A stretch of 51,468 nt of DNA from Pseudomonadota bacterium. Its GTDB lineage: Bacteria; Pseudomonadota; Gammaproteobacteria; Steroidobacterales; Steroidobacteraceae. Shown here piece by piece: positions 1 through 51,468 of the stretch. The position numbers and the translations under genes are program-made. The stretch covers positions 1 through 51,468 of the forward strand of contig JAJZZR010000254.1 in NCBI GenBank assembly GCA_021797465.1, in the 5' to 3' direction. The stretch's first letter is position 1. Every line of letters begins with the position of its first letter. Below the pieces are notes generated by a model that searched no databases, was not told where the DNA came from, and saw nothing but the letters and a program-made list of their open reading frames with translations.

Positions 1-68
1 GACTACGCATGTAGAACTGACTGGCCGAGGATTTGCGGACGCGGGTTCGATTCCCGCCGTCTCCACCA
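1..68 (+). ncRNA. ssrA: tmRNA (ssrA), 3' portion only; the gene starts upstream of the window
   Basis: Ends GGACGCGGGTTCGATTCCCGCCGTCTCCACCA at 68 (tRNA-like T-arm/acceptor with CCA). It is preceded by GCATGTAGAACTGAC...GAGGATTTGC, resembling the 3' region of proteobacterial tmRNA, and is followed by a terminator. Confidence 0.85.
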
Positions 69-73
69 ATAAC

Positions 74-106
74 AAAACCCCAACCGTTCTCGGTTGGGGT
101 TTTTTC
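74..106 (+). terminator. Rho-independent terminator of ssrA
   Basis: AAAACCCCAACCG (74-86), loop TTCT, CGGTTGGGGTTTT (91-103), running into a T-tract. Confidence 0.85.
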
Positions 107-351
107 TTGCCCGATCGCGCCGGTTCCCGCGTACTCGTGCGGGTTCCTGCGAACGCCTGCGGACTTCGGCAGCCGCCCGAATTGGCCGTTCCGGGCCACA
201 TTTCACTCTCTCCTTGCCATTCCTCGCTCCGACCTCGCTCTCTGAAACTGGCCCGTAGTCCGCAAAGGCCGCATGCCCACCCTATACAGATCAAATGGTT
301 ACGCGCGGACGAATCAAGCGGTTGGATTGCGGCATTGGGTAGCAAAGAAAA

Positions 352-558
352 TCAGGGCTGTTGCGCACTCGGTACCGGTAAAGGCTTGCGCTCCCACGTA
401 GAGCGACAGAGCGGTTTCCAGCGCATCCACCGCACACAGAGCAGGGCCTCATCTCCATCCTCGCCCTGAGTAATGGCTTCCGGCACGTCTGAGAAGGTCA
501 CCACAAAGCCACCTTCCTGCTGCGACTCCAATACTGCCGGAAAGTCGAAATCGCCCAC
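352..558 (-). CDS. hicB: HicB-like antitoxin (68 aa), central segment apparently frame-scrambled
   Basis: GTG at 558 is preceded by AAGGAG. N-terminal FPAVLESQQEGGFVVTFSDVPEAITQGEDGDEALL and C-terminal ERKPLPVPS fit the HicB N-domain pattern. No hicA is seen nearby. Confidence 0.6.
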   Translation of the reverse strand: MGDFDFPAVLESQQEGGFVVTFSDVPEAITQGEDGDEALLCVRWMRWKPLCRSTWERKPLPVPSAQQP

Positions 559-611
559 GATCACTCCTTTATCCCAAGCTGTTTCCTGGCAGAAGACAGT
601 AATGGCGTGAG

Positions 612-1448
612 TCAGTTCGATCCGCTTGCTGGATGCCGCCGTGTAAGCGTGCGCGCGCCGAACACTGCGACCGCGAAAGCCGCGACGCCCACCGTGAGCG
701 CAGCCGTGAGCCATGGATCGTAGCCCGACCCCTGGTTCGGGAAGAGTTGCCAGGCCGTGTTGTAAGCCGCATGTCCGACGATAGCGGCGAAAAGGCTTCC
801 ACCACTCGCGTCGTAGAGCCACACGAGCACGACACGGAACACGACGGTGAAGAACACCTGGCCGAGAATCCACGACGCGTCCCGTCCGGCCTGCAGGTAG
901 GGTCCAACGTGTAGGAGCGCCCAAAGCACTCCGATGATGAGCGCCGCCCCTAGCGCGGTGTAGACCTCCTGGAGCGGCTCGAGCAACGTTGCGGACCACG
1001 CGAGTTCCTCGCTCGCGGCGGCGATGAAGAAAAGCGCGAAGAGCAGCGGCGTTTGCCACCATGCCACGTGCGGACTCGGGAGCGGCATGCCGAGGATGCG
1101 CATCAGGACATACTCGACTGCGAGCACGAGGGGCATGAGAAGCGCACTAGCGACGAGCCAGGTGCGCGGCTGTAACCGCCGCCAGTCGCCCACCCGCGCG
1201 AGCAACCCGCGGACGCTCGCCCAGCCGCCCGTCCGATAGGCCGCCCACATCGCGACGAGAGCAATGCAAAGGAACATCAGAGCGCTCAGCGGTACACCTG
1301 GCAGCAGGCGTGCACTGGAGAGTTCGCCTAGCACCAGCAGGGGAACGGAGAGCAGGAAGATCGCAAGGATGACGATCCAAGGTCGCGGAGCAACTCGATG
1401 TTCCAAGGCGAACCCCTTTGCAACACATCTGCAGGAGATAGGCGGCAT
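612..1448 (-). CDS. CPBP (CAAX-type) family intramembrane protease
   Basis: Multi-TM 278-aa ORF with SEELAW, WALLHV and HAAYN motifs in the order expected for CPBP/Abi-type glutamic proteases. Start uncertain. Confidence 0.7.
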   Translation of the reverse strand: MPPISCRCVAKGFALEHRVAPRPWIVILAIFLLSVPLLVLGELSSARLLPGVPLSALMFLCIALVAMWAAYRTGGWASVRGLLARVGDWRRLQPRTWLVASALLMPLVLAVEYVLMRILGMPLPSPHVAWWQTPLLFALFFIAAASEELAWSATLLEPLQEVYTALGAALIIGVLWALLHVGPYLQAGRDASWILGQVFFTVVFRVVLVWLYDASGGSLFAAIVGHAAYNTAWQLFPNQGSGYDPWLTAALTVGVAAFAVAVFGARTLTRRHPASGSN

Positions 1449-1625
1449 GGTTTACCAGTACGGGAGCGGACGACCCACACCACGATCCGGTTGAAGATTG
1501 CAATCGCCTCGCCGGCGGTCACGTCCTGCCAGACAGTGTGCCTTGCTCCGTTTCGGAGAGGCGGCAACTGACACCGGGGGTGTACGCATCCAGATATTCC
1601 CTAAAGAGCACATGGATACAGCTAA

Positions 1626-2732
1626 TTAAGGCCGTCGCGTTTCGAAAAGCACTTCAGGGTATTGTTGTGCGGGCCCATTAAGCAGCACCTCCGGTCGGCC
1701 CTTCAGGTGCCGGTCGAAGAACGCCAGCGAGTAGGCACTGGTGATGCCTTGCGCCCGCCGTCCATCGATCGGCCCGGTGACACCCAGCCAGGAGGTGAGC
1801 GGGGAGATGAAGGAGGCGTCGGAGAAGTCTTGGTGGAACATCCCAGGCACCTGCACGAAGTAGCCATCTCCTGGCAGGCTCTCGAACACTGCCCGCATGG
1901 TGGTCAGAGTTTCGTCGATGTCTGCCTGTGCCCATCCCTCGAGCTGCATTGTCTTGGCATCACGGGTGAGCCACATGGTCGGCCGCCTTAGGCCTGCCCG
2001 GACCACGTCCGCGGGCATCCAGACATCCATCACCAGGCAGGCCCGAAAACGCGGCTCCAACAGGCAGGCTTCGGCACTGACTTCGCCGCCCAGTGATAGC
2101 CCGAAGATGCCGGCACGCTGCAGGTCCAGCCGCCCAGTCAAGATGCCCTTCGGGTCAGACTGGTTCAAGGCGCCGAGTTGATTCAGCGTGAAGATGGCAT
2201 CTTGCGCGAGATACGGAATCTTGCCGTCCACGAATGTGCGGTCGAGCATGCGCGTATCGAAAGTCGCCGTGCGCCCGTCCGGGAAGGCCACCCCACTGGC
2301 GGCGTACGGGTGATCGATGGCTGCGACGATGTAGCCGTGCGACACAAGCTCCTCAACGAGCCGGGTATTCTCCTGGCGAAAGCCGCTGCGCCCGTGCGAA
2401 CAAATCAGCACGGGGAAGCTGGACTCGCCATGCGCCACGGGCGCGGATTCGATGGCGTTGGTGGTGATGTATTTCAAGGGCCTGAAGATGAACGCCGGCC
2501 AATGCAGCAGTCGAGCCAACGGCGCAAGAGCGCCGGGATTCGGCACGTAGGGAGCACGCGGCGATGACGGGTCTACCTTGGCTGGATACCAGATCTGCAC
2601 CATCAGCTCGCGACGGTCATTCGGATCGGCGGTGAAGGCCTCCGGGCGACCCGGGTCCACCCAGTGATAGGTCAGCGTGCCGATCCCATAGGGTCCGCTC
2701 GGCTTCGGGAAGCGAAACACGGGGAAAATCAT
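1626..2732 (-). CDS. alpha/beta hydrolase (PAF-acetylhydrolase / dienelactone-hydrolase-like)
   Basis: GLSLGG nucleophile elbow, SHGRSG, HQDFSD. ATG at 2732 (MIFPVFRF...) is preferred over the TTG at 2840 given by the ORF track. Confidence 0.75.
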   Translation of the reverse strand: MIFPVFRFPKPSGPYGIGTLTYHWVDPGRPEAFTADPNDRRELMVQIWYPAKVDPSSPRAPYVPNPGALAPLARLLHWPAFIFRPLKYITTNAIESAPVAHGESSFPVLICSHGRSGFRQENTRLVEELVSHGYIVAAIDHPYAASGVAFPDGRTATFDTRMLDRTFVDGKIPYLAQDAIFTLNQLGALNQSDPKGILTGRLDLQRAGIFGLSLGGEVSAEACLLEPRFRACLVMDVWMPADVVRAGLRRPTMWLTRDAKTMQLEGWAQADIDETLTTMRAVFESLPGDGYFVQVPGMFHQDFSDASFISPLTSWLGVTGPIDGRRAQGITSAYSLAFFDRHLKGRPEVLLNGPAQQYPEVLFETRRP

Positions 2733-2836
2733 CCGTCTAGCCCATCCGCCAGTGCGATGTTCTGCAGCGGCCGACGGCCACGTTGTGCCGTGTACCGACT
2801 CCCGGCCTCGGCACGGTCTCATTTCTGGAGGCGGTT

Positions 2837-3000
2837 TCAAATTTGAAGTGCAACACCACTGTTTAACTGCCTGATTTGTTGCGCCATTACTTCGGCTGGC
2901 GTCCGGAATCCCAAGGATTTCCCTGGGCGATCATTGAGCTCTTCCGCCACCTGCGTCAAGTGCCGCTGAGAATATCCCGGCTTTTTTAACCGGCGCGCGA
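2837..3000 (-). pseudogene. IS30-family transposase, C-terminal fragment only
   Basis: The minus-strand frame reads ...RRFARRLKKPGYSQRHLTQVAEELNDRPGKSLGFRTPAEVMAQQIRQL*, matching the conserved LNxRPRKxLGxxTPxE tail of IS30 transposases. No catalytic N-terminal part or inverted repeats are present. Upstream limit is approximate. Confidence 0.6.
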
Positions 3001-3018
3001 ATCTGCGTAGCGACCGGT

Positions 3019-3447
3019 CTACACGAGCCGGCTCCGCTGCTCATCCCACAGCGCCGGCGGGTCGACCGCCAAATCGAACAGCGTGATGTAGTTCGGCAGC
3101 GTATCGTCCAGGATCGCGGCCACGATGTCCGGCGCAAGCGTGGTCAGGTTGACCATCCGGCTGACGTAGCTGTTGTCGATCCCCTCCCGCACGGCGATCT
3201 CCTTCAGGGACTTCGCTTCCCCCGATTCCAACATGGCCAACCAGCGGTGCCCTCTGGCCAGAGCCATCTGCAGCGGCGTCGGTGCCACGTCCCAAGGTCT
3301 GGCCGGACTGGTCTCGCCGTTTGGCAGGGTGACCAGCTTGCGGCCGCTGCGGCGTTTGATCTGGATCGGCACCGACAGGGTCAGCCTGCCATCACTCGTC
3401 TGGAGGATGTCCGGCTCGCCGGTCCTCTGGATACGGATGTCGCTCAT
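3019..3447 (-). CDS. HTH DNA-binding accessory protein of the recombinase module
   Basis: ATG at 3447 overlaps the recombinase stop (ATGA). C-terminal KSLKEIAVREGIDNSYVSRMVNLTTLAPDIVAAILDD is HTH-like. It is the last gene of the recombinase operon. Confidence 0.7.
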   Translation of the reverse strand: MSDIRIQRTGEPDILQTSDGRLTLSVPIQIKRRSGRKLVTLPNGETSPARPWDVAPTPLQMALARGHRWLAMLESGEAKSLKEIAVREGIDNSYVSRMVNLTTLAPDIVAAILDDTLPNYITLFDLAVDPPALWDEQRSRLV

Positions 3448-4802
3448 GCCAGCGCCTCCTCTTGTTGTTCGACGGGCTCGGGACGCAGCTCCAGCACCAG
3501 ACGCTCGATGCCGCAGGCAGCGAGCCGCACTTCGAGGTCGTTGGGCGACACGATGACTTTCTCGACCAGCAATTTCACGATCCGGGTCTGCTCGGCCGGG
3601 AACAGTTGATCCCAAATCGCGTCGAGCCGGGTCATGGCCACGGTGATCCTGGCCTCGTCCAGGGTCGGGTCGAGCTTGATCGCCTGCGGGAGCATCTCAC
3701 CCAGGAGATTCGGGGCGCGCAGGATCGCGCGCAACTGGTCGAGCACCGCCGACTCGAGTTCTGCGGCAGGCAGGCGCGGCAGGCCCGAGGCGCCCGCGTG
3801 TTCCTTGGCATCGCGCTGTGGCACGTAGTATCGGTAGCGGCGCCCGTTCTTCTTGGTGGTGTGCCACGGCGACAGGGCGCGGCCATCGTTGCCAAACACG
3901 ATGCCCTTGAGCAGATACGCCACGGTCGCCCGCGTCGCGTTGCCGCGTACCCGACCATTGGTAGCCAGGATCGCGTGGACGCTGTCCCACAGTGCGCGGC
4001 TGATGATGGGCGGGTGCTCGGCTTGGTACCACTGATCCTTGTGGCGCAACTCACCGAGGTAGGTCCGGTTGCCGAGCAGCTTGTAGATCAGACCCTTGTC
4101 GATCGGTCTGCCGTCGCGGGTCTTGCCGTCTTGCGTGGTCCACGCCTTCGACGTCACGCCGTCCAGCTTCAGTTCCTTGACCAGCGCGGTGCTGGAGCCG
4201 AGCTCGACGAAGCGCTGGAAGATGTGCCGGATCAGTTTGGCCTCGCGTTCGTTGGGCACCAACCGGCGGTTCTCGACGTCGTAGCCGAGCGGTGGCACGC
4301 CGCCCATCCACATGCCCTTGCGCTTGCTGGCCGCGATCTTGTCGCGGATGCGCTCGCCGGTGACCTCGCGTTCGAACTGGGCGAAGGACAGCAGGATGTT
4401 CAGCATCAAGCGGCCCATCGAGGTCGTCGTGTTGAACTGCTGGGTGACCGACACGAAGGACACGCCGTAGCGCTCGAACACCTCGACCATCTTGGAGAAG
4501 TCCGCGAGGCTGCGCGTCAGGCGGTCGATCTTGTAGATCACGACCACATCGATCTTGCCGGCCTCGATGTCCGCCATCATGCGTCGCAGCGCCGGGCGTT
4601 CCATGTTGCCGCCGGAGAACGCGGGATCGTCGTAGTCGTCGGCGACCGGAATCCAGCCCTCGGCGCGCTGACTGGCGATGTAGGCATGACCGGCATCGCG
4701 CTGGGCATCGATCGAGTTGTATTCCTGATCCAAGCCCTCGTCGGTGGACTTGCGCGTGTAGACCGCGCAGCGCATGCGGCGCTTCAGGACTTCGCTCATC
4801 AC
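3444..4802 (-). CDS. Large serine recombinase (phage integrase)
   Basis: RCAVYTRKSTDEG catalytic-serine motif, a resolvase/invertase N-domain (IYKIDRLTRS, MGRLMLNILLSFAQFERE) and a recombinase domain; 452 aa. Confidence 0.92.
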   Translation of the reverse strand: MMSEVLKRRMRCAVYTRKSTDEGLDQEYNSIDAQRDAGHAYIASQRAEGWIPVADDYDDPAFSGGNMERPALRRMMADIEAGKIDVVVIYKIDRLTRSLADFSKMVEVFERYGVSFVSVTQQFNTTTSMGRLMLNILLSFAQFEREVTGERIRDKIAASKRKGMWMGGVPPLGYDVENRRLVPNEREAKLIRHIFQRFVELGSSTALVKELKLDGVTSKAWTTQDGKTRDGRPIDKGLIYKLLGNRTYLGELRHKDQWYQAEHPPIISRALWDSVHAILATNGRVRGNATRATVAYLLKGIVFGNDGRALSPWHTTKKNGRRYRYYVPQRDAKEHAGASGLPRLPAAELESAVLDQLRAILRAPNLLGEMLPQAIKLDPTLDEARITVAMTRLDAIWDQLFPAEQTRIVKLLVEKVIVSPNDLEVRLAACGIERLVLELRPEPVEQQEEALA

Positions 4803-5305
4803 CGACCTCTCTTCCTGGTGGAGGGCTTGGTCTTGGCGTTGGCGGGCGGCCTGAGCCCGAAGAACAGCGGCCCCGACCAGCGCATGCCGGTGATCTCGCG
4901 GGCGATCATCGAGAGGCTCGGGAACATCCGGCCCTGAAAGTCGTACTGGCCGTCGGCGGTCACGATCACGCGGTACTCGGCACCTTTGTATTCCCGGATC
5001 AGCACCGTGCCGGCGGCCGGACGGTAATCGCGGTCGCGCTTCTTGACCTTGCCGGTATCAACCAGAGATTCGATGCGACGCTGGTTGCGATCCAGCAGGT
5101 TGGGATCGACCTTGCGGAATTCGACCTCCTGCAGCCGGTATGCGATCCGGCGTTCCAGGAACTGGCGGTTGTGCGTGGGCGTGTCGCCGCCGACCAGTTT
5201 CTGCCAGAGCGCCCGGATCTCTGCCATCGGCAGCTCGGGCAACCTGGCGATCTGGGCCGCCACCGATGGCGGCGTTGAGAATGATTGTTTTGGCGTGCTC
5301 ATCAT
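4799..5305 (-). CDS. DUF2924-like protein, usual partner of large serine recombinases
   Basis: 168 aa, LPELPMAEIRALWQKL...NRQFLERRIAYRLQE. ATGA overlap with the recombinase start. Confidence 0.8.
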   Translation of the reverse strand: MMSTPKQSFSTPPSVAAQIARLPELPMAEIRALWQKLVGGDTPTHNRQFLERRIAYRLQEVEFRKVDPNLLDRNQRRIESLVDTGKVKKRDRDYRPAAGTVLIREYKGAEYRVIVTADGQYDFQGRMFPSLSMIAREITGMRWSGPLFFGLRPPANAKTKPSTRKRGR

Positions 5306-5517
5306 GACTCCGTATTGGTCTTGTTGACGGGGTCTGAATGAACGCGCTGGTTGCCGGAAAAGCCAAGCTCAAACTCGCTCTCTGCGGCCATGTTCGCGGA
5401 CTGCGCAATACCGCTTCTGCGCAGGCGTGCCAGGCCATTGGCCAGCAACGACGCGATCTCGTGGCGACGCTGCTCCGGCGTCATCCGCTCAGGGTGTAGA
5501 TGGTTGATTTGATGCAT
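5302..5517 (-). CDS. Small hypothetical protein (71 aa); coding status uncertain
   Basis: An ORF with a GGAGAGG upstream, but its 3' third coincides with a promoter/operator cassette that recurs three times elsewhere in non-coding context. Confidence 0.4.
   Translation of the reverse strand: MHQINHLHPERMTPEQRRHEIASLLANGLARLRRSGIAQSANMAAESEFELGFSGNQRVHSDPVNKTNTES
5306..5368 (-). promoter_or_regulatory. Promoter/operator/5'UTR cassette, copy A (in front of the DUF2924-integrase operon)
   Basis: Minus strand: GCTTGGCT-tttccggc-AACCAGCGCGTTCAT-tcagacccc-GTCAAC-...-ACGGAG-ATG. Same layout as copies B-D. Confidence 0.55.
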
Positions 5518-5652
5518 CGGTAGCGGTCCTCTCCGTCAAACTCACATGTTGTGAAATTGTCCGGATGGACCGCCGCCGACACCATGAGGGAGTTTCGAAG
5601 GCGTTCGGGCGGGTGCTGGCTGTTGCGGGCTATTGCAAAAAGCGGGTCCCGG

Positions 5653-6867
5653 TCAGATCGATAAATGACGGGCCAGGATCGTCCTCATGAGCTGGTTTCC
5701 GGGCTGAACGCCGCCGATCATCTCCCGGATCTGCTCGTTGACGCGCTGGGTAGAAGCGCCTGCGCCGGGAGCCGCCTGCATCACCGCCGAATACGCATCG
5801 AGTACATCGCCCCCGGTGATTTCGTATCCATATCCGAGCGAAATCCAGCGCAGTGAAGCAAGGCCTGCAGCGACAGCGAACTCAGGCTGACTCTCGGCAA
5901 AATCCCTGGCCGCGCGAGCCAACGTGCGTGGGTTGGTCGGGCTGTTAGTGACCAACTCGATGGCAACGTTGAACAGGCCGGCATCCTTTGCGGCGGCGAA
6001 CCACTTGCCTTCAGCGCCTGGCGTGCTGGCAACAAGGTCGCGCAGGATCTGTTCCGGCGACATGTTTGGATATTTTTTGGCGATGGCCCGGAAGGTCGCG
6101 AGGTTGGTCGTGCCTTGATTGGCTTCGATCGCATAGCGCTGGTATGCATCCTCTGCCATGCCGGATGACAGCAGGATGGCTTCGCAGGCCTCGGCGATCT
6201 GCCAGCCAGGGTCGTTCAGACCGCGCGATTGCTCGGCATATCGAACCGCCTCAGCTTTCTTTCCCATCGCTGCCAGTGCTTTGACGCCCCACTGGCGATC
6301 GTGCCACCACTTGAATGGCGCTCGGTCCAGCAGCGCGAGCAGTTGCTCATGGCGGCCAGCAGCGTAGAGCGAGGCAAGGCATGCGCTCGTTCCTTTGAAG
6401 AAACCGTGACCTGACGACAGGGGATTCCAAACGTGTTCGACGAGAGGCAAAAATCCATCGGCCCACTTGAGCGCGATCTCCGGGGTGACGCACAGTTCGC
6501 CCCAGTGCTCCCCGAGGGATTCGATGTAGGGCATCTCGTCATCTTGCAAGGCCTGCCACAGCCGTTCTAGCCAACGATGTCGAACGCGCGGCTCGATATC
6601 AGGCTTGGCAATGATCGGCACCAAGGTCTCGATGGCCGTGTTGACCGCCGAGCCCAGGGCACCCGACGAGCTGTCGACCTGCTCCAGCGCTGGCGAGAGC
6701 TTCTCCAGCAGGGTCACGGCACCCTCGGCCGCGAGCAGCGGCGCCTTGCGCGCGACCTGCTTGATTTCCGCGAGGGCTTCCTTGATACGCTGAATCGGCG
6801 TGTCGGATCGCCAGCCGAAGGCGTGACGGCGGAAGCGGGAACTGAATTGCCATTTGTGCGCGCTCAC
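5653..6867 (-). CDS. Hypothetical 404-aa helical protein, third gene of the XRE-ImmA operon
   Basis: GTG at 6867 with GAGGAA 6 nt upstream, 17 nt after the ImmA stop. Alpha-helical-looking sequence with no catalytic motif recognised. Confidence 0.7.
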   Translation of the reverse strand: MSAHKWQFSSRFRRHAFGWRSDTPIQRIKEALAEIKQVARKAPLLAAEGAVTLLEKLSPALEQVDSSSGALGSAVNTAIETLVPIIAKPDIEPRVRHRWLERLWQALQDDEMPYIESLGEHWGELCVTPEIALKWADGFLPLVEHVWNPLSSGHGFFKGTSACLASLYAAGRHEQLLALLDRAPFKWWHDRQWGVKALAAMGKKAEAVRYAEQSRGLNDPGWQIAEACEAILLSSGMAEDAYQRYAIEANQGTTNLATFRAIAKKYPNMSPEQILRDLVASTPGAEGKWFAAAKDAGLFNVAIELVTNSPTNPRTLARAARDFAESQPEFAVAAGLASLRWISLGYGYEITGGDVLDAYSAVMQAAPGAGASTQRVNEQIREMIGGVQPGNQLMRTILARHLSI

Positions 6868-6884
6868 GATTGATTCCTCATGAT

Positions 6885-7799
6885 CTATCGCACAGGGTAT
6901 TGGCCGTTGCGGATGAATCGATCAAAGGTGTCCTCCTCAGCCTCTTCATCATCATGCTGAGGCCGTTGCCATTCAGCGTCGGGCATCAACAACAGCGTCA
7001 GTGTGTAGTCGTACTGACCGGCGACCCGGGTCATTTCGGTGACGGGCATGCTAGCGGGTTCGCGCGGAAACCAGTCCTGTGCTCGGCCCGTCTGTTGATC
7101 GCCTGCGTCCCAGCCGTTGTAGCTGTGAGCCAGCGCCTGGCGAGGCAACTCGATGGTGTTCTTGCGGGTGGCAAAGTAGGCGCCGGACCGAAGCGCAGCC
7201 TTGTTCGACTTGGCCCAGAGCATGTGATCGTCGCGGCTGGCCACCAACACTACGCGCTTCGGAGCGATTTCGGTCCAGCGCAAGGCGGCCGCTGTCAGCG
7301 AGACACCATAGCGGTCGCCGCAGTGCCCCAGCAGATCGAAGCTGATCGGCTGTCCATCAACCTGGCGCCGGAAGTCATCCAGCGGCATCAACAGGGTCGA
7401 GGCGAACGAGTCGGCTTCGACCTCGATGTCGCGCTCATTGTTGTCCCCGGTTTCGATGTCGTCGCCACCGCACTCGAAGCGATCCTGTTGGTGGCGATGC
7501 AAGAGGTAGTGTCCAAACTCGTGCGCAATGGTGAAACGCTTCCGACCTTCCGAGGCCGTTGCACCGTTGTAGAGGATCAGCCATTTCGAGCGCGACTTGT
7601 TGGCCGCCAACATGCCATCGAAACCGTCCAGGCCTTCTCCCTGAACCTTGTCGATCGGCGAGGCGGCAAAACACTGACGTGAATACTCCAGCGCCAGTTC
7701 ATCGACCTTGACTGGAAACCGCTCCGCGCCGAGGACCGCATTGAGCATGGACGAGATGCGGTTGGCCTCCGCCATGGGCTTTTTTTCTCGGTCATTCAT
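6885..7799 (-). CDS. ImmA/IrrE-family zinc metallopeptidase with extra C-terminal domain
   Basis: HEFGHYLLH (HEXXH) and EVEADSFASTLLMP. Overlaps the XRE stop by 8 nt. Confidence 0.85.
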   Translation of the reverse strand: MNDREKKPMAEANRISSMLNAVLGAERFPVKVDELALEYSRQCFAASPIDKVQGEGLDGFDGMLAANKSRSKWLILYNGATASEGRKRFTIAHEFGHYLLHRHQQDRFECGGDDIETGDNNERDIEVEADSFASTLLMPLDDFRRQVDGQPISFDLLGHCGDRYGVSLTAAALRWTEIAPKRVVLVASRDDHMLWAKSNKAALRSGAYFATRKNTIELPRQALAHSYNGWDAGDQQTGRAQDWFPREPASMPVTEMTRVAGQYDYTLTLLLMPDAEWQRPQHDDEEAEEDTFDRFIRNGQYPVR

Positions 7800-8112
7800 C
7801 TTCCCACGCGTCGAGGATTTTGCGGATCTTCTTCTTGTCCATCTCGGACATGCTCTTGTACTTGCGGAAGAATGCTTCGTCGACCACTTCCTCGTCCGGC
7901 GTCGTGGCGGATTCGGTCAACAAGAACTCGGCCGTCACCTCGAGTACGGCGGCAATCTTGGCTATCTTCTCCGCCGACGGCTTCGGCTCGTCTTTGTTCT
8001 CCAGCTCCCAGATGTAGCTCTTGCTGGAGTCGGTGAGCTCGGCCAGCTGCTCGAGGCTGAGCTTCTTTTGCTTCCGCAGTGCGCGGATCTTGTCACCCAA
8101 TGGGGATGGCAC
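7792..8112 (-). CDS. XRE-family HTH repressor (prophage immunity repressor candidate)
   Basis: IRALRKQKKLSLEQLAELTDSSKSYIWELEN HTH_3 pattern. GTG at 8112 with AGGAGA 5 nt upstream. Confidence 0.9.
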   Translation of the reverse strand: MPSPLGDKIRALRKQKKLSLEQLAELTDSSKSYIWELENKDEPKPSAEKIAKIAAVLEVTAEFLLTESATTPDEEVVDEAFFRKYKSMSEMDKKKIRKILDAWEDE

Positions 8113-8128
8113 TGCTATCTCCTAATTG

Positions 8129-8234
8129 TTCCGATTCACTCGGAAGATGATACCACCATACCGAACGAAATCGTACCTGCTTGACAAACCCCTATCCGGC
8201 CGGAAATAATCTGCATCGTTCGGTGCGCCGAACG
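8129..8234. promoter_or_regulatory. Divergent switch region: rightward promoter plus operator repeats
   Basis: TTGACA (8181-8186), 18 nt, AATAAT (8205-8210). Palindrome CGTTCGG-TGCG-CCGAACG at 8217-8234, an extra CCGAACG at 8161-8167, and a second inverted repeat TTCCGA-TTCAC-TCGGAA at 8129-8145 in the XRE leader. Confidence 0.55.
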
Positions 8235-8311
8235 TAATCGGTCTGAAATCCCCAACAAGAAGACGGGGGCCTGGGCTGGTGCCAACCCGATCAACACCTT
8301 GCGAAGGGGGA

Positions 8312-9547
8312 ATGTCAATGAACGATGCTGAAAATCTGTCCAAGCTGCTCGGCCACCTGCCGCCGGACGTCTTCCGTGACTTCATGGTGGGGGAATTCAG
8401 TCTGGCCATGCCGGAACTGGACAAAAAACAGGGCAAGCAGGAGCAGCGCGCTGTCATGGAGCCGGTGCTGTCGGCCCTGGGAGTGAGCGAGCGCCAGAAG
8501 ATCGAGGAAGTGGCCGAGCGCATCGTGCTGCTGTCGGACGGCGCCGGACAGGACGTCATCGAAGGCATCAGCCAGGACATCTTCGGCGACGATGAAAAGG
8601 CGGCGTTTGCCGCCATCCCGAATCAATATGAACGCGCGCTGTGGCTTCACCTTCATGAGCCCGCGCTTTTCGAAGAGGCATTGAACGCTCGCCAGGCCGA
8701 CGTGTTCCGCCAGAGCGCGTCGTGCTATTCCGGCTACGTCGCGCCCAAGGACCTCACGGTATTAGACGACGCGGCAGCTCGGCAGGCGTTCCACCAGGCC
8801 GTCGCTCAGCACCTTGGTTGCGCGGCGGACACTGTCGCCGTCCAGGTCTTCAAGCGGCTGCGCCCCGACACACTCACCGGCGAAGACGTCGACCTTTACC
8901 AGGTCAGCGTGCATCACAACCGACCGCCGGAGATCATCGATCGCGTCCAGGCCAGCGAACTCGTGCCGCAAGAGGTGATCCGTGCGGTCTCCTCTCACAT
9001 CACGTATGAGCCAGCCAACGGCCATCTGGAGGTCTTGTCCAAAGACACCGACGGCCGCGAGGCACTGGCACGCATCGTGGCGGATTCGCTGCTGCAGTCG
9101 CCCATCACCGGCGACAAGATTCCGCTGAAGCAGTATGACTACCAGAGCCTGGCTGCGCCCCGCGCCTTCGATCTGTCCGGCGAGGACGTGGCATCGGTCA
9201 AAGTGATCGAACTCGGCTATACCTTGGCCAACCACCGGTCCTTGCTGGTGAAGATCTGGGCCAAGGATGTCGAGGACATCTACACCGCCGCGCGATCACT
9301 GCTCTCTCTGTCGTTCGACTTTCGCAACCACCACATCAACTACGCGAAACTGTCGATCCGCATCAAGAAGGTCGGCAAGGAGCGTGCGCGCACGATCGCC
9401 GTGATCCTACGCGACGACAACAAGTGCAACATCAAGACCAAGCGGGAAAAAGACCGGGCGCTGTGCGACCGCTTGCTGGCCAAGTGGCAGTTGGTGAAGG
9501 AGATCAGTGATGTCGCAGAAGAGCCTGTCGACGAGATCGCTGCTTGA
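8312..9547 (+). CDS. Hypothetical protein A (411 aa), family not recognised
   Basis: ATG at 8312/8318 after GAAGGGGG. Uninterrupted ORF with coding-like composition. No motif recognised by eye. Confidence 0.75.
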   Translation: MSMNDAENLSKLLGHLPPDVFRDFMVGEFSLAMPELDKKQGKQEQRAVMEPVLSALGVSERQKIEEVAERIVLLSDGAGQDVIEGISQDIFGDDEKAAFAAIPNQYERALWLHLHEPALFEEALNARQADVFRQSASCYSGYVAPKDLTVLDDAAARQAFHQAVAQHLGCAADTVAVQVFKRLRPDTLTGEDVDLYQVSVHHNRPPEIIDRVQASELVPQEVIRAVSSHITYEPANGHLEVLSKDTDGREALARIVADSLLQSPITGDKIPLKQYDYQSLAAPRAFDLSGEDVASVKVIELGYTLANHRSLLVKIWAKDVEDIYTAARSLLSLSFDFRNHHINYAKLSIRIKKVGKERARTIAVILRDDNKCNIKTKREKDRALCDRLLAKWQLVKEISDVAEEPVDEIAA

Positions 9548-10514
9548 TCTGATCGATCTCTTCGAACGATCGAGCCACGCCGTTGCCGATGGCGACGGCC
9601 AGCGCCTGCGTGGCGTGCCCGGGTGGGATTTGTCGCTCCGAGCGGCGTTGGGCGACCGTAGTCTCGCGGCATGGACCGAACGTATTGGTTATGCGGGGTG
9701 CTATCCGGCGCCCAGAGGTGACGAACGCGTGCCGGTTGAGATCGAGGAAGACGATGACCCGGGACGCTATCGCTACCGGTGCCCCGAAACCTTTCGCACC
9801 AAATTCGTATCTGCCGATCTCGTGGCGGTTCATGCCGTCACCGACGCCAAGCTGCTGAACTACCTGGCGGACCTGCTCGGGATTCCACAGGCACATCGAC
9901 GCGGCATCACGGCGCCCGCCATCAGTGGCGTACTGTGGCATCTCGGCAAGATGCGCATAGCCGACGCTCAGGTCGATGTCTGGCTGGCGCGAGGCCTTTC
10001 TTCATCCATCGATCGGGTCTTCGAGCATTTCCGTGCGCCTTCGCTGCCCGATCAGGGATTGATCTTCACCACCGGCCAGGCCCTGCCCGACATCGTGCCG
10101 CCACCCTGTAGCTACCGCATCGTTCCGATCACCAGCGTGCTGGTGGACTACGCGGTCAAGCCGAGCTTCGACATCGATCTGATCCACCGGCTGTTGCTGG
10201 CCCCATCGGGCAGCAAGGTGGAGAAGTCTCTTCCGGTGCGCTTCGACCCGTATTCGAACACACTGGTCATCGCCACCAAGTCCAGCCAGCCATGGGCCAT
10301 CAAGGGCCCGAAGCAGGTAGCCGTGGTGAAATATCTGGTCGAACAGTTCGAGAAGGGACGTCATCGAGTTTCTGCAGGAGACATTCTGGTCGCGGCTCAC
10401 GGCTCAAGGGAGGCTGCGCGAGGCAAGCGGGTCCCGAGCATCTTCAGCAGTAACAACCAATGGCTTGATTACATCGAGCATGACGATGCTGGGTATGGCA
10501 TCAAATTGGAATGA
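9510..10514 (+). CDS. Hypothetical protein B (334 aa), family not recognised
   Basis: ATG at 9510 with AAGGAG 7 nt upstream. Overlaps the end of protein A by 38 nt (translational coupling). Confidence 0.7.
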   Translation: MSQKSLSTRSLLDLIDLFERSSHAVADGDGQRLRGVPGWDLSLRAALGDRSLAAWTERIGYAGCYPAPRGDERVPVEIEEDDDPGRYRYRCPETFRTKFVSADLVAVHAVTDAKLLNYLADLLGIPQAHRRGITAPAISGVLWHLGKMRIADAQVDVWLARGLSSSIDRVFEHFRAPSLPDQGLIFTTGQALPDIVPPPCSYRIVPITSVLVDYAVKPSFDIDLIHRLLLAPSGSKVEKSLPVRFDPYSNTLVIATKSSQPWAIKGPKQVAVVKYLVEQFEKGRHRVSAGDILVAAHGSREAARGKRVPSIFSSNNQWLDYIEHDDAGYGIKLE

Positions 10515-10542
10515 GCCAGAACTGATATCCACGAACACACAC

Positions 10543-10566
10543 AACCGCCTTCGGGCGGTTTTTTGC
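10543..10566 (+). terminator. Rho-independent terminator after the A/B pair
   Basis: AACCGCC, loop TTCG, GGCGGTT followed by TTTTTGC. Confidence 0.85.
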
Positions 10567-10599
10567 TTTCTGGGTCCCGCTTTTTCCTGTTCTTGCTGA

Positions 10600-10702
10600 G
10601 CCCGTACATCAGCCCGTACATAGCGGTGGCTGACGCCCGTACATGCCGAATTTGAAGATGACCTCACGTTTTCGCAATCACCTGAAAGGAGAAAAACGTG
10701 AG
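10600..10702 (+). promoter_or_regulatory. Early-operon control region: three direct repeats plus a start-codon-sequestering hairpin
   Basis: GCCCGTACAT at 10600-10609, 10612-10621 and 10635-10644. A 10-bp stem CTCACGTTTT (10663-10672) / AAAACGTGAG (10693-10702) encloses the AAGGAG SD in its loop and pairs the GTG start. Confidence 0.5.
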
Positions 10703-10910
10703 TGTCAAACACCTCAACCAACGCCAACTGGCCGACCGTTGGGACGTCAGCGAAGCCACGCTGGAACGCTGGCGGTCCGAAGGAATCGGTCCGGTCTTTT
10801 TGAAACTGCAAGGGCGTGTCCTGTACCGCCTCGAGGACGTCGAAACCTTCGAGTCCGAGAGCCTGCGCAAGAGCACGTCCGAGCGCGTCGAAGCGGGAGG
10901 TGCAGCATGA
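10698..10910 (+). CDS. Excisionase/MerR-like HTH (HTH_17-type) DNA-binding protein
   Basis: LNQRQLADRWDVSEATLERWRSEGIGPVFLKLQGRVLYRLEDVETFE. Confidence 0.8.
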   Translation: MSVKHLNQRQLADRWDVSEATLERWRSEGIGPVFLKLQGRVLYRLEDVETFESESLRKSTSERVEAGGAA

Positions 10911-11377
10911 ACCACCTCACCCCCGATCAAGTGCTGGCCACGCCAGCGGGTGAACTCGCCCAGCGATCCAGCGAATCGCTTTTCCAGCTGAAGAACGATG
11001 CGGCCGATCTGCTGGCCGCTGCGAAGGCCATCGTCGAGCACGTCGATCGCACCCTGGATCTCAAGTACGCCCAACGCGCCCACGAACTGCGCCTGGCGGC
11101 GGGCAAAGACACCGGCGTCGTGCACTTCGACGACGGCCATGTCCGGATCACTGCCGACCTGCCCAAGAAGATCGAGTGGGACCAGGCAAAGCTCACCGAC
11201 ATCACTCGCCGCATCGCGGCCAACGGCGAAGACCCCGCCGAGTACGTCGAGATCAGCTACCGCGTCTCCGAGACCAAGTTCAACGCCTGGCCCGAGACGC
11301 TCAAGAGCGCGTTCGCCCCGGCGCGAACGCTCAAGACCGGCAAGCCCGGGTTCCGCCTTGCACTGATTCAGGAGTGA
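10907..11377 (+). CDS. Hypothetical phage early protein (156 aa)
   Basis: ATGA overlap with the preceding gene; uninterrupted ORF. Confidence 0.65.
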   Translation: MNHLTPDQVLATPAGELAQRSSESLFQLKNDAADLLAAAKAIVEHVDRTLDLKYAQRAHELRLAAGKDTGVVHFDDGHVRITADLPKKIEWDQAKLTDITRRIAANGEDPAEYVEISYRVSETKFNAWPETLKSAFAPARTLKTGKPGFRLALIQE

Positions 11378-11382
11378 TCGCC

Positions 11383-11694
11383 ATGAAAACCAAACCTACG
11401 CTGCTCGATCTGCTGCGCAAGCAGCCCGAGATGTACCTGCGGGATCTGCCGGAGACGATTCGCATCCCAGCCCTGGACGGCAGCCGTCCGGATGAAGTCG
11501 TCCGCCGCCTGGAGGAAGCCACCATCGACGAGCTGGCCTGTGCCATCCAGGGACTCGAGGTCGAATCGCGAAGTGTCATCCGCCGCCTGAACGGATTGCG
11601 CGACCTGCACGACTTGGCACGCAAGCGCGGGGCACACGGCGTCACCACCGTGGCCGAGTCCTTCGTGGAACTCGCCAGCGGAGAGACGAAATGA
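11383..11694 (+). CDS. Hypothetical phage early protein (103 aa)
   Basis: AGGAG 8 nt upstream of the ATG at 11383. Confidence 0.6.
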   Translation: MKTKPTLLDLLRKQPEMYLRDLPETIRIPALDGSRPDEVVRRLEEATIDELACAIQGLEVESRSVIRRLNGLRDLHDLARKRGAHGVTTVAESFVELASGETK

Positions 11695-12590
11695 GCCTCC
11701 CGATCATCACCGCAGACCAGCGTCTTTCTGAGCGCCGTGGCGTCAAAGGTGTGCTCGTCGGCAAGAGCGGCATCGGCAAGACCTCGCAACTTTGGACCTT
11801 GAAGCCCACGGCAACGCTGTTCTTCGACCTCGAGGCTGGCGATCTCGCCGTCGAAGGCTGGGCGGGCGACACGATCCGCCCCCGGACATGGCAGGAGTGC
11901 CGCGACTTCGCCGTCTTCATCGGCGGCCCGAACCCGGCACTGCGCGAGGACCAGCCCTACAGCCAGGCGCACTTCGACGCGGTCTGCGCGCGCTTTGGCG
12001 ACCCGTCGGTTCTGGACAAGTACGAGACAGTCTTCGTCGACTCGATCACCGTGGCCGGACGCTTGTGCCTGCAGTGGTGCAAGGGCCAGCCACAGGCCTA
12101 CTCGGAGAAGACCGGCAAGCCCGATAGCCGTGGCGCCTACGGTTTGATGGGCCAGGAAATGATCGGCTGGCTCACGCACTTGCAGCACACGCGCTGCAAG
12201 AACGTGTGGTTCGTCGGCATCCTCAACGAGGCTCTGGACGACTTCAACCGCCGGGTGTTCTCGCTGCAGATCGACGGCTCCAAGACCGGGCTCGAACTAC
12301 CCGGGATCGTCGACGAGGTCGTGACCCTCGCCGAGCTCAAGGCCGACGACGGCAGCGGCTACCGGGCGTTCGTCTGCCACACGCTGAACCCATGGAACTA
12401 CCCGGCCAAGGACCGTTCCGGTCGGCTCGACGCCATCGAGGAGCCCCATCTCGGCCGCCTGATGGAAAAGATCGCCGGCCCCGCCAAGCCCGCCACCGAG
12501 CGACTCGATTTCGCTCGCCCCAATCCAGCGTCTGCCTCTACTTCTGATTCAGCCGCCGCCCCCGAACCCACTTCGACTCAGGAGTCCTGA
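11691..12590 (+). CDS. AAA_24 / Sak4-like P-loop ATPase
   Basis: Walker A GKSGIGKTS and Walker B-like VFVDSIT. Sits in the usual order ATPase, DUF669-like, helicase. Confidence 0.85.
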   Translation: MSLPIITADQRLSERRGVKGVLVGKSGIGKTSQLWTLKPTATLFFDLEAGDLAVEGWAGDTIRPRTWQECRDFAVFIGGPNPALREDQPYSQAHFDAVCARFGDPSVLDKYETVFVDSITVAGRLCLQWCKGQPQAYSEKTGKPDSRGAYGLMGQEMIGWLTHLQHTRCKNVWFVGILNEALDDFNRRVFSLQIDGSKTGLELPGIVDEVVTLAELKADDGSGYRAFVCHTLNPWNYPAKDRSGRLDAIEEPHLGRLMEKIAGPAKPATERLDFARPNPASASTSDSAAAPEPTSTQES

Positions 12591-12592
12591 TC

Positions 12593-13198
12593 ATGACCTA
12601 TTTCGACTTCAATTCCGCTTCCGAACAGACGTCTTTCGATCTGATCCCGAAAGGCACCTTGGTCCGCGTTCGCATGACCATCCGGCCGGGCGGCTTCGAT
12701 GACGCATCCCAAGGTTGGACTGGCGGCTACGCCACACGCAACGACAACACCGGTTCGGCCTACCTGAACTGCGAGTTCGTCGTGATGGACGGCGAGTTCG
12801 CCCGCCGCAAGATGTGGTCGCTCATCGGCCTGCACAGCCCCAAGGGGCCGGAATGGGCCAACATGGGCCGCACCTTCGTCAAGGCGATCCTCAATTCGGC
12901 GCGTGGGGTGCACCCCGGCGACAACAGTCCTGCTGCACAGAACGCGCGCCGCATCGGCGGATTCGCCGATCTGGATGGCATCGAATTCCTGGGCAAGGTC
13001 GACTGGGAGAAGGACCAGAACGGCCAGGACAAGAGCGTCATCAAGGCCGCCATCACGCCGGACCACAAGGACTACGCCGCGCTGATGGGCGGTGCGCGCC
13101 AACCGGCACCTTCGGCCCCCGCTGCCAGCGCCCCCAACGCCTATGCGCAGGCCACCGGCCGGGCACCCGTTCCGGGCCGCCCCAGCTGGGCGCAGTGA
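12593..13198 (+). CDS. DUF669-like phage protein (putative ssDNA-binding)
   Basis: Position after the AAA_24 ATPase; N-terminal FDLIPKGTLVRVRM...; Pro/Ala-rich tail. Confidence 0.7.
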   Translation: MTYFDFNSASEQTSFDLIPKGTLVRVRMTIRPGGFDDASQGWTGGYATRNDNTGSAYLNCEFVVMDGEFARRKMWSLIGLHSPKGPEWANMGRTFVKAILNSARGVHPGDNSPAAQNARRIGGFADLDGIEFLGKVDWEKDQNGQDKSVIKAAITPDHKDYAALMGGARQPAPSAPAASAPNAYAQATGRAPVPGRPSWAQ

Positions 13199-13213
13199 CG
13201 GAGGGCCACGCTC

Positions 13214-14887
13214 ATGATGCTTCGTCCCCGCCAATCCCTCTTGGTCGAACGCACGCTTGCGGCGCTCGACGAGCACGGGAACACGCTGGCTGTCGCACCG
13301 ACCGGGTCGGGCAAGACCATCATGCTGTCGGCGGTCACCGGCAGGATGTTGGCCGAGCCCGATGCGAAGGCCTGCATCCTTGCCCACCGCACCGAACTGA
13401 TCGGTCAGAACCGAGACAAGTTCTCGCGCGTGAATCCCGGCATGAGCACGTCCGTGTTCGATGCCAACGAGAAGTCCTGGCACGGCCAAGCGACGTTCGC
13501 GATGGTGCAGACCCTGTCGCGTCAGGCCCATCTCGACCAGATGCCTACCCTGGATCTGCTCGTGATCGACGAGGCGCATCACGCTTCCTCACCGACCTAC
13601 CGGGCCGTCATCGACAAGGTGCTGGCCCGCAATCCTCGGGCGGGCATCTGCGGCCTGACCGCCACCCCGAATCGCGGCGACGGCAAGGGGCTGCGCGAGG
13701 TATTTTCCAACGTCGCCGACCAGATCACGCTGGGCGAGATGATCGCCGCCGGGCACCTTGTCGCGCCGCGCACCTTCGTGATCGACGTCGGCGTCCAGGA
13801 CGCACTGCGCAATGTCCGCCGCACCGCGATGGACTTCGACATGGACGAGGTCGCGTCCATTCTCGACAAGCGGCTGATCACCGAGGCGGTGATCAAGCAC
13901 TGGAAGGCGAATGCGTCGTCGCGCAAGACGATCGTCTTCTGCTCGACGGTCGCCCATGCACAAAACGTCTGCGATGCCTTTGTCGAATCGGGCGTACACG
14001 CCGTGCTGATCCACGGCGAGTTGTCCGATGGCGAGCGCAAAGCTCGCTTGGCCGAGTATGAAACCGGGCGGACCCAGGTGATCGTCAATGTCGCGGTGCT
14101 GACCGAGGGCTATGACTACACGCCGACCAGCTGCGTCGTTCTGCTTCGCCCCAGTTCCTACAAGTCCACCTTCATCCAGATGATCGGCCGTGGTCTGCGC
14201 ACCGTGGCCCCAGAGGAGTTCCCTGGCGTCATCAAGACCGAGTGCATCGTGCTGGACTTCGGCACGGCCAGCTTGATGCACGGATCGATCAAACAGGAAA
14301 TCAACCTCGACGGGCATCAGGGCGACGGTGATGCGCCGACCAAGGACTGCCCGGAGTGCGGTGCCATCGTTCCGCTGGCCTGCATGGAGTGCCCTCTGTG
14401 CGGCCACGTATGGGAGCGCGAGCCGCAGGAGCTTGGCGTGCTGGCGGACTTCGTCATGAGCGAGATCGATCTGCTCAAGCGCTCCAACTTCCGCTGGTGC
14501 GACCTGTTCGGGCATGACGACGCGCTGATGGCCACGGGTTTCAGCGCGTGGGGCGGCATCTTCTTTCTCAATGGCCGCTGGCACGCCGTCGGCGGCGGGA
14601 AGGACTTGAGACCGCACCTGCTGGCAGTCGGCGAGCGCACGGTGTGCATGGCCAAGGCTGATGACTGGCTCAACGACCATGAGTCCGCCGACTCCGCCCA
14701 CAAGACCCGACGCTGGCTGAACGAGCCGCCGACCGAGAAGCAACTGCGCTACCTCCCCGAACAGATGCGTGCGGACTTCGGGATGACCCGCTATCAGGCA
14801 TCGGCCCTGTTGGCGTTCCAGTTCAACAAGTCGTCGATTCAGCGGCTGGTGGTCGCGGCCAACGACAGCCATCGGGAGGCTGCGTGA
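13214..14887 (+). CDS. SF2 DEAD/DEAH-box helicase with C-terminal zinc ribbon
   Basis: APTGSGKT, VIDEAHH, TATP, and CPECG...CMECPLCG. Confidence 0.9.
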   Translation: MMLRPRQSLLVERTLAALDEHGNTLAVAPTGSGKTIMLSAVTGRMLAEPDAKACILAHRTELIGQNRDKFSRVNPGMSTSVFDANEKSWHGQATFAMVQTLSRQAHLDQMPTLDLLVIDEAHHASSPTYRAVIDKVLARNPRAGICGLTATPNRGDGKGLREVFSNVADQITLGEMIAAGHLVAPRTFVIDVGVQDALRNVRRTAMDFDMDEVASILDKRLITEAVIKHWKANASSRKTIVFCSTVAHAQNVCDAFVESGVHAVLIHGELSDGERKARLAEYETGRTQVIVNVAVLTEGYDYTPTSCVVLLRPSSYKSTFIQMIGRGLRTVAPEEFPGVIKTECIVLDFGTASLMHGSIKQEINLDGHQGDGDAPTKDCPECGAIVPLACMECPLCGHVWEREPQELGVLADFVMSEIDLLKRSNFRWCDLFGHDDALMATGFSAWGGIFFLNGRWHAVGGGKDLRPHLLAVGERTVCMAKADDWLNDHESADSAHKTRRWLNEPPTEKQLRYLPEQMRADFGMTRYQASALLAFQFNKSSIQRLVVAANDSHREAA

Positions 14888-15306
14888 AATGCGCGATCTG
14901 CTATCGCAAAGCCAAGGGGTATGGCTGGTCCAACCCTCGGTTCAAACCGGGCGACCCACAACGCTACTCGAGCGAGTGGGTGTTCTGTTCTCGCCGTTGT
15001 CAGGACGCGTTCTGCAAGCTGATGAACAAGACGGAGGCACGCATGATCGACCCGAGTGACATGGAGCTGGCGGCCATGCGGGCGTGCCTGTCGCCGTTGG
15101 GTGAGTACGTCGGTTCCATCGGCATGGAGCGGCCCTTGGCGGACTACACCCGGGATGAAGTGCTGACCCTGATCGATGTCGTCGTCACCGCCTATCAGGA
15201 CCAGATGATCGAAGAGCACGAGTGCATGGCCGCCAAGGATCGTGCCTTCCTGGAGGAGCGCCTGGCCCGTCAAGGGCAAGCCGCTCCGAAGGGGGTGCCG
15301 TTCTGA
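14884..15306 (+). CDS. Zinc-ribbon phage protein (140 aa)
   Basis: CAICYRK...FCSRRCQ. GTGA overlap with the helicase stop. Confidence 0.65.
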   Translation: MKCAICYRKAKGYGWSNPRFKPGDPQRYSSEWVFCSRRCQDAFCKLMNKTEARMIDPSDMELAAMRACLSPLGEYVGSIGMERPLADYTRDEVLTLIDVVVTAYQDQMIEEHECMAAKDRAFLEERLARQGQAAPKGVPF

Positions 15307-16061
15307 TGCTCGACTTTAACTCCCGCCCCAAAATTCACGAACAGATCGGCGCTCTCATCGACGCCGCCCTCGCCGGCGATCGTGATGGACAGGCTCCGCG
15401 TACGTACCTCGGCGCATCAAGGCTGGGCGTTGCCTGCGAGCGCGCGCTGCAATACGAGTATCTGCAAACACCAGCCGATCCTGGTCGAGACATTCCCGGT
15501 CGCGTGCTGCGCGTCTTCGAGGTGGGACACGCCCTCGAAGATCTGGCCATCCGTTGGCTGCGCATGGCCGGATTCGATCTGTACACCCAAAAGGCCAGCG
15601 GCGGTCAGTTCGGCTTTTCCGTCGCGGGCGGCCGCATCCAGGGGCACGTCGACGGCGTGCTGAATGGCGGCCCCACAGAGCTTGGGATGAGCTATCCCAC
15701 CCTGTGGGAGTGCAAGACCATGAATGACAAGTCCTGGCGGGACACGGTCAAGCACGGTGTCAGCAAATCCAAGCCGGTCCATGCCGCGCAGATGGCCGTC
15801 TATCAGGCCTACATGGAGGCGAGCATCCCGGGCATTTCGGCAAACCCTGCGTTGTTCACCGCCATCAACAAGGATTCCGAGGAGATCTGGTTCGAGCAGG
15901 TAGCCTTCGACGGAAGCCTGGCGCAGCGGATGTCCGATCGCGCGGTTCGGGTCATCACGGCGACGGACAGCCAAGAGTTGTTGCCGCGCCATGCCACCAC
16001 GCCAACGCATGTCGAGTGCAAGTTCTGCCCCTGGCAGGACCGCTGCTGGGGTTCGACATGA
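15306..16061 (+). CDS. Cas4/RecB-like PD-(D/E)XK exonuclease
   Basis: HVDGV, LWECKT (ExK), QMAVYQAY (QxxxY), and Cys residues at both ends (VACERA; CKFCPWQDRC). Confidence 0.78.
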   Translation: MLDFNSRPKIHEQIGALIDAALAGDRDGQAPRTYLGASRLGVACERALQYEYLQTPADPGRDIPGRVLRVFEVGHALEDLAIRWLRMAGFDLYTQKASGGQFGFSVAGGRIQGHVDGVLNGGPTELGMSYPTLWECKTMNDKSWRDTVKHGVSKSKPVHAAQMAVYQAYMEASIPGISANPALFTAINKDSEEIWFEQVAFDGSLAQRMSDRAVRVITATDSQELLPRHATTPTHVECKFCPWQDRCWGST

Positions 16062-18247
16062 TGGCCGACAACATCATCTGGCTCGATTTCAACGATGCAC
16101 CCGAGCAGCGCGAAGAGCCGGTCTCCGACACCGACGCGCTGCGCGTAGGGCTGCTGGACCGGCTCGAGGCCGTCCTCCACTACCTGTTTCCGCAGGGACG
16201 CATCCGGGGTGGCAAGTTCACCATCGGCGACGTCGACGGCAACCCGGGCAAGAGCCTGGTGGTCGAGATCGATGGACCACGACGCGGCCTCTGGAAGGAC
16301 TTCTCCACCGACGAAGGCGGCGACGTCATCGATCTGTGGGCGCGGTCGCAGGGTCGCTCCGCCCGACACGACTTCCCACGCATCGCCGGTGATATCCGGC
16401 AGTGGCTTGGCCTTGCCCCGCAGACGATCTCGCCCGTGCGCCGCGATGCTCGTAGCGTGCCGATGGACGACCTCGGCGCCTACACCGGCAAATGGGACTA
16501 CCTGACTCCCGATGGCGAACTGATCGCCTGCGTCTACCGCTATGACCCGCCGTCGGGCAAGGAGTACCGTCCATGGGATGTCCGCGCCCGCATGGGGCGC
16601 GCCCCCGACCCCAGGCCGCTCTACAACCAGCCGGCGATCTCGAAGCAGCGAGAGGTCGTCCTGGTCGAAGGTGAGAAGTGCGCCGATGCACTGATCACCT
16701 GTGGCATTGCGGCCACCACCGCCATGAACGGCGCCAAGGCGCCGGTCGACAAGACCGACTGGCATCCGTTGGCCGGGAAATCCGTCGTCATCTGGCCCGA
16801 TCGGGATGCGCCAGGCTGGGAGTACGCCGAGAGTGCAGCGCGTGCTTGCGTGGCTGCTGGCAGTGCGTCGGTGGCGATCCTGGTGCCACCGACCGACAAG
16901 CCGGCCAAGTGGGACGCGGCAGAGGCGGTCGACGAAGGCTTCGATTGCGCGACCTTCATCGCCCAGGGTGATCGGCGCATCGTGAAGGCGGCTGCGCCCA
17001 TGCTGCCCACATTCACGCTCGGTGCGCTGCTCGACGACAACTCACCGCTGCCGCCGGATCTGATCGCCCCGCGCGTGCTGACGCCAGCCGGCATGTTGGT
17101 GTTCGGTGGCGCGCCCAAGGTCGGCAAGAGCGATTTCCTGCTGTCCTGGCTGGCGCACATGGCTGCTGGCGCAGCTTTTCTCGGCATGCACCCACCCCGT
17201 CCGCTGCGGGTGTTCTACCTGCAGGCCGAGGTCCAGTACCACTACCTGCGCGAGCGTGTAAAGGATGTACGCCTGCCATCCCATCGGCTTCTAGATGCCC
17301 GTGCCAACTTCGTCGCCACCCCGCAGTTGCGGCTGGTGCTCGATGACGCGGGCCTGGCGCAGGTGATCCCCGCGATTGCGAATGCTTTTGGCGGCGAGCC
17401 CCCGGACATCATCGCCATCGACCCGATCCGCAACGTGTTCGACGGCGGCGATGCCGGTGGCGAGAACGACAACGGTGCCATGTTGTTCTTCCTGTCCCAG
17501 CGGGTGGAACGCATTCGCCAAGCCGTGAATCCGGACGCAGGGGTGATCCTTGCCCACCACACCAGGAAGCTCGGCAAGAAACAGTTCGAGGAAGACCCGT
17601 TCCAGGCACTGGCCGGCGCGGGAAGTCTGCGCGGCTACTACTCGACCGGGATGCTGCTGTTCCGACCCGACGAGACGCGCACGACCCGCCAGCTGATCTA
17701 TGAGCTGCGCAACGGCGCTGGCATCCCGCAAAGACACGTCGACAAGATCAACGGCGAGTGGCGCGAGGTCGACGCCAACGAGCGGCTGGTGATGAAGGAC
17801 TACGGCGAGCGCTTGGATGCCGAGCGCCGCCGCAAACGCGACGTGATCTTGCAGATCCTGTTTGACGAGGCAGCTCTTGGTCGTTGCTACACGGCCAACC
17901 AGTTCGCCGAGGGATTCGAGGGCAAGGCGGGACTGGGCGGCGAGCGCACGATCCGCGAACGACTTTCCGCGCTCTCCACTCAGGGCTACATCAAGTACTT
18001 CCGCAATGCGGCGGACTATGGTCTGCCGCCGGCCCGCACCAAGTTCGGTTACCTCTGCGTGGAAGGCATGGTCCTGCGCATACCGGCGGGCGAACCCAAT
18101 CCGGACACCGGCGAAGTGCCATTACGCGAACTCGCCGTACAACCCACCCACTTCAAATGCCCGCAATCGGGGGCCGCCTTGCCGGTCGAAAACCCCGAGG
18201 TGTGGGTTTACCAAGATGACATCAACGATTCTCAGGAGCCCGCATGA
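16058..18247 (+). CDS. Primase-helicase: Toprim domain fused to a RepA/AAA_25-like RecA-fold ATPase
   Basis: Toprim VVLVEGEKCADAL and WPDRDAPG. P-loop FGGAPKVGKSDF. ATGA overlap at 16058. Confidence 0.88.
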   Translation: MMADNIIWLDFNDAPEQREEPVSDTDALRVGLLDRLEAVLHYLFPQGRIRGGKFTIGDVDGNPGKSLVVEIDGPRRGLWKDFSTDEGGDVIDLWARSQGRSARHDFPRIAGDIRQWLGLAPQTISPVRRDARSVPMDDLGAYTGKWDYLTPDGELIACVYRYDPPSGKEYRPWDVRARMGRAPDPRPLYNQPAISKQREVVLVEGEKCADALITCGIAATTAMNGAKAPVDKTDWHPLAGKSVVIWPDRDAPGWEYAESAARACVAAGSASVAILVPPTDKPAKWDAAEAVDEGFDCATFIAQGDRRIVKAAAPMLPTFTLGALLDDNSPLPPDLIAPRVLTPAGMLVFGGAPKVGKSDFLLSWLAHMAAGAAFLGMHPPRPLRVFYLQAEVQYHYLRERVKDVRLPSHRLLDARANFVATPQLRLVLDDAGLAQVIPAIANAFGGEPPDIIAIDPIRNVFDGGDAGGENDNGAMLFFLSQRVERIRQAVNPDAGVILAHHTRKLGKKQFEEDPFQALAGAGSLRGYYSTGMLLFRPDETRTTRQLIYELRNGAGIPQRHVDKINGEWREVDANERLVMKDYGERLDAERRRKRDVILQILFDEAALGRCYTANQFAEGFEGKAGLGGERTIRERLSALSTQGYIKYFRNAADYGLPPARTKFGYLCVEGMVLRIPAGEPNPDTGEVPLRELAVQPTHFKCPQSGAALPVENPEVWVYQDDINDSQEPA

Positions 18248-18261
18248 GCACGCACCGACAA

Positions 18262-18458
18262 GTTGGCAAAACCGTTGCCAACGTCCCCCAGATTTTCGGA
18301 GACGTTGGCAAGTTGGCAAACACCTGCCAACTTAAAACGATTACAGATCAATGTGTTGCAGCGTTGTCGGCAAATTGGCAAATTGGCAGCGCTGCCAATT
18401 TGCCAACTAGCCCAAACCCGCGTCGTTGCTGGGTTTCCGGGCGTTTTGAAGTTGGCGA
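18262..18458. repeat. Iteron array, candidate phage replication origin
   Basis: Eleven copies or variants of GTTGGCA(A) in both orientations, including a 32-bp perfect palindrome at 18375-18406. Lies directly after the primase-helicase stop. Confidence 0.7.
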
Positions 18459-18540
18459 AAACTCCCCCTCCTACTACGTAGGAGAGGGAACAGACGTTCC
18501 CTCTGACCTACGTGGAGGGTCTTGCGGTGGACGGGTCGGG

Positions 18541-19020
18541 ATGACACGACCGCATGGTCAGCCATCGATCCTGGCATTGGATCTGGGCACCACCACCGGC
18601 TGGGCATTGCGTGGACGTGACAGCGCCATCTCCAGCAGCAGCGAGGCATTCAAGCCACAGCGCTTCGAGGGTGGCGGTATGCGCTACCTGCGCTTCAAGC
18701 GCTGGCTCACCGAGCTCAAGCAGGCTGCTGATGGTTTGAATGCGGTGTACTTCGAAGAGGTCCGTCGCCATGCCGGTGTCGATGCCGCCCATGCCTATGG
18801 CGGCTTCATGGCCCATCTGACCGCATGGTGCGAACACCACCAGATTCCGTACCAGGGTGTGCCTGTAGGCACGATCAAGAAGCATGCGACCGGCAAAGGC
18901 AATGCGAGCAAGGACGAGATGGTCGCTGCCGCCCGGCTTCGTGGTCATGCGCCCATGGACGACAACGAGGCCGATGCCCTGGCGATCCTGCACTGGGCCA
19001 TCGCAACGCAGGAGGTGTGA
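18541..19020 (+). CDS. RuvC-like Holliday junction resolvase
   Basis: ILALDLGTTTGWA, KKHATGKGNASKDEM, DDNEADALAIL. The internal ATG at 18541 is preferred because the upstream part of the ORF is the iteron array. Confidence 0.8.
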   Translation: MTRPHGQPSILALDLGTTTGWALRGRDSAISSSSEAFKPQRFEGGGMRYLRFKRWLTELKQAADGLNAVYFEEVRRHAGVDAAHAYGGFMAHLTAWCEHHQIPYQGVPVGTIKKHATGKGNASKDEMVAAARLRGHAPMDDNEADALAILHWAIATQEV

Positions 19021-19021
19021 C

Positions 19022-19234
19022 ATGAAGATCCCTACACCTCAGTACCGCAGCCCACTGGGACGGCTCGTGCCAGAGCCCCGACAAGATCCCGAAGAAATCA
19101 AACGCGAGGGCTGGCGCGACCAGCAGATCCTGGTGATCTCGCCCGACGACGCGCGACTCGACCGGGTCGAACGCGAGCTGCTGCGTCGCATCGGCGATCG
19201 CCTCTATGGCGAGAAGGGAGTCCGCCATGGCTGA
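19022..19234 (+). CDS. Hypothetical phage protein (70 aa)
   Basis: ATG lies 1 nt after the preceding stop. Small ORF overlapping the next start. Confidence 0.5.
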   Translation: MKIPTPQYRSPLGRLVPEPRQDPEEIKREGWRDQQILVISPDDARLDRVERELLRRIGDRLYGEKGVRHG

Positions 19235-19613
19235 GTGGACGATCGAGACCGTGGCCGACCGGTTCATCGAGGCGGCACGAACCGCCCACCGCCTGCCTCC
19301 TGTGCGGGTGCAGGGCTATTTCAACTGCTGGCCCACCATCGTGCGCATGCCGTGGGAGAACCTGGGCGAGGAACCGCCCCCGCGCTACTACCCGCCCGAT
19401 CCCGCAGCGATCGACCGGATGCTGGAGACCATGCGGTGGGTCCGGTGGCTCAAGGAGGAACAGCGCCACCTCGTCTGGATGCGGGCACAACACTACCCGT
19501 GGAAGGAGGTCTGCTGCCGCTTCGGCTGCGACCGGACGACCGCCTGGCGCCGCTGGCAGACGGCGCTCCAGCGGGTGGCGGGTACGCTAAACGGCCCGAG
19601 CCGGGGAGCTTGA
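19227..19613 (+). CDS. Phage protein with C-terminal HTH-like segment (possible middle/late regulator)
   Basis: AAGGGAG upstream of the ATG at 19227. WKEVCCRFGCDRTTAWRRWQTAL resembles a short HTH. Confidence 0.6.
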   Translation: MAEWTIETVADRFIEAARTAHRLPPVRVQGYFNCWPTIVRMPWENLGEEPPPRYYPPDPAAIDRMLETMRWVRWLKEEQRHLVWMRAQHYPWKEVCCRFGCDRTTAWRRWQTALQRVAGTLNGPSRGA

Positions 19614-19649
19614 CTGGCAATCTATTGCACTAAGTGGTATGCTTTGACG

Positions 19650-20036
19650 ATGAGAAGAGTGTTCCGGACCCGAACCTTCACCCGCTGGATGCGAAAAGCG
19701 GGTTTGACGGACGATGCCCTATGCGAAGCCGTCTCCGAGATGGCTCAAGGACTCGTCGATGCAGACCTGGGCGGCCATGTGGTGAAAAAGCGGGTCGCAC
19801 TGCCCGGACAGGGCAAGCGTGGCGGAGCCAGGACCATCGTGGCCACCAAAATGGCGGATCGCTGGTTCTTTCTCTACGGATTTGGCAAGAACGAGCGCGC
19901 CAATATCGACAAGGACGAACTGAAGGTGTTCCAGGAGATGGCGAAGGAACTACTGGGGTTCGATGACCGCCGACTGGCGACCGCTCTGACGGCCGGAGAG
20001 ATTGTGGAGGTGTGTGATGGCAACGACGAAGCGTAA
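19650..20036 (+). CDS. RelE/ParE-superfamily toxin (COG4737-type)
   Basis: FTRWMRKAGLTD...GGHVVKKRVALPGQGKRGGARTIVATK...FLYGFGKNERANI. Confidence 0.85.
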   Translation: MRRVFRTRTFTRWMRKAGLTDDALCEAVSEMAQGLVDADLGGHVVKKRVALPGQGKRGGARTIVATKMADRWFFLYGFGKNERANIDKDELKVFQEMAKELLGFDDRRLATALTAGEIVEVCDGNDEA

Positions 20037-20337
20037 AAGCCGAATTCTGGAGGAGATGCATGAAACTGCCCGTGGGCTGCACGGCGCTGGCTTGATCAGC
20101 AAGCGGCGTATGGGTGAGTTCGATGCTCTGTGCCATCTCGATGTCCACGAGATGGCCCCGCAGAAGATCAAGTCCCTGCGCGAACAAGCTCATGTGAGCC
20201 AGGCAGTGTTTGCCGCCGTGCTGAATACCAGCTTGTCCACTGTGCAGAAGTGGGAGGTCGGCGACAAGAAGCCGAGCGGCCCCTCTCTGAAGCTGCTGAA
20301 CCTGATCGAGCGCAAAGGGCTGGAAGCAGTCATCTGA
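20017..20337 (+). CDS. XRE-type HTH antitoxin (COG2944 / NadS-like)
   Basis: IKSLREQAHVSQAVFAAVLNTSLSTVQKWEVGDKKPSGPSLKLLNLI. GGAGG upstream. 20-nt overlap with the toxin. Confidence 0.85.
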   Translation: MATTKRKSRILEEMHETARGLHGAGLISKRRMGEFDALCHLDVHEMAPQKIKSLREQAHVSQAVFAAVLNTSLSTVQKWEVGDKKPSGPSLKLLNLIERKGLEAVI

Positions 20338-20503
20338 TCCGCTCTTACGCCTGGTTCGGCGAGGGCATTACATGAAATCGCCAACCGTTGCGAACCGCTG
20401 GGGAGTCCTGCGTAACGGTGCGGGTTTCAGCCACTTTTCGGCGTGCAACATCTTGAGGTTTTTTTGCTAGTATTACGGCTAATCTTGCGAGCATTGGGTG
20501 CGT

Positions 20504-20652
20504 GAAGGCCACGGAGCGATCCATGGCCTTCGTCGTTTCCGGCCCGCGATGGCCACGACCCGTTGCAACGGGTCCTTCCTGGCCAGAAAGCAATGCGGGG
20601 GGCGCGAGCGCGGCGCTTTTTTAGCATCAGACTGCAAACCTAGGTTTGCAGT
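20504..20652 (+). promoter_or_regulatory. Structured intergenic segment with hairpin and two perfect palindromes
   Basis: Hairpin GAAGGCCA...TGGCCTTC (20504-20531). 18-bp palindrome GACCCGTTGCAACGGGTC (20557-20574). 22-bp palindrome ACTGCAAACCTAGGTTTGCAGT (20631-20652). Confidence 0.5.
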
Positions 20653-20682
20653 TCGCACCCGCCCACCCAGCACACATCACGA

Positions 20683-20716
20683 ACCCGCCCACGGTTTCCC
20701 GTCGGCGGGTTTTTCG
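20683..20716 (+). terminator. Terminator-like hairpin immediately upstream of methyltransferase 1
   Basis: ACCCGCC-c-ACGG-tttc-CCGT-c-GGCGGGT followed by TTTTCGTTT. Confidence 0.6.
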
Positions 20717-20737
20717 TTTGAGGAACCGATTCTGAAC

Positions 20738-22141
20738 ATGCTCAACGTCGAGTACCGCAAGGTCGAGGCGCTGATCCCCAGCGCCCGCAATCCACGCACG
20801 CACACTGACGAGCAGGTGGCCAAGATTGCCGCCAGCATCGTCGAGTACGGCTGGACGAATCCGGTGCTGGTGGATGGCGACAACGGCATCATCGCGGGCC
20901 ACGGTCGTCTGGCCGCCGCGCACAAGCTGGGTTTGGATCAGGTGCCGGTCATCGAACTGGGCCATCTGTCGCCGGCGCAAAAGCGCGCCTACGTCATCTC
21001 CGACAACCGGCTGGCGCTCGACGCGGGCTGGAACGAGGAACTGCTGGCACTGGAACTGGCCGAACTGTCCGAGGCCGGGTACGGCCTTGCGCTGACCGGC
21101 TTCGAGGATGCCGAGATCGATGCCCTGCTGACCGACGGCATCGAGGACAACGACGGCGCCGTCGAGCAGGACACTGATAAACCGGATGCAGCCGATGACA
21201 TGCCCGAAGCTCCAGTGGTGCGGGTGTCCCGTACCGGTGATGTCTGGGCCCTCGGCACGCATCGCCTGATCTGTGGCGACGCCACCGATGCAGTTGTGAT
21301 CGCCGCGCTAATGCAAGGTGAGCAGGCCATGCTCTGCTTCACCTCGCCGCCCTATGGCAACCAGCGCGACTACGCCAGCGGCGGCATCACCGATTGGGAT
21401 GGCCTGATGCGCGGCGTGTTCGGCAATGTGCCGATGGCCGACGATGGCCAAGTGCTGGTCAATCTCGGGCTGATCCACCGCGACAACGAAGTCATCCCGT
21501 ATTGGGATGCGTGGCTTGGCTGGATGCGCACCCAGAGCTGGCGGCGCTTCGCCTGGTACGTCTGGGATCAGGGGCCGGGGATGCCCGGCGACTGGGCGGG
21601 CCGCTTCGCTCCGAGCTTCGAGTTCGTCTTCCACTTCAACCGCACCAGCCGCAAGCCCAACAAGATCGTGCCGTGCAAGCACGCGGGCCAAGAGTCTCAT
21701 CTGCGCGCCGATGGTTCATCGACTGCCATGCGCAGCAAGGATGGCGAAGTCGGCGGCTGGACGCACAAGGGCCAGCCGACCCAAAACACACGGATTCCCG
21801 ACTCGGTGATCCGCGTGATGCGCCACAAAGGCAAGATCGGTCAGGACATCGACCACCCGGCCGTATTTCCGGTCGCGCTGCCGGAATTCATGATCGCGGC
21901 CTACTCGGACGCGGGCGACATCGTGTTCGAGCCCTTCGGCGGCTCCGGCACGACCATGCTGGCCACCCAGCGGACAGGTCGCGTGTGCCGCAGCGTTGAG
22001 ATCGCCCCAGAGTACGTGGATGTGGCGATCCGGCGTTTCCAACAGAACCATCCGGGAGTTGCCGTCACCCTGGCGGCCACCGGCCAATCCTTCGACGAGG
22101 TCGCCATCGAGCGCCAAGTGCCGGAGGCAAACCATGACTGA
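20738..22141 (+). CDS. ParB-like nuclease domain fused to an N6A/N4C DNA methyltransferase (SPPY type)
   Basis: ParB-N (NPRTH...IIAGHGRLAAA), FTSPPY, FEPFGGSGTT. ATG at 20738 chosen because the upstream ORF extension covers the palindromes and terminator. Confidence 0.9.
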   Translation: MLNVEYRKVEALIPSARNPRTHTDEQVAKIAASIVEYGWTNPVLVDGDNGIIAGHGRLAAAHKLGLDQVPVIELGHLSPAQKRAYVISDNRLALDAGWNEELLALELAELSEAGYGLALTGFEDAEIDALLTDGIEDNDGAVEQDTDKPDAADDMPEAPVVRVSRTGDVWALGTHRLICGDATDAVVIAALMQGEQAMLCFTSPPYGNQRDYASGGITDWDGLMRGVFGNVPMADDGQVLVNLGLIHRDNEVIPYWDAWLGWMRTQSWRRFAWYVWDQGPGMPGDWAGRFAPSFEFVFHFNRTSRKPNKIVPCKHAGQESHLRADGSSTAMRSKDGEVGGWTHKGQPTQNTRIPDSVIRVMRHKGKIGQDIDHPAVFPVALPEFMIAAYSDAGDIVFEPFGGSGTTMLATQRTGRVCRSVEIAPEYVDVAIRRFQQNHPGVAVTLAATGQSFDEVAIERQVPEANHD

Positions 22142-23411
22142 CTTGCGCCATCCGGTGGCAGGCATCCAAATCGAGATGCGTCCCATCGACGTCCTCATTC
22201 CCTACGCGCGCAACGCAAAGCAGCATTCGGATGCTCAGGTGGCGCAGATCGCCGCCAGCATCCGCGAATTCGGCTGGGGGGCGCCGATCCTGGTGGACGG
22301 CCACAACAACGTCATCGCCGGCCACGGACGGTTGCTCGCCGCTCGCAAGCTTGGGCTTTCCGAGGTGCCGGTTGTGCCCATGGCGCATCTCACCGATACC
22401 CAGCGCCGGGCGCTGATCCTGGCCGACAACAAGATCGGCGAGAACGCCTCCTGGGAAGACGAACTGCTGGGCATCGAGTTGTCCGACCTGAAAGACGCCG
22501 GTTTCGATCTCGGTCTGACAGGTTTTTCTCCGGAAGAGTGGGAAACACTGATTGCAGGCGACGAAGCCACCAAGGACGGGCTCACCGACGACGATGCCGT
22601 GCCCGAGGTGCCCGAGACACCCATCTCCAAAACCGGTGATGTGTGGTTGCTGGGCGATCACAAGCTGCTGTGTGGTGATGCCACCAAGGCCGACGACTAC
22701 AAAGCACTGCTCGGTGACGAATTGCCGGACATGGCCTTTACCGACCCGCCCTATAACGTGAACTACGCCAACACCGCCAAGGACAAGTTGCGCGGCAAGA
22801 ACCGCCCCATCCTGAACGACAACCTGGGCGACGGCTTCGCAGCATTCCTGCATGCGGCCTTCCAGAACATTCTGGGCGTGACCAAAGGCGCGGTCTACGT
22901 GGCCATGAGTTCCTCGGAGCTCGATACGCTGCAATCGGCTTTCCGATCTGCCGGCGGTCGTTGGTCGACGTTCATCATCTGGGCCAAGAACACCTTCACG
23001 CTGGGCCGCGCCGACTATCAGCGCCAATACGAGCCTATCCTCTATGGCTGGCGCGACGGCACCGATCACTACTGGTGTGGCGCCCGCGATCAGGGCGATG
23101 TCTGGCAGATCAAGAAGCCACAGAAGAACGATCTTCACCCGACCATGAAGCCGGTGGAACTGGTGGAGCGTGCGGTAAGGAACAGCAGCAAGACGAAAGA
23201 CATCGTGCTTGATCCGTTCGGAGGTTCCGGCTCGACCCTCATCGCCTGCGAGAAATCCGGGCGACGGGCGCGGCTGATCGAACTCGATCCGAAGTACGTG
23301 GATGTGATCGTGCGCCGCTGGCAGGACTATGTCGGGGCGCAAGCCACCCGCTTGGCGGATGGCTTGGCGTTCGATCAGGCGGCAAGTTCTTCTTCGACGA
23401 TCTCGCAGTGA
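22134..23411 (+). CDS. Second ParB-like domain fused to an N6A/N4C DNA methyltransferase (DPPY type)
   Basis: ParB-N (NAKQH...VIAGHGRLLAA), FTDPPYNVNY, LDPFGGSGST. Confidence 0.9.
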   Translation: MTDLRHPVAGIQIEMRPIDVLIPYARNAKQHSDAQVAQIAASIREFGWGAPILVDGHNNVIAGHGRLLAARKLGLSEVPVVPMAHLTDTQRRALILADNKIGENASWEDELLGIELSDLKDAGFDLGLTGFSPEEWETLIAGDEATKDGLTDDDAVPEVPETPISKTGDVWLLGDHKLLCGDATKADDYKALLGDELPDMAFTDPPYNVNYANTAKDKLRGKNRPILNDNLGDGFAAFLHAAFQNILGVTKGAVYVAMSSSELDTLQSAFRSAGGRWSTFIIWAKNTFTLGRADYQRQYEPILYGWRDGTDHYWCGARDQGDVWQIKKPQKNDLHPTMKPVELVERAVRNSSKTKDIVLDPFGGSGSTLIACEKSGRRARLIELDPKYVDVIVRRWQDYVGAQATRLADGLAFDQAASSSSTISQ

Positions 23412-23743
23412 ATCACGAGGCCCGTCAGGTAAGGCAGGCCGCGCGGGATGCCATACTCCTTGCTGGTCTGGCGGCCAATCGTCCAGCCCATCCAGCGGGT
23501 GACCGCCGCGTGGGCCGCTTGCTGGATGGTCTGGCACCGGAGCATCTCGTTGAGGATGTCATCGGCAAAGTGCCGCCCGTGGCGGCTGTCGAGGAAGGCC
23601 CTGACCGATTCGAGGGGCTGGCAGGTGGCGTCCGAGATCGCGGTCATCGCCAGTTGCCACGCTGCAGCGGCGTGCTCGTTCATCGTGCCCCAAAAGCCCC
23701 AGGCTTCGTTTTGGGTGGCGAGGATTTGCTTGGTGGTGGTCAT
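23375..23743 (-). CDS. Hypothetical protein (122 aa), leftward accessory gene 3
   Basis: AAGGAG 7 nt before the ATG at 23743. Preceded by cassette copy B. Converges on and overlaps the methylase 3' end by 37 nt. Confidence 0.7.
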   Translation of the reverse strand: MTTTKQILATQNEAWGFWGTMNEHAAAAWQLAMTAISDATCQPLESVRAFLDSRHGRHFADDILNEMLRCQTIQQAAHAAVTRWMGWTIGRQTSKEYGIPRGLPYLTGLVIHCEIVEEELAA

Positions 23744-23810
23744 CGTTGTCTCCTTCGGGTTGATCGTTTCGACACCCGTATGAACGCGCTGTTCGATTGA
23801 GAAGCCAAGC
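23744..23810 (-). promoter_or_regulatory. Promoter/operator/5'UTR cassette, copy B
   Basis: Minus strand: GCTTGGCT-tctcaatc-GAACAGCGCGTTCAT-acgggtgtcgaaacg-ATCAAC-ccg-AAGGAG-acaacg-ATG. Confidence 0.6.
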
Positions 23811-23863
23811 GCTTTCTGAATCTTTTTTTTCGGGGCGGCGGGAGTTCGCCGCCCCGGTAGGAA

Positions 23864-24412
23864 TCACGCAATTCGGTAGATACGCTCGCCGCCCTCGGGC
23901 TTTTCCGAGGTCATGGTGAGGCCCAGTTTTTTCTTGAATGCGCCGGCAAAGGTGCCGCGCACGGTGTGCGCCTGCCAACCGGTCGCTGCGCAGATCTGAT
24001 TGATGGTCGCCCCCTCCGGGCGCTGCAGCATCTGGATCACGGCCGCTTGCTTGCTGTTCTCGCGGTTGCGGGGCTTGCCCTCGACGTCGACCTTGCGCAG
24101 CCGCTTGGCCGCCTCGTGTTTTTCTTGCGCCCAGTTGGCCTCCGCCGCCGACACGGCGGCCTCGACCTCGTGGTCAGGGTGAAGGGTGGTCGGCGTCGGT
24201 CGGGCGCGCCCAAGGGCGTCGTAGCCCTCGGGCGCGACGAACCAGTCAGTGCCATCGGTGGTGATCAGCGCGCGGTTGGACATCCCATCGAGCACCTTCT
24301 TGCGTGCGCCGCCTTTGATGTTGTCGGGGAACCATTCGATCTTGCCGCCCGTGTGTTCGATGGCGTAGGCGAGGATCGCGTGCTGGGCAGGGGTCAGTTG
24401 GATGGTGCTCAC
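23864..24412 (-). CDS. DUF3489-like protein (182 aa), leftward accessory gene 2
   Basis: GTG at 24412 with AAGGAG 6 nt upstream. C-terminal SKQAAVIQMLQRPEGATINQICAATGWQAHTVRGTFAGAFKKKLGL is winged-helix-like, recalled as DUF3489. Confidence 0.78.
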   Translation of the reverse strand: MSTIQLTPAQHAILAYAIEHTGGKIEWFPDNIKGGARKKVLDGMSNRALITTDGTDWFVAPEGYDALGRARPTPTTLHPDHEVEAAVSAAEANWAQEKHEAAKRLRKVDVEGKPRNRENSKQAAVIQMLQRPEGATINQICAATGWQAHTVRGTFAGAFKKKLGLTMTSEKPEGGERIYRIA

Positions 24413-24477
24413 TCGATGCTCCTTTGTGGTGGTTGATGGTGTGGTCATGAACGCGCTGTTCGCAGTAGAAGCCAAGC
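24413..24477 (-). promoter_or_regulatory. Promoter/operator/5'UTR cassette, copy C
   Basis: Minus strand: GCTTGGCT-tctactgc-GAACAGCGCGTTCAT-gaccacacc-ATCAAC-caccaca-AAGGAG-catcga-GTG. Confidence 0.6.
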
Positions 24478-24493
24478 GTTTTCCGCTTCTTTC

Positions 24494-24682
24494 TCAGTCC
24501 CGCTTCGCGGCCTGCAAACCCGCTTGGTAGGCGGCCATCAAGGCACTCTTGACGGCCCAGACGCTGACCTCGTGGAAGTCCAGCTGGTCTCTGTTTCGGG
24601 TTTCCAGGGTTTCGATGAACAGGTGATCCAGCGCGATCTGCTCAAGCTGATGGTCGAGGATTTTGTCGGTTTGCTTGGCCAT
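24494..24682 (-). CDS. Hypothetical small protein (62 aa), leftward accessory gene 1
   Basis: ATG at 24682 with AAGGAG 6 nt upstream, behind cassette copy D. Confidence 0.6.
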   Translation of the reverse strand: MAKQTDKILDHQLEQIALDHLFIETLETRNRDQLDFHEVSVWAVKSALMAAYQAGLQAAKRD

Positions 24683-24748
24683 GTTTATCTCCTTGCAGCG
24701 TCGTTGATGGGGAGGACATGAACGCTTCATTTCTGGAACCAATCAAGT
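24683..24748 (-). promoter_or_regulatory. Promoter/operator/5'UTR cassette, copy D (diverged)
   Basis: Minus strand: CTTGATTG-gttccagaaa-TGAAGCGTTCAT-gtcctcccc-ATCAAC-gacgctgc-AAGGAG-ataaac-ATG. Contains an in-frame stop, so it is conserved as nucleic acid rather than as peptide. Confidence 0.55.
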
Positions 24749-24773
24749 TGTTTCTGCAGGGTTTTTGATCGTC

Positions 24774-25136
24774 ATGGCCACTCGCGCTCCGACGCCGTGC
24801 CGTTACCCGGGATGCCCGGCGCTGCTCGCCACACCGGGGTATTGCGACAGGCATCTGCGATCAGTCAGGAAACAGCAGGACGAGCGTCGTGGATCGGCTG
24901 CAAGTCGTGGATATGACTCACGGTGGCGCAAGGCGCGTGCCTTGTACTTGAGCCTGCATCCGCTGTGCGTCGAGTGCCGGCGGCACGGAAAGACGGTTGC
25001 CGCCTCGGTCGTCGACCACATCCAACCTCACAAGGGGGACGAGGATCTGTTCTGGGACGAGCGCAACTGGCAGGCGCTGTGCAAGCCCTGCCACGATGCC
25101 AAGACGGCTCGCGAGGACGGCGGCTTTGGCCGATGA
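24774..25136 (+). CDS. HNH endonuclease (packaging-associated)
   Basis: CVECRRHGK...VDHIQPHKGD...NWQALCKPCHDAKT. Located immediately upstream of the terminase genes. Confidence 0.88.
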   Translation: MATRAPTPCRYPGCPALLATPGYCDRHLRSVRKQQDERRGSAASRGYDSRWRKARALYLSLHPLCVECRRHGKTVAASVVDHIQPHKGDEDLFWDERNWQALCKPCHDAKTAREDGGFGR

Positions 25137-25243
25137 GATCGTCAACCGCCGGCCGGTAGGGGGATCATTTCCTTGGCGGCGCGGCGCTCAGGACCGCGCG
25201 CCTGCCCAAAGTTTTGCGCGTGCAAATTCAAAAGGATTTTTTT

Positions 25244-25732
25244 ATGGCCGCCGGCGGCAAACGGACGGGTGCGGGACGCAAGCCGCTGCCTGTCGCTGTA
25301 AAAAATATCAAGGGAACGCTTCAGAAGTGCAGAACCAACCCGAACGAACTCAAGCCCGTTGGGGTTCTCGGCGAGCCGCCCGAGTACATGTCAGATATCG
25401 CCAAGGAAGCCTGGCGCTACGCGGTGGCGAATGCCCCGGCCGGATTGCTGTCGTCGCTCGACGCCGCCGTGCTGGAGCGCTGGGCGAACTGCGCCGGAAT
25501 GTATCGTGAGGCGCTCGCCAAGATCAACCGATCCGGCGTATCGGGCATGCTGATCAAAACCCCCAGTGGCATCCTGCGGCGTTCGCCGCTGATGGACGTG
25601 ATCCGGGATCTTGCGCTGGAGATGAAAGGTTACGAAGCGGAGATGGGATTTACTCCGGCGTCCCGATCCCGGGTGCAGGTGGCGCAGGCGTTGCCGCACG
25701 CAGACGATCCCTGGGCGGACATTGCCGGCTGA
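25244..25732 (+). CDS. Terminase small subunit, P27 family
   Basis: GRKPLP...KGTLQKCR...AKEAWRY...GFTPASRSRV pattern. Confidence 0.85.
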   Translation: MAAGGKRTGAGRKPLPVAVKNIKGTLQKCRTNPNELKPVGVLGEPPEYMSDIAKEAWRYAVANAPAGLLSSLDAAVLERWANCAGMYREALAKINRSGVSGMLIKTPSGILRRSPLMDVIRDLALEMKGYEAEMGFTPASRSRVQVAQALPHADDPWADIAG

Positions 25733-27438
25733 TGGCAACGCAATACGCCACCGTCGCCCGGCACTATGCGGAAAGTGTGGTGGAGGGATCCATCCCCGCC
25801 TGCCGTTGGGTGAATCTCGCCTGCCAGCGGCAACTGGACGATCTGGCAAGATTCAAGGGCAAAGCAAGCCCGTATCGATTCAATCCCAGGCTCACGGATG
25901 GCAAAGGCCGCCGTTTCTATCCCGCCGACAACCTGTGCGCCTTCATCGAGCGTCTGCCGCACGTCAAGGGGCCGCTGGCAGGGGAATTGATCAAACTGGA
26001 ACCCTGGCAGGTGTTCATCCTCACCACGGTATTTGGTTGGGTCAAGCCCGATGGGAAGCGGCGTTTTCGTCGATCCTACATCGAGGTACCACGAGGCAAC
26101 GCCAAGTCGACGCTCTCGTCTGCTCTGGCGCTCTACATGCTGGCGGCCGATGGCGAGGGCGGTGCCGAGGTGTATTCACTGGCCACCACCCGCGACCAGG
26201 CGCGCATCGTGTTCGGCGATGCGCAGATGATGGCGCGTAAAAGTCCCGGGTTTCGATCCCGGTTCGGGGTCGCAGTCGGTGCGCACAATATTCATGTGCT
26301 GGCATCCGGCTCCAAGTTCGAGGCCTTGTCCGCCGAAGGCTCGACGCTCGATGGGCTGAACATTCACTTCGGCTGCATCGATGAACTGCACGCGCACAAG
26401 ACGCGCACGGTCTACGACGTGGTGGAGACCGCCACCGGAAAGCGCGACAACTCCCTGCTCTGGGTGATCACCACCGCAGGCAGCAACCGGTCCGGCATCT
26501 GCTATGAGGCACGCACGTTCGTGACCAAACTGCTGGAAGGATTGTTCGAGGACGACTCCCAGTTCGGCATCATCTACGGACTGGATGACGGGGATGACTG
26601 GACGAGTGAAGCCGCGCTCATCAAGGCCAACTCGAACTGGGGCATCTCGGTGCGGCCGGAGGTATTGTTGCCGCTGCAGGCGAAAGCCATGCAACTGCCT
26701 TCGGCCATCAACAACTTCAAGACCAAGCACCTGAACGAATGGGTGAGCGCGGATGCGTCCTGGATGGACATGCGGGATTGGGATGCCTGTGCAGACAGCA
26801 CGATTTCACTCGATCAGTTCGAAGGCGGCCGCTGTTTCATCGGAATCGACCTGGCGAGCAAGGTGGATGTGGCGGCCAAGGCCAGGATCTTCGAGCGCGA
26901 GGGCAATCTGTATGTGTTCCTGGACTATTACCTGCCGGAATCGGCGATCGAGGACGGACGCAACAGCCAGTATTCGGGCTGGGCAAGACAGGGGCGGCTC
27001 ACGGTGACGCCCGGCAACGTGACCGACTTCGATCAGATCGAGGCGGAACTCGTGGAGGACGCGAGCCGGTTCGAGGTGGCGGAAGTGCCGTTCGACCCCT
27101 TCCAGGCGACCCAGTTATCGAGTCATCTCATCGCGCAGGGACTGCCGATGGTGGAGATGCGGCCGACGGTGCTCAACTTCTCGGAACCGATGAAGCATCT
27201 GGAAGCGCTGGTGCTGCAAAAGCGCCTGGTGCATGACGGCGATCCGGTACTGGCCTGGATGATCTCCAACGTGGTCTGCCATCGGGATGCGAAGGACAAC
27301 ATCTACCCACGCAAAGAGCGGGAGGAGAACAAGATCGACGGCGTGGTGGCCTTGATCATGGCATTGGGGAGACAGATGGTACACAACAGCGCGTCGGCAC
27401 CGGTGATCGACACCGATTACCGCATCATGGTGATCTGA
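25732..27438 (+). CDS. Terminase large subunit
   Basis: 568 aa with Walker-like VPRGNAKST and CIDELH. Position between terS and portal. Confidence 0.93.
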   Translation: MATQYATVARHYAESVVEGSIPACRWVNLACQRQLDDLARFKGKASPYRFNPRLTDGKGRRFYPADNLCAFIERLPHVKGPLAGELIKLEPWQVFILTTVFGWVKPDGKRRFRRSYIEVPRGNAKSTLSSALALYMLAADGEGGAEVYSLATTRDQARIVFGDAQMMARKSPGFRSRFGVAVGAHNIHVLASGSKFEALSAEGSTLDGLNIHFGCIDELHAHKTRTVYDVVETATGKRDNSLLWVITTAGSNRSGICYEARTFVTKLLEGLFEDDSQFGIIYGLDDGDDWTSEAALIKANSNWGISVRPEVLLPLQAKAMQLPSAINNFKTKHLNEWVSADASWMDMRDWDACADSTISLDQFEGGRCFIGIDLASKVDVAAKARIFEREGNLYVFLDYYLPESAIEDGRNSQYSGWARQGRLTVTPGNVTDFDQIEAELVEDASRFEVAEVPFDPFQATQLSSHLIAQGLPMVEMRPTVLNFSEPMKHLEALVLQKRLVHDGDPVLAWMISNVVCHRDAKDNIYPRKEREENKIDGVVALIMALGRQMVHNSASAPVIDTDYRIMVI

Positions 27439-28667
27439 TGGGGATCCGCGCATGGGTTTCCCACCTCCTGGCCGGCGGCGACCGTTCGCCTTACGGCGGG
27501 TTCTGGTTCGAGCCGGTGGGTGTGCAGACGACGAGCGGCCTGCGGGTGTCGGCAGACAGCGCCCTGCAACTGTCGGCCGTGTTCGCCTGCGTGCGCATCA
27601 TTGCGAGCCAGTTTGCCAGCCTCCCCTTCACGCTGTATCGCAATCGCGCAGATGGCGGCAAGGATCGGGTGACGAATCATCCGGTTTACACCCTGCTCGC
27701 CCGGCGGCCGAATCCGTACCAGAACGCCTTCGAGTGGCGCGAGATGATGGCGGGGCATCTCGCGCTGCGCGGCAACGCCTACAACCAGATCGTGTCCGAC
27801 AGCCGGGGCAACATCACGGCACTGTTACCGCTGCACCCGGACCGGATGCAGATCCTGCTCGCCGCCAACGGCGATTACAGTTACCAGTACACCCGTCTCA
27901 ACGGGGCGATCGCCACCTATTCGCGTGGTGAAATCTGGCATCTGCGCGGTTTGTCGTCGGACGGCATCATCGGACTATCCCCGATCGCGCTGGCACGGAA
28001 CGCCATCGGCGGCGCGCAGGCGGCACAGGATTACGGCGCACGCTTCTTTGCCAACGACGCCACCCCAACCGGCGGCTGGGTGGAGTATCCGGGCTCCTTC
28101 AAGGACCGGCAGTCCCGCGAGCAATTCCGGGAATCCCTGCAGGAAGCACAGTCCGGCATCAATCACGGCAAACTCGCGGTGTTCGAGTTCGGCATGAAGT
28201 ACCACCAGATCAGCGTGACGCCGGAAGACGCACAGTTTCTGGAGACGCGCCGGTTTCATGTCACCGACATCGCCCGCTGGTTCGGTGTGCCGCCGCACAA
28301 GATCGGCGATCTGGATCGGGCGACCAACAACAACATCGAACAGCAGGCGCTGGAATTCGTGCAGGAGACCCTGGGCCCGATGGCCGAGCGCTGGGAGTCC
28401 TCGATCGAGGCCGAGCTGCTGTTCGACGATGAGGAGCTGGAAGCGGAATTCCAGTTCTCGCAGCTGATGCGTGGCGATTCGCAGTCGCGCGCCACGTTCT
28501 ACAACATGGGCATCCAGTCGGGCTGGTTGACGCGCAATGAAGCCCGGATCGCAGAAAACTTGAACCCGCTGCCGGGTCTGGATCAGCCCTTGCGGCCGCT
28601 CAACATGGTCGAAGAGGGGCAGAACGATCCGCTGCCACCACACACTTCCGATACGCCTCGAGGATGA
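27438..28667 (+). CDS. Portal protein (HK97 family)
   Basis: 409 aa, position-typical sequence (GNAYNQIV...GLSPI...), TGATG coupling to terL. Confidence 0.92.
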   Translation: MGIRAWVSHLLAGGDRSPYGGFWFEPVGVQTTSGLRVSADSALQLSAVFACVRIIASQFASLPFTLYRNRADGGKDRVTNHPVYTLLARRPNPYQNAFEWREMMAGHLALRGNAYNQIVSDSRGNITALLPLHPDRMQILLAANGDYSYQYTRLNGAIATYSRGEIWHLRGLSSDGIIGLSPIALARNAIGGAQAAQDYGARFFANDATPTGGWVEYPGSFKDRQSREQFRESLQEAQSGINHGKLAVFEFGMKYHQISVTPEDAQFLETRRFHVTDIARWFGVPPHKIGDLDRATNNNIEQQALEFVQETLGPMAERWESSIEAELLFDDEELEAEFQFSQLMRGDSQSRATFYNMGIQSGWLTRNEARIAENLNPLPGLDQPLRPLNMVEEGQNDPLPPHTSDTPRG

Positions 28668-28668
28668 C

Positions 28669-29919
28669 ATGGCCCTGCAACTGAACCCCAAAGCCAAAGC
28701 GCACGCCCGGCAAGTCATTTCGGCGGGCCGCGTGGATCGTGACACGCCGTGGAGCATCGATGCCGATGAAGAGAATGCCCTGCTGGGCGATGACGACTGG
28801 GCGCAGTACGGCCTGTGGTTTCTGGGGCTGGATGAGTCCGAGAACAGCGACACCAAGGCGCATTACCGCTATCCGGTGGGCAAAGCCGACAAGGTGTATC
28901 GCTCGGCACTGATCGCGATTCGACAGCGTGCCGGACAGCAGGATGCGGCGGGCATCTTCGAGGCCGCAGGCGAACTGATCGGGCTCATCGATGCGGATGC
29001 ACCCGATCACGACGCCGCGGCCCCGACGGAATCCGCCGATAAGGCGGGGGCCGGCTCCCTTGCGCTCGATACCCGTCGCCTGGAGATGGCCGCCAGCCCC
29101 TGGGCGCTGATGCCGGAGTGTCTGGCGGCGGTCGTACACCCTTTTGCCGTATCGACACAGGCACGTCCGGTCATGCGCCGGGATCCCACATCCTCGAAAG
29201 GCGCGATTGCCGTGCTCTCCCTTTCAGGCGTCATCACGCAGCATCCGGACTGGATGGGCGACACCAGCATCGACGGCTTCATGGCGGATTTCATGATGGC
29301 GATGAAGGATCCTGCGGTAGGCGCCATCCTCATTTCCATCGACTCCCCCGGCGGCTCGGTGTATGGGGTGCAGGAGGTGTCAGAGATGATGCTGTCCCTG
29401 CGCGAGCAGAAGCCGGTGGTGGCGTTTGCCAACAGTCTCGCGGCCTCTGCCGCCTACTGGATCGGCTGCTCGGCATCGCGGTTCTACTGCACGCCGGGCG
29501 GCGAAGTGGGCAGCATCGGCGTGTGGCAGGCGCACATGGACATCTCCGGCATGCTCGACAATGCGGGCATTCAGACCACGGTGATCTCGGCGGGCAAATA
29601 CAAGACCGAAGGCAATCCCTATCAGCCTCTGGATGTCGATGCACAGGCCTTCATGCAGTCGCGGGTGGACGATTACTACGCGGCCTTCGTGGCTGCGGTG
29701 GCCTCGGCACGAGGCGTTGCGCCCGATGTCGTGAGAAGCGGCATGGGGCAAGGCCGGGTGCTGGGGGCCGCCGACGCCTTGAAACAGAACATGATCGACG
29801 GCGTGATGACCCTGCCGCAGGTCTTGCAGGACATGGCGCGGCAACTCTCGGCGAAGGGTCCGCAGCCGTCCAGGAAGGGGTCCGCTTCCAGCCGCAGCCG
29901 CCTGGCCGTTCTGGCCTGA
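28669..29919 (+). CDS. S49/ClpP-like prohead protease with an approx. 110-aa N-terminal extension
   Basis: ILISIDSPGGSVYG and ANSLAASAAYWIG. Position between portal and capsid. Confidence 0.88.
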   Translation: MALQLNPKAKAHARQVISAGRVDRDTPWSIDADEENALLGDDDWAQYGLWFLGLDESENSDTKAHYRYPVGKADKVYRSALIAIRQRAGQQDAAGIFEAAGELIGLIDADAPDHDAAAPTESADKAGAGSLALDTRRLEMAASPWALMPECLAAVVHPFAVSTQARPVMRRDPTSSKGAIAVLSLSGVITQHPDWMGDTSIDGFMADFMMAMKDPAVGAILISIDSPGGSVYGVQEVSEMMLSLREQKPVVAFANSLAASAAYWIGCSASRFYCTPGGEVGSIGVWQAHMDISGMLDNAGIQTTVISAGKYKTEGNPYQPLDVDAQAFMQSRVDDYYAAFVAAVASARGVAPDVVRSGMGQGRVLGAADALKQNMIDGVMTLPQVLQDMARQLSAKGPQPSRKGSASSRSRLAVLA

Positions 29920-29942
29920 GCCGCACCGATCGACCCAAACCC

Positions 29943-29965
29943 GCCGCCTCCGGGCGGCTTTTTTA
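29943..29965 (+). terminator. Weak terminator/attenuator between protease and capsid genes
   Basis: GCCGCC, loop TCCG, GGCGGC, then TTTTTTATT. Confidence 0.55.
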
Positions 29966-29982
29966 TTCCCGAGAGGAGAACC

Positions 29983-31338
29983 ATGAGCAAGAAACTGCGT
30001 GAGTTGCAGGCGAAGAAATCTGCGGTCGCCCAAGAAAAGGTCGATCTGCTGAATTCGGCATCCAGCCTGCTGGACAGGGCCGACGCCGAGGGACGCGATC
30101 TGAACGACGAGGAGGGGCGGGAATTCGCCCGTCTCAAGGCGAACGCCGATCTCAAGGGGACCGAGATCGAGCGCATTCAGGCGGCGATCGACCTCGAGCA
30201 GGAGAGGATCGCGGCCCGGGCTGCGGCGGGATCGGTGGTGGTGTTGGCCGGCAACGGGCAGGACATCACGGTGGAGGATCGCGGCGCGCTGGATCAGAGC
30301 GCGGGCTTTCGCAACTTCGGTGAATTCGCCCGTGCGGTCTTCCAGGCCTCCCTGCCGGGCAATGCGCCGGATGGCCGGTTGCTGACGCAGCGACTGGCGG
30401 CGGCACCCACGGTCTACGGCTCCGAGACGGCGGGTGCCGATGGCGGCTTCCTGGTTCCGCCGCAGTTCGCCAGGGACATCTTTACGCTGTCGCTGGACGA
30501 CGAGGCCCTGCTGCCGTTGACCGACAACACCAACGTGGCGGGCAACGCGATGGTGTTCCCGAAGGACGAGACGACGCCCTGGGGGACGGACGGCATCACG
30601 GTCGCCTGGCAGGCCGAGGGGCTGGCGGCTGCCACCTCGAAGCCCAAGCTGGGCACTTCTGCCTTGCGCCTCAAGAAGCTGATGGCGCTCGTTCCCATCA
30701 CCGACGAGCTGCTCTCGGACACCGATGCGCTGACGTCCTATCTGCCGAAGAAGGTTGCCTCCCGCATGCAGTGGAAGATCAACGAGTCGATCCTGTTCGG
30801 CTCGGGTGCCGGGATCCCGCAGGGGGCGCTGGCAGGTAGCGCGGTGATCACCCAGGCGAACGACAGCGGCCAGGCGACCAACACGCTCACCCCGATGAAT
30901 CTCGCCAACATGATCTCGCGGCTGCCGCCGGGATCGTTCAAGAACGCGGTGTGGATCGTCAACAACAGCGTGCTGCCGGCCCTCTTCACCCTGACGCTCG
31001 GCAACTATCCGATCTACCTGCCGGTCGGCGGCGGTGTGGGCGGCATGCGGGGTTCGCCCTACGGCACGTTGCTCGGACGCCCGGTGTACGTCTCGCAGCA
31101 TGCGTCGCAATTCTCGAGCCAGGGCGATGTGATCCTGGTCGATCTGTCCTACTACCAGACCATCACCAAGGAGGGCGGCATGGAGACGGCGACCTCGATG
31201 CATCTGTATTTCGATGCGGACGCCACGGCGTTTCGCACGCTGTTTCGCATGGACGGGCAGGCGAAGATCGCCGCGCCCATCCTTCCGGCCAAGGGGGCTG
31301 CGACGCTCTCGCCCTTCATTCAACTGGCTGCCCGTTGA
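29983..31338 (+). CDS. Major capsid protein, HK97 fold, with N-terminal coiled-coil delta domain
   Basis: 451 aa, coiled-coil N-terminus (LRELQAKKSAVAQEKVDLL...), no separate scaffold gene, GAGGAGAA SD. Confidence 0.92.
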   Translation: MSKKLRELQAKKSAVAQEKVDLLNSASSLLDRADAEGRDLNDEEGREFARLKANADLKGTEIERIQAAIDLEQERIAARAAAGSVVVLAGNGQDITVEDRGALDQSAGFRNFGEFARAVFQASLPGNAPDGRLLTQRLAAAPTVYGSETAGADGGFLVPPQFARDIFTLSLDDEALLPLTDNTNVAGNAMVFPKDETTPWGTDGITVAWQAEGLAAATSKPKLGTSALRLKKLMALVPITDELLSDTDALTSYLPKKVASRMQWKINESILFGSGAGIPQGALAGSAVITQANDSGQATNTLTPMNLANMISRLPPGSFKNAVWIVNNSVLPALFTLTLGNYPIYLPVGGGVGGMRGSPYGTLLGRPVYVSQHASQFSSQGDVILVDLSYYQTITKEGGMETATSMHLYFDADATAFRTLFRMDGQAKIAAPILPAKGAATLSPFIQLAAR

Positions 31339-31376
31339 GCCTTGCCTGTCCATCACCTGTCTGAAAGGAGCCTCCC

Positions 31377-31823
31377 ATGATTTTGAATGAAAAACTCTCC
31401 GAAGCCGTAGCGGTGCTGGCCGTCATTCCTCCTGCGGCACAGACGCCTGGCGTGCTGTTCAGCCCGTGGATCGAACTCGATGTGGCGGATCGTCTGCTCG
31501 CCATCATTCAGGTCGGCACCTTCGGTGCCAATGCCACGGTGGATGCATCGATTGCGCAGGCGCAGGATGCCAGGGGTACGCATGCCAAACCGATCGGCGC
31601 CGGCAAAGCGGTTGCCCTGCACGCCGCCATGGGCCACGACGTACAGGCGACGATCGATGTGGGCACCGCCGATCTGGATGCGGCCGATGGCTATGGCTTC
31701 GTGCAGTTGGGGGTGTCGGTGGGGGTTGCCGCGACCGAAACCGCCGCAGTGATCCTGGGCGGCTCGTCGCGGTATGAACCCGCAAGCGGCTTCAATGCCG
31801 CATCGGTCGTCGCGTCGGTCTGA
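31377..31823 (+). CDS. Hypothetical head-associated protein (148 aa)
   Basis: AAGGAG upstream; position after the capsid gene. Confidence 0.6.
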   Translation: MILNEKLSEAVAVLAVIPPAAQTPGVLFSPWIELDVADRLLAIIQVGTFGANATVDASIAQAQDARGTHAKPIGAGKAVALHAAMGHDVQATIDVGTADLDAADGYGFVQLGVSVGVAATETAAVILGGSSRYEPASGFNAASVVASV

Positions 31824-32674
31824 TGCCGCTGCAACTCGTACGGGATGCGGCGGTAGAGCCGCTCAGCATCGGCGATGCCAAGCTGCATCTGCGCGTGGAT
31901 ATCCCGGATGACGATGTGCTGATCGGTGCACTGATCGCGGCCGCGCGCCGGTTTGCCGAGAACCTCACCCAACGCGCGCTGATCTGCCAGGCGTGGCGGC
32001 TGGTGATCGACTCGTTTCCGGGGCCGACCCTGATCGGGGTGCCCTGGGGCAAGACCTTCACGCTGCCCCAGCACGCGATCGTGCTCGAGAAGTCCGCGGC
32101 CCGGAGCGTGACGGCCATCCGATATCTCGACATGCAGGGGGGCTGGCAAACCCTGCCGTCTGCCGCGTACACGGTGGACTATACGTCGGAGCCCTGCCGC
32201 ATCACCCCGGTCTTCGGCCAGATCTGGCCGATCCCCTTGCCGCAGATCGGCGCGGTCGAGGTGACGTTCACGGCGGGCTATGCGGTGCCGGTGACCTTCT
32301 CGGGCAACACGATGACGGTGCCTGCCGACTGGCAGCCGTATTCGGTGGGCGACGTGGTGCAACTCTCGAATGTCGGAGGCATGCTTCCGGCAGCGTTGTC
32401 GCCCACCACCAACTATTTCATCGAGTCGGTGGTGTCAGCGGGCGTCTACACCATTGCCGCAACACCGGGTGGGCCGGCAATCACCCTGCTCGATGCTGGA
32501 AGCGGCACGAGTCTCGTCGGTGTGGTGCCGGAGGGCATCACCTCGTGGATGAAGCTGCGGGTCGGCACCTTGTACCAGCACCGCGAGGAATACTTCACCA
32601 GCGAGAAATCCGGCAAGGTGCTGCCGCTGCCGTTCGTCGACCGGCTGCTCGATCCGTACCGGGTGGTGTTCTGA
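31823..32674 (+). CDS. Head-tail connector (gp6-like N-domain) with C-terminal extension
   Basis: LSIGDAKLHLRVD...LIAAARRFAENLTQRAL. Confidence 0.72.
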   Translation: MPLQLVRDAAVEPLSIGDAKLHLRVDIPDDDVLIGALIAAARRFAENLTQRALICQAWRLVIDSFPGPTLIGVPWGKTFTLPQHAIVLEKSAARSVTAIRYLDMQGGWQTLPSAAYTVDYTSEPCRITPVFGQIWPIPLPQIGAVEVTFTAGYAVPVTFSGNTMTVPADWQPYSVGDVVQLSNVGGMLPAALSPTTNYFIESVVSAGVYTIAATPGGPAITLLDAGSGTSLVGVVPEGITSWMKLRVGTLYQHREEYFTSEKSGKVLPLPFVDRLLDPYRVVF

Positions 32675-33006
32675 TGGCGCTCGTCTCCAGTGGGATTCTC
32701 GATCAGCGCATCACGATCAACAGACTCACCGTGGTGCGCGGCCCCTTGGGCGGGCACGACGAGACCTGGGCGCCCTATGCCACGGTGTGGGCGCAGATGC
32801 AGGACATGACCGGGCGCGAGATCTTCCAGGCCAAAGCGATGGGCAGTGCTGCGACCAAACTCTTCACCATCCGCTATCTCGCGGGGGTAAAACCCGCCAT
32901 GCAGGTGATCGCCCCCGACGGCACCGTCTGCCGCATCGAATGGATCCGCTCTGTGACCCGCAAGGAATACCTGGAACTCTACTGTCTGGTGCTCGATGAC
33001 GACTGA
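32674..33006 (+). CDS. Head closure / head-tail adaptor protein
   Basis: 110 aa, ...TWAPYATVWAQMQDMTGREIFQA... pattern, TGATG coupling. Confidence 0.78.
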   Translation: MALVSSGILDQRITINRLTVVRGPLGGHDETWAPYATVWAQMQDMTGREIFQAKAMGSAATKLFTIRYLAGVKPAMQVIAPDGTVCRIEWIRSVTRKEYLELYCLVLDDD

Positions 33007-33490
33007 CATCCACATCAAGGGCCTGGAAGGCTTGCAGGCGCTGCTCGACGAATTGCCCGCCCGGATCGAAAAGAATGTCGTGCGCGGCGGCCTGCGCGCG
33101 GCGGCCAAGGTGGTCGAAGCCGAAGCCAAACGGCTATGCCCGGTGGGCGAAGGCGATCTTCCCAAGGGCCGAACGTCCGGCGCGCTGCGCGATTCGATCC
33201 ACGTCTCGATGCGCACCCGGCGCGGCCGCGTTCAGGCCACCATCGGGGCCGGTGGCGGCAACGCCTGGTATGCGGGAATGGTGGAGCACGGCACCGCGCG
33301 GCACTGGATCAAGCCCAAGAACCGCAAGAGCCTCTTTCTGGCGGGGCTCGAGCGCCAGGTCGTGCTGCATCCGGGGGCGACCAAGAAACCCTTCATGCGG
33401 CCTGCCATCGACGCCAAGGCGCAGGAGGCCATCGAGACCTTCTCGGCGTACCTCAAAAACCGGCTCGCCAGGATCGAGGCCAGGAAATGA
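32996..33490 (+). CDS. HK97 gp10-family tail-completion protein
   Basis: LQALLDELPARIEKNVVRGGLRAAAKVVEAEAKRLCPV. Confidence 0.8.
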   Translation: MTTDIHIKGLEGLQALLDELPARIEKNVVRGGLRAAAKVVEAEAKRLCPVGEGDLPKGRTSGALRDSIHVSMRTRRGRVQATIGAGGGNAWYAGMVEHGTARHWIKPKNRKSLFLAGLERQVVLHPGATKKPFMRPAIDAKAQEAIETFSAYLKNRLARIEARK

Positions 33491-33879
33491 AGCCGGAAAC
33501 CGTCATCTACACCCTGCTCAACGCCTCCGGTGCTATTGCTGCGCAGGTGGGCGAGAGGATTTATCTGGACACGCGACCAGAAGCTGATCCGTTGCCGGCG
33601 ATCACCTTCGGCCTCATCAGCGACGTGCAGGACGGCGCGCGACCGATCGATCCGGAGCTTGTCACCGCGCGCGTGCAGGTCAACTGCATGGGCAATGTGG
33701 CAGATGAACTCGTCGGCTTGCGCGAGAGCGTGCGCATGGCCTGCCACAACCAGTCCGGCACGATCGGCGGCGTCGAGGTCGTGGCGTCCATCCAGCAGAG
33801 CATGGGGCCGGACACCTACGACGAGCTGGTAAACGTGTACCTGAAACCGATCGATTTCAAGATCCATTACGTCCGCTGA
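33487..33879 (+). CDS. DUF3168-like tail terminator/completion protein
   Basis: 130 aa, VIYTLLNASGAIAAQVGERIY, ATGA coupling. Confidence 0.72.
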   Translation: MKPETVIYTLLNASGAIAAQVGERIYLDTRPEADPLPAITFGLISDVQDGARPIDPELVTARVQVNCMGNVADELVGLRESVRMACHNQSGTIGGVEVVASIQQSMGPDTYDELVNVYLKPIDFKIHYVR

Positions 33880-33918
33880 TCAGGCGGACACTTTCTTACC
33901 CAGACAGGAGCATCGATC

Positions 33919-34686
33919 ATGGCCCAATACGGTTTCGGGTCGGGGGTGGTATTTGCCGTTCCCCTGACCAATGCGCAAGGCAATCCCACTGCCAGCGGCA
34001 CGCCGGTGCGTTTCGGCGTACTGCAGGATGTGTCGGTCGATTTCAGTTTCACCAACAAGGAACTGCACGGTCAGAATCAGTTTCCGGTCGCCATCGGGCG
34101 CGGTCAGGGCAAGATCACCGGCAAGGCCAAGTTCGGGCAGTTCAACGGCGCGCTGGTGAACAGCCTGTTCTTCGGCCAGACCCTGGTGTCCGGCCAATCG
34201 GCTATTTCGGATAAGGAGGTGCTGACGATTGCATCGGACAACGGCACGGTCGCCAATTCCACGACCTTCGAGGACGACCTCGGCGTGGTCTATGCATCGA
34301 GCGGGCTGCCGCTGACCCGGGTGGCATCAATGCCCACTGCCGGGCAATACAGCGCCACCCCCGCCGGCGTGTATACCTTTGCGGCGGCGGACACCGGGAC
34401 GGTCACCGGCAACATCCTGGTGAGCTACCGCTATCAGACGACCGCCGCGGGCACGCCTGCGACCAGTGTCACGCTCACCAACCAGTTGATGGGGTACGCG
34501 CCGACCTTCCGGGCGGAACTGTACGTGCCCTATGCCAGCAAGCAGCTCGTCATCACGCTGAACCAGTGCATCGGCTCCAAGCTCAACTTTGCGACCAAGC
34601 TGGATGACTTCCTGATTCCGGAGTTCGACTTCGAGGCGTTCGCCGATGCCTCGAACACCATCGGCAGCCTCAACTTTGCGGAGTGA
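33919..34686 (+). CDS. Major tail (tube) protein
   Basis: 255 aa, AGGAG SD. Position directly upstream of the frameshifting chaperone pair. Confidence 0.7.
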   Translation: MAQYGFGSGVVFAVPLTNAQGNPTASGTPVRFGVLQDVSVDFSFTNKELHGQNQFPVAIGRGQGKITGKAKFGQFNGALVNSLFFGQTLVSGQSAISDKEVLTIASDNGTVANSTTFEDDLGVVYASSGLPLTRVASMPTAGQYSATPAGVYTFAAADTGTVTGNILVSYRYQTTAAGTPATSVTLTNQLMGYAPTFRAELYVPYASKQLVITLNQCIGSKLNFATKLDDFLIPEFDFEAFADASNTIGSLNFAE

Positions 34687-34690
34687 CGAC

Positions 34691-34960
34691 ATGGTCGACG
34701 GCAAAAACATCACGCTCAACGGGCGCGAGTTCATCATTCCTCCGGCGCCCTTGTCCTGCGTGCGCCGGTATCACGAGGTGTTCGAAGGCACGGCGCCGGT
34801 CACCCTCCTCATCATGGCCGAGATCATCCATGCGGCCTTGAAGCGCAATTATCCCGAGTTGACGCAGGAAGAAGTGGAAGACGACTACCTGGACGTGGCC
34901 AACATGCGCGAGACGTTCAACATCGTGATGAACGTCTCGGGGGCCGAAGCAAAAAAGTAG
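34691..34960 (+). CDS. Tail assembly chaperone (G-like, 89 aa)
   Basis: Position between tube and tape measure. Ends at the A_AAA_AAG slippery site. Confidence 0.78.
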   Translation: MVDGKNITLNGREFIIPPAPLSCVRRYHEVFEGTAPVTLLIMAEIIHAALKRNYPELTQEEVEDDYLDVANMRETFNIVMNVSGAEAKK

Positions 34961-35232
34961 CGTCGCCTCCCCATCCGGTCGATTGGGATCACCTCTACTG
35001 CCTGATCATCGACCGCACCGGCTGGTCGTGGGAGTACGTCGATGACCACATGGACATTCCCCGGTTGCTCAAGATGAATCGGTACTGGCGCGCGCATCCG
35101 CCGCTACGCGAGATGGTGCAGGCGTATCTGGGCATCGAGATCGGGGTGGAGGACGACAGAGAAGTCGCCAAGCAGCACAACGAGGTGGACGGGCTGATCG
35201 CGCTCTTCGGCGGAATCGGAGGCAGTTTATGA
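34691..35232 (+). CDS. Tail assembly chaperone frameshift product (GT-like), made by a -1 shift at 34951-34957
   Basis: The -1 frame is open from the slippery site to the TGA at 35230-35232, which overlaps the tape-measure ATG. Confidence 0.65.
34951..34957 (+). promoter_or_regulatory. Programmed -1 ribosomal frameshift heptamer A_AAA_AAG
   Basis: Zero frame reads GCA AAA AAG TAG. The heptamer lies at the last two sense codons. Confidence 0.7.
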
Positions 35233-37616
35233 GCAAGGTGGCGTCACTCGAGATCGAGATCGCAGCGAACGTGGCGCGGCTGACGGAGGATTTTGCGAAA
35301 GCAAAAAAGGAAGTCAGCTCATCCATGGCCGGCATCCAGAGCCAGGTCAAGGACTCGATGAATGGCGTCATCGACTCGATGGATGGGGTCAACAAGAAGA
35401 TCGCCGCCATGAATGAGGCCTTTGCGACCATCGGAGAGTTTGCGATGGCCGGCGTCATCGGCGACAAGATCATCGAGCTGGGCACGGACTTTGCCGAGAC
35501 GGCGGAAACCATCCGCCGCACGGCGCAGATCACCGGCATGACGACGACCCAGGTGCAGGAGCTGGGCTATGCCGCCACGGCGACGGGGGCGAGTTCGGAG
35601 TCGATGACGACCGGCATGCGCAAGCTCACGATGATGATCACCCAGGCCAAAAACGGCAGCCGGCAGGCCGTGGCGGCGTTCAGGGACGTCGGCATCTCGC
35701 AGGAGGACATCAAGAGCAGCAGCCCACATGCGATCCTGATGCAAATCGCCGACGCCTACCACCGGTCGGCCGATGATGCATCGAAATCGGCCAACGCGCA
35801 GATGCTGTTCGGTCGCGCCGGCGCCGACCTCATTCCGACCCTGAATCAGGGGAGTGCCGGACTCGATGATCTGGGCGCCAAGGCGCGAGAACTCGGCGTG
35901 GTCCTGGATGCGAGCGCGATCGAAAAGGGCGAGAAAGCGGCCGACACCTTCAAGGAGGTGGGTGCGGTCACCCGGGCCACCGGCATGAAGCTCGGCGCCG
36001 ACCTGGTACCGGGACTCGAAACGCTCGCCGTGGCGTTCGTCGACTCGGCCAAGGACGGCGGCGCGCTGCACGGTGCGGTGCAAGCGCTCGATGCGATCAT
36101 CCTGGGCGCCACCGAGGTCATCACGACGGCTGTCAATACCGTGCACGCCTTCGGCGATGCGCTGGGGGCGATTGCCGCCGCCATCGCGCATCCGATGAGT
36201 GCCAAGACCATCTGGCAGGACTGGGCGCATGACGTGGATGCGTTGCAGGCCAAGCAAGACAAGTTCTTTGCCAGCCTGCACGCGGATCGATCGGACGTGT
36301 CAGGCGGTGGAGAATCGGGCGGCGAATCCGCATCGGGTCACATCGGCTCGGACATGGGAATCGGCAGATCGGCACGCGCGCATCATCGCGCTTCGCATCA
36401 TCGCGCCGCACACCAGGCATCCCGAATGGGAAACTACGAGCAGCAGCTGGCCGATGCGCAGATCTACTACCAGCAGACGCATGATCTGCGCCAGATGTCA
36501 CTCGAAGATGAGATCTCCTACTGGCAGAAGATTCTCGACCAAGCCAACGTTTCTGCCGGCGACCGCATCGCCATCGAGCGGCGCGTGTCGCAGCTGAAAC
36601 TCTCCGTACTCAAGACATCGGCCGCCGACCGGCAAAAGATGTCGTCCGAACAGATCAGTGCCGACGAACAGACGGCATTGAACGCGGTGGCGATCGACAA
36701 GCAGAAAGCGGAAGCGGCGCTCAAGACCGGCGCGATCACGCAAGACGAACTGCTGAAGCGCAAGATCCAGTTCGAGGACCGGAAATACCAGATCGAGCGG
36801 GACGCGCAGCAAAAGCGCATCGCCGCGATGCAGGGCGATCCCAACCAGGATCCGGCCGCCTTGCAGCAGCAACTCGACAAGCTCACACAGATCCAGCAGC
36901 AGCACCTGCTTCAGCTTCAGACGATGCAGACACAGGCGGCGCACCGCACCCGATCCATCTGGGATCCGGTCTTCAAGTCCATGAGCCAGGCGTTCGACAC
37001 CACGGTCAAGGGCATGATCATGGGCACGACCACCTGGCAGAAGGGTATGCACAACCTGATGCGCTCGGTGCTGGGCGAGTTCGTCAATATGGGTGTGCAG
37101 ATGGTGACGACCTGGGCGGACAACGAGGTCACCCGCACCGTGGCTTCGGTCACCGGGACGCAAGAGCGCTCGGCAGCCGAGGAGTCGGCCAATGCCGCAG
37201 GACTGCTGAGTTCCGCCGAAACCGTCATCAAGGCGATCATGAACGACGCCGTCAAGGTGTTCTCCGGAGTCTGGGCAGCCTTGTCAGGCATTCCGTATGT
37301 GGGGCCTGTCCTGGCAGCGGCTTCGGCACCTGCGGCCATGGCGACCGTGGCGGGTGTTGCCAGCAGCGTCGCGTCCTCGGCCGGGGGTGACTGGCAGATT
37401 CCCTCGGATCGACTCAACTTCGTGCACAGGAACGAGACGATCCTTCCTGCCGACAAGTCGAAAGGACTGGATGACCTGATTCGCAATGGTTCTGCCGGAT
37501 CGGGCGCGCCGATCCACATCCACGGCAATCCGGCGAGCACCTTCACCATGAGCCAGCTGCAGACGATGCTGCGGCAGATGGGGCGCAACTTCGTGCCCGT
37601 GACGCGCTATCCGTGA
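35229..37616 (+). CDS. Tape measure protein
   Basis: 795 aa, Ala/Gln-rich coiled-coil sequence, canonical position. Confidence 0.9.
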   Translation: MSKVASLEIEIAANVARLTEDFAKAKKEVSSSMAGIQSQVKDSMNGVIDSMDGVNKKIAAMNEAFATIGEFAMAGVIGDKIIELGTDFAETAETIRRTAQITGMTTTQVQELGYAATATGASSESMTTGMRKLTMMITQAKNGSRQAVAAFRDVGISQEDIKSSSPHAILMQIADAYHRSADDASKSANAQMLFGRAGADLIPTLNQGSAGLDDLGAKARELGVVLDASAIEKGEKAADTFKEVGAVTRATGMKLGADLVPGLETLAVAFVDSAKDGGALHGAVQALDAIILGATEVITTAVNTVHAFGDALGAIAAAIAHPMSAKTIWQDWAHDVDALQAKQDKFFASLHADRSDVSGGGESGGESASGHIGSDMGIGRSARAHHRASHHRAAHQASRMGNYEQQLADAQIYYQQTHDLRQMSLEDEISYWQKILDQANVSAGDRIAIERRVSQLKLSVLKTSAADRQKMSSEQISADEQTALNAVAIDKQKAEAALKTGAITQDELLKRKIQFEDRKYQIERDAQQKRIAAMQGDPNQDPAALQQQLDKLTQIQQQHLLQLQTMQTQAAHRTRSIWDPVFKSMSQAFDTTVKGMIMGTTTWQKGMHNLMRSVLGEFVNMGVQMVTTWADNEVTRTVASVTGTQERSAAEESANAAGLLSSAETVIKAIMNDAVKVFSGVWAALSGIPYVGPVLAAASAPAAMATVAGVASSVASSAGGDWQIPSDRLNFVHRNETILPADKSKGLDDLIRNGSAGSGAPIHIHGNPASTFTMSQLQTMLRQMGRNFVPVTRYP

Positions 37617-38812
37617 ACCTCCTGCTGGCGTGGGAACTGGGTGGCAATTGGGGCCACTTGGCACGCGATCTGCCGGTGCTGCGCCGCTTGCAGGCCGAGG
37701 GACACGACGTCCTGTATGCGGTGCGTGAGCAGCACCTCGCGCCCGCCCGGTTCGCCTCGAGCGGCATCCCCTGCGTGGCCGCCCCCACGGGTGCTGCGAT
37801 CCGCCGGATACCGCGCAACCTTGCCGGCTATGCCGCCATACTGTTTGCCGACGGGTTTGGCGATGCGGCGATTTTGGCTCAACGACTGGCCGGCTGGATC
37901 AACCTTTTTGCCGAGCACGAGACCGATGTGCTGCTGGCGGATTACGCGCCCGGCGCGCTGCTGGCCGCGCGCGTGGCCGGGATCCCGTCCGTCACCTGCG
38001 GCAGCGGTTTCGAGATTCCGCCGGACGTGGCGTCGCTGCCCTCGTTCTTGACGAATGCGGCGCAGGACGAGGCGGCGCGCAGGTTCTCCGAGGGTCTGGT
38101 GCTGTTCAATGTGAACCAGGCGTTGCATCGCCTTGGGAGGATGCCGCTGGAGCGGCTGGCGCAAGCGTTCCAGGGTACGCGCAATGTGTTCACCACCTTT
38201 GCCGAACTCGATCACATCGCGGATCGAGCGGCGGGCGCCCTCTATGCCGGAGCGGTGCAGGACCTGCCTGGCGGGATGGCGGCGGGTTGGAACGGCGCGA
38301 ACACGCCCCGCGTGCTCATGTATCTGCGCGAAATGGGACCGGCCATCGACGAGGTGCTGCACGTCCTGGACGGGATCGGCGCCGAGGTGATCGCCGTGCT
38401 CCCGGACGCAGGATCGATCCGGCGCGTTCACGCCGATGCCCGGGTGTTCCGGCAGCCGGTGCGCTTCGATGGATTGCTCGGCACCGCCGTCCTTGTGATT
38501 GCCTCAGGGTCAGGAACCATCACCTCGGCGCTGCTTGCCGGTGTTCCGGTGCTCGCGTTGCCAACGACGGCCGAGCAGGCGATGTTTGCACGCAGGGTGC
38601 AGGCCATGGGCGCCGGGATTGCCGCAGACACCGGGACGGTGGCGGGGATTGCCGGCGCGATTCATCGCTTCTTGACCGACGCCACCCTCCGGACTGGGGC
38701 GAGGCGATTCGCCGCGCAATACGCCGGCTGCAGCACGGAGTCCGCCATTCACAAGGTGATCGACGCCACCCACGACGCAGCAAGGAGCCGTCCATGGTCT
38801 ATGCCATCGTGA
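37613..38812 (+). CDS. GT1-family (GT-B, MGT/UGT-like) glycosyltransferase
   Basis: N-terminal WELGGNWGHLARDLPVLRRLQAEGHDV. C-terminal GSGTITSALLAGVPVLALPTTAEQAMFARRVQAMGAG, matching the HGGxGT...P...DQ..NA signature region. GTGA overlap with the tape measure. Confidence 0.85.
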   Translation: MNLLLAWELGGNWGHLARDLPVLRRLQAEGHDVLYAVREQHLAPARFASSGIPCVAAPTGAAIRRIPRNLAGYAAILFADGFGDAAILAQRLAGWINLFAEHETDVLLADYAPGALLAARVAGIPSVTCGSGFEIPPDVASLPSFLTNAAQDEAARRFSEGLVLFNVNQALHRLGRMPLERLAQAFQGTRNVFTTFAELDHIADRAAGALYAGAVQDLPGGMAAGWNGANTPRVLMYLREMGPAIDEVLHVLDGIGAEVIAVLPDAGSIRRVHADARVFRQPVRFDGLLGTAVLVIASGSGTITSALLAGVPVLALPTTAEQAMFARRVQAMGAGIAADTGTVAGIAGAIHRFLTDATLRTGARRFAAQYAGCSTESAIHKVIDATHDAARSRPWSMPS

Positions 38813-39426
38813 CGCCACCCCCTCCAGGGTGTGGCGCCCTGTTTCCGACGCTGCCCGGCATCCAGTGGGGGGTGCAGAAGTCGCCGCAGTTCAATACGGT
38901 GACCCACCGCGCCGTATCGGGTTACGAGATTCGCGCCGCGCGCATGCAGTACCCGCTGTGGACGTTCACGCTCTCCTACGAGTTCCTGCGCGATGGCGCC
39001 TATGCCGAACTCAAGACCCTGCTGGGATTCTTCCTGCAACGGATGGGCAGTTTCTCGGCCTTCTGCTATTCGGACCCGTCCGACAACACAGTCGTCAACC
39101 AGGCGTTCGCCGTCGGCGACGGGGTGACGTCGTCGTTTCCGCTCACGCGCTCGTATGGGGGCTTTGTGGAACCGGTGCAGAACCTCGATGGCACGCCGCA
39201 GATTTATGTGGGCGGAACACTTCAGGCCCCCGCAGCATTCTCCATCGTCAACGGGCTGGTCACGTTTGCCGCACCGCCAGCCGCCGGCAGCGTGCTCGCC
39301 TGGACGGGGTCGTTCTTTTATCGCGTGCGTTTCGTGAACGACCACGCCGATTTCAACCAGTTCATGTTCGAGTTGTATGAGCTGAAGCAGATCTCGTTCG
39401 TGGGCAGTCCCTTGAACAAGGTGTGA
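38794..39426 (+). CDS. DUF2460-like distal tail protein (GTA gp12-like)
   Basis: AAGGAG 6 nt upstream of the ATG at 38794. FPTLPGIQWGV...TFTLSYEFL... pattern. Confidence 0.82.
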   Translation: MVYAIVTPPPPGCGALFPTLPGIQWGVQKSPQFNTVTHRAVSGYEIRAARMQYPLWTFTLSYEFLRDGAYAELKTLLGFFLQRMGSFSAFCYSDPSDNTVVNQAFAVGDGVTSSFPLTRSYGGFVEPVQNLDGTPQIYVGGTLQAPAAFSIVNGLVTFAAPPAAGSVLAWTGSFFYRVRFVNDHADFNQFMFELYELKQISFVGSPLNKV

Positions 39427-39430
39427 AGGC

Positions 39431-40348
39431 ATGAAGCAGGCATCCGCTCTCACTCGATCGCTGCTGGCCTCGCACCAGTTGCTCTACGCCGATCTCTACA
39501 CCCTCACGCTCATCGCCGTGGATCCGGGCGCATCGAGCGGCGGGTATGGCTACGGCGATGGGCCACCACCGCCGGTTCAGCTGTTTTATACGGACGCCGA
39601 CCAGAATCTCACCTACAACGGCAACACCTATCGGTGTACGCATCCGGCGGTGTCTCGAACCGGCACCAAGTGCTCCTTGGACCTGTCGGTCGATACGGTG
39701 GAGGTGTCGATCTTCGGGAGTGCCGCCGATCTCGTGCTGGGGGTCCCGTTTCCGCAATTCGCGTTCAACGGCGGCTTCGATGGCGCGACAGTCAGCATCG
39801 ACCGCTGTTTCATGCCGATCTATGGCGACACGTCGGCGGGCGTGGTCAACCTCTTCTTCGGCAACGTGTCGGAGGTCAAGCCCTCCCGCACGGCGGTGGT
39901 GTTGACGGTGAGTTCGCAATTCGAACTCTTGAATCTCGACATGCCGCGCAACCTGCTCTCGCCCGGCTGCATCCATTCGCTGTTCGATGCGGGATGCACG
40001 CTCACGCAAGCCCATTACGCGGCCTACGACACCGTCACCGCCGCGACGACCGGCGTCATCAGTAGCACCGGCCTCGGCCTGCCCGCGGGGTATTTCACGC
40101 AGGGCACGATCATGCTGACCTCGGGCGCCGATACGGGCGCCACCGCCACGATCAGACTGCACACGCTGGCAAACGGCGTCAACACGTTTGCGCTGGTGGC
40201 GCCCATGAACGCCGCGCCTCACGTCGGCGACAACTTCACCGCCTTCCCAGGCTGCGACAAGACGATGGCGACCTGCAGCAATCGATTCGGCAACCTGCAG
40301 AACTTTCGCGGCTGGCCGTTCGTGCCGTCCCCCACCGCGAGCACCTGA
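39431..40348 (+). CDS. DUF2163-like tail/baseplate hub protein (GTA gp13-like)
   Basis: 305 aa, ...LYTLTL...CDKTMATCSNRFGNLQNFRGWPFVP C-terminal motif. Confidence 0.82.
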   Translation: MKQASALTRSLLASHQLLYADLYTLTLIAVDPGASSGGYGYGDGPPPPVQLFYTDADQNLTYNGNTYRCTHPAVSRTGTKCSLDLSVDTVEVSIFGSAADLVLGVPFPQFAFNGGFDGATVSIDRCFMPIYGDTSAGVVNLFFGNVSEVKPSRTAVVLTVSSQFELLNLDMPRNLLSPGCIHSLFDAGCTLTQAHYAAYDTVTAATTGVISSTGLGLPAGYFTQGTIMLTSGADTGATATIRLHTLANGVNTFALVAPMNAAPHVGDNFTAFPGCDKTMATCSNRFGNLQNFRGWPFVPSPTAST

Positions 40349-40349
40349 C

Positions 40350-40799
40350 ATGCACGGCACCCGCGAAGACGTCCTCACCGAGTTGCAGGACTGGCTCGGC
40401 ACGCCCTATCACCACGCCGCGCGCGTCAAAGGCGCGGGCGTGGACTGCCTGATGCTGCTGCTGGAGGTGTACGGGCGCGCGGGCGTCTTCGCGCGCATGG
40501 GCGTGGATGTGGCGTCCATCGAGATCCCGCACTATCCGCGTGACATCATGCTGCACCGCAACGAAGAGATGTACCTCGAAGGCGTGCGCCGCTACGCGCT
40601 CGAAACCGACCGGCCCGATACCGGCAACATCGCCTTGTGGAAGTTCGGCCGGATCTACAGCCATGCGGCGATCATCACCGGCTGGCCGGCCATCATCCAC
40701 GCCCATGCCCCGGAGAAGATGGTCGTCATCGGCAACGCAACGCAGGTGGTGCTGGCACAGCGCCCGGTGCGGTTCTTCGATCCGTGGGGTACGCGATGA
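40350..40799 (+). CDS. NlpC/P60 (C40) family peptidase, tail-associated (GTA gp14-like)
   Basis: WLGTPYHHAARVKGAGVDCLMLL...SHAAII. Confidence 0.85.
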   Translation: MHGTREDVLTELQDWLGTPYHHAARVKGAGVDCLMLLLEVYGRAGVFARMGVDVASIEIPHYPRDIMLHRNEEMYLEGVRRYALETDRPDTGNIALWKFGRIYSHAAIITGWPAIIHAHAPEKMVVIGNATQVVLAQRPVRFFDPWGTR

Positions 40800-43477
40800 G
40801 CGGCCTGTTCGGCGGCGGCAACCAGCCCAAGCCGTCCGCCTGGCAAACGCCGTTGCTCGCCGGGCTGCAAATCCAGAAGACCGGATACAGCCAGCCGGTG
40901 CCCATCGTCTACGGCACCGGGCGCGTGTCGCCCACCCTGATGTACTACACCGACTGGCAGGTTCATCCGCATACGAGCTCGCAAAGTACGGGGGGCGGCA
41001 AGGGCGGTGGCGGCGGGGGCGGCTCCGTCACGACCACCACCTACACCTACTCGGCCACGGTCTGTTTCCTGCTGGCCGAAGGGCCTGTCGCCGGCGTCTT
41101 GCGCGTCTGGCGCAACCACGTGTCCTACGCCGATCCGGCGGCGGTGGGATTCACGATCTTCGCAGGCTCCAATCCGCAGGCGCCCTGGGGGTATCTCTCG
41201 TCCGCCCATCCCACCGAGGCGCTGGGTTACTCGGGCAGCGCCTATGCGGCGTATGCCAACTACGATCTGGGCAGCAACGGCTCTCTCGGCAATCACCTCT
41301 TCGAAGTCGAGGGGATCCAGATCGCCTCCGGCGCGCAGGATGCCAATCCGGCGGACATCCTCGAGGACTTCCTGAACGATCCGCACCATGGCGTACTGTC
41401 CATCTTCCCCAGCGCCTGGTCGCCGCAGACGTTCCTGAGCGATCTCACGGCCCTTCGCAACGGATGCGCCAATAACGGTCTTCTGATCAGCCCGGTGGTG
41501 GCGACCCAGCGTGCGGCGCACGACTGGATCGCCGACTGGCTGCTGGTGGCCAATGCCGGCGCGTTCTGGTCGGAGGGGATGCTCAAGATCGTGCCGTATG
41601 ACAGCCTCGCGACGGCAACCCCGGTCTACGACCTCACCGATGACGATTTCATCGCCAAGGGAGCGGAAGATCCCATCGTCGTCACGCGCAAGCGCCGGGC
41701 CGATGCCTACAACGATGTGTCGGTGGAATATCTCGATCGCGCCAACGAATACACGCCGGAACCCGCGCGGGCGACCGATCAGTCGGCCATCGAGACCTTC
41801 GGTGTGCGCACGAAACCCACGGTCACGCTGCACTCGATCTGTTTGCCGGCGGTTGCGCAACAGGTGGCGCAGACCATCCTGCTGCGCGAGCTCTATATCC
41901 TCAACACCTTCCAGTTCAAGCTCTCGCAGCGGCATTGCCTGCTGGAGCCGATGGATGTGGTGACGATCACCGACCCGATGCTCGGCCTGGACCGCACGCC
42001 GGTGCTGATCACGGCCATCGAGGAGGATGCCAGGGGGCTGCTGACCATCACGGCCGAGGAATACAGCCCGGCCTTCCACACCCCGGTCGCCTACGACACT
42101 CAGGCCGCCTCCGGCTACATCCCGAATCTGGGCACGGCACCCAGCCAGATGTCATCCGCGACACTCTTTCTGGCGCCGCCTGCCGCCACCGCCGGCGGCA
42201 ATGAAATCTGGATGGCGGTGACCAATCTCGACCCGTTGTATGCCGGTTCGCAGATCTACATGAGCTATGACGATGTGACCTATCAGCCGATCGGGGTGAT
42301 CTACGGGAACTCGACCTCTGGTGTCACGACGACCGACCTGGGCCCCGCGCCCTCCGCCGCACCCGGGGTGCTCGACACGGGCCAGACGTTCGGCGTCGAT
42401 CTCACGGCAAGCAAGGGGACGCTTGCCGGCGTCAGCCAGGCCACGCTGCTCACCTATGGCACCCTGTCTCTGGTCGGCGATGAATTCATCGCCTGGCGCG
42501 ATGCCACACTCACGGCGACCTCACGATACACGCTCGACACCCTGCTGCGCGGTCTCTATTACAGCGCCGACCAGAACGTGGCGGCGGCAGGCGCCCGTTT
42601 CGTTCGGTGCGATGAGACGCTGTTTCGCTATCCGTACAACCCCGCCTTGCAAGGCAAGACGCTGTATTTCAAGTTCGTGGCGTTCAATGCCGGTGCGGTG
42701 GCCGTTCAGGACATCGCCCAGGTGCCCGCCGTGGCATTCACCGTCGGGGGGCAGCTGAGCATCCCGCCCGCGCCCGCCGGCCTCGATGCAGCGCAAAGCG
42801 GCGCATCCATGAATTTCACCTGGATCGGTTCAGGCGTGGCCGGCGCACGCTACGCGCTGCGCTATGTGCCGCAAGGCCATGCCGTCAATTGGCGCGATGG
42901 CGTGCTGATCGCAACCGGCATCACGCAGACGTCCTACGCGTCATCCCAGGTGGTGCCCGGCACCTGGACGTTCCTGCTGGCGGCAGAAGATTCGGGGGGC
43001 AATGACTCGGCGCCCGCCGTGCTGGACTTCACCGTCACCGATCCCCTGACCGTGCAGGCAATGCTCGAGTGCGCGCCGCAGTGGCCGGGGACCTTGACCC
43101 ACATGGTCGAGCACTGGACGGGCAAGCTCGTCCCGCAGGGACAAAACCCGACGATCGACGACGGCTGGGAGACCTTCGATGCGCTGGTGGCCAATCCCTT
43201 CCCCATCTGCGCGTTCGAGTCTGGCCAGATCATCGATCTGGGCTCGGTCAAAACCGTGCGTGCCTGGGCCGCGTTTGCCGGCACCCTGCCGATCCCAGGT
43301 GGCGTGTCCCAGCCGCAACTCTGGATCGACGGGAGTCTCGACGGTGTGACGTACGACGGTTACAGCCAGTGGGGCAACGGCACCGTGACCGCGCGTTTCG
43401 TCAAGGCCAAAGTCGTGATCAACACCGCGCAGGGCACGCCGTGCCTGTCCGAATTCAACGTCACACTCGATAGGTGA
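40796..43477 (+). CDS. Host-specificity / central tail fibre protein (lambda J / GTA gp15-like)
   Basis: 893 aa, N-terminal GLQIQKTGYSQPVPIVYGTGRV, canonical position, ATGA coupling. Confidence 0.88.
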   Translation: MSGLFGGGNQPKPSAWQTPLLAGLQIQKTGYSQPVPIVYGTGRVSPTLMYYTDWQVHPHTSSQSTGGGKGGGGGGGSVTTTTYTYSATVCFLLAEGPVAGVLRVWRNHVSYADPAAVGFTIFAGSNPQAPWGYLSSAHPTEALGYSGSAYAAYANYDLGSNGSLGNHLFEVEGIQIASGAQDANPADILEDFLNDPHHGVLSIFPSAWSPQTFLSDLTALRNGCANNGLLISPVVATQRAAHDWIADWLLVANAGAFWSEGMLKIVPYDSLATATPVYDLTDDDFIAKGAEDPIVVTRKRRADAYNDVSVEYLDRANEYTPEPARATDQSAIETFGVRTKPTVTLHSICLPAVAQQVAQTILLRELYILNTFQFKLSQRHCLLEPMDVVTITDPMLGLDRTPVLITAIEEDARGLLTITAEEYSPAFHTPVAYDTQAASGYIPNLGTAPSQMSSATLFLAPPAATAGGNEIWMAVTNLDPLYAGSQIYMSYDDVTYQPIGVIYGNSTSGVTTTDLGPAPSAAPGVLDTGQTFGVDLTASKGTLAGVSQATLLTYGTLSLVGDEFIAWRDATLTATSRYTLDTLLRGLYYSADQNVAAAGARFVRCDETLFRYPYNPALQGKTLYFKFVAFNAGAVAVQDIAQVPAVAFTVGGQLSIPPAPAGLDAAQSGASMNFTWIGSGVAGARYALRYVPQGHAVNWRDGVLIATGITQTSYASSQVVPGTWTFLLAAEDSGGNDSAPAVLDFTVTDPLTVQAMLECAPQWPGTLTHMVEHWTGKLVPQGQNPTIDDGWETFDALVANPFPICAFESGQIIDLGSVKTVRAWAAFAGTLPIPGGVSQPQLWIDGSLDGVTYDGYSQWGNGTVTARFVKAKVVINTAQGTPCLSEFNVTLDR

Positions 43478-43485
43478 GGATCATC

Positions 43486-44577
43486 ATGCCGGTTGCAAGC
43501 TATGTAGAGAGCAATTTCACCACCCAGGATTCGACCACCTACAAGTCGGCCATCGATGGCAACGGCAGTGTGCTGGCGCGTCTTGCCGCGCCCTTCGCAC
43601 CCCACGCGCAGGCGACAGCCAACATGACGGTTGCCGTCGATGCCGGCGCGGTGTTCACGGGTGGCGCCCTGACGATCGTGGCGATGCAGAGCACCGGCAC
43701 GATCGCAGCGCCCATTTCCCACCCGCGCATCGACCGCGTGGTGATCGATGCCATGACCGGGAGCATCGCCACGGTGACCGGTACGGAATCGGCAACACCT
43801 GTGCCGCCCGCGATCCCGGCAGGCTTCCTGCCCATCGCCCAGGTCTTGCTGCAGCCGGGAATTGCCGGCATCACCAATGCCATGATCACGGATGAGCGCA
43901 TCACCGGCAACCTGCAACCGGCAGCCGGTGTGCGGGTCTTGGCGCAGAACGCCGTGCCGTTGTCGTTCGTCGCGGTGGCATCGACATTTACGAGCGCCAT
44001 TTACGCGACCAACGCAGGCAACGTGCAGTTGTCCAGCACAGGCGTGCATGGGCTGACGGCAACGCCTGCAGTCGGCGCCAATGTATATGTCACGTGGGCA
44101 GGTGGCGCCGGTGTGTCGGGTTTCTACAAAGTGTTGTCGGTGGACAGCACCACGGCGTTCACCCTTCAACTGCCCTATGCCACGGGGCTGGGGACGCCGA
44201 CGGTGACGCCCGTGGCCACCGACGTGGTGATGGCGAGCATCCCGATTCCGGCAGGATCCTTGTCCGTCAACGGGTCGCTCGAGTGCCACACCTTCTTCGA
44301 CGGCACGTCGTCGGCAAACAGCAAGACCACGTCCTGGTATGTCGGCGCAAGCCGCATCGATTCCAATACGTTCACGACCAGTCCGCAGCCTGACCACTGG
44401 TGGATCATCAACCGGGGGGCGATCAACAGCCAGATGTATTCGCTCAACGACACCTCCATCGCCGGCGGCTACAGCGTCGATTTCTCGCAGAGCCAGACGC
44501 TCACGCTGCGAGCGCAGGCGGCCGCAGCCAACGAATTGATCACCTTGGAAGGGTCCGTGATTCGCGCCGATTACTGA
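43486..44577 (+). CDS. Tail fibre-like / receptor-binding candidate (363 aa)
   Basis: Last gene of the tail operon. AGGTGAGGA SD before the ATG at 43486. Thr/Ala/Gly-rich. Confidence 0.55.
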   Translation: MPVASYVESNFTTQDSTTYKSAIDGNGSVLARLAAPFAPHAQATANMTVAVDAGAVFTGGALTIVAMQSTGTIAAPISHPRIDRVVIDAMTGSIATVTGTESATPVPPAIPAGFLPIAQVLLQPGIAGITNAMITDERITGNLQPAAGVRVLAQNAVPLSFVAVASTFTSAIYATNAGNVQLSSTGVHGLTATPAVGANVYVTWAGGAGVSGFYKVLSVDSTTAFTLQLPYATGLGTPTVTPVATDVVMASIPIPAGSLSVNGSLECHTFFDGTSSANSKTTSWYVGASRIDSNTFTTSPQPDHWWIINRGAINSQMYSLNDTSIAGGYSVDFSQSQTLTLRAQAAAANELITLEGSVIRADY

Positions 44578-44601
44578 CGATTTCATCCGATCGATCCACC
44601 C

Positions 44602-44623
44602 ACCGCCTACGGGCGGTTTTTTT
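44602..44623 (+). terminator. Rho-independent terminator after the tail operon
   Basis: ACCGCC, loop TACG, GGCGGT running into TTTTTTT. Confidence 0.75.
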
Positions 44624-44643
44624 ACGTCTGAAAGGAGCATGAC

Positions 44644-44892
44644 ATGACCGACATCCAGCAAACCCTGGAGACCCTGCGCGCCGAGATCGACAAGATCGAA
44701 TCGCCGGAATTCCGCCTGCTCGCCCACTACATCGAAGCCTTCCACCAGAAGCATTCGGAGGAGATGAACGAGATGAAACAGACCTTCCTCGCCGCCAAGT
44801 TCGGCGCACGCGCCGTCATGTGGCTGTCGGTGGTCGGTAGCGGCATCGCCGTGATCTGGGCGGTCATCCATGGCCACGGGGTGATCAAATGA
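44644..44892 (+). CDS. Small membrane-anchored protein (82 aa), holin candidate
   Basis: AAGGAG SD. Coiled-coil N-terminus and a single C-terminal TM (AVMWLSVVGSGIAVIWAVI). Confidence 0.5.
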   Translation: MTDIQQTLETLRAEIDKIESPEFRLLAHYIEAFHQKHSEEMNEMKQTFLAAKFGARAVMWLSVVGSGIAVIWAVIHGHGVIK

Positions 44893-45455
44893 ACGCCATC
44901 CTCTCGTCCCTCGGCATCCTGCACGAGAGTGCCGAGCAGACCCGACTCATCACCCCCTACGCCGACGGACTCTCGGCCTTCGAGGCGTATCTCACAAGTT
45001 CGGCGCAGCCGGGGGCGCGGCTTCGCACCATGATCTACGGCTGCACCCTGCAACCGTTCTTCGATGCGCTGATCACGGCGCACACGGCCGGGTGCGACGT
45101 GCGGCTGATCTTCGACCACACCCAGGCGGCCGGACGCGCCGAGACGCCGCAGATCGAGCGACTCATGACTGCGGGGCTGGTGGACGGGGAGCACTTCCTC
45201 ATCGGCACCTCGCCCGTGCACCACCAGATCGTACATCTCAAAGCCACCGTCATTCGCACACCAGATGGAAAGGCGATGGTCGAGGACGGTTCCTGGAACT
45301 ACTCGGTGAGTGCCAGCCAGCAGTTGAACGACCTGTGCTTCACCGAATCCGACGCGCTCGCCCGCTATTACGAGCAGGCCTTCGACCGGCTGTGGGATTG
45401 GGTGAAAGCCAACGAACCGCAGTATCAGAAATCCACCACGGAGGATAAAAAATGA
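44889..45455 (+). CDS. PLD-superfamily (single HKD, Nuc-like) protein
   Basis: VHLKATVIRTPDGKAMVEDGSWNYS (HxK...GSxN). ATGA overlaps on both sides. Confidence 0.8.
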   Translation: MNAILSSLGILHESAEQTRLITPYADGLSAFEAYLTSSAQPGARLRTMIYGCTLQPFFDALITAHTAGCDVRLIFDHTQAAGRAETPQIERLMTAGLVDGEHFLIGTSPVHHQIVHLKATVIRTPDGKAMVEDGSWNYSVSASQQLNDLCFTESDALARYYEQAFDRLWDWVKANEPQYQKSTTEDKK

Positions 45456-45901
45456 ACCCACCCATGACCTACAGCAAAGCCGGGATACAAATCACCGAGC
45501 GCTTCGAGGGCTGCCGGCTCGCCGCCTATCCCGACACCGGCGGCGTGTGGACGATCGGCTACGGCCATACCCATGGCGTTCACCAAGGCATGACCTGCAC
45601 CCTGCAGCAGGCGGAGGCTTGGCTCAGAGAGGATATCCAGGCGGCCGCCGATGCGGTCAACCGCCTAGTGAAGATTTCACTCAAGCAGTCCGAGTTCGAC
45701 GCGCTGGTGGACTTCGTCTTCAACCTCGGCGCCGGCGCCTTCGCCCGCTCGACGATGTTGAAAGACATCAACGCCGGGAACTTCGCCGCCGCAGCCCTGC
45801 AGTTTCCGCTGTGGGACCGGAATGCGGGACGGGTGCTGGCAGGACTCCTGCACCGGCGTCTGGCCGAAGAGGCCGAGTTCAAGGAGGAGAAAACCGCATG
45901 A
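45452..45901 (+). CDS. Endolysin, GH24 (T4/lambda-type) lysozyme
   Basis: ITERFEGCRLAAYPDTGGVWTIGYGHT and EFDALVDFVFNLG. Confidence 0.9.
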   Translation: MNPPMTYSKAGIQITERFEGCRLAAYPDTGGVWTIGYGHTHGVHQGMTCTLQQAEAWLREDIQAAADAVNRLVKISLKQSEFDALVDFVFNLGAGAFARSTMLKDINAGNFAAAALQFPLWDRNAGRVLAGLLHRRLAEEAEFKEEKTA

Positions 45902-46134
45902 TGAAGTTGCTCAAAGATTGCTTCACCACGGCGGATGGCGAGAGCTTCGACATCGGGCGCGTGCTCTGGGCTCAGGGGGTAATCGTGTTCCTGGGGCTCG
46001 CCATCTACAGCGTGGTCGGCCAGGGTCATCCCTTCGACATGCAGGCGTTCGGCATCGGCCTGGGGGCGACCCTTGCCGCCGGGGGAGCAGCGCTGGGTTT
46101 GAAGGCCAAGACCGAACCGGGAGGTGGTGCGTGA
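45898..46134 (+). CDS. Two-TM small membrane protein (78 aa), holin/antiholin candidate
   Basis: Hydrophobic segments VLWAQGVIVFLGLAIYSVV and FGIGLGATLAAGGAALGL. ATGA coupling to the endolysin. Confidence 0.6.
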   Translation: MMKLLKDCFTTADGESFDIGRVLWAQGVIVFLGLAIYSVVGQGHPFDMQAFGIGLGATLAAGGAALGLKAKTEPGGGA

Positions 46135-46655
46135 TGTTTCCGATCCTCGACATTATGAAACTGTTGCCGTGGCGGCTGATCGGCGTGGCTGCCTTGGCAC
46201 TCGCTGTGTTCGCGGGCGGCTATCGCTACGGCGAGCAGCGCATCACCGCCCAATGGGATGCCGAAAAAGCTGCGCAAGCCCAGGCCGCGGCCAAGCAGGC
46301 TGCGCAGGTCTCTGCCGTCACCACCCATCAATCCACCATCAACCAGGAGATTTTGAATGAATTTGAAAACGAGAAAGCCGAAATTGTGGCGGATCGCCGC
46401 CATCTGCTTGCCCGCGTTCCTCGGCGCGTGCGCCACCACGCCGCAACCCATTCCAGCGCAGTGCCCGAAGTTCCCCCCGTTGCCGCTCGAACTGATGCAG
46501 CCCCCGCCGACGCTGTACCTGCTGCCGGACAGCAAGACGCCGCTGCCACCTGCAACCAATTAGCCGAGGATGCGGCGCAAACGACGCTAATGGTGGTGGA
46601 GTTTCAGAGGTGGTACCGGGAGCAGGCTGGGGCATACGCAGCACCTCACGAGTAA
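46134..46655 (+). CDS. i-spanin (Rz-like)
   Basis: N-terminal TM (WRLIGVAALALAVFAGG), coiled-coil periplasmic part, and an o-spanin gene embedded in the +1 frame. Confidence 0.75.
   Translation: MFPILDIMKLLPWRLIGVAALALAVFAGGYRYGEQRITAQWDAEKAAQAQAAAKQAAQVSAVTTHQSTINQEILNEFENEKAEIVADRRHLLARVPRRVRHHAATHSSAVPEVPPVAARTDAAPADAVPAAGQQDAAATCNQLAEDAAQTTLMVVEFQRWYREQAGAYAAPHE
46357..46563 (+). CDS. o-spanin (Rz1-like lipoprotein), embedded in the i-spanin gene
   Basis: AGGAGA SD. Lipobox FLGAC after a signal peptide. Pro-rich mature part. Confidence 0.75.
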   Translation: MNLKTRKPKLWRIAAICLPAFLGACATTPQPIPAQCPKFPPLPLELMQPPPTLYLLPDSKTPLPPATN

Positions 46656-46688
46656 ACGACACTACACTTTTGGCCGATCACGAACGCG

Positions 46689-46817
46689 ATGACTGCTGCG
46701 GTTGGCCATCCGCTCAACCTGCCGTCACTCGACCTCGGGCCGCTGGCCGCGCTCACGCTCGGCATGCTGGGGCTGGGCGGGCTGCATGTGGCGGAGCGGG
46801 TGAAGGGGGCGGCGTAG
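46689..46817 (+). CDS. Possible 42-aa hydrophobic peptide at the phage right end
   Basis: ATG...TAG ORF encoding MTAAVGHPLNLPSLDLGPLAALTLGMLGLGGLHVAERVKGAA. No clear SD. Confidence 0.25.
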   Translation: MTAAVGHPLNLPSLDLGPLAALTLGMLGLGGLHVAERVKGAA

Positions 46818-46890
46818 GGGAATGCTACCTACATGAAGTTGCGGAGTGGCGCGAAGCCGAAGTCTTGCCGACGATATGTCGATAACGACA

Positions 46891-49800
46891 TCACCACTCA
46901 GCCGGTTTGGCTTGTTTGACCGCCATTGCCTCGGTCATCCCACAGACGCTGACAAAGTCGCAATCCGCGCAGCGCCGCTTTCCCTCTCCTCGGTCGGCCG
47001 GACCTTGATGAAATGCGCGGTCGCGGATACGCGATGCGGTCGAGGCGACTGTCTTTCTCGCCTGATTGAGTGCATCCTCGTCCAAAGGTACCCGCAATTC
47101 CGCATTATCCTTGCCATCGGCGTCAAGGTATCGGACCAGCCCTTGCTCTGGCTGATATTCGAGCTCCTTCTTGGCTGCAACAGCGTACAGCGAGACTTGC
47201 AGCTTCATCTCCTCCTCGTCGAGCTTCTGATGCCTGTCAGAATCTGGGTCGCCTGATTTGAAGTCGATCAATGTGACCCGAGGCGGGTCGTCCTGCCGAA
47301 CGATGTCGATCGCGCCGGAGACCAGCGCACCGCCGTTGCCGTCCTCATGCTCGATCAGTGTCTCGAATTCCTTCTCCGGCTCGAATGTCAGTCGTCCCAG
47401 CTCACCTGCATATTGTTGAACATAGTCGGCAACGATCTTCAGACCCTTGGCCCTCATGTTGTCCGCGGGATCGCCAGTCGTGTATCGGAGATAGAAGAGC
47501 CCTTGATCCAGTAGTTTTTGAATTTCCTTTTCCAACTGCTTCCGGTTTGAAGCGAGTGCTGCCCATTTTTTCGGATCGGCATGAATCGCCCGCATCAAGT
47601 TGTGCACGCCGCGCCCGTAACCGAAAGCTTGATCAATGGTAGGCGCGAAACCGAGCACCTTGCGCAGGTAGAAGTCGTGAGGACACTCAAGGTAGTAGCG
47701 CAGGTCGGAGAACGAGGTGCTCAACCTGACATCGCGACGATGTTCCTTGGGCGCATATCTGAGCGCATCGAGCAATTCGCCGGATGCCGAGGTAACCATT
47801 CCGCCGATCTCGGCGACGACGGACTTCAATTCCTTGATGAACTTCGAGGTTCTGCTCCCGGAGTGGCTGATGAACAAAAAGCGCTCCGCACGGGTCATGG
47901 CGACATACATAAGGCGCCGTTCGCCGTCGTGGTTCTTATTATCGGCAAGCCCGGCAATGTCGATTTTCTTCACGATGTCACCGTCCAACGGCAGCTGGGG
48001 GACCCTGGAGGCGAAACTGCTTGGAAAACGTTGAGCGTTCACGTCTGCAAGGAATACGGCCGGGAACTCAAGCCCCTTGACGGCATGAATGGTGCTTATG
48101 GTGACGGCATCCGGCCGGACCATGAGGGGCTGCTCTTCGACTCGACCTTCCTCCGCCCCATACTGACAAAGCCCGATGATCTGCCAAGCGTAATCCTTTG
48201 CGCTGGTCCAGCCCGGCGTTTCTATACCCGTAATCAGCGAGCTGAGCGCACCTAAATGGAACAGCGCGGCCTGTCCCCGGCCGGAATCGGTATCCCAAGC
48301 ATCGACTTCCGCCTCCGACAGCAAGAGATGGAATAGCTGCTGGGGGAAAACCCGCCTCAGTGCGTTACGTGCCTTCAAAAAGGTACGCAGTTTCGGCGTG
48401 CGGAAAATCACGGCCTCGCTTGAGCTGAGTTGCCCACCCTCACCGACGCGTCGGCAGATTGCGCGCGCAGCGCGCAAAACGCGATCCTCCACGTCTCTGT
48501 CGAAGGGTAAGCCTGTCTGGCGCAAGGCTTTGGCAGCTTCCTTCAGTACCGTTTCAGGTTCCGGTGCACAACCGAGAACAGTATCGATCCGTTTCGGAAG
48601 ACTTTTCGGGTTGATCTCCGAACCGATGAACACCTGACAGCCCGCTGAGATCGCCAGCGCAGCTATGAAGAACAATATCTCCGGCTGGGAGAACAGATCC
48701 GGACCTGCCCGGACGACGCACGGAATCCCAGAGGACTCAAGGGCTTTCATGTAGGTGCGAACGTCAGTGGAGGACCGAACCAGGATAGCCATGTCCGAAA
48801 GGGTGAGCCCTCGGTGCGATCCGTCCTTCTTGTCGTGCAGGGCGCCTTCCGCCTCGGACGGAACCAATATGCGGATGGCCTCCGCAATCCATCCAGCTTC
48901 TTGCATCCGATCGTTGAAGCTGACCAGCGCCATGTGCGATGGGTGCTGATCCTTTCGCGCCTTGTTCCCGGCCTTCATTGCCGGAGTCTTCATCGTCCTG
49001 ATAGGTGAGATGCTTTCGGCCCACCTGTTTGCGAGTGCGATGATCCGAGGTGTCGAGCGGAAATTCTCCTCAAGATCTACGACCTGAGCCTCGGAAGACT
49101 TGGCAAACAGCTCCCACAACTCGGCGATGATCTCGACCTTGGCGCCACGAAATCCGTAAATCGACTGCCGATGATCACCGACCGCCGTCAGGCGGCCGCT
49201 TGATTCCGCGAGGAGATCGATCAGTCTCCGTTGAACCGGGTTGATATCCTGAACCTCGTCGACGACGAGATGAATCCGCCGGTCCACGATCTCCTGTCGC
49301 CGTTTTGCATCCGACCGGAGCCGCCGGAGAAATTCGGTCTGCGACGTGCTGAAATCGAGAAAGCGGCGGCACCGGAGGTAGGCATAGTAGCGCGCCGCTG
49401 CCCGGGAGAACGCCATAGCCTCGTCCGTGCCGCCAACATCGGTCAGTAATCGCGCCGCCTTACACCATTCGCTTTCCGGTTCCCCGAGATCGGCCGGCGG
49501 GTGTTCCGAGGACAGCTCGACTTCGAAACCATCGTTCTCGTGCAACTGGTCGTAGGCCTGGATGAAGTTTTCAAGCGTTGCGAACTGACCTTTGCCGGTT
49601 GCCTCCTTGAGGGACTTCAAGCCAAGCAGGCCGTTGAAACCGCGCAGGATCAATGCCGCACGCGCCCCTTCGTCCAGAATGTCGTAATTGTGATAGTCGT
49701 CCGACCAATATTCCCGGATCTTCGCCAGACAGTAGCCGTGGATTGTCCCCACGTACATCCCGCCGAGAGATACCTCTTCACCGACCGGCGTAATCGCTTC

Positions 49801-50046
49801 CAGCCAACTGCGGATGCGAAATTTCATTTCCTCAGCGGCGCGCTCGGTGAAGGTGAACGCGACGATCGCATCTGTGGAGACACCCTCGATGCCGACCCAC
49901 CAGGCGATCCGCCGCGCCATGACTTCGGTTTTTCCCGACCCTGCTCCGGCCACCACCAGCACATGGCGCTTTGAAGAGGTGACCGCCCGGCATTGGGCAT
50001 CGGTCAGGTCCTTTCGCAGGACCGAGGCGATCTGTTCGCGATCCAT
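46891..50046 (-). CDS. UvrD/PcrA-type SF1 helicase fused to a C-terminal Cas4/AddB-like PD-(D/E)XK nuclease with a 4-Cys cluster (1051 aa)
   Basis: AGAGSGKTE, VDEVQD, TIHAVKGLEFPAVF, YVAMTRAE. C-terminus has ECPHD, IDFKSG, QVSLYAVA and CADCDFVSVC. Confidence 0.9.
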   Translation of the reverse strand: MDREQIASVLRKDLTDAQCRAVTSSKRHVLVVAGAGSGKTEVMARRIAWWVGIEGVSTDAIVAFTFTERAAEEMKFRIRSWLEAITPVGEEVSLGGMYVGTIHGYCLAKIREYWSDDYHNYDILDEGARAALILRGFNGLLGLKSLKEATGKGQFATLENFIQAYDQLHENDGFEVELSSEHPPADLGEPESEWCKAARLLTDVGGTDEAMAFSRAAARYYAYLRCRRFLDFSTSQTEFLRRLRSDAKRRQEIVDRRIHLVVDEVQDINPVQRRLIDLLAESSGRLTAVGDHRQSIYGFRGAKVEIIAELWELFAKSSEAQVVDLEENFRSTPRIIALANRWAESISPIRTMKTPAMKAGNKARKDQHPSHMALVSFNDRMQEAGWIAEAIRILVPSEAEGALHDKKDGSHRGLTLSDMAILVRSSTDVRTYMKALESSGIPCVVRAGPDLFSQPEILFFIAALAISAGCQVFIGSEINPKSLPKRIDTVLGCAPEPETVLKEAAKALRQTGLPFDRDVEDRVLRAARAICRRVGEGGQLSSSEAVIFRTPKLRTFLKARNALRRVFPQQLFHLLLSEAEVDAWDTDSGRGQAALFHLGALSSLITGIETPGWTSAKDYAWQIIGLCQYGAEEGRVEEQPLMVRPDAVTISTIHAVKGLEFPAVFLADVNAQRFPSSFASRVPQLPLDGDIVKKIDIAGLADNKNHDGERRLMYVAMTRAERFLFISHSGSRTSKFIKELKSVVAEIGGMVTSASGELLDALRYAPKEHRRDVRLSTSFSDLRYYLECPHDFYLRKVLGFAPTIDQAFGYGRGVHNLMRAIHADPKKWAALASNRKQLEKEIQKLLDQGLFYLRYTTGDPADNMRAKGLKIVADYVQQYAGELGRLTFEPEKEFETLIEHEDGNGGALVSGAIDIVRQDDPPRVTLIDFKSGDPDSDRHQKLDEEEMKLQVSLYAVAAKKELEYQPEQGLVRYLDADGKDNAELRVPLDEDALNQARKTVASTASRIRDRAFHQGPADRGEGKRRCADCDFVSVCGMTEAMAVKQAKPAEW

Positions 50047-50058
50047 GGCTTCCCTTGG

Positions 50059-50532
50059 TCAGTTGGTTCGTGCTTTGCCGCTTGCGTCGGCTGACGCGCG
50101 AGCGCCTTTATCCGGGGACCGAACGACCGCCGATCGTATTCGATCGACGACGGACCCAAGGTCGTCTTCCACTTCGTGCTCCCAACACCGCAACACCGTC
50201 CAGCCGAGCTTCCCAAGCTCGGCGTCCACATCCCGGTCACGCTGCTTGTTACGCACTATCTTCTCGGACCAGAACGTAACATTGGTGGACGGCACCTTGT
50301 AATGCACTTCGCAACCGTGCCAAAAGCAGCCGTCGACGAACACCGCGATCTTGCAGCCCATGAAAGCCAAGTCCGGCCGCCCCGGAATGCTCGGGCGAAT
50401 CCTGTACCGCAACCCTGCATGCCAAAGCGCGCGCCGTAGCGCCATCTCCGGTCCCGTGTCCATGCCGCGGACACGCGCCATCTGTTCCGACTTGGTCAGC
50501 GGGCTCGCTTTGCGTCTTCTCTTTCTCTGCAT
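50059..50532 (-). CDS. vsr: Very-short-patch repair endonuclease
   Basis: RVRGMDTGPEMALRRALWHAGLRYR, AVFVDGCFWHGC, FWSEKIVRNKQRD, WTVLRCWEHE. Confidence 0.92.
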   Translation of the reverse strand: MQRKRRRKASPLTKSEQMARVRGMDTGPEMALRRALWHAGLRYRIRPSIPGRPDLAFMGCKIAVFVDGCFWHGCEVHYKVPSTNVTFWSEKIVRNKQRDRDVDAELGKLGWTVLRCWEHEVEDDLGSVVDRIRSAVVRSPDKGARASADASGKARTN

Positions 50533-50580
50533 CGCGTCATCTCGACCTCATGCACCCTCCGGTGCCGGCGCACATCGTCT

Positions 50581-50598
50581 TTACATTAGCGTTACATT
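50581..50598. promoter_or_regulatory. Direct repeat TTACATT x2 in the divergent promoter region (candidate RHH operator)
   Basis: TTACATT at 50581-50587 and 50592-50598, 11 bp apart, between vsr and the RHH gene. Confidence 0.4.
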
Positions 50599-50613
50599 CC
50601 GATAGGATGCCAC

Positions 50614-50856
50614 GTGACAGGCACAAGGGTCAATCAATTGGGTGACGTCGAACGCAAGACGGAGACCGTGAACTTGCGGCTATCTCCGAGGATGAAGGAG
50701 CTGCTGCGTATCGCGGCCGAGCAGGAGCATCGAACACTATCAAACATGATCGAGGCGCTCGTGCTTGATTACTGCGAAAGCAAGGGGATACCGGTGGAGC
50801 CGGGAGAAAAGGCCGCCGGGACAAAAAAGAGACCCATCACCGCAACTAAAGGGTGA
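50614..50856 (+). CDS. Ribbon-helix-helix (CopG/Arc-like) DNA-binding protein
   Basis: TETVNLRLSPRMKELLRIAAEQEHRTLSNMIEALVLDY (beta strand plus two helices pattern). GTG start. Confidence 0.7.
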   Translation: MTGTRVNQLGDVERKTETVNLRLSPRMKELLRIAAEQEHRTLSNMIEALVLDYCESKGIPVEPGEKAAGTKKRPITATKG

Positions 50857-50876
50857 TTCACACGGCGACCCTCAAG

Positions 50877-51468
50877 ATGAAGAAGAAATCCAGCACACGT
50901 ACGGCCATAGATTTGTTTTCGGGTTGCGGCGGATTAACCCAAGGCCTCCGCGATGCGGGCTTCGCCGTGGGCGCGGCTGTTGAGATCGATGCTCTCGCTG
51001 CGGAAACGTATGCGGCCAACCACCCCGACGTAAAGCTGTTCAACACCGACATAAGGGGCATCCCGGCGTCCGAGATCATGAAGGCTTGCGGTCTTGCAAA
51101 AGGCGAACTCGATCTGCTCGCCGGGTGTCCGCCTTGCCAGGGTTTCTCCCGCATCCGGCTCAACAACAAGAAGGAGCGGATGGACGATCCGCGCAACCGG
51201 CTTATCGACGAGGTCCTCCGCCTGATCGGCGAGCTGCAGCCCAAGGTCGTGATGCTGGAAAACGTGCCCAACCTCGCCCGCTATACTCGCTATCTGAACT
51301 TCAAGAGGGAGCTGCGCAAACTCGGCTACGATGTGGTCGACAAGGTCCTTGATGTCGCGGACTTCGGTGTACCCCAGCGTCGCAAGCGGCTTGTCGTTCT
51401 TGCGTCGCGCCTCGGGCAGATTTCTCACCCCTTGCCGGTCGACGAACGCAAGACGGTTAGAGATGCCA
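50877..51468 (+). CDS. dcm: DNA (cytosine-5) methyltransferase, N-terminal 197 codons (truncated by the window end)
   Basis: Motif I DLFSGCGG, motif IV PPCQGFS, motif VI ENV, motif VIII QRRKR. The frame is open to the last base. Confidence 0.9.
   Translation, partial: MKKKSSTRTAIDLFSGCGGLTQGLRDAGFAVGAAVEIDALAAETYAANHPDVKLFNTDIRGIPASEIMKACGLAKGELDLLAGCPPCQGFSRIRLNNKKERMDDPRNRLIDEVLRLIGELQPKVVMLENVPNLARYTRYLNFKRELRKLGYDVVDKVLDVADFGVPQRRKRLVVLASRLGQISHPLPVDERKTVRDA

Follow-up and report, generated by a model that had tools for sequence, protein, structure and literature searches.

The window, by which we mean the whole 51,468-nucleotide stretch of DNA that was analyzed, carries a siphovirus prophage in which two genes, here called A and B, lie between a divergent repressor gene and the early operon (Table 1). 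The initial annotation had described A and B as an autonomous transcription unit, and this description is borne out, since the pair possesses its own promoter, operator, and terminator. All of the features listed at that stage are present, and their conservation extends over more than 100 related elements.

Table 1. Features of the A-B region in the window
Feature	Coordinates	Strand	Basis or remarks
CapP-like Zn-metallopeptidase, HEFGH motif	6885..7799	-	PADLOC capP, Pfam Peptidase_M78, translation
CapH-like XRE-family HTH repressor	7792..8112	-	divergent from A-B; PADLOC capH 2e-31; Pfam HTH_3 1.2e-12
Extra operator half-site ACCGAACGAAATCG	8160..8173	.	divergent control region; kept in 23 aligned relatives
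A-B promoter, TTGACA (8181-8186), 18 nt, AATAAT (8205-8210)	8181..8210	+	11/12 consensus positions
Palindromic operator CGTTCGG-TGCG-CCGAACG	8217..8234	.	perfect 7+7 inverted repeat; ~+1 to +18 of the A-B transcript
Gene A, 409 aa, soluble, apparently non-enzymatic partner	8318..9547	+	conserved; no Pfam, PDB, or Foldseek match
Gene B, 334 aa	9510..10514	+	N-terminal helix, beta/zinc-ribbon-derived domain, W-x-L-G middle domain, putative C-terminal winged-helix-like domain
Intrinsic terminator AACCGCCTTCGGGCGGTT + T-run	10543..10566	+	7-bp GC-rich stem
Three direct repeats AGCCCGTACAT	10599-10609, 10611-10621, 10634-10644	+	spacing 12 and 23; proposed B sites
Putative weak -10 GAAGAT (10654-10659) and conserved CCTCACG start region	10654..10668	+	early promoter; inferred position
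First early-operon gene, HTH_17/excisionase-type, 70 aa	10698..10910	+	Pfam HTH_17 2.9e-6

The A-B transcription unit and its products

The A-B promoter was the only sigma-70-like site found between positions 7700 and 11000, and both its -35 and -10 hexamers are kept in 23 aligned relatives. The palindrome is conserved in the same 23 relatives, where CapH is present, and the extra half-site forms a direct repeat of positions 8228 to 8240 and an inverted repeat of positions 8216 to 8224. Promoter, palindrome, and half-site are conserved together across these relatives and are therefore not chance matches. The core of the palindrome, GTTCGG-N4-CCGAAC, occurs exactly once in the 51-kb window, at the A-B promoter, and by this count the early operon has no copy of it. 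Most relatives have kept the terminator, other clades showing a different stem sequence; it is predicted to insulate A-B from the early operon. A structured 5' leader of A was considered and dropped, as its sequence is conserved but its consensus fold is weak (-5 kcal/mol) and without covariation; a comparison of this leader with Rfam gave no credible match.

The gene initially labeled the prophage repressor does encode an HTH repressor, and PADLOC refines the label, identifying it as one half of a CapH/CapP-like pair. The product of the neighboring gene matched PADLOC capP at 9.2e-74, over profile positions 2 to 241 of 242, and Pfam Peptidase_M78 at 1.1e-16, with the HEFGH motif visible in the translation. 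An XRE-type HTH repressor and an M78 peptidase with an HEXXH motif are encoded together at positions 6885 to 8112, on the strand opposite to A-B and with the palindrome in the shared promoter region, which is the layout of CapH/CapP pairs. The palindrome is presumed to be the CapH site because of the position of CapH sites in Lau et al. (2022), and the CapP-like peptidase is likely to be the DNA damage sensor that would cleave the repressor. As the initial annotation proposed, an operator sitting on the A-B promoter, divergent from the repressor gene, implies repression in the lysogen and expression upon induction.

The reading frame of A spans 8312/8318 to 9547. Translation almost certainly begins at the ATG of position 8318, because most listed homologs have 409 residues and because the upstream in-frame ATG runs straight into a TAG in many relatives (ATGTAGATG). 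Of the lengths first given, 411 and 334 residues, that of B stands and that of A is corrected accordingly. The two genes overlap by 38 nucleotides, and an AAGGAG (9497-9502) in the end of A precedes the ATG of B by 7 nucleotides, in agreement with the translational coupling suggested previously.

Neither protein belongs to a recognizable family, as first noted: A and B gave no family match in Pfam, NCBIfam, or PADLOC, and no defense family in PADLOC-DB v2 at an E value of ≤1. The only match of A was to PHROG 37634, a family without known function. A is 70 to 96% identical inside its own clade, and at the 50% identity level its superfamily resolves into at least 1160 clusters, none of them annotated. 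Homologs of A and B lack invariant catalytic-type residues. No membrane segments were predicted (maximum 19-residue hydropathy, 0.87 for A and 1.11 for B), and both proteins are predicted to be soluble. The structural comparison that had been suggested revealed no known family, as neither the AlphaFold2 (AF2) model of A (pLDDT 72) nor that of B (pLDDT 76) had a Foldseek match in PDB or BFVD at an E value of ≤0.001. Profiles built from up to 61 diverse sequences yielded nothing credible among PDB sequences, and no match in Pfam or NCBIfam pointed to homology of A or B with PrtN, SetCD, or AlpA-type activators. A tblastn search with A against 50,697 sequenced phage records returned 0 matches; the nearest sequenced phage by replication module, AcaML1, lacks the A-B pair.

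The C-terminal part of B (approximately residues 236 to 334) has a helix-rich core and a terminal beta-hairpin. Its best fold match, a weak one, was the ToxR-like TcpP (9gdr_H; 106 columns; TM, 0.40; probability, 0.38). No library recognized a DNA-binding domain in B, and a Pfam search with 18 diverse B proteins gave no match at an E value of ≤1, Trans_reg_C (PF00486) included. On the basis of the AF2 model, the weak TcpP match, and our own reading of the sequence, we propose that this domain is winged-helix-like.

Covariation of B with the repeats ahead of the early operon

The prophage family is represented in beta- and gammaproteobacteria by at least 85 contigs from IMG/VR and by dozens of genomes. 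An A-like and a B-like gene occupy the same slot in all relatives examined except L080 and L135, in which no clear A/B-sized open reading frames were found in the slot. The alleles are deeply diverged, and where a direct A/B match is absent the slot holds remote homologs of approximately 380 to 480 and 315 to 340 residues; the two genes, whose co-conservation had been singled out for checking, were strictly paired in the relatives examined. In the clade 2 elements L143 to L146, which belong to the same prophage family, the order is capP-capH divergent from A-B-DUF2188, with a remote A of 417 residues and a remote B of 318; the window clade lacks DUF2188. Element L074 matches the window closely in CapH (93%), integrase (98%), and HTH_17 (93%) and carries an A-B of a different clade with different repeats, so that the A-B allele varies independently of integrase identity. 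This distribution marks A-B as a probable core component of the prophage and not as variable cargo.

The upstream control of A-B differs among relatives. Besides the divergent CapH/CapP pair, we found a co-directional LexA-like gene (L098 and L140) and an HTH-peptidase fusion (L041 and L102). In the Collimonas locus L045, a canonical CTGT-N8-ACAG LexA box lies between the -35 and -10 of the A-B promoter, no repressor open reading frame occurs from the integrase module to A, and ahead of the early operon there is just the LexA-boxed A-B. The regulator type therefore varies, yet it is predicted to be DNA damage responsive wherever the type was recognized.

Three copies of the motif GCCCGTACAT stand ahead of the early operon in the window. 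The pattern CCCGTACA matched 4 times in the window against 0.68 expected, and the fourth copy, at 40468, was set aside as a chance occurrence because it is single and lies within coding sequence. No -35 consensus and no sigma-70 consensus were found at the early promoter. In all clades an xAxxxT hexamer follows the proximal repeat after approximately 9 nucleotides; the repeats lie approximately 60 nucleotides from the start codon, and their spacing across clades is 12+23, 13+9+12, or 12+21 nucleotides.

The repeat sequence itself differs between clades: GCCCGTACAT in the window clade, TGCCCACC in clade 2, TGCCCGCC in L116 and L121, and TCCTAAC in clade 4. Between L098 and L140 the repeats change from TGGGGAA to TGAGTAA while the spacers are nearly identical. 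These changes go together with the B allele, but not with A, with CapH, or with the gene that opens the early operon. The initial annotation had the early operon starting afresh with a different repeat set; the three repeats are indeed there, but they are not separate from the A-B unit, as they covary with the B allele. Two other candidate readers of the repeats were rejected: the HTH of the HTH_17 protein hardly differs between elements whose repeats are unrelated, and the L074 CapH is 93% identical to that of the window, yet the repeats differ.

To quantify the covariation, 113 distinct clade 1 loci, including the IMG/VR sample, were counted. Altered repeat cores (CC, AT, or CT) were accompanied by the L021 lineage of B in 9/9 loci (54 to 100% identity to L021 B), and the standard GT/GC core in 0/100, all of these B proteins having at most 53% identity to L021 B. 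The association was independent of the A allele; in L156, A is 96% identical to that of the window and B only 44%, and the repeats read GCCCCCACAT. The number of alignment columns that switch with the repeat class was 0 in A and 4 in B. A point against B as the repeat reader comes from the standard-repeat class, where the repeats are unchanged while identities between B C-terminal domains run from as low as 37% up to 100%, with 44% for the largest group, so specificity must reside in a few residues.

No part of B varies more than the C-terminal domain, and B alleles are mosaic and fast diverging. A variable domain beside repeats that are constant in most loci nearly led us to reject this domain as the repeat reader, a judgment that was reversed by the IMG/VR sample and by loci outside prophages.

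Whether the pair occurs outside prophages had been raised initially, and six such loci were found. In each, A-B is followed by three repeats of the same geometry and then by a chromosomal multiubiquitin/JAB/E1 operon without mobile-element genes. Comparison of the six loci with the window prophage genes, serine integrase included, gave no match, and only A-B is held in common with the prophage. The repeats occur in two variants, TCACACC and TCACCCC, and the grouping of the B C-terminal part follows them strictly, with 71 to 85% identity within a repeat class and 51 to 57% across classes. In contrast, the first 135 residues of L148 B are 96% identical to those of L001 B, although L001 belongs to the other repeat class. 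This natural domain swap appears to map repeat specificity to the predicted winged-helix-like domain of B. The covariation could partly be linkage, because adjacent DNA is co-inherited; the concerted substitutions confined to the repeat cores, together with the domain swap, argue against this. We propose that A-B, its terminator, and the repeats form a portable cassette that would drive the multiubiquitin/JAB/E1 operon in other bacteria.

A candidate relay from DNA damage to the early operon

Two features expected of a second-tier, damage-induced activator were found in silico, namely, a damage-responsive repressor and covarying repeated sites at the target. We therefore favor, with a probability of roughly 0.65, the reading that A-B is such an activator, comparable to PrtR/PrtN or SetR/SetCD, and turns on the lytic genes after DNA damage. 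In the lysogen, judging from family membership, the CapH-like repressor would occupy the palindrome at the A-B promoter; upon DNA damage, single-stranded DNA would activate the CapP-like peptidase, and CapH would be cleaved. A and B would then be made together from one translationally coupled transcript stopping at its own terminator. The covariation and the repeat geometry suggest that the C-terminal domain of B binds the three repeats, which fill the -35 region of a promoter otherwise without one, and that B would thereby switch on the early operon with its replication and lytic genes. A would be an obligatory non-enzymatic partner, perhaps contacting RNA polymerase or gating B. That the early promoter is activated rather than repressed is argued from logic.

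The first annotation weighed an exclusion or defense cargo, on the analogy of rexAB, against a role in the induction phase, and the operator on the A-B promoter points to the latter. The defense reading, in which A-B (with DUF2188 in some clades) would be a damage-induced anti-phage or abortive-infection system carried on the prophage, draws on several observations: A-B diverges from capH-capP just as CBASS operons do, the clade 2 arrangement matches the "DUF2188 + hypothetical protein system" of Lau et al., the B alleles are mosaic and fast diverging, and the pair also adjoins a ubiquitin-like immune-type operon. We nevertheless consider it unlikely. A-B has no PADLOC match, its products are soluble proteins without invariant catalytic-type residues or membrane segments, and it holds one fixed position in all relatives examined except L080 and L135. 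In L045, which has no adjoining repressor open reading frame, nothing but the LexA-boxed pair stands ahead of the early operon, and a defense role leaves the concerted change of the downstream repeats with B unexplained. The rexAB analogy itself fails, since A-B is divergent from the repressor gene and under its operator rather than co-transcribed with it. RexB is, moreover, a polytopic membrane protein, while no membrane segment was predicted in A or B.

Antirepressors such as Tum of phage 186 and the LexA-controlled Gifsy proteins inactivate repressors, and modules of this kind are typically small operons next to the immunity region that are under SOS-type control. A-B fits this pattern, and as the repeats overlap the -35 region they could be the site of a second repressor that A-B inactivates as a protein-level inducer. 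However, no candidate for this second repressor changes along with the repeats: elements that differ in repeat class have conserved forms of CapH, HTH_17, and the integrase module, as well as of the early genes that come next, and it is the C-terminal domain of B that directly tracks the repeat sequence. In addition, L045 has no repressor open reading frame from the integrase module to A and a LexA box directly on the A-B promoter, and the non-phage loci keep the same repeat architecture with only A-B in common with the prophage, which makes an antirepressor quite improbable. The direct repeats, three or four in number and about one helical turn apart, might also be replication-origin iterons, with A-B as the initiator pair; they open the replication module and adjoin the genes that track them. 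Against this, the same arrangement precedes a chromosomal operon without mobile-element genes, the distances to the -10-like hexamer and to the start codon are fixed, the phage encodes its own primase/helicase, and no AT-rich unwinding element is evident; we regard this reading as very improbable. Hardly credible is a recombination directionality factor for the large serine integrase, also offered at first, for which the predicted co-induction with the lytic program and the proximity of the integrase module speak. The pair occurs in six loci without a match to that integrase, L074 combines a 98% identical integrase with an A-B of another clade, and known directionality factors are far smaller than A-B.

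If A-B is a second-tier activator, the damage sensor here would bypass the lytic promoter, and the dedicated relay acting in its place would be a missing induction step. A broader version of this reading, which we judge evenly balanced, is that A-B represents a large undescribed family of two-protein activators, a modular relay from damage sensors (CapH/CapP, LexA, and relatives) to any downstream operon, lytic or ubiquitin-like immune, in which B carries a new repeat-reading domain and A may sense a second gating signal. The unannotated family of more than 1000 clusters would gain a testable function, and since the relay apparently controls bacterial ubiquitin-like immune operons, it may offer a handle on the timing of their expression. 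The matched B alleles and repeats (GT, CC, and AT cores; TGGGGAA/TGAGTAA; TCACACC/TCACCCC) are possibly orthogonal activator-promoter pairs and allow a direct test of specificity.

Comparison with known systems

OmpR/PhoB-type winged-helix activators bind tandem direct repeats that replace the -35, as in the pho box. The A-B system resembles them in direct repeats of approximately 11- to 12-bp phasing that end approximately 10 bp upstream of the -10, and in the helix-rich core and beta-hairpin of the B C-terminal domain, whose best, weak fold match is TcpP. Unlike these activators, B has no Trans_reg_C match at an E value of ≤1 and no receiver domain, and a second protein is proposed to be required. 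In the PrtR/PrtN system of Pseudomonas pyocins, a damage-inactivated repressor silences an activator that binds short repeated boxes upstream of its targets. The proposed A-B system shares the damage-lifted repressor over an activator gene and the repeated boxes at the target; PrtN, however, is a single small protein without sequence relationship, whereas here there are two proteins, with a CapP-type peptidase or LexA as the sensor. In SetR/SetCD of the SXT/R391 integrative and conjugative elements (ICEs), a damage-sensitive repressor controls a two-subunit activator of the mobility operons. A-B would likewise be a two-subunit activator under a damage-sensitive repressor, but SetCD belongs to the FlhDC family and A and B have no Pfam match at all.

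The upstream pair of the window falls into one group with ImmR/ImmA (ICEBs1 and phage phi105), DdrO/IrrE, and CapH/CapP, here as the damage sensor of a prophage. The repressors of ICEBs1 and phi105 control the excision or lytic promoter directly (bioRxiv 10.1101/2022.04.27.489752). In contrast, the sole operator in the window lies on A-B, and for this reason a relay appears to be interposed. The closest arrangement is the "DUF2188 + hypothetical protein system" of Extensimonas perlucida, described as a putative CapH/CapP-associated defense operon (Lau et al. 2022, bioRxiv 10.1101/2022.04.27.489752, Fig. 6F). Its order of CapP-like, CapH-like, and, on the opposite strand, two hypothetical proteins and DUF2188 is exactly that of L143 to L146, the identity of the clade 2 A-B with the Extensimonas system resting on gene order and taxonomy; the window clade differs in having no DUF2188, and its A-B precedes a phage early operon. 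The evidence on A-B points to a regulatory relay over an effector, and if this is true, the CapH/CapP-associated "DUF2188 + hypothetical" operon would be a regulatory tier and not a defense effector.

The A-B transcription unit and its prophage setting

The two coupled genes A and B lie in a siphovirus-like prophage with a late region encoding terminase, portal, protease, major head, tape-measure and tail proteins, a large serine recombinase and its DUF2924 partner at the left end, and a replication-type early operon (HTH_17, AAA_24, DEAD-box helicase, primase). The signals that the initial annotation had assigned to the A-B unit were all recovered: the promoter, the only sigma-70-like site within 7700-11000; the perfect palindrome CGTTCGG-TGCG-CCGAACG, a putative CapH-binding site whose core occurs once in the 51-kb window; AAGGAG 7 nt before the ATG of B; a terminator hairpin with T-run closing the unit; and three direct repeats beyond it. 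Both ORFs were present, with a 38-nt overlap, but the start given for A at 8312 (411 aa) was wrong; the protein almost certainly begins at the ATG at 8318, because 409 aa is the length of most listed homologues and a TAG directly follows the upstream ATG in many relatives. The entire control region is kept in 23 aligned relatives, and the terminator and repeat region in about 50. The leader of A (~90 nt) is also kept in sequence (ATCGGTCTG, CCCC...GGGG, GGGCTG...); its consensus fold is weak and without covariation, and an Rfam search gave no credible match. A perfect 10-bp inverted repeat, absent in many relatives, flanks the ribosome-binding site of the first early gene and takes in its GTG start, and could form an mRNA hairpin restricting translation.

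Features of the window and of related loci
Feature	Position (strand)	Comment
tmRNA gene, 3' end	1-68 (+)	Rfam RF00023, 68 bits; left edge
Two non-phage-looking genes	612-1448 (-), 1626-2840 (-)	Rce1-like CAAX protease and PAF-acetylhydrolase-like hydrolase; between tmRNA and integrase
404-aa ORF	5653-6867 (-)	between capP and integrase module
CapP-like peptidase	6885-7799 (-)	304 aa, HEFGH; PADLOC capP, 9e-74
CapH-like HTH repressor	7792-8112 (-)	106 aa; PADLOC capH, 2e-31
Additional operator half-site copy	8160-8173	
Promoter of A-B	8181-8210	TTGACA-18-AATAAT
Palindrome	8217-8234	
Leader of A	8235-8317	
A	8318-9547	
B	9510-10514	
Terminator	10543-10566	
Direct repeats	10599, 10611, 10634	AGCCCGTACAT x3
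xAxxxT hexamer	10654-10659	GAAGAT
Inverted repeat	10663-10672 / 10693-10702	CTCACGTTTT / AAAACGTGAG
RelE-family toxin and overlapping HTH_3 / MqsA-like antitoxin gene	19644-20337 (+)	early region; toxin Pfam 4e-48
DNA methyltransferase fused to ParB-like nuclease domain	20498-22141 (+)	PHROG 498, 1.7e-111
UvrD-helicase + PD-(D/E)XK nuclease fusion	46891-50046 (-)	1051 aa; right end
Vsr-like endonuclease	50059-50532 (-)	follows the fusion
A-B, multiubiquitin, Prok-JAB, ThiF/E1-like unit	L001 9046-11493	non-phage
LexA box CTGT-N8-ACAG	L045 about 9915-9950	between -35 and -10 of A-B promoter
DUF2188 gene after B	L143 10285-10509	clade 2
DUF2188-like gene just upstream of A	L151 2225-2542; L152 5626-5943	ubiquitin-operon loci
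A-like protein	L147 6980-8275	NZ_CP115954.1

As the initial annotation had noted, neither protein belongs to a recognisable family: no match was found in Pfam, NCBIfam or PADLOC, and the sole library match of A was PHROG 37634, to which no function is assigned. AF2 models (pLDDT 72 for A, 76 for B) searched with Foldseek against PDB and BFVD gave nothing at E ≤ 0.001, and profiles built from as many as 61 diverse sequences found nothing credible among PDB sequences. The weak Foldseek matches of B, none at E ≤ 0.001, are suggestive of SH3-like barrels and, for its C-terminal part, of a ToxR-type winged helix (TcpP, TM 0.40); in other clades CxxC...CxxC, a zinc ribbon, is retained in the beta domain. 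Both proteins are predicted to be soluble, and neither family has catalytic-type invariant polar residues. The A superfamily comprises at least 1160 clusters at 50% identity (E ≤ 1e-3), with nearly all full-length members of 385-430 aa. One A-like protein, on Ralstonia solanacearum CFBP2957 plasmid pm01 (L147), is called "glycine hydroxymethyltransferase" in RefSeq, apparently in error; this element also has popP1, a type III effector gene, and other cargo inserted around its A-B pair. At the right end of the window, on the opposite strand, the UvrD/nuclease and Vsr-like genes may belong to host DNA past the prophage end or else be cargo for defence or anti-defence.

A core module under damage-type control

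Seeding a scan with A recovered 65 beta- and gamma-proteobacterial loci, and the left arm was the same in nearly all of them. Since this is circular for A, a second scan was seeded with the first early gene. Nearly all relatives that it found without a direct A/B match carried an ORF pair in the slot (~380-480 plus 315-340 aa). Significant BLASTP chains and profile hits connect these ORFs with A and B, which indicates that a single homologous pair occupies the slot in at least four deeply diverged clades. The genes overlap or nearly abut in the pairs examined. A and B thus co-occur at one fixed slot, except in L080 and L135, where no clear A/B-sized ORFs precede HTH_17; these two elements may carry a degraded or frameshifted pair, or be regulated in trans. 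L080 retains TGCCCACC-type and L135 TCCTAAC-type repeats. Among 50,697 sequenced phages none had A, but at least 85 IMG/VR contigs did.

The suggestion that A-B is exclusion or defence cargo does not fit this distribution; the pair is a real feature but a core module, not ordinary cargo. The truly variable cargo site of the left arm is that of the 404-aa ORF, which has no match in Pfam or PHROG; being present in only about half of related elements, it is the better moron or defence gene candidate. The clade-2 arrangement, capP-capH divergent from A-B-DUF2188, matches the "DUF2188 + hypothetical protein system" listed as putative defence (Lau et al. 2022, bioRxiv 10.1101/2022.04.27.489752). On the present evidence, we regard that operon as a regulatory tier. 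The small DUF2188 gene follows B in clade-2 prophages L143-L146, lies upstream of A in two ubiquitin-operon loci and is absent from the window; recurring beside A-B in this way, it could be a third, accessory component.

The supposed prophage repressor is half of a CapH/CapP pair. CapP is a peptidase that is stimulated by single-stranded DNA and cleaves CapH; such pairs are encoded upstream of their target operon, on the opposite strand, and have relatives in the ImmR/ImmA switches of prophages and ICEs (Lau et al. 2022). A divergent CapH/CapP pair precedes A-B in most loci, a co-directional LexA-like gene (211 aa) in L098 and L140, and an HTH-peptidase fusion in L041 and L102. Wherever a regulator was identified, the upstream control is a predicted DNA-damage switch, so that DNA damage would release A-B before any other operon in these variants. 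In Collimonas L045, on the same contig as L076, no regulator gene is present and the promoter, TTGACA-CTGTTTTTACACACAG-TAAAAT, contains a canonical LexA box. No repressor ORF lies between its integrase module and A, and A-B is the only damage-controlled unit found adjoining the early operon; if no repressor is encoded elsewhere in the element, lysogeny would depend on host LexA alone.

The repeats vary together with B

Three or four direct repeats occupy the same place before the early operon in every element, and their sequence follows the A-B clade: GCCCGTACAT in the window's clade, TGCCCACC in clade 2, TGCCCGCC in L116 and L121, TGGGGAA in L098, TGAGTAA in L140 and TCCTAAC in clade 4. L098 and L140 differ by the same two substitutions in all four copies, with nearly identical spacers. 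CapH can be excluded as the reader of the repeats, as the CapH of L074 is 93% identical to that of the window (integrase 98%, HTH_17 93%), yet its A-B pair and repeats differ. The helix-turn-helix of HTH_17 hardly varies between any of the repeat classes. These two observations exclude the other candidate readers.

Within the window's clade (113 distinct loci), B is at or below 53% identity to that of L021 in all 100 loci with CCCG[T/C]ACA cores, and the nine loci whose cores are CC, AT or CT all carry a B of the L021 lineage, whatever their A (67% to 96% identical to the window's). The cleanest case, L156, combines an A 96% and a B 44% identical to those of the window with GCCCCCACAT repeats. 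Four columns of B switch with repeat class, against none of A.

The pair also occurs outside prophages, on a Candidatus Tenderia plasmid and at five chromosomal loci. None of the six has phage genes nearby; in each, A-B is followed by three repeats and a multiubiquitin/JAB/E1-like operon, a five-gene unit resembling the ubiquitin-related "6e" operons found with CapH/CapP (Lau et al. 2022). L151 and L152 encode, divergently and upstream, a protein of 364 aa that has an XRE-type HTH and, from its size, is a putative HTH-peptidase fusion. The C-terminal part of B groups strictly by repeat class (TCACACC in L001, L149, L151 and L152; TCACCCC in L148 and L150), with 71-85% identity within and 51-57% between classes. 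L148 shares 96% of the first 135 residues of B, and 91% of A, with L001 of the other class. Class-specific columns number 12 in B, 11 of them at residues 246-280, and one in A. By this natural domain swap, repeat specificity maps to the predicted winged-helix-like C-terminal domain of B.

A probable damage-induced relay

Counted from the start codon, the repeats of the window's clade begin at -97, -85 and -62, which gives a spacing of 12+23; the corresponding values are 12+21 for the non-phage loci, 13+9+12 for clades 2 and 3, and 12+11+11 for clade 4. An xAxxxT hexamer lies ~9 nt past the proximal repeat, followed by a conserved CCTCACG, and no consensus promoter was detected at the repeats or early operon start. 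The repeats stand in place of a -35 element, as expected of an activator-dependent promoter and as in the classic case of the pho box. The early-operon transcription start position is, on this geometry, putative.

Collectively, the upstream damage-type control, the concerted covariation of repeats and B, and its non-phage replicate, all established in silico together with the unit's sequence features, the family membership of the upstream pair and the fixed A/B pairing, make a relay the best-supported reading: a damage sensor would release A-B, and B would bind the repeats and turn on the next operon, any role for A being presumptive. Activation is the better fit, since a repressor absent in the lysogen, as B would be, could not guard the early operon there, and no repressor ORF adjoins A-B in L045. 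Matched B/repeat variants make this relay directly testable. We consider it probable (about 0.65) that A-B is a new two-protein family in a familiar role, second-tier activation induced by damage, of the kind known from PrtR/PrtN and SetR/SetCD.

What the first reader, a model, noticed from the sequence alone, without database searches (positions are those of the whole stretch)
46891..51468. Helicase-nuclease fusion occupies the restriction-enzyme slot of a dcm/vsr locus
Layout: an RHH gene plus a C5 methyltransferase run rightward; vsr and, 12 nt later, a 1051-aa UvrD/PcrA-type helicase fused to a Cas4/AddB-like PD-(D/E)XK nuclease with four Cys run leftward. In m5C restriction-modification loci, the gene co-transcribed with vsr opposite the methylase is normally a small restriction endonuclease. 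No such ORF is visible here; the only candidate effector is the motor-nuclease fusion. Two TTACATT direct repeats one helical turn apart (50581-50598) sit in the shared promoter region, as expected for C-protein-like control by the RHH protein. The island abuts the prophage end and by eye is less GC-rich than the phage (not computed). ATP-dependent m5C-linked restriction with separate motor proteins is known (NgoAVII/CglI type). I know of no characterised system whose effector is a UvrD-Cas4 fusion, so this could be an ATP-driven restriction or defence module. The window ends inside dcm, so more partner genes may lie beyond.
Basis: partly seen in the sequence, partly recalled or inferred. Interest (0 to 1): 0.7.

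Follow-up and report, generated by a model that had tools for sequence, protein, structure and literature searches.

The report
UvrD-Cas4 helicase-nuclease with Dcm and Vsr
A large motor-nuclease protein sits beside a cytosine DNA methylase and its mismatch-repair nuclease in a mobile gene cassette that recurs across many bacterial phyla; it is probably an untested phage-defence module, and the gene pairing was already noted by comparative genomics in 2017.

Summary
A 1051-aa UvrD-type helicase fused to a Cas4-like four-cysteine nuclease ("HelNuc") lies 12 nt after vsr. An RHH gene and a C5 methylase diverge from a promoter carrying two conserved TTACATT repeats.

- **Linkage:** of 56 non-redundant homologous loci with enough flank, 53 have a Dcm and 51 a Vsr within 3 kb. 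The usual layout is a dcm>HelNuc>vsr operon. One Dcm lineage accompanies HelNuc down to about 30% identity.
- **No conventional restriction enzyme:** none lies beyond the window. The next genes encode a pyrimidine-nucleoside-phosphorylase-like protein and a kinase/AAA/CARF protein.
- **No site-reading domain:** HelNuc folds like AddA/UvrD/RecB/AdnB. It looks like an end- or nick-loading degrader, not a site-specific endonuclease.
- **Other contexts:** relatives also sit with Type III Mod/Res and inside BREX loci without Dcm.
- **Vsr:** it is canonical, and orphan dcm-vsr pairs exist.

Hudaiberdiev et al. 2017 already described the Dcm/Vsr and Type III contexts of "UvrD-Cas4" and predicted a defence role. 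I found no experimental work.

Best reading (about 0.5): a methylation-gated, ATP-driven DNA-degrading defence cassette. Main rival: a Vsr-nick excision repair kit.

The parts
46891..50046 (-). HelNuc: 1051-aa UvrD-type SF1A helicase fused to a Cas4/AddB-like PD-(D/E)XK nuclease with a four-cysteine (iron-sulfur type) motif
   Evidence: ORF. Pfam UvrD-helicase, UvrD_C and PDDEXK_1. NCBIfam cas4, addA and uvrD partial matches. Motifs and cysteines conserved. AF2 model pLDDT 87.9. Foldseek top hits AddA, UvrD, RecB, AdnA/B.
47857..50007 (-). Helicase core (about residues 14-730): Walker A GAGSGKTE, DEVQD, VGDHRQSIYGFRGA, ISTIHAVKGLEF, ERRLMYVAMTRAER
46894..47718 (-). Nuclease domain (about residues 777-1051): C788, D914, D928-x-K930 (IDFK), Q950xxxY954, C1026-x2-C1029-x5-C1035
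   Evidence: Pfam PDDEXK_1 on residues 777-1035. PADLOC Cas4 models match the isolated domain. Conserved columns are listed.
50059..50532 (-). vsr: canonical very-short-patch T:G mismatch endonuclease, co-transcribed with HelNuc, which starts 12 nt downstream
   Evidence: Pfam Vsr. TIGR00632 at 126 bits, above its cut-off. Aligned to E. coli Vsr 1cw0.
50580..50608 (+). Sigma-70-like promoter TTTACA-N17-TAGGAT for the RHH-dcm operon, overlapped by the direct repeats TTACATT-N4-TTACATT (50581-50598), a putative RHH operator
   Evidence: Promoter scan. Repeat is unique, 0.03 expected. Repeats are conserved in loci at about 80% nucleotide identity while neighbouring intergenic DNA diverges.
50614..50856 (+). 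Small ribbon-helix-helix (CopG-like) protein upstream of dcm. The likely true start is TTG 50638 (72 aa).
   Evidence: Weak Pfam RHH_5 and TacA1 matches. Conserved in every arrangement-A locus, with homologues starting at MGD(V/I)ERK.
50877..51468 (+). dcm: C5 cytosine DNA methyltransferase, first 197 codons, cut by the window end (356 aa in full)
   Evidence: PADLOC MTase_II and NCBIfam dcm. Full-length Pfam DNA_methylase in L021. Full-length similarity to M.HaeIII.

Best explanation
The window holds one copy of a mobile, methylation-based defence cassette built around one lineage of C5 methyltransferase.

Proposed roles:
- Dcm marks the host genome.
- Vsr repairs the T:G mismatches that 5-methylcytosine deamination creates.
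- HelNuc is the ATP-driven executor. Like AddA, AdnB or RecB, it is proposed to load at a DNA end or nick, unwind 3'->5' and shred the DNA.
- HelNuc has no site-reading domain of its own. Discrimination between self and foreign DNA must therefore come from its partners. The most likely route is Dcm acting as a Mod-like targeting or licensing subunit (Type III logic). A second possibility is Vsr, or another nuclease, supplying the entry nick.
- In this particular arrangement, RHH autoregulates the dcm operon through the TTACATT repeats. This would keep methylase expression controlled when the cassette enters a new host.

What is shown: the domain content, intact catalytic motifs, the fold, the conserved gene linkage, the defence-island and mobile context, and the conserved operator.

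What is inferred: that the cassette defends against phage; that HelNuc degrades unmethylated DNA; how HelNuc is targeted; that RHH binds the repeats.
For: 1. Near-obligate linkage. Of 56 non-redundant HelNuc loci with adequate flanks, 53 have a Dcm and 51 a Vsr within 3 kb, and 50 have both. In 31 the order is dcm>HelNuc>vsr with overlapping or nearly abutting ORFs.
2. The pairing is ancient. Relatives at only about 30% HelNuc identity still sit in dcm>HelNuc(>vsr) operons, with the same Dcm lineage (HMM E 1e-148 to 1e-158). The Dcm target-recognition region is conserved.
3. Minimal islands of only dcm-HelNuc-vsr lie amid housekeeping genes in Bradyrhizobium, and dcm-HelNuc alone in Oceanicaulis. 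No other conserved ORF accompanies them.
4. Context is defensive and mobile. The window cassette lies at a prophage end next to type I HsdR. Other copies directly abut BREX pglZ-brxL, Z1-domain, GHKL, DUF262 and HNH genes. HelNuc is 64-75% identical across many phyla, including an archaeal MAG.
5. The wider family is attached to methyltransferase-based systems. Members at 24-29% identity sit in operons with Type III Mod+Res, as PMC5704561 reported.
6. One HelNuc copy is disrupted by an IS element while its neighbouring Dcm, Vsr and RHH stay intact; a 99%-identical sister locus is undisrupted.
7. The operator-like repeats on the dcm promoter are conserved.
8. Precedent: a Vsr-like protein makes loss of its partner m5C methylase costly in Caulobacter (PMC12907096).
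Against: - No experiment exists.
- HelNuc has no recognisable DNA-sequence or methyl-reading module.
- I found no Dcm-HelNuc fusion; the one unusually long relative scanned (P0192) is a Pif1-UvrD-Cas4 fusion.
- Intact HelNuc occurs without any visible Dcm or Vsr inside BREX loci. L106 lacks the Dcm that its sister locus L068 has, although the two were grouped at 95% or higher HelNuc identity.
- Vsr is canonical, so a pure repair role for the operon is plausible.
- HelNuc evolves more slowly (mean 67% identity) than Dcm (56%) or Vsr (48%). By general knowledge restriction nucleases tend to diverge quickly, so this would be atypical for one.
- In Type III contexts a complete restriction enzyme is already present. 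There HelNuc is ancillary, not the 'R' subunit.
Confidence: 0.5

Rival explanations
1. Repair kit rather than restriction. The cassette is an orphan Dcm plus a self-contained very-short-patch excision system. Vsr nicks 5' of the mismatched T. HelNuc loads at that nick, unwinds and cuts the T-containing strand, helped in some loci by a DEDDh exonuclease. A polymerase then refills the gap. This copies the MutH-UvrD-exonuclease logic of mismatch repair.
For: Vsr is canonical. Vsr and HelNuc are always co-transcribed and often overlap. A DEDDh/RNase T-type exonuclease is inserted next to HelNuc in 9 of 75 non-redundant loci. The HelNuc fold matches UvrD and AddA repair enzymes. Orphan dcm-vsr operons without a restriction enzyme are an established precedent (background in PMC12907096). 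HelNuc is strongly conserved, as housekeeping-type enzymes are.
Against: HelNuc pairs with Dcm where no Vsr is detected (L115, L117, L124). The same family sits with Type III Mod/Res, and inside BREX loci with no C5 methylase or Vsr visible. Context is enriched for defence islands and mobile elements. By general knowledge, VSP repair in E. coli needs only Pol I and ligase after Vsr, so a 1051-aa iron-sulfur helicase-nuclease seems excessive.
Confidence: 0.25
2. Generic add-on end-processor. HelNuc is a RecBCD/AddAB-like module that plugs into any methylation-based system (Type III, BREX, Dcm). It would finish off DNA already cut by another nuclease, which would be useful when phages inhibit RecBCD. 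Alternatively it would resect and repair self-inflicted breaks. Either way it has no direct functional dependence on Dcm methylation.
For: The family occurs in three different methyltransferase contexts (PMC5704561). It folds like AddA, RecB and AdnB. A relative is fused to a Pif1/RecD-like second motor, giving a RecBCD-like bipolar design. HelNuc is intact without Dcm in BREX loci. The 2017 authors proposed an 'ancillary role'.
Against: It does not explain why one specific Dcm lineage stays glued to HelNuc, often with overlapping ORFs, from 88% down to about 30% HelNuc identity. It also does not explain the 2- and 3-gene islands that contain no other nuclease.
Confidence: 0.2
3. Coincidental neighbours. 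HelNuc is an independent single-gene defence or repair gene that merely shares a defence-island hotspot with an orphan dcm-vsr pair.
For: Defence islands mix unrelated systems. In this locus type I HsdR, the kinase/AAA/CARF protein and the phosphorylase-like gene are also adjacent.
Against: 53 of 56 and 51 of 56 loci show the linkage. ORFs overlap. One Dcm lineage is co-inherited across phyla and identity ranges. Every other neighbour family occurs in at most 11 of 75 loci.
Confidence: 0.05

Closest known systems
UvrD-Cas4 fusion proteins in the Dcm (+Vsr) gene context (Hudaiberdiev et al. 2017, BMC Evol Biol 17:232, PMC5704561)
   Same: The architecture matches: an SF1 UvrD-like helicase plus a Cas4-like pfam12705 nuclease. 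The neighbours match: Dcm and Vsr. The second reported context, Type III Mod/Res, was reproduced here for distant relatives.
   Different: The paper is comparative genomics only. This locus has the divergent two-operon layout with an RHH regulator and conserved operator repeats. It is also joined to a phosphorylase-like plus kinase/AAA/CARF gene pair. In the passages I read neither these features nor the BREX-embedded Dcm-less variant is mentioned.
Type III restriction-modification (EcoP15I-like Mod2Res)
   Same: A methyltransferase is encoded next to, and often translationally coupled with, a single polypeptide that joins an ATP-dependent motor to a PD-(D/E)XK nuclease. The logic that the nuclease-motor has no specificity without the methylase would explain the harmless Dcm-less copies.
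   Different: Here the methylase is a C5 enzyme, not a beta-class N6/N4 Mod. The motor is SF1A (UvrD), not SF2. The nuclease carries a Cas4/AddB four-cysteine cluster. No interaction between Dcm and HelNuc has been shown.
AddAB / AdnAB / RecBCD break-resection helicase-nucleases
   Same: These are the best structural matches (AddA E 1.7e-29; UvrD, RecB and AdnA/B follow) and sequence matches (AdnB, AddA). They share the UvrD motor plus RecB-family nuclease, and the iron-sulfur type cysteine arrangement known from AddB.
   Different: HelNuc is a single chain with no partner-subunit gene (no AddB, AdnA, RecC or RecD) beside it. It is encoded in a mobile cassette with a methylase, not at a housekeeping repair locus.
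NgoAVII / CglI ATP-dependent m5C restriction systems (PMC4267653)
   Same: A C5 methylase is combined with an ATP-hydrolysing motor protein needed for cleavage.
   Different: Those systems, as described in the paper's abstract, have a separate R protein and a DEAD-family N protein. By my recollection the R protein carries a PLD nuclease and a B3-like DNA-binding domain, and the N protein is SF2. HelNuc is SF1 and carries its own PD-(D/E)XK nuclease, and no such R protein is present in the cassette.
E. coli dcm-vsr very-short-patch repair operon
   Same: A C5 methylase and a canonical Vsr are genetically linked, without a restriction enzyme.
   Different: Here a 1051-aa helicase-nuclease is inserted between or beside them, and the unit is horizontally mobile and lies in defence islands.
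Gabija GajB (UvrD-like defence helicase)
   Same: The helicase part gives the PADLOC matches (E about 1e-47).
   Different: By general knowledge GajB is about 500 aa, has no nuclease domain and works with the OLD-type nuclease GajA. The match covers only the generic UvrD core.

Membership tests
UvrD-Cas4 fusion family (PMC5704561) | N-terminal UvrD-like SF1 helicase with intact motifs | tested here: met
   Pfam UvrD-helicase at E 3e-48 and UvrD_C. Motifs I-VI are conserved.
UvrD-Cas4 fusion family (PMC5704561) | C-terminal Cas4-like (pfam12705) PD-(D/E)XK nuclease with four cysteines | tested here: met
   PDDEXK_1 at E 1e-26. Cas4 models match. C788 and C1026 are invariant and C1029 and C1035 at least 90% conserved across 57 sequences.
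UvrD-Cas4 fusion family (PMC5704561) | Encoded next to Dcm (often with Vsr) or to Type III Mod/Res | tested here: met
   Dcm in 53 of 56 and Vsr in 51 of 56 loci. Type III Mod+Res lies beside distant relatives.
UvrD-Cas4 fusion family (PMC5704561) | Falls inside the published monophyletic clade | not tested
   The published tree was not compared. Membership is inferred from architecture and context only.
Classical Type II m5C restriction-modification system | Cognate site-specific restriction endonuclease gene beside the methylase | tested here: not met
   The genes beyond dcm are a pyrimidine-nucleoside-phosphorylase-like protein (PDB 1brw, E 1e-18) and a kinase/AAA/CARF protein. No other conserved ORF occurs across 75 loci.
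Classical Type II m5C restriction-modification system | Controller (C) protein with operator repeats | tested here: inconclusive
   The regulator is RHH-type, precedes the methylase gene rather than a nuclease gene, and matches Pfam only weakly. The repeats are conserved and overlap the promoter. Binding was not tested.
Type III restriction-modification | Beta-class N6/N4 Mod methyltransferase | tested here: not met
   The methylase belongs to the C5 family PF00145.
Type III restriction-modification | Res subunit: SF2 helicase-like ATPase plus nuclease | tested here: not met
   The motor is SF1A UvrD-type.
NgoAVII/CglI-type ATP-dependent restriction | Separate restriction (R) protein plus a DEAD-family N protein | tested here: not met
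   No such pair is in the cassette. HelNuc is SF1 with its own nuclease. The finer R-protein domain composition (PLD plus B3-like) is from my own knowledge, not from a tool result.
AddAB/AdnAB/RecBCD | Hetero-oligomer with a dedicated partner subunit encoded alongside | tested here: not met
   No AddB, AdnA, RecC or RecD-like neighbour appears in any of the loci examined.
AddAB/AdnAB/RecBCD | UvrD-type motor plus RecB-family nuclease fold | tested here: met
   Foldseek top hit is AddA 4cej_A at E 1.7e-29, followed by RecB and AdnA/B.
Dcm-Vsr very-short-patch repair pair | Canonical Vsr linked to a C5 methylase | tested here: met
   TIGR00632 matched above its cut-off. The alignment to 1cw0 keeps the conserved catalytic and DNA-contact blocks. 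The Dcm gene is adjacent.
Gabija | GajB helicase partnered with a GajA OLD-type nuclease | tested here: not met
   No GajA gene is in the window locus. HelNuc is twice the expected size and has its own nuclease.

The most novel reading that the evidence does not exclude
One lineage of C5 methyltransferase, usually with Vsr, may be the hub of a modular, ATP-dependent m5C self-marking defence 'supersystem' with interchangeable effectors. The effectors seen are the SF1 UvrD-Cas4 helicase-nuclease, an AAA_15/21 (OLD-like) ATPase, and a pyrimidine-nucleoside-phosphorylase-like protein paired with a kinase/AAA/CARF protein. In this reading HelNuc is directed or licensed by the methylase or by the methylation state of the DNA. 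It could act as a Type III-like Res equivalent. Alternatively, methylated sites could act as a Chi-like stop signal. This would be a new class of restriction in which a break-resection type enzyme is the effector.
Probability: 0.3. Interest if true: 0.75.

Novelty: new member of a known kind. Interest (0 to 1): 0.5.

Why it matters
The UvrD-Cas4/Dcm/Vsr cassette is widespread. My searches returned hundreds of close relatives in metagenomes across many phyla, on prophages, integrase-bearing islands and chromosomes. It is compact (2-4 genes), yet I found no experimental study of it in the paper library. If HelNuc is a methylation-gated degrader, it would add a class of ATP-dependent m5C restriction with an SF1 resection-type effector. 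It would also explain why many 'orphan' Dcm-Vsr pairs persist. If HelNuc is instead a Vsr-coupled excision enzyme, it would define a portable alternative very-short-patch repair pathway. The same Dcm lineage also carries other unexplored partner genes, so a single experimental system could open several questions at once.

Tried and rejected
- **Conventional restriction enzyme beyond the window: rejected.** Contigs with the identical or 96%-identical HelNuc show dcm followed by a 408-aa protein. It has no Pfam hit but matches pyrimidine-nucleoside phosphorylase structures. A 1247-aa kinase/ORC-CDC6-like protein follows and matches PADLOC 'CARF6--CARF_STK_AAA' over its full length.
- **Match to a named defence system in PADLOC: none.** Only generic GajB and RTasHel helicase hits and Cas4 nuclease hits appeared.
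- **Rosetta-stone Dcm-HelNuc fusion: none seen.** The 1419-aa relative P0192 is a Pif1-UvrD-Cas4 fusion.
- **Extra reader domain in HelNuc: none seen.** The confident AF2 model matches AddA, UvrD, RecB and AdnB, and I saw no additional recognisable module.
- **Co-divergence of HelNuc with Dcm or Vsr by pairwise identity: uninformative.** Rank correlations were weak (0.19 and 0.04), probably because divergence is saturated.
- **Literature searches for an experimental study: none found**. Nothing turned up on the phosphorylase plus kinase pair either.
- **tRNA or att clues to the prophage boundary: none.** No tRNA gene is in the window.
- **Recognition sequence of Dcm: not assignable.** It shows only full-length similarity to M.HaeIII.
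- **CARF classification paper: not held in the library**.

Full report
**Observation.** The ORFs are as described. HelNuc is 46891-50046 (-), 1051 aa. vsr is 50059-50532 (-), leaving a 12-nt gap to the HelNuc start. The RHH ORF is 50614-50856 (+). dcm starts at 50877 and runs off the window end.

HelNuc carries Pfam UvrD-helicase, UvrD_C and PDDEXK_1 domains. Its C-terminus matches Cas4 models. An alignment of nine homologues at 70-75% identity keeps every SF1 helicase motif. It also keeps the nuclease residues D914, D928/K930 and Q950/Y954, and four cysteines: C788, C1026, C1029 and C1035. A 57-sequence alignment reaching down to about 27% identity keeps these residues invariant or at least 90% conserved.

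Vsr passes the NCBIfam vsr cut-off and aligns with E. coli Vsr through the conserved catalytic and DNA-contact blocks.

The RHH assignment rests on a sub-threshold Pfam hit plus a typical strand-helix-helix sequence pattern. Homologues begin at MGD(V/I)ERK, so the true start is probably TTG 50638.

The TTACATT-N4-TTACATT repeat (50581-50598) is unique in the window, with 0.03 expected by chance. It overlaps the -35 and spacer of the only sigma-70-like promoter in 46700-51000. It is conserved in loci whose surrounding intergenic DNA has diverged. The cassette is 56-59% GC, against mostly 60-67% in the phage part.

**What lies beyond the window.** Contigs encoding the identical HelNuc (L020-L023) or a 96%-identical one (L015-L019) extend the locus. 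dcm is 356 aa. A 408-aa gene follows 10 nt later, then a 1244-1247-aa gene that overlaps it by 8 nt. Convergent YgjP-like and type I HsdR genes come next.

The 408-aa protein has no Pfam hit but matches pyrimidine-nucleoside and thymidine phosphorylase structures (1brw, E 1e-18). The large protein has a weak protein-kinase match and an ORC-CDC6-like AAA region. It matches PADLOC 'CARF6--CARF_STK_AAA' over its full length at 1332 bits. So no conventional restriction endonuclease lies just beyond the window.

Nucleotide homology between the window and a cassette in a different prophage context (L032, an IMG/VR contig) is confined to 46888-51466. There an AAA_15/AAA_21 ATPase replaces the two downstream genes. 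The four-gene unit therefore moves as a block.

**How general is the linkage.** HelNuc homologues at 64-88% identity occur in MAGs assigned to Verrucomicrobiota, NC10, Actinomycetota, Thermodesulfovibrionales, Bacteroidota, Alphaproteobacteria and Gammaproteobacteria, in Bradyrhizobium, and in an archaeal MAG.

I pooled 112 loci from genome, metagenome and viral collections and searched them with HMMs built from the window-type proteins. They collapse to 75 groups at 95% HelNuc identity. Of the 56 groups with at least 1.5 kb upstream and 1 kb downstream:
- 53 have a C5 methylase within 3 kb;
- 51 have a Vsr within 3 kb;
- 50 have both;
- 31 show dcm>HelNuc>vsr directly adjacent, typically overlapping or within about 20 nt;
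- 4 show the window's divergent layout.

The adjacent Dcm is always one lineage, 50-60% identical over about 95% of its length. Its target-recognition region is conserved.

In Bradyrhizobium isolates the three genes form an island between housekeeping genes. No other ORF family accompanies the cassette in more than 11 of 75 loci.

A search of 1.8 billion representative proteins shows a tight clade (54% identity or higher), then a gap to 900-1000-aa UvrD-PDDEXK proteins at 30-39% identity. Sampled members of that outer group are again in dcm>HelNuc(>vsr) operons with the same Dcm lineage: Desulfofundulus, an Acidobacteria MAG, Oceanicaulis and several viral contigs. Still more distant members (24-29% identity) sit in operons with Type III Mod and Res.

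**Prior knowledge.** Hudaiberdiev et al. 2017 (PMC5704561) described exactly this. They found a monophyletic 'UvrD-Cas4' fusion in two conserved contexts: Type III Mod/Res, and Dcm with Vsr in several loci. They concluded that it is a component of several defence systems and plays an ancillary role in site-specific unwinding and cleavage. It is the only paper in the library that uses the term 'UvrD-Cas4'. Seven other searches found no experimental study. The neighbourhood is therefore known as a prediction but uncharacterised.

**What HelNuc looks like.** The AF2 model is confident (pLDDT 87.9, pTM 0.89). Foldseek places it with AddA (E 1.7e-29), UvrD, PcrA, Rep, RecB and AdnA/AdnB. Sequence search agrees. 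I saw no additional recognisable domain. These enzymes load at DNA ends or nicks and act processively; they do not read sites. One relative is fused to a Pif1/RecD-like second motor, a RecBCD-like design. No Dcm-HelNuc fusion was seen.

**Complications for the 'restriction slot' idea.**
1. Orphan dcm-vsr operons are an established arrangement, so the absence of a small restriction enzyme is not anomalous in itself.
2. A sub-branch of HelNuc lies inside BREX loci, immediately upstream of the genes I read as pglZ and brxL from their sequence and size. It is usually preceded by a DEDDh exonuclease. In L098, L106, L064 and L007 no Dcm or Vsr is visible. L106 and L068 were grouped at 95% or higher HelNuc identity, yet only L068 has a Dcm.
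3. In Type III contexts a complete restriction enzyme is already present.
4. HelNuc evolves more slowly (mean 67% identity) than Dcm (56%) or Vsr (48%). This is the opposite of what I would expect, from general knowledge, of a restriction nuclease.
5. The same Dcm lineage (55-56% identical to the window's) also occurs with no HelNuc detected in the fetched flanks. It lies on islands carrying an integrase and TraI-type relaxase (Pseudomonas) or other conjugative-element-like genes such as AcaB, SSB and topoisomerase (Thiobacillus). Its neighbours there are the phosphorylase-like gene, the ORC-CDC6-like kinase/AAA protein, an AAA_15/21 ATPase and Vsr. The phosphorylase-plus-kinase pair also follows dcm-HelNuc-vsr in L069 and diverges from dcm-HelNuc in L196. 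So HelNuc is one of several alternative or additional partners of this methylase.

**Mechanism.** My best reading (about 0.5) is a methylation-based defence cassette. Dcm marks self. Vsr limits the mutational cost of 5-methylcytosine. HelNuc is the ATP-driven degrader, and its targeting comes from its partners. The most plausible route is Dcm acting like a Type III Mod. This would explain the translational coupling, the long co-inheritance of one Dcm lineage, and why Dcm-less HelNuc copies are tolerated. An alternative is entry at a nick made by Vsr or another nuclease. An IS-disrupted HelNuc beside intact Dcm, Vsr and RHH and the operator-controlled dcm promoter are compatible with restriction-modification-like biology. 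The Caulobacter ScmA/VsrA study shows that a Vsr-like nuclease can make loss of its methylase costly (PMC12907096).

The main rival (about 0.25) is that Vsr, HelNuc and sometimes a DEDDh exonuclease form a nick-unwind-degrade excision pathway for T:G repair, parallel to MutH-UvrD-exonuclease. A third reading (about 0.2) is a generic RecBCD-like add-on with no direct dependence on Dcm. Chance adjacency is effectively excluded. All functional steps are inferred; none is shown.

**Verdict.** The locus is a new member, in a variant layout, of a predicted but uncharacterised kind. It is moderately interesting as an experimental target. The modular partners of this Dcm lineage are the freshest lead.

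Noticed in passing
Beyond the window: L021:4586-5812(-) and L021:850-4593(-); also L069, L196-L199: A pyrimidine-nucleoside-phosphorylase-like protein (about 400 aa, no Pfam hit) is paired, with overlapping ORFs, with a roughly 1240-aa zinc-ribbon / kinase-like / ORC-CDC6-like AAA protein. The large protein matches PADLOC 'CARF6--CARF_STK_AAA' over its full length. The pair recurs with the same Dcm lineage both with HelNuc (window clade, L069, L196) and with no HelNuc detected in the fetched flanks (L197-L199). I found no literature on the pair.
   Followed up: partly
L032:6345-8114(-); L197:14092-15858; L198:14517-16352; L199:11541-13376: A 590-610-aa AAA_15/AAA_21 ATPase sits directly next to the same Dcm lineage. 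Its PADLOC hits are HEC-04, AriA, PtuA, GajA/OLD and ATPase-Toprim models. It replaces the phosphorylase plus kinase pair in L032/L033 and accompanies that pair in the L197-L199 loci.
   Followed up: partly
L106, L098, L064, L007, L012, L068 (for example L106:6279-14771): A BREX-embedded variant: a zinc-ribbon DEDDh exonuclease, then HelNuc, then genes I read as pglZ and brxL from their sequence and size (not confirmed by a family search). In four of these loci no Dcm or Vsr is visible. Elsewhere the same two BREX genes lie directly upstream of dcm-HelNuc-vsr (L055, L087, L097).
   Followed up: partly
L027:13226-13795 and 8 other non-redundant loci: A DEDDh/RNase T-type exonuclease (PADLOC 'DEDDh', a CRISPR-associated type) is inserted between HelNuc and Vsr, or just upstream of HelNuc, in 9 of 75 loci.
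   Followed up: partly
L041:3649-4522: An insertion of about 870 bp encoding a transposase-like ORF (IS5-like by my reading) interrupts HelNuc. The sister locus L033 is 98-99% identical and undisrupted. Dcm, Vsr and RHH remain intact in L041.
   Followed up: yes
L005:13582-14433(-); L012:9161-9430: Stand-alone ORFs homologous only to the C-terminal 200 aa or so of the kinase/AAA/CARF protein (the putative CARF part) lie right after Vsr or before the exonuclease in dcm>HelNuc>vsr-type loci.
   Followed up: no
window 44889-45455 (+): A 188-aa PLDc_2 (phospholipase D / Nuc-like) gene sits within the prophage late region, just before the phage lysozyme (45452-45901). It is conserved in the related prophages L015 and L020. 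Its function there is unclear.
   Followed up: no
P0192 (1419 aa, from the representative-protein search): A single polypeptide fuses a Pif1/RecD-like helicase, a UvrD helicase and a Cas4-like nuclease. It is a RecBCD-like bipolar motor-nuclease in one chain.
   Followed up: no
L027:7839-8729, L009, L040, L060, L079, L083, L088 and others: HNH_2-family proteins, together with a 905-aa L083 protein that clustered with them, lie next to the cassette in about 11 of 75 loci. Only the L027 member was scanned (Pfam HNH_2). I suspect they share an N-terminal domain and may be modification-dependent nucleases; neither point was checked.
   Followed up: no
window 50614-50640: The listed GTG start of the RHH ORF is probably too far upstream. 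Homologues have single-base indels in this stretch and start at the position of TTG 50638, which follows an AAGGG ribosome-binding-like site.
   Followed up: yes
L031 (archaeal MAG GCA_038873835.1): A HelNuc 71% identical to the window's, with dcm and vsr, lies on a contig assigned to a Methanomethyliaceae archaeon, next to an N4/N6 methylase plus an RE_MjaI-like gene. This is either cross-domain transfer or a binning error.
   Followed up: no
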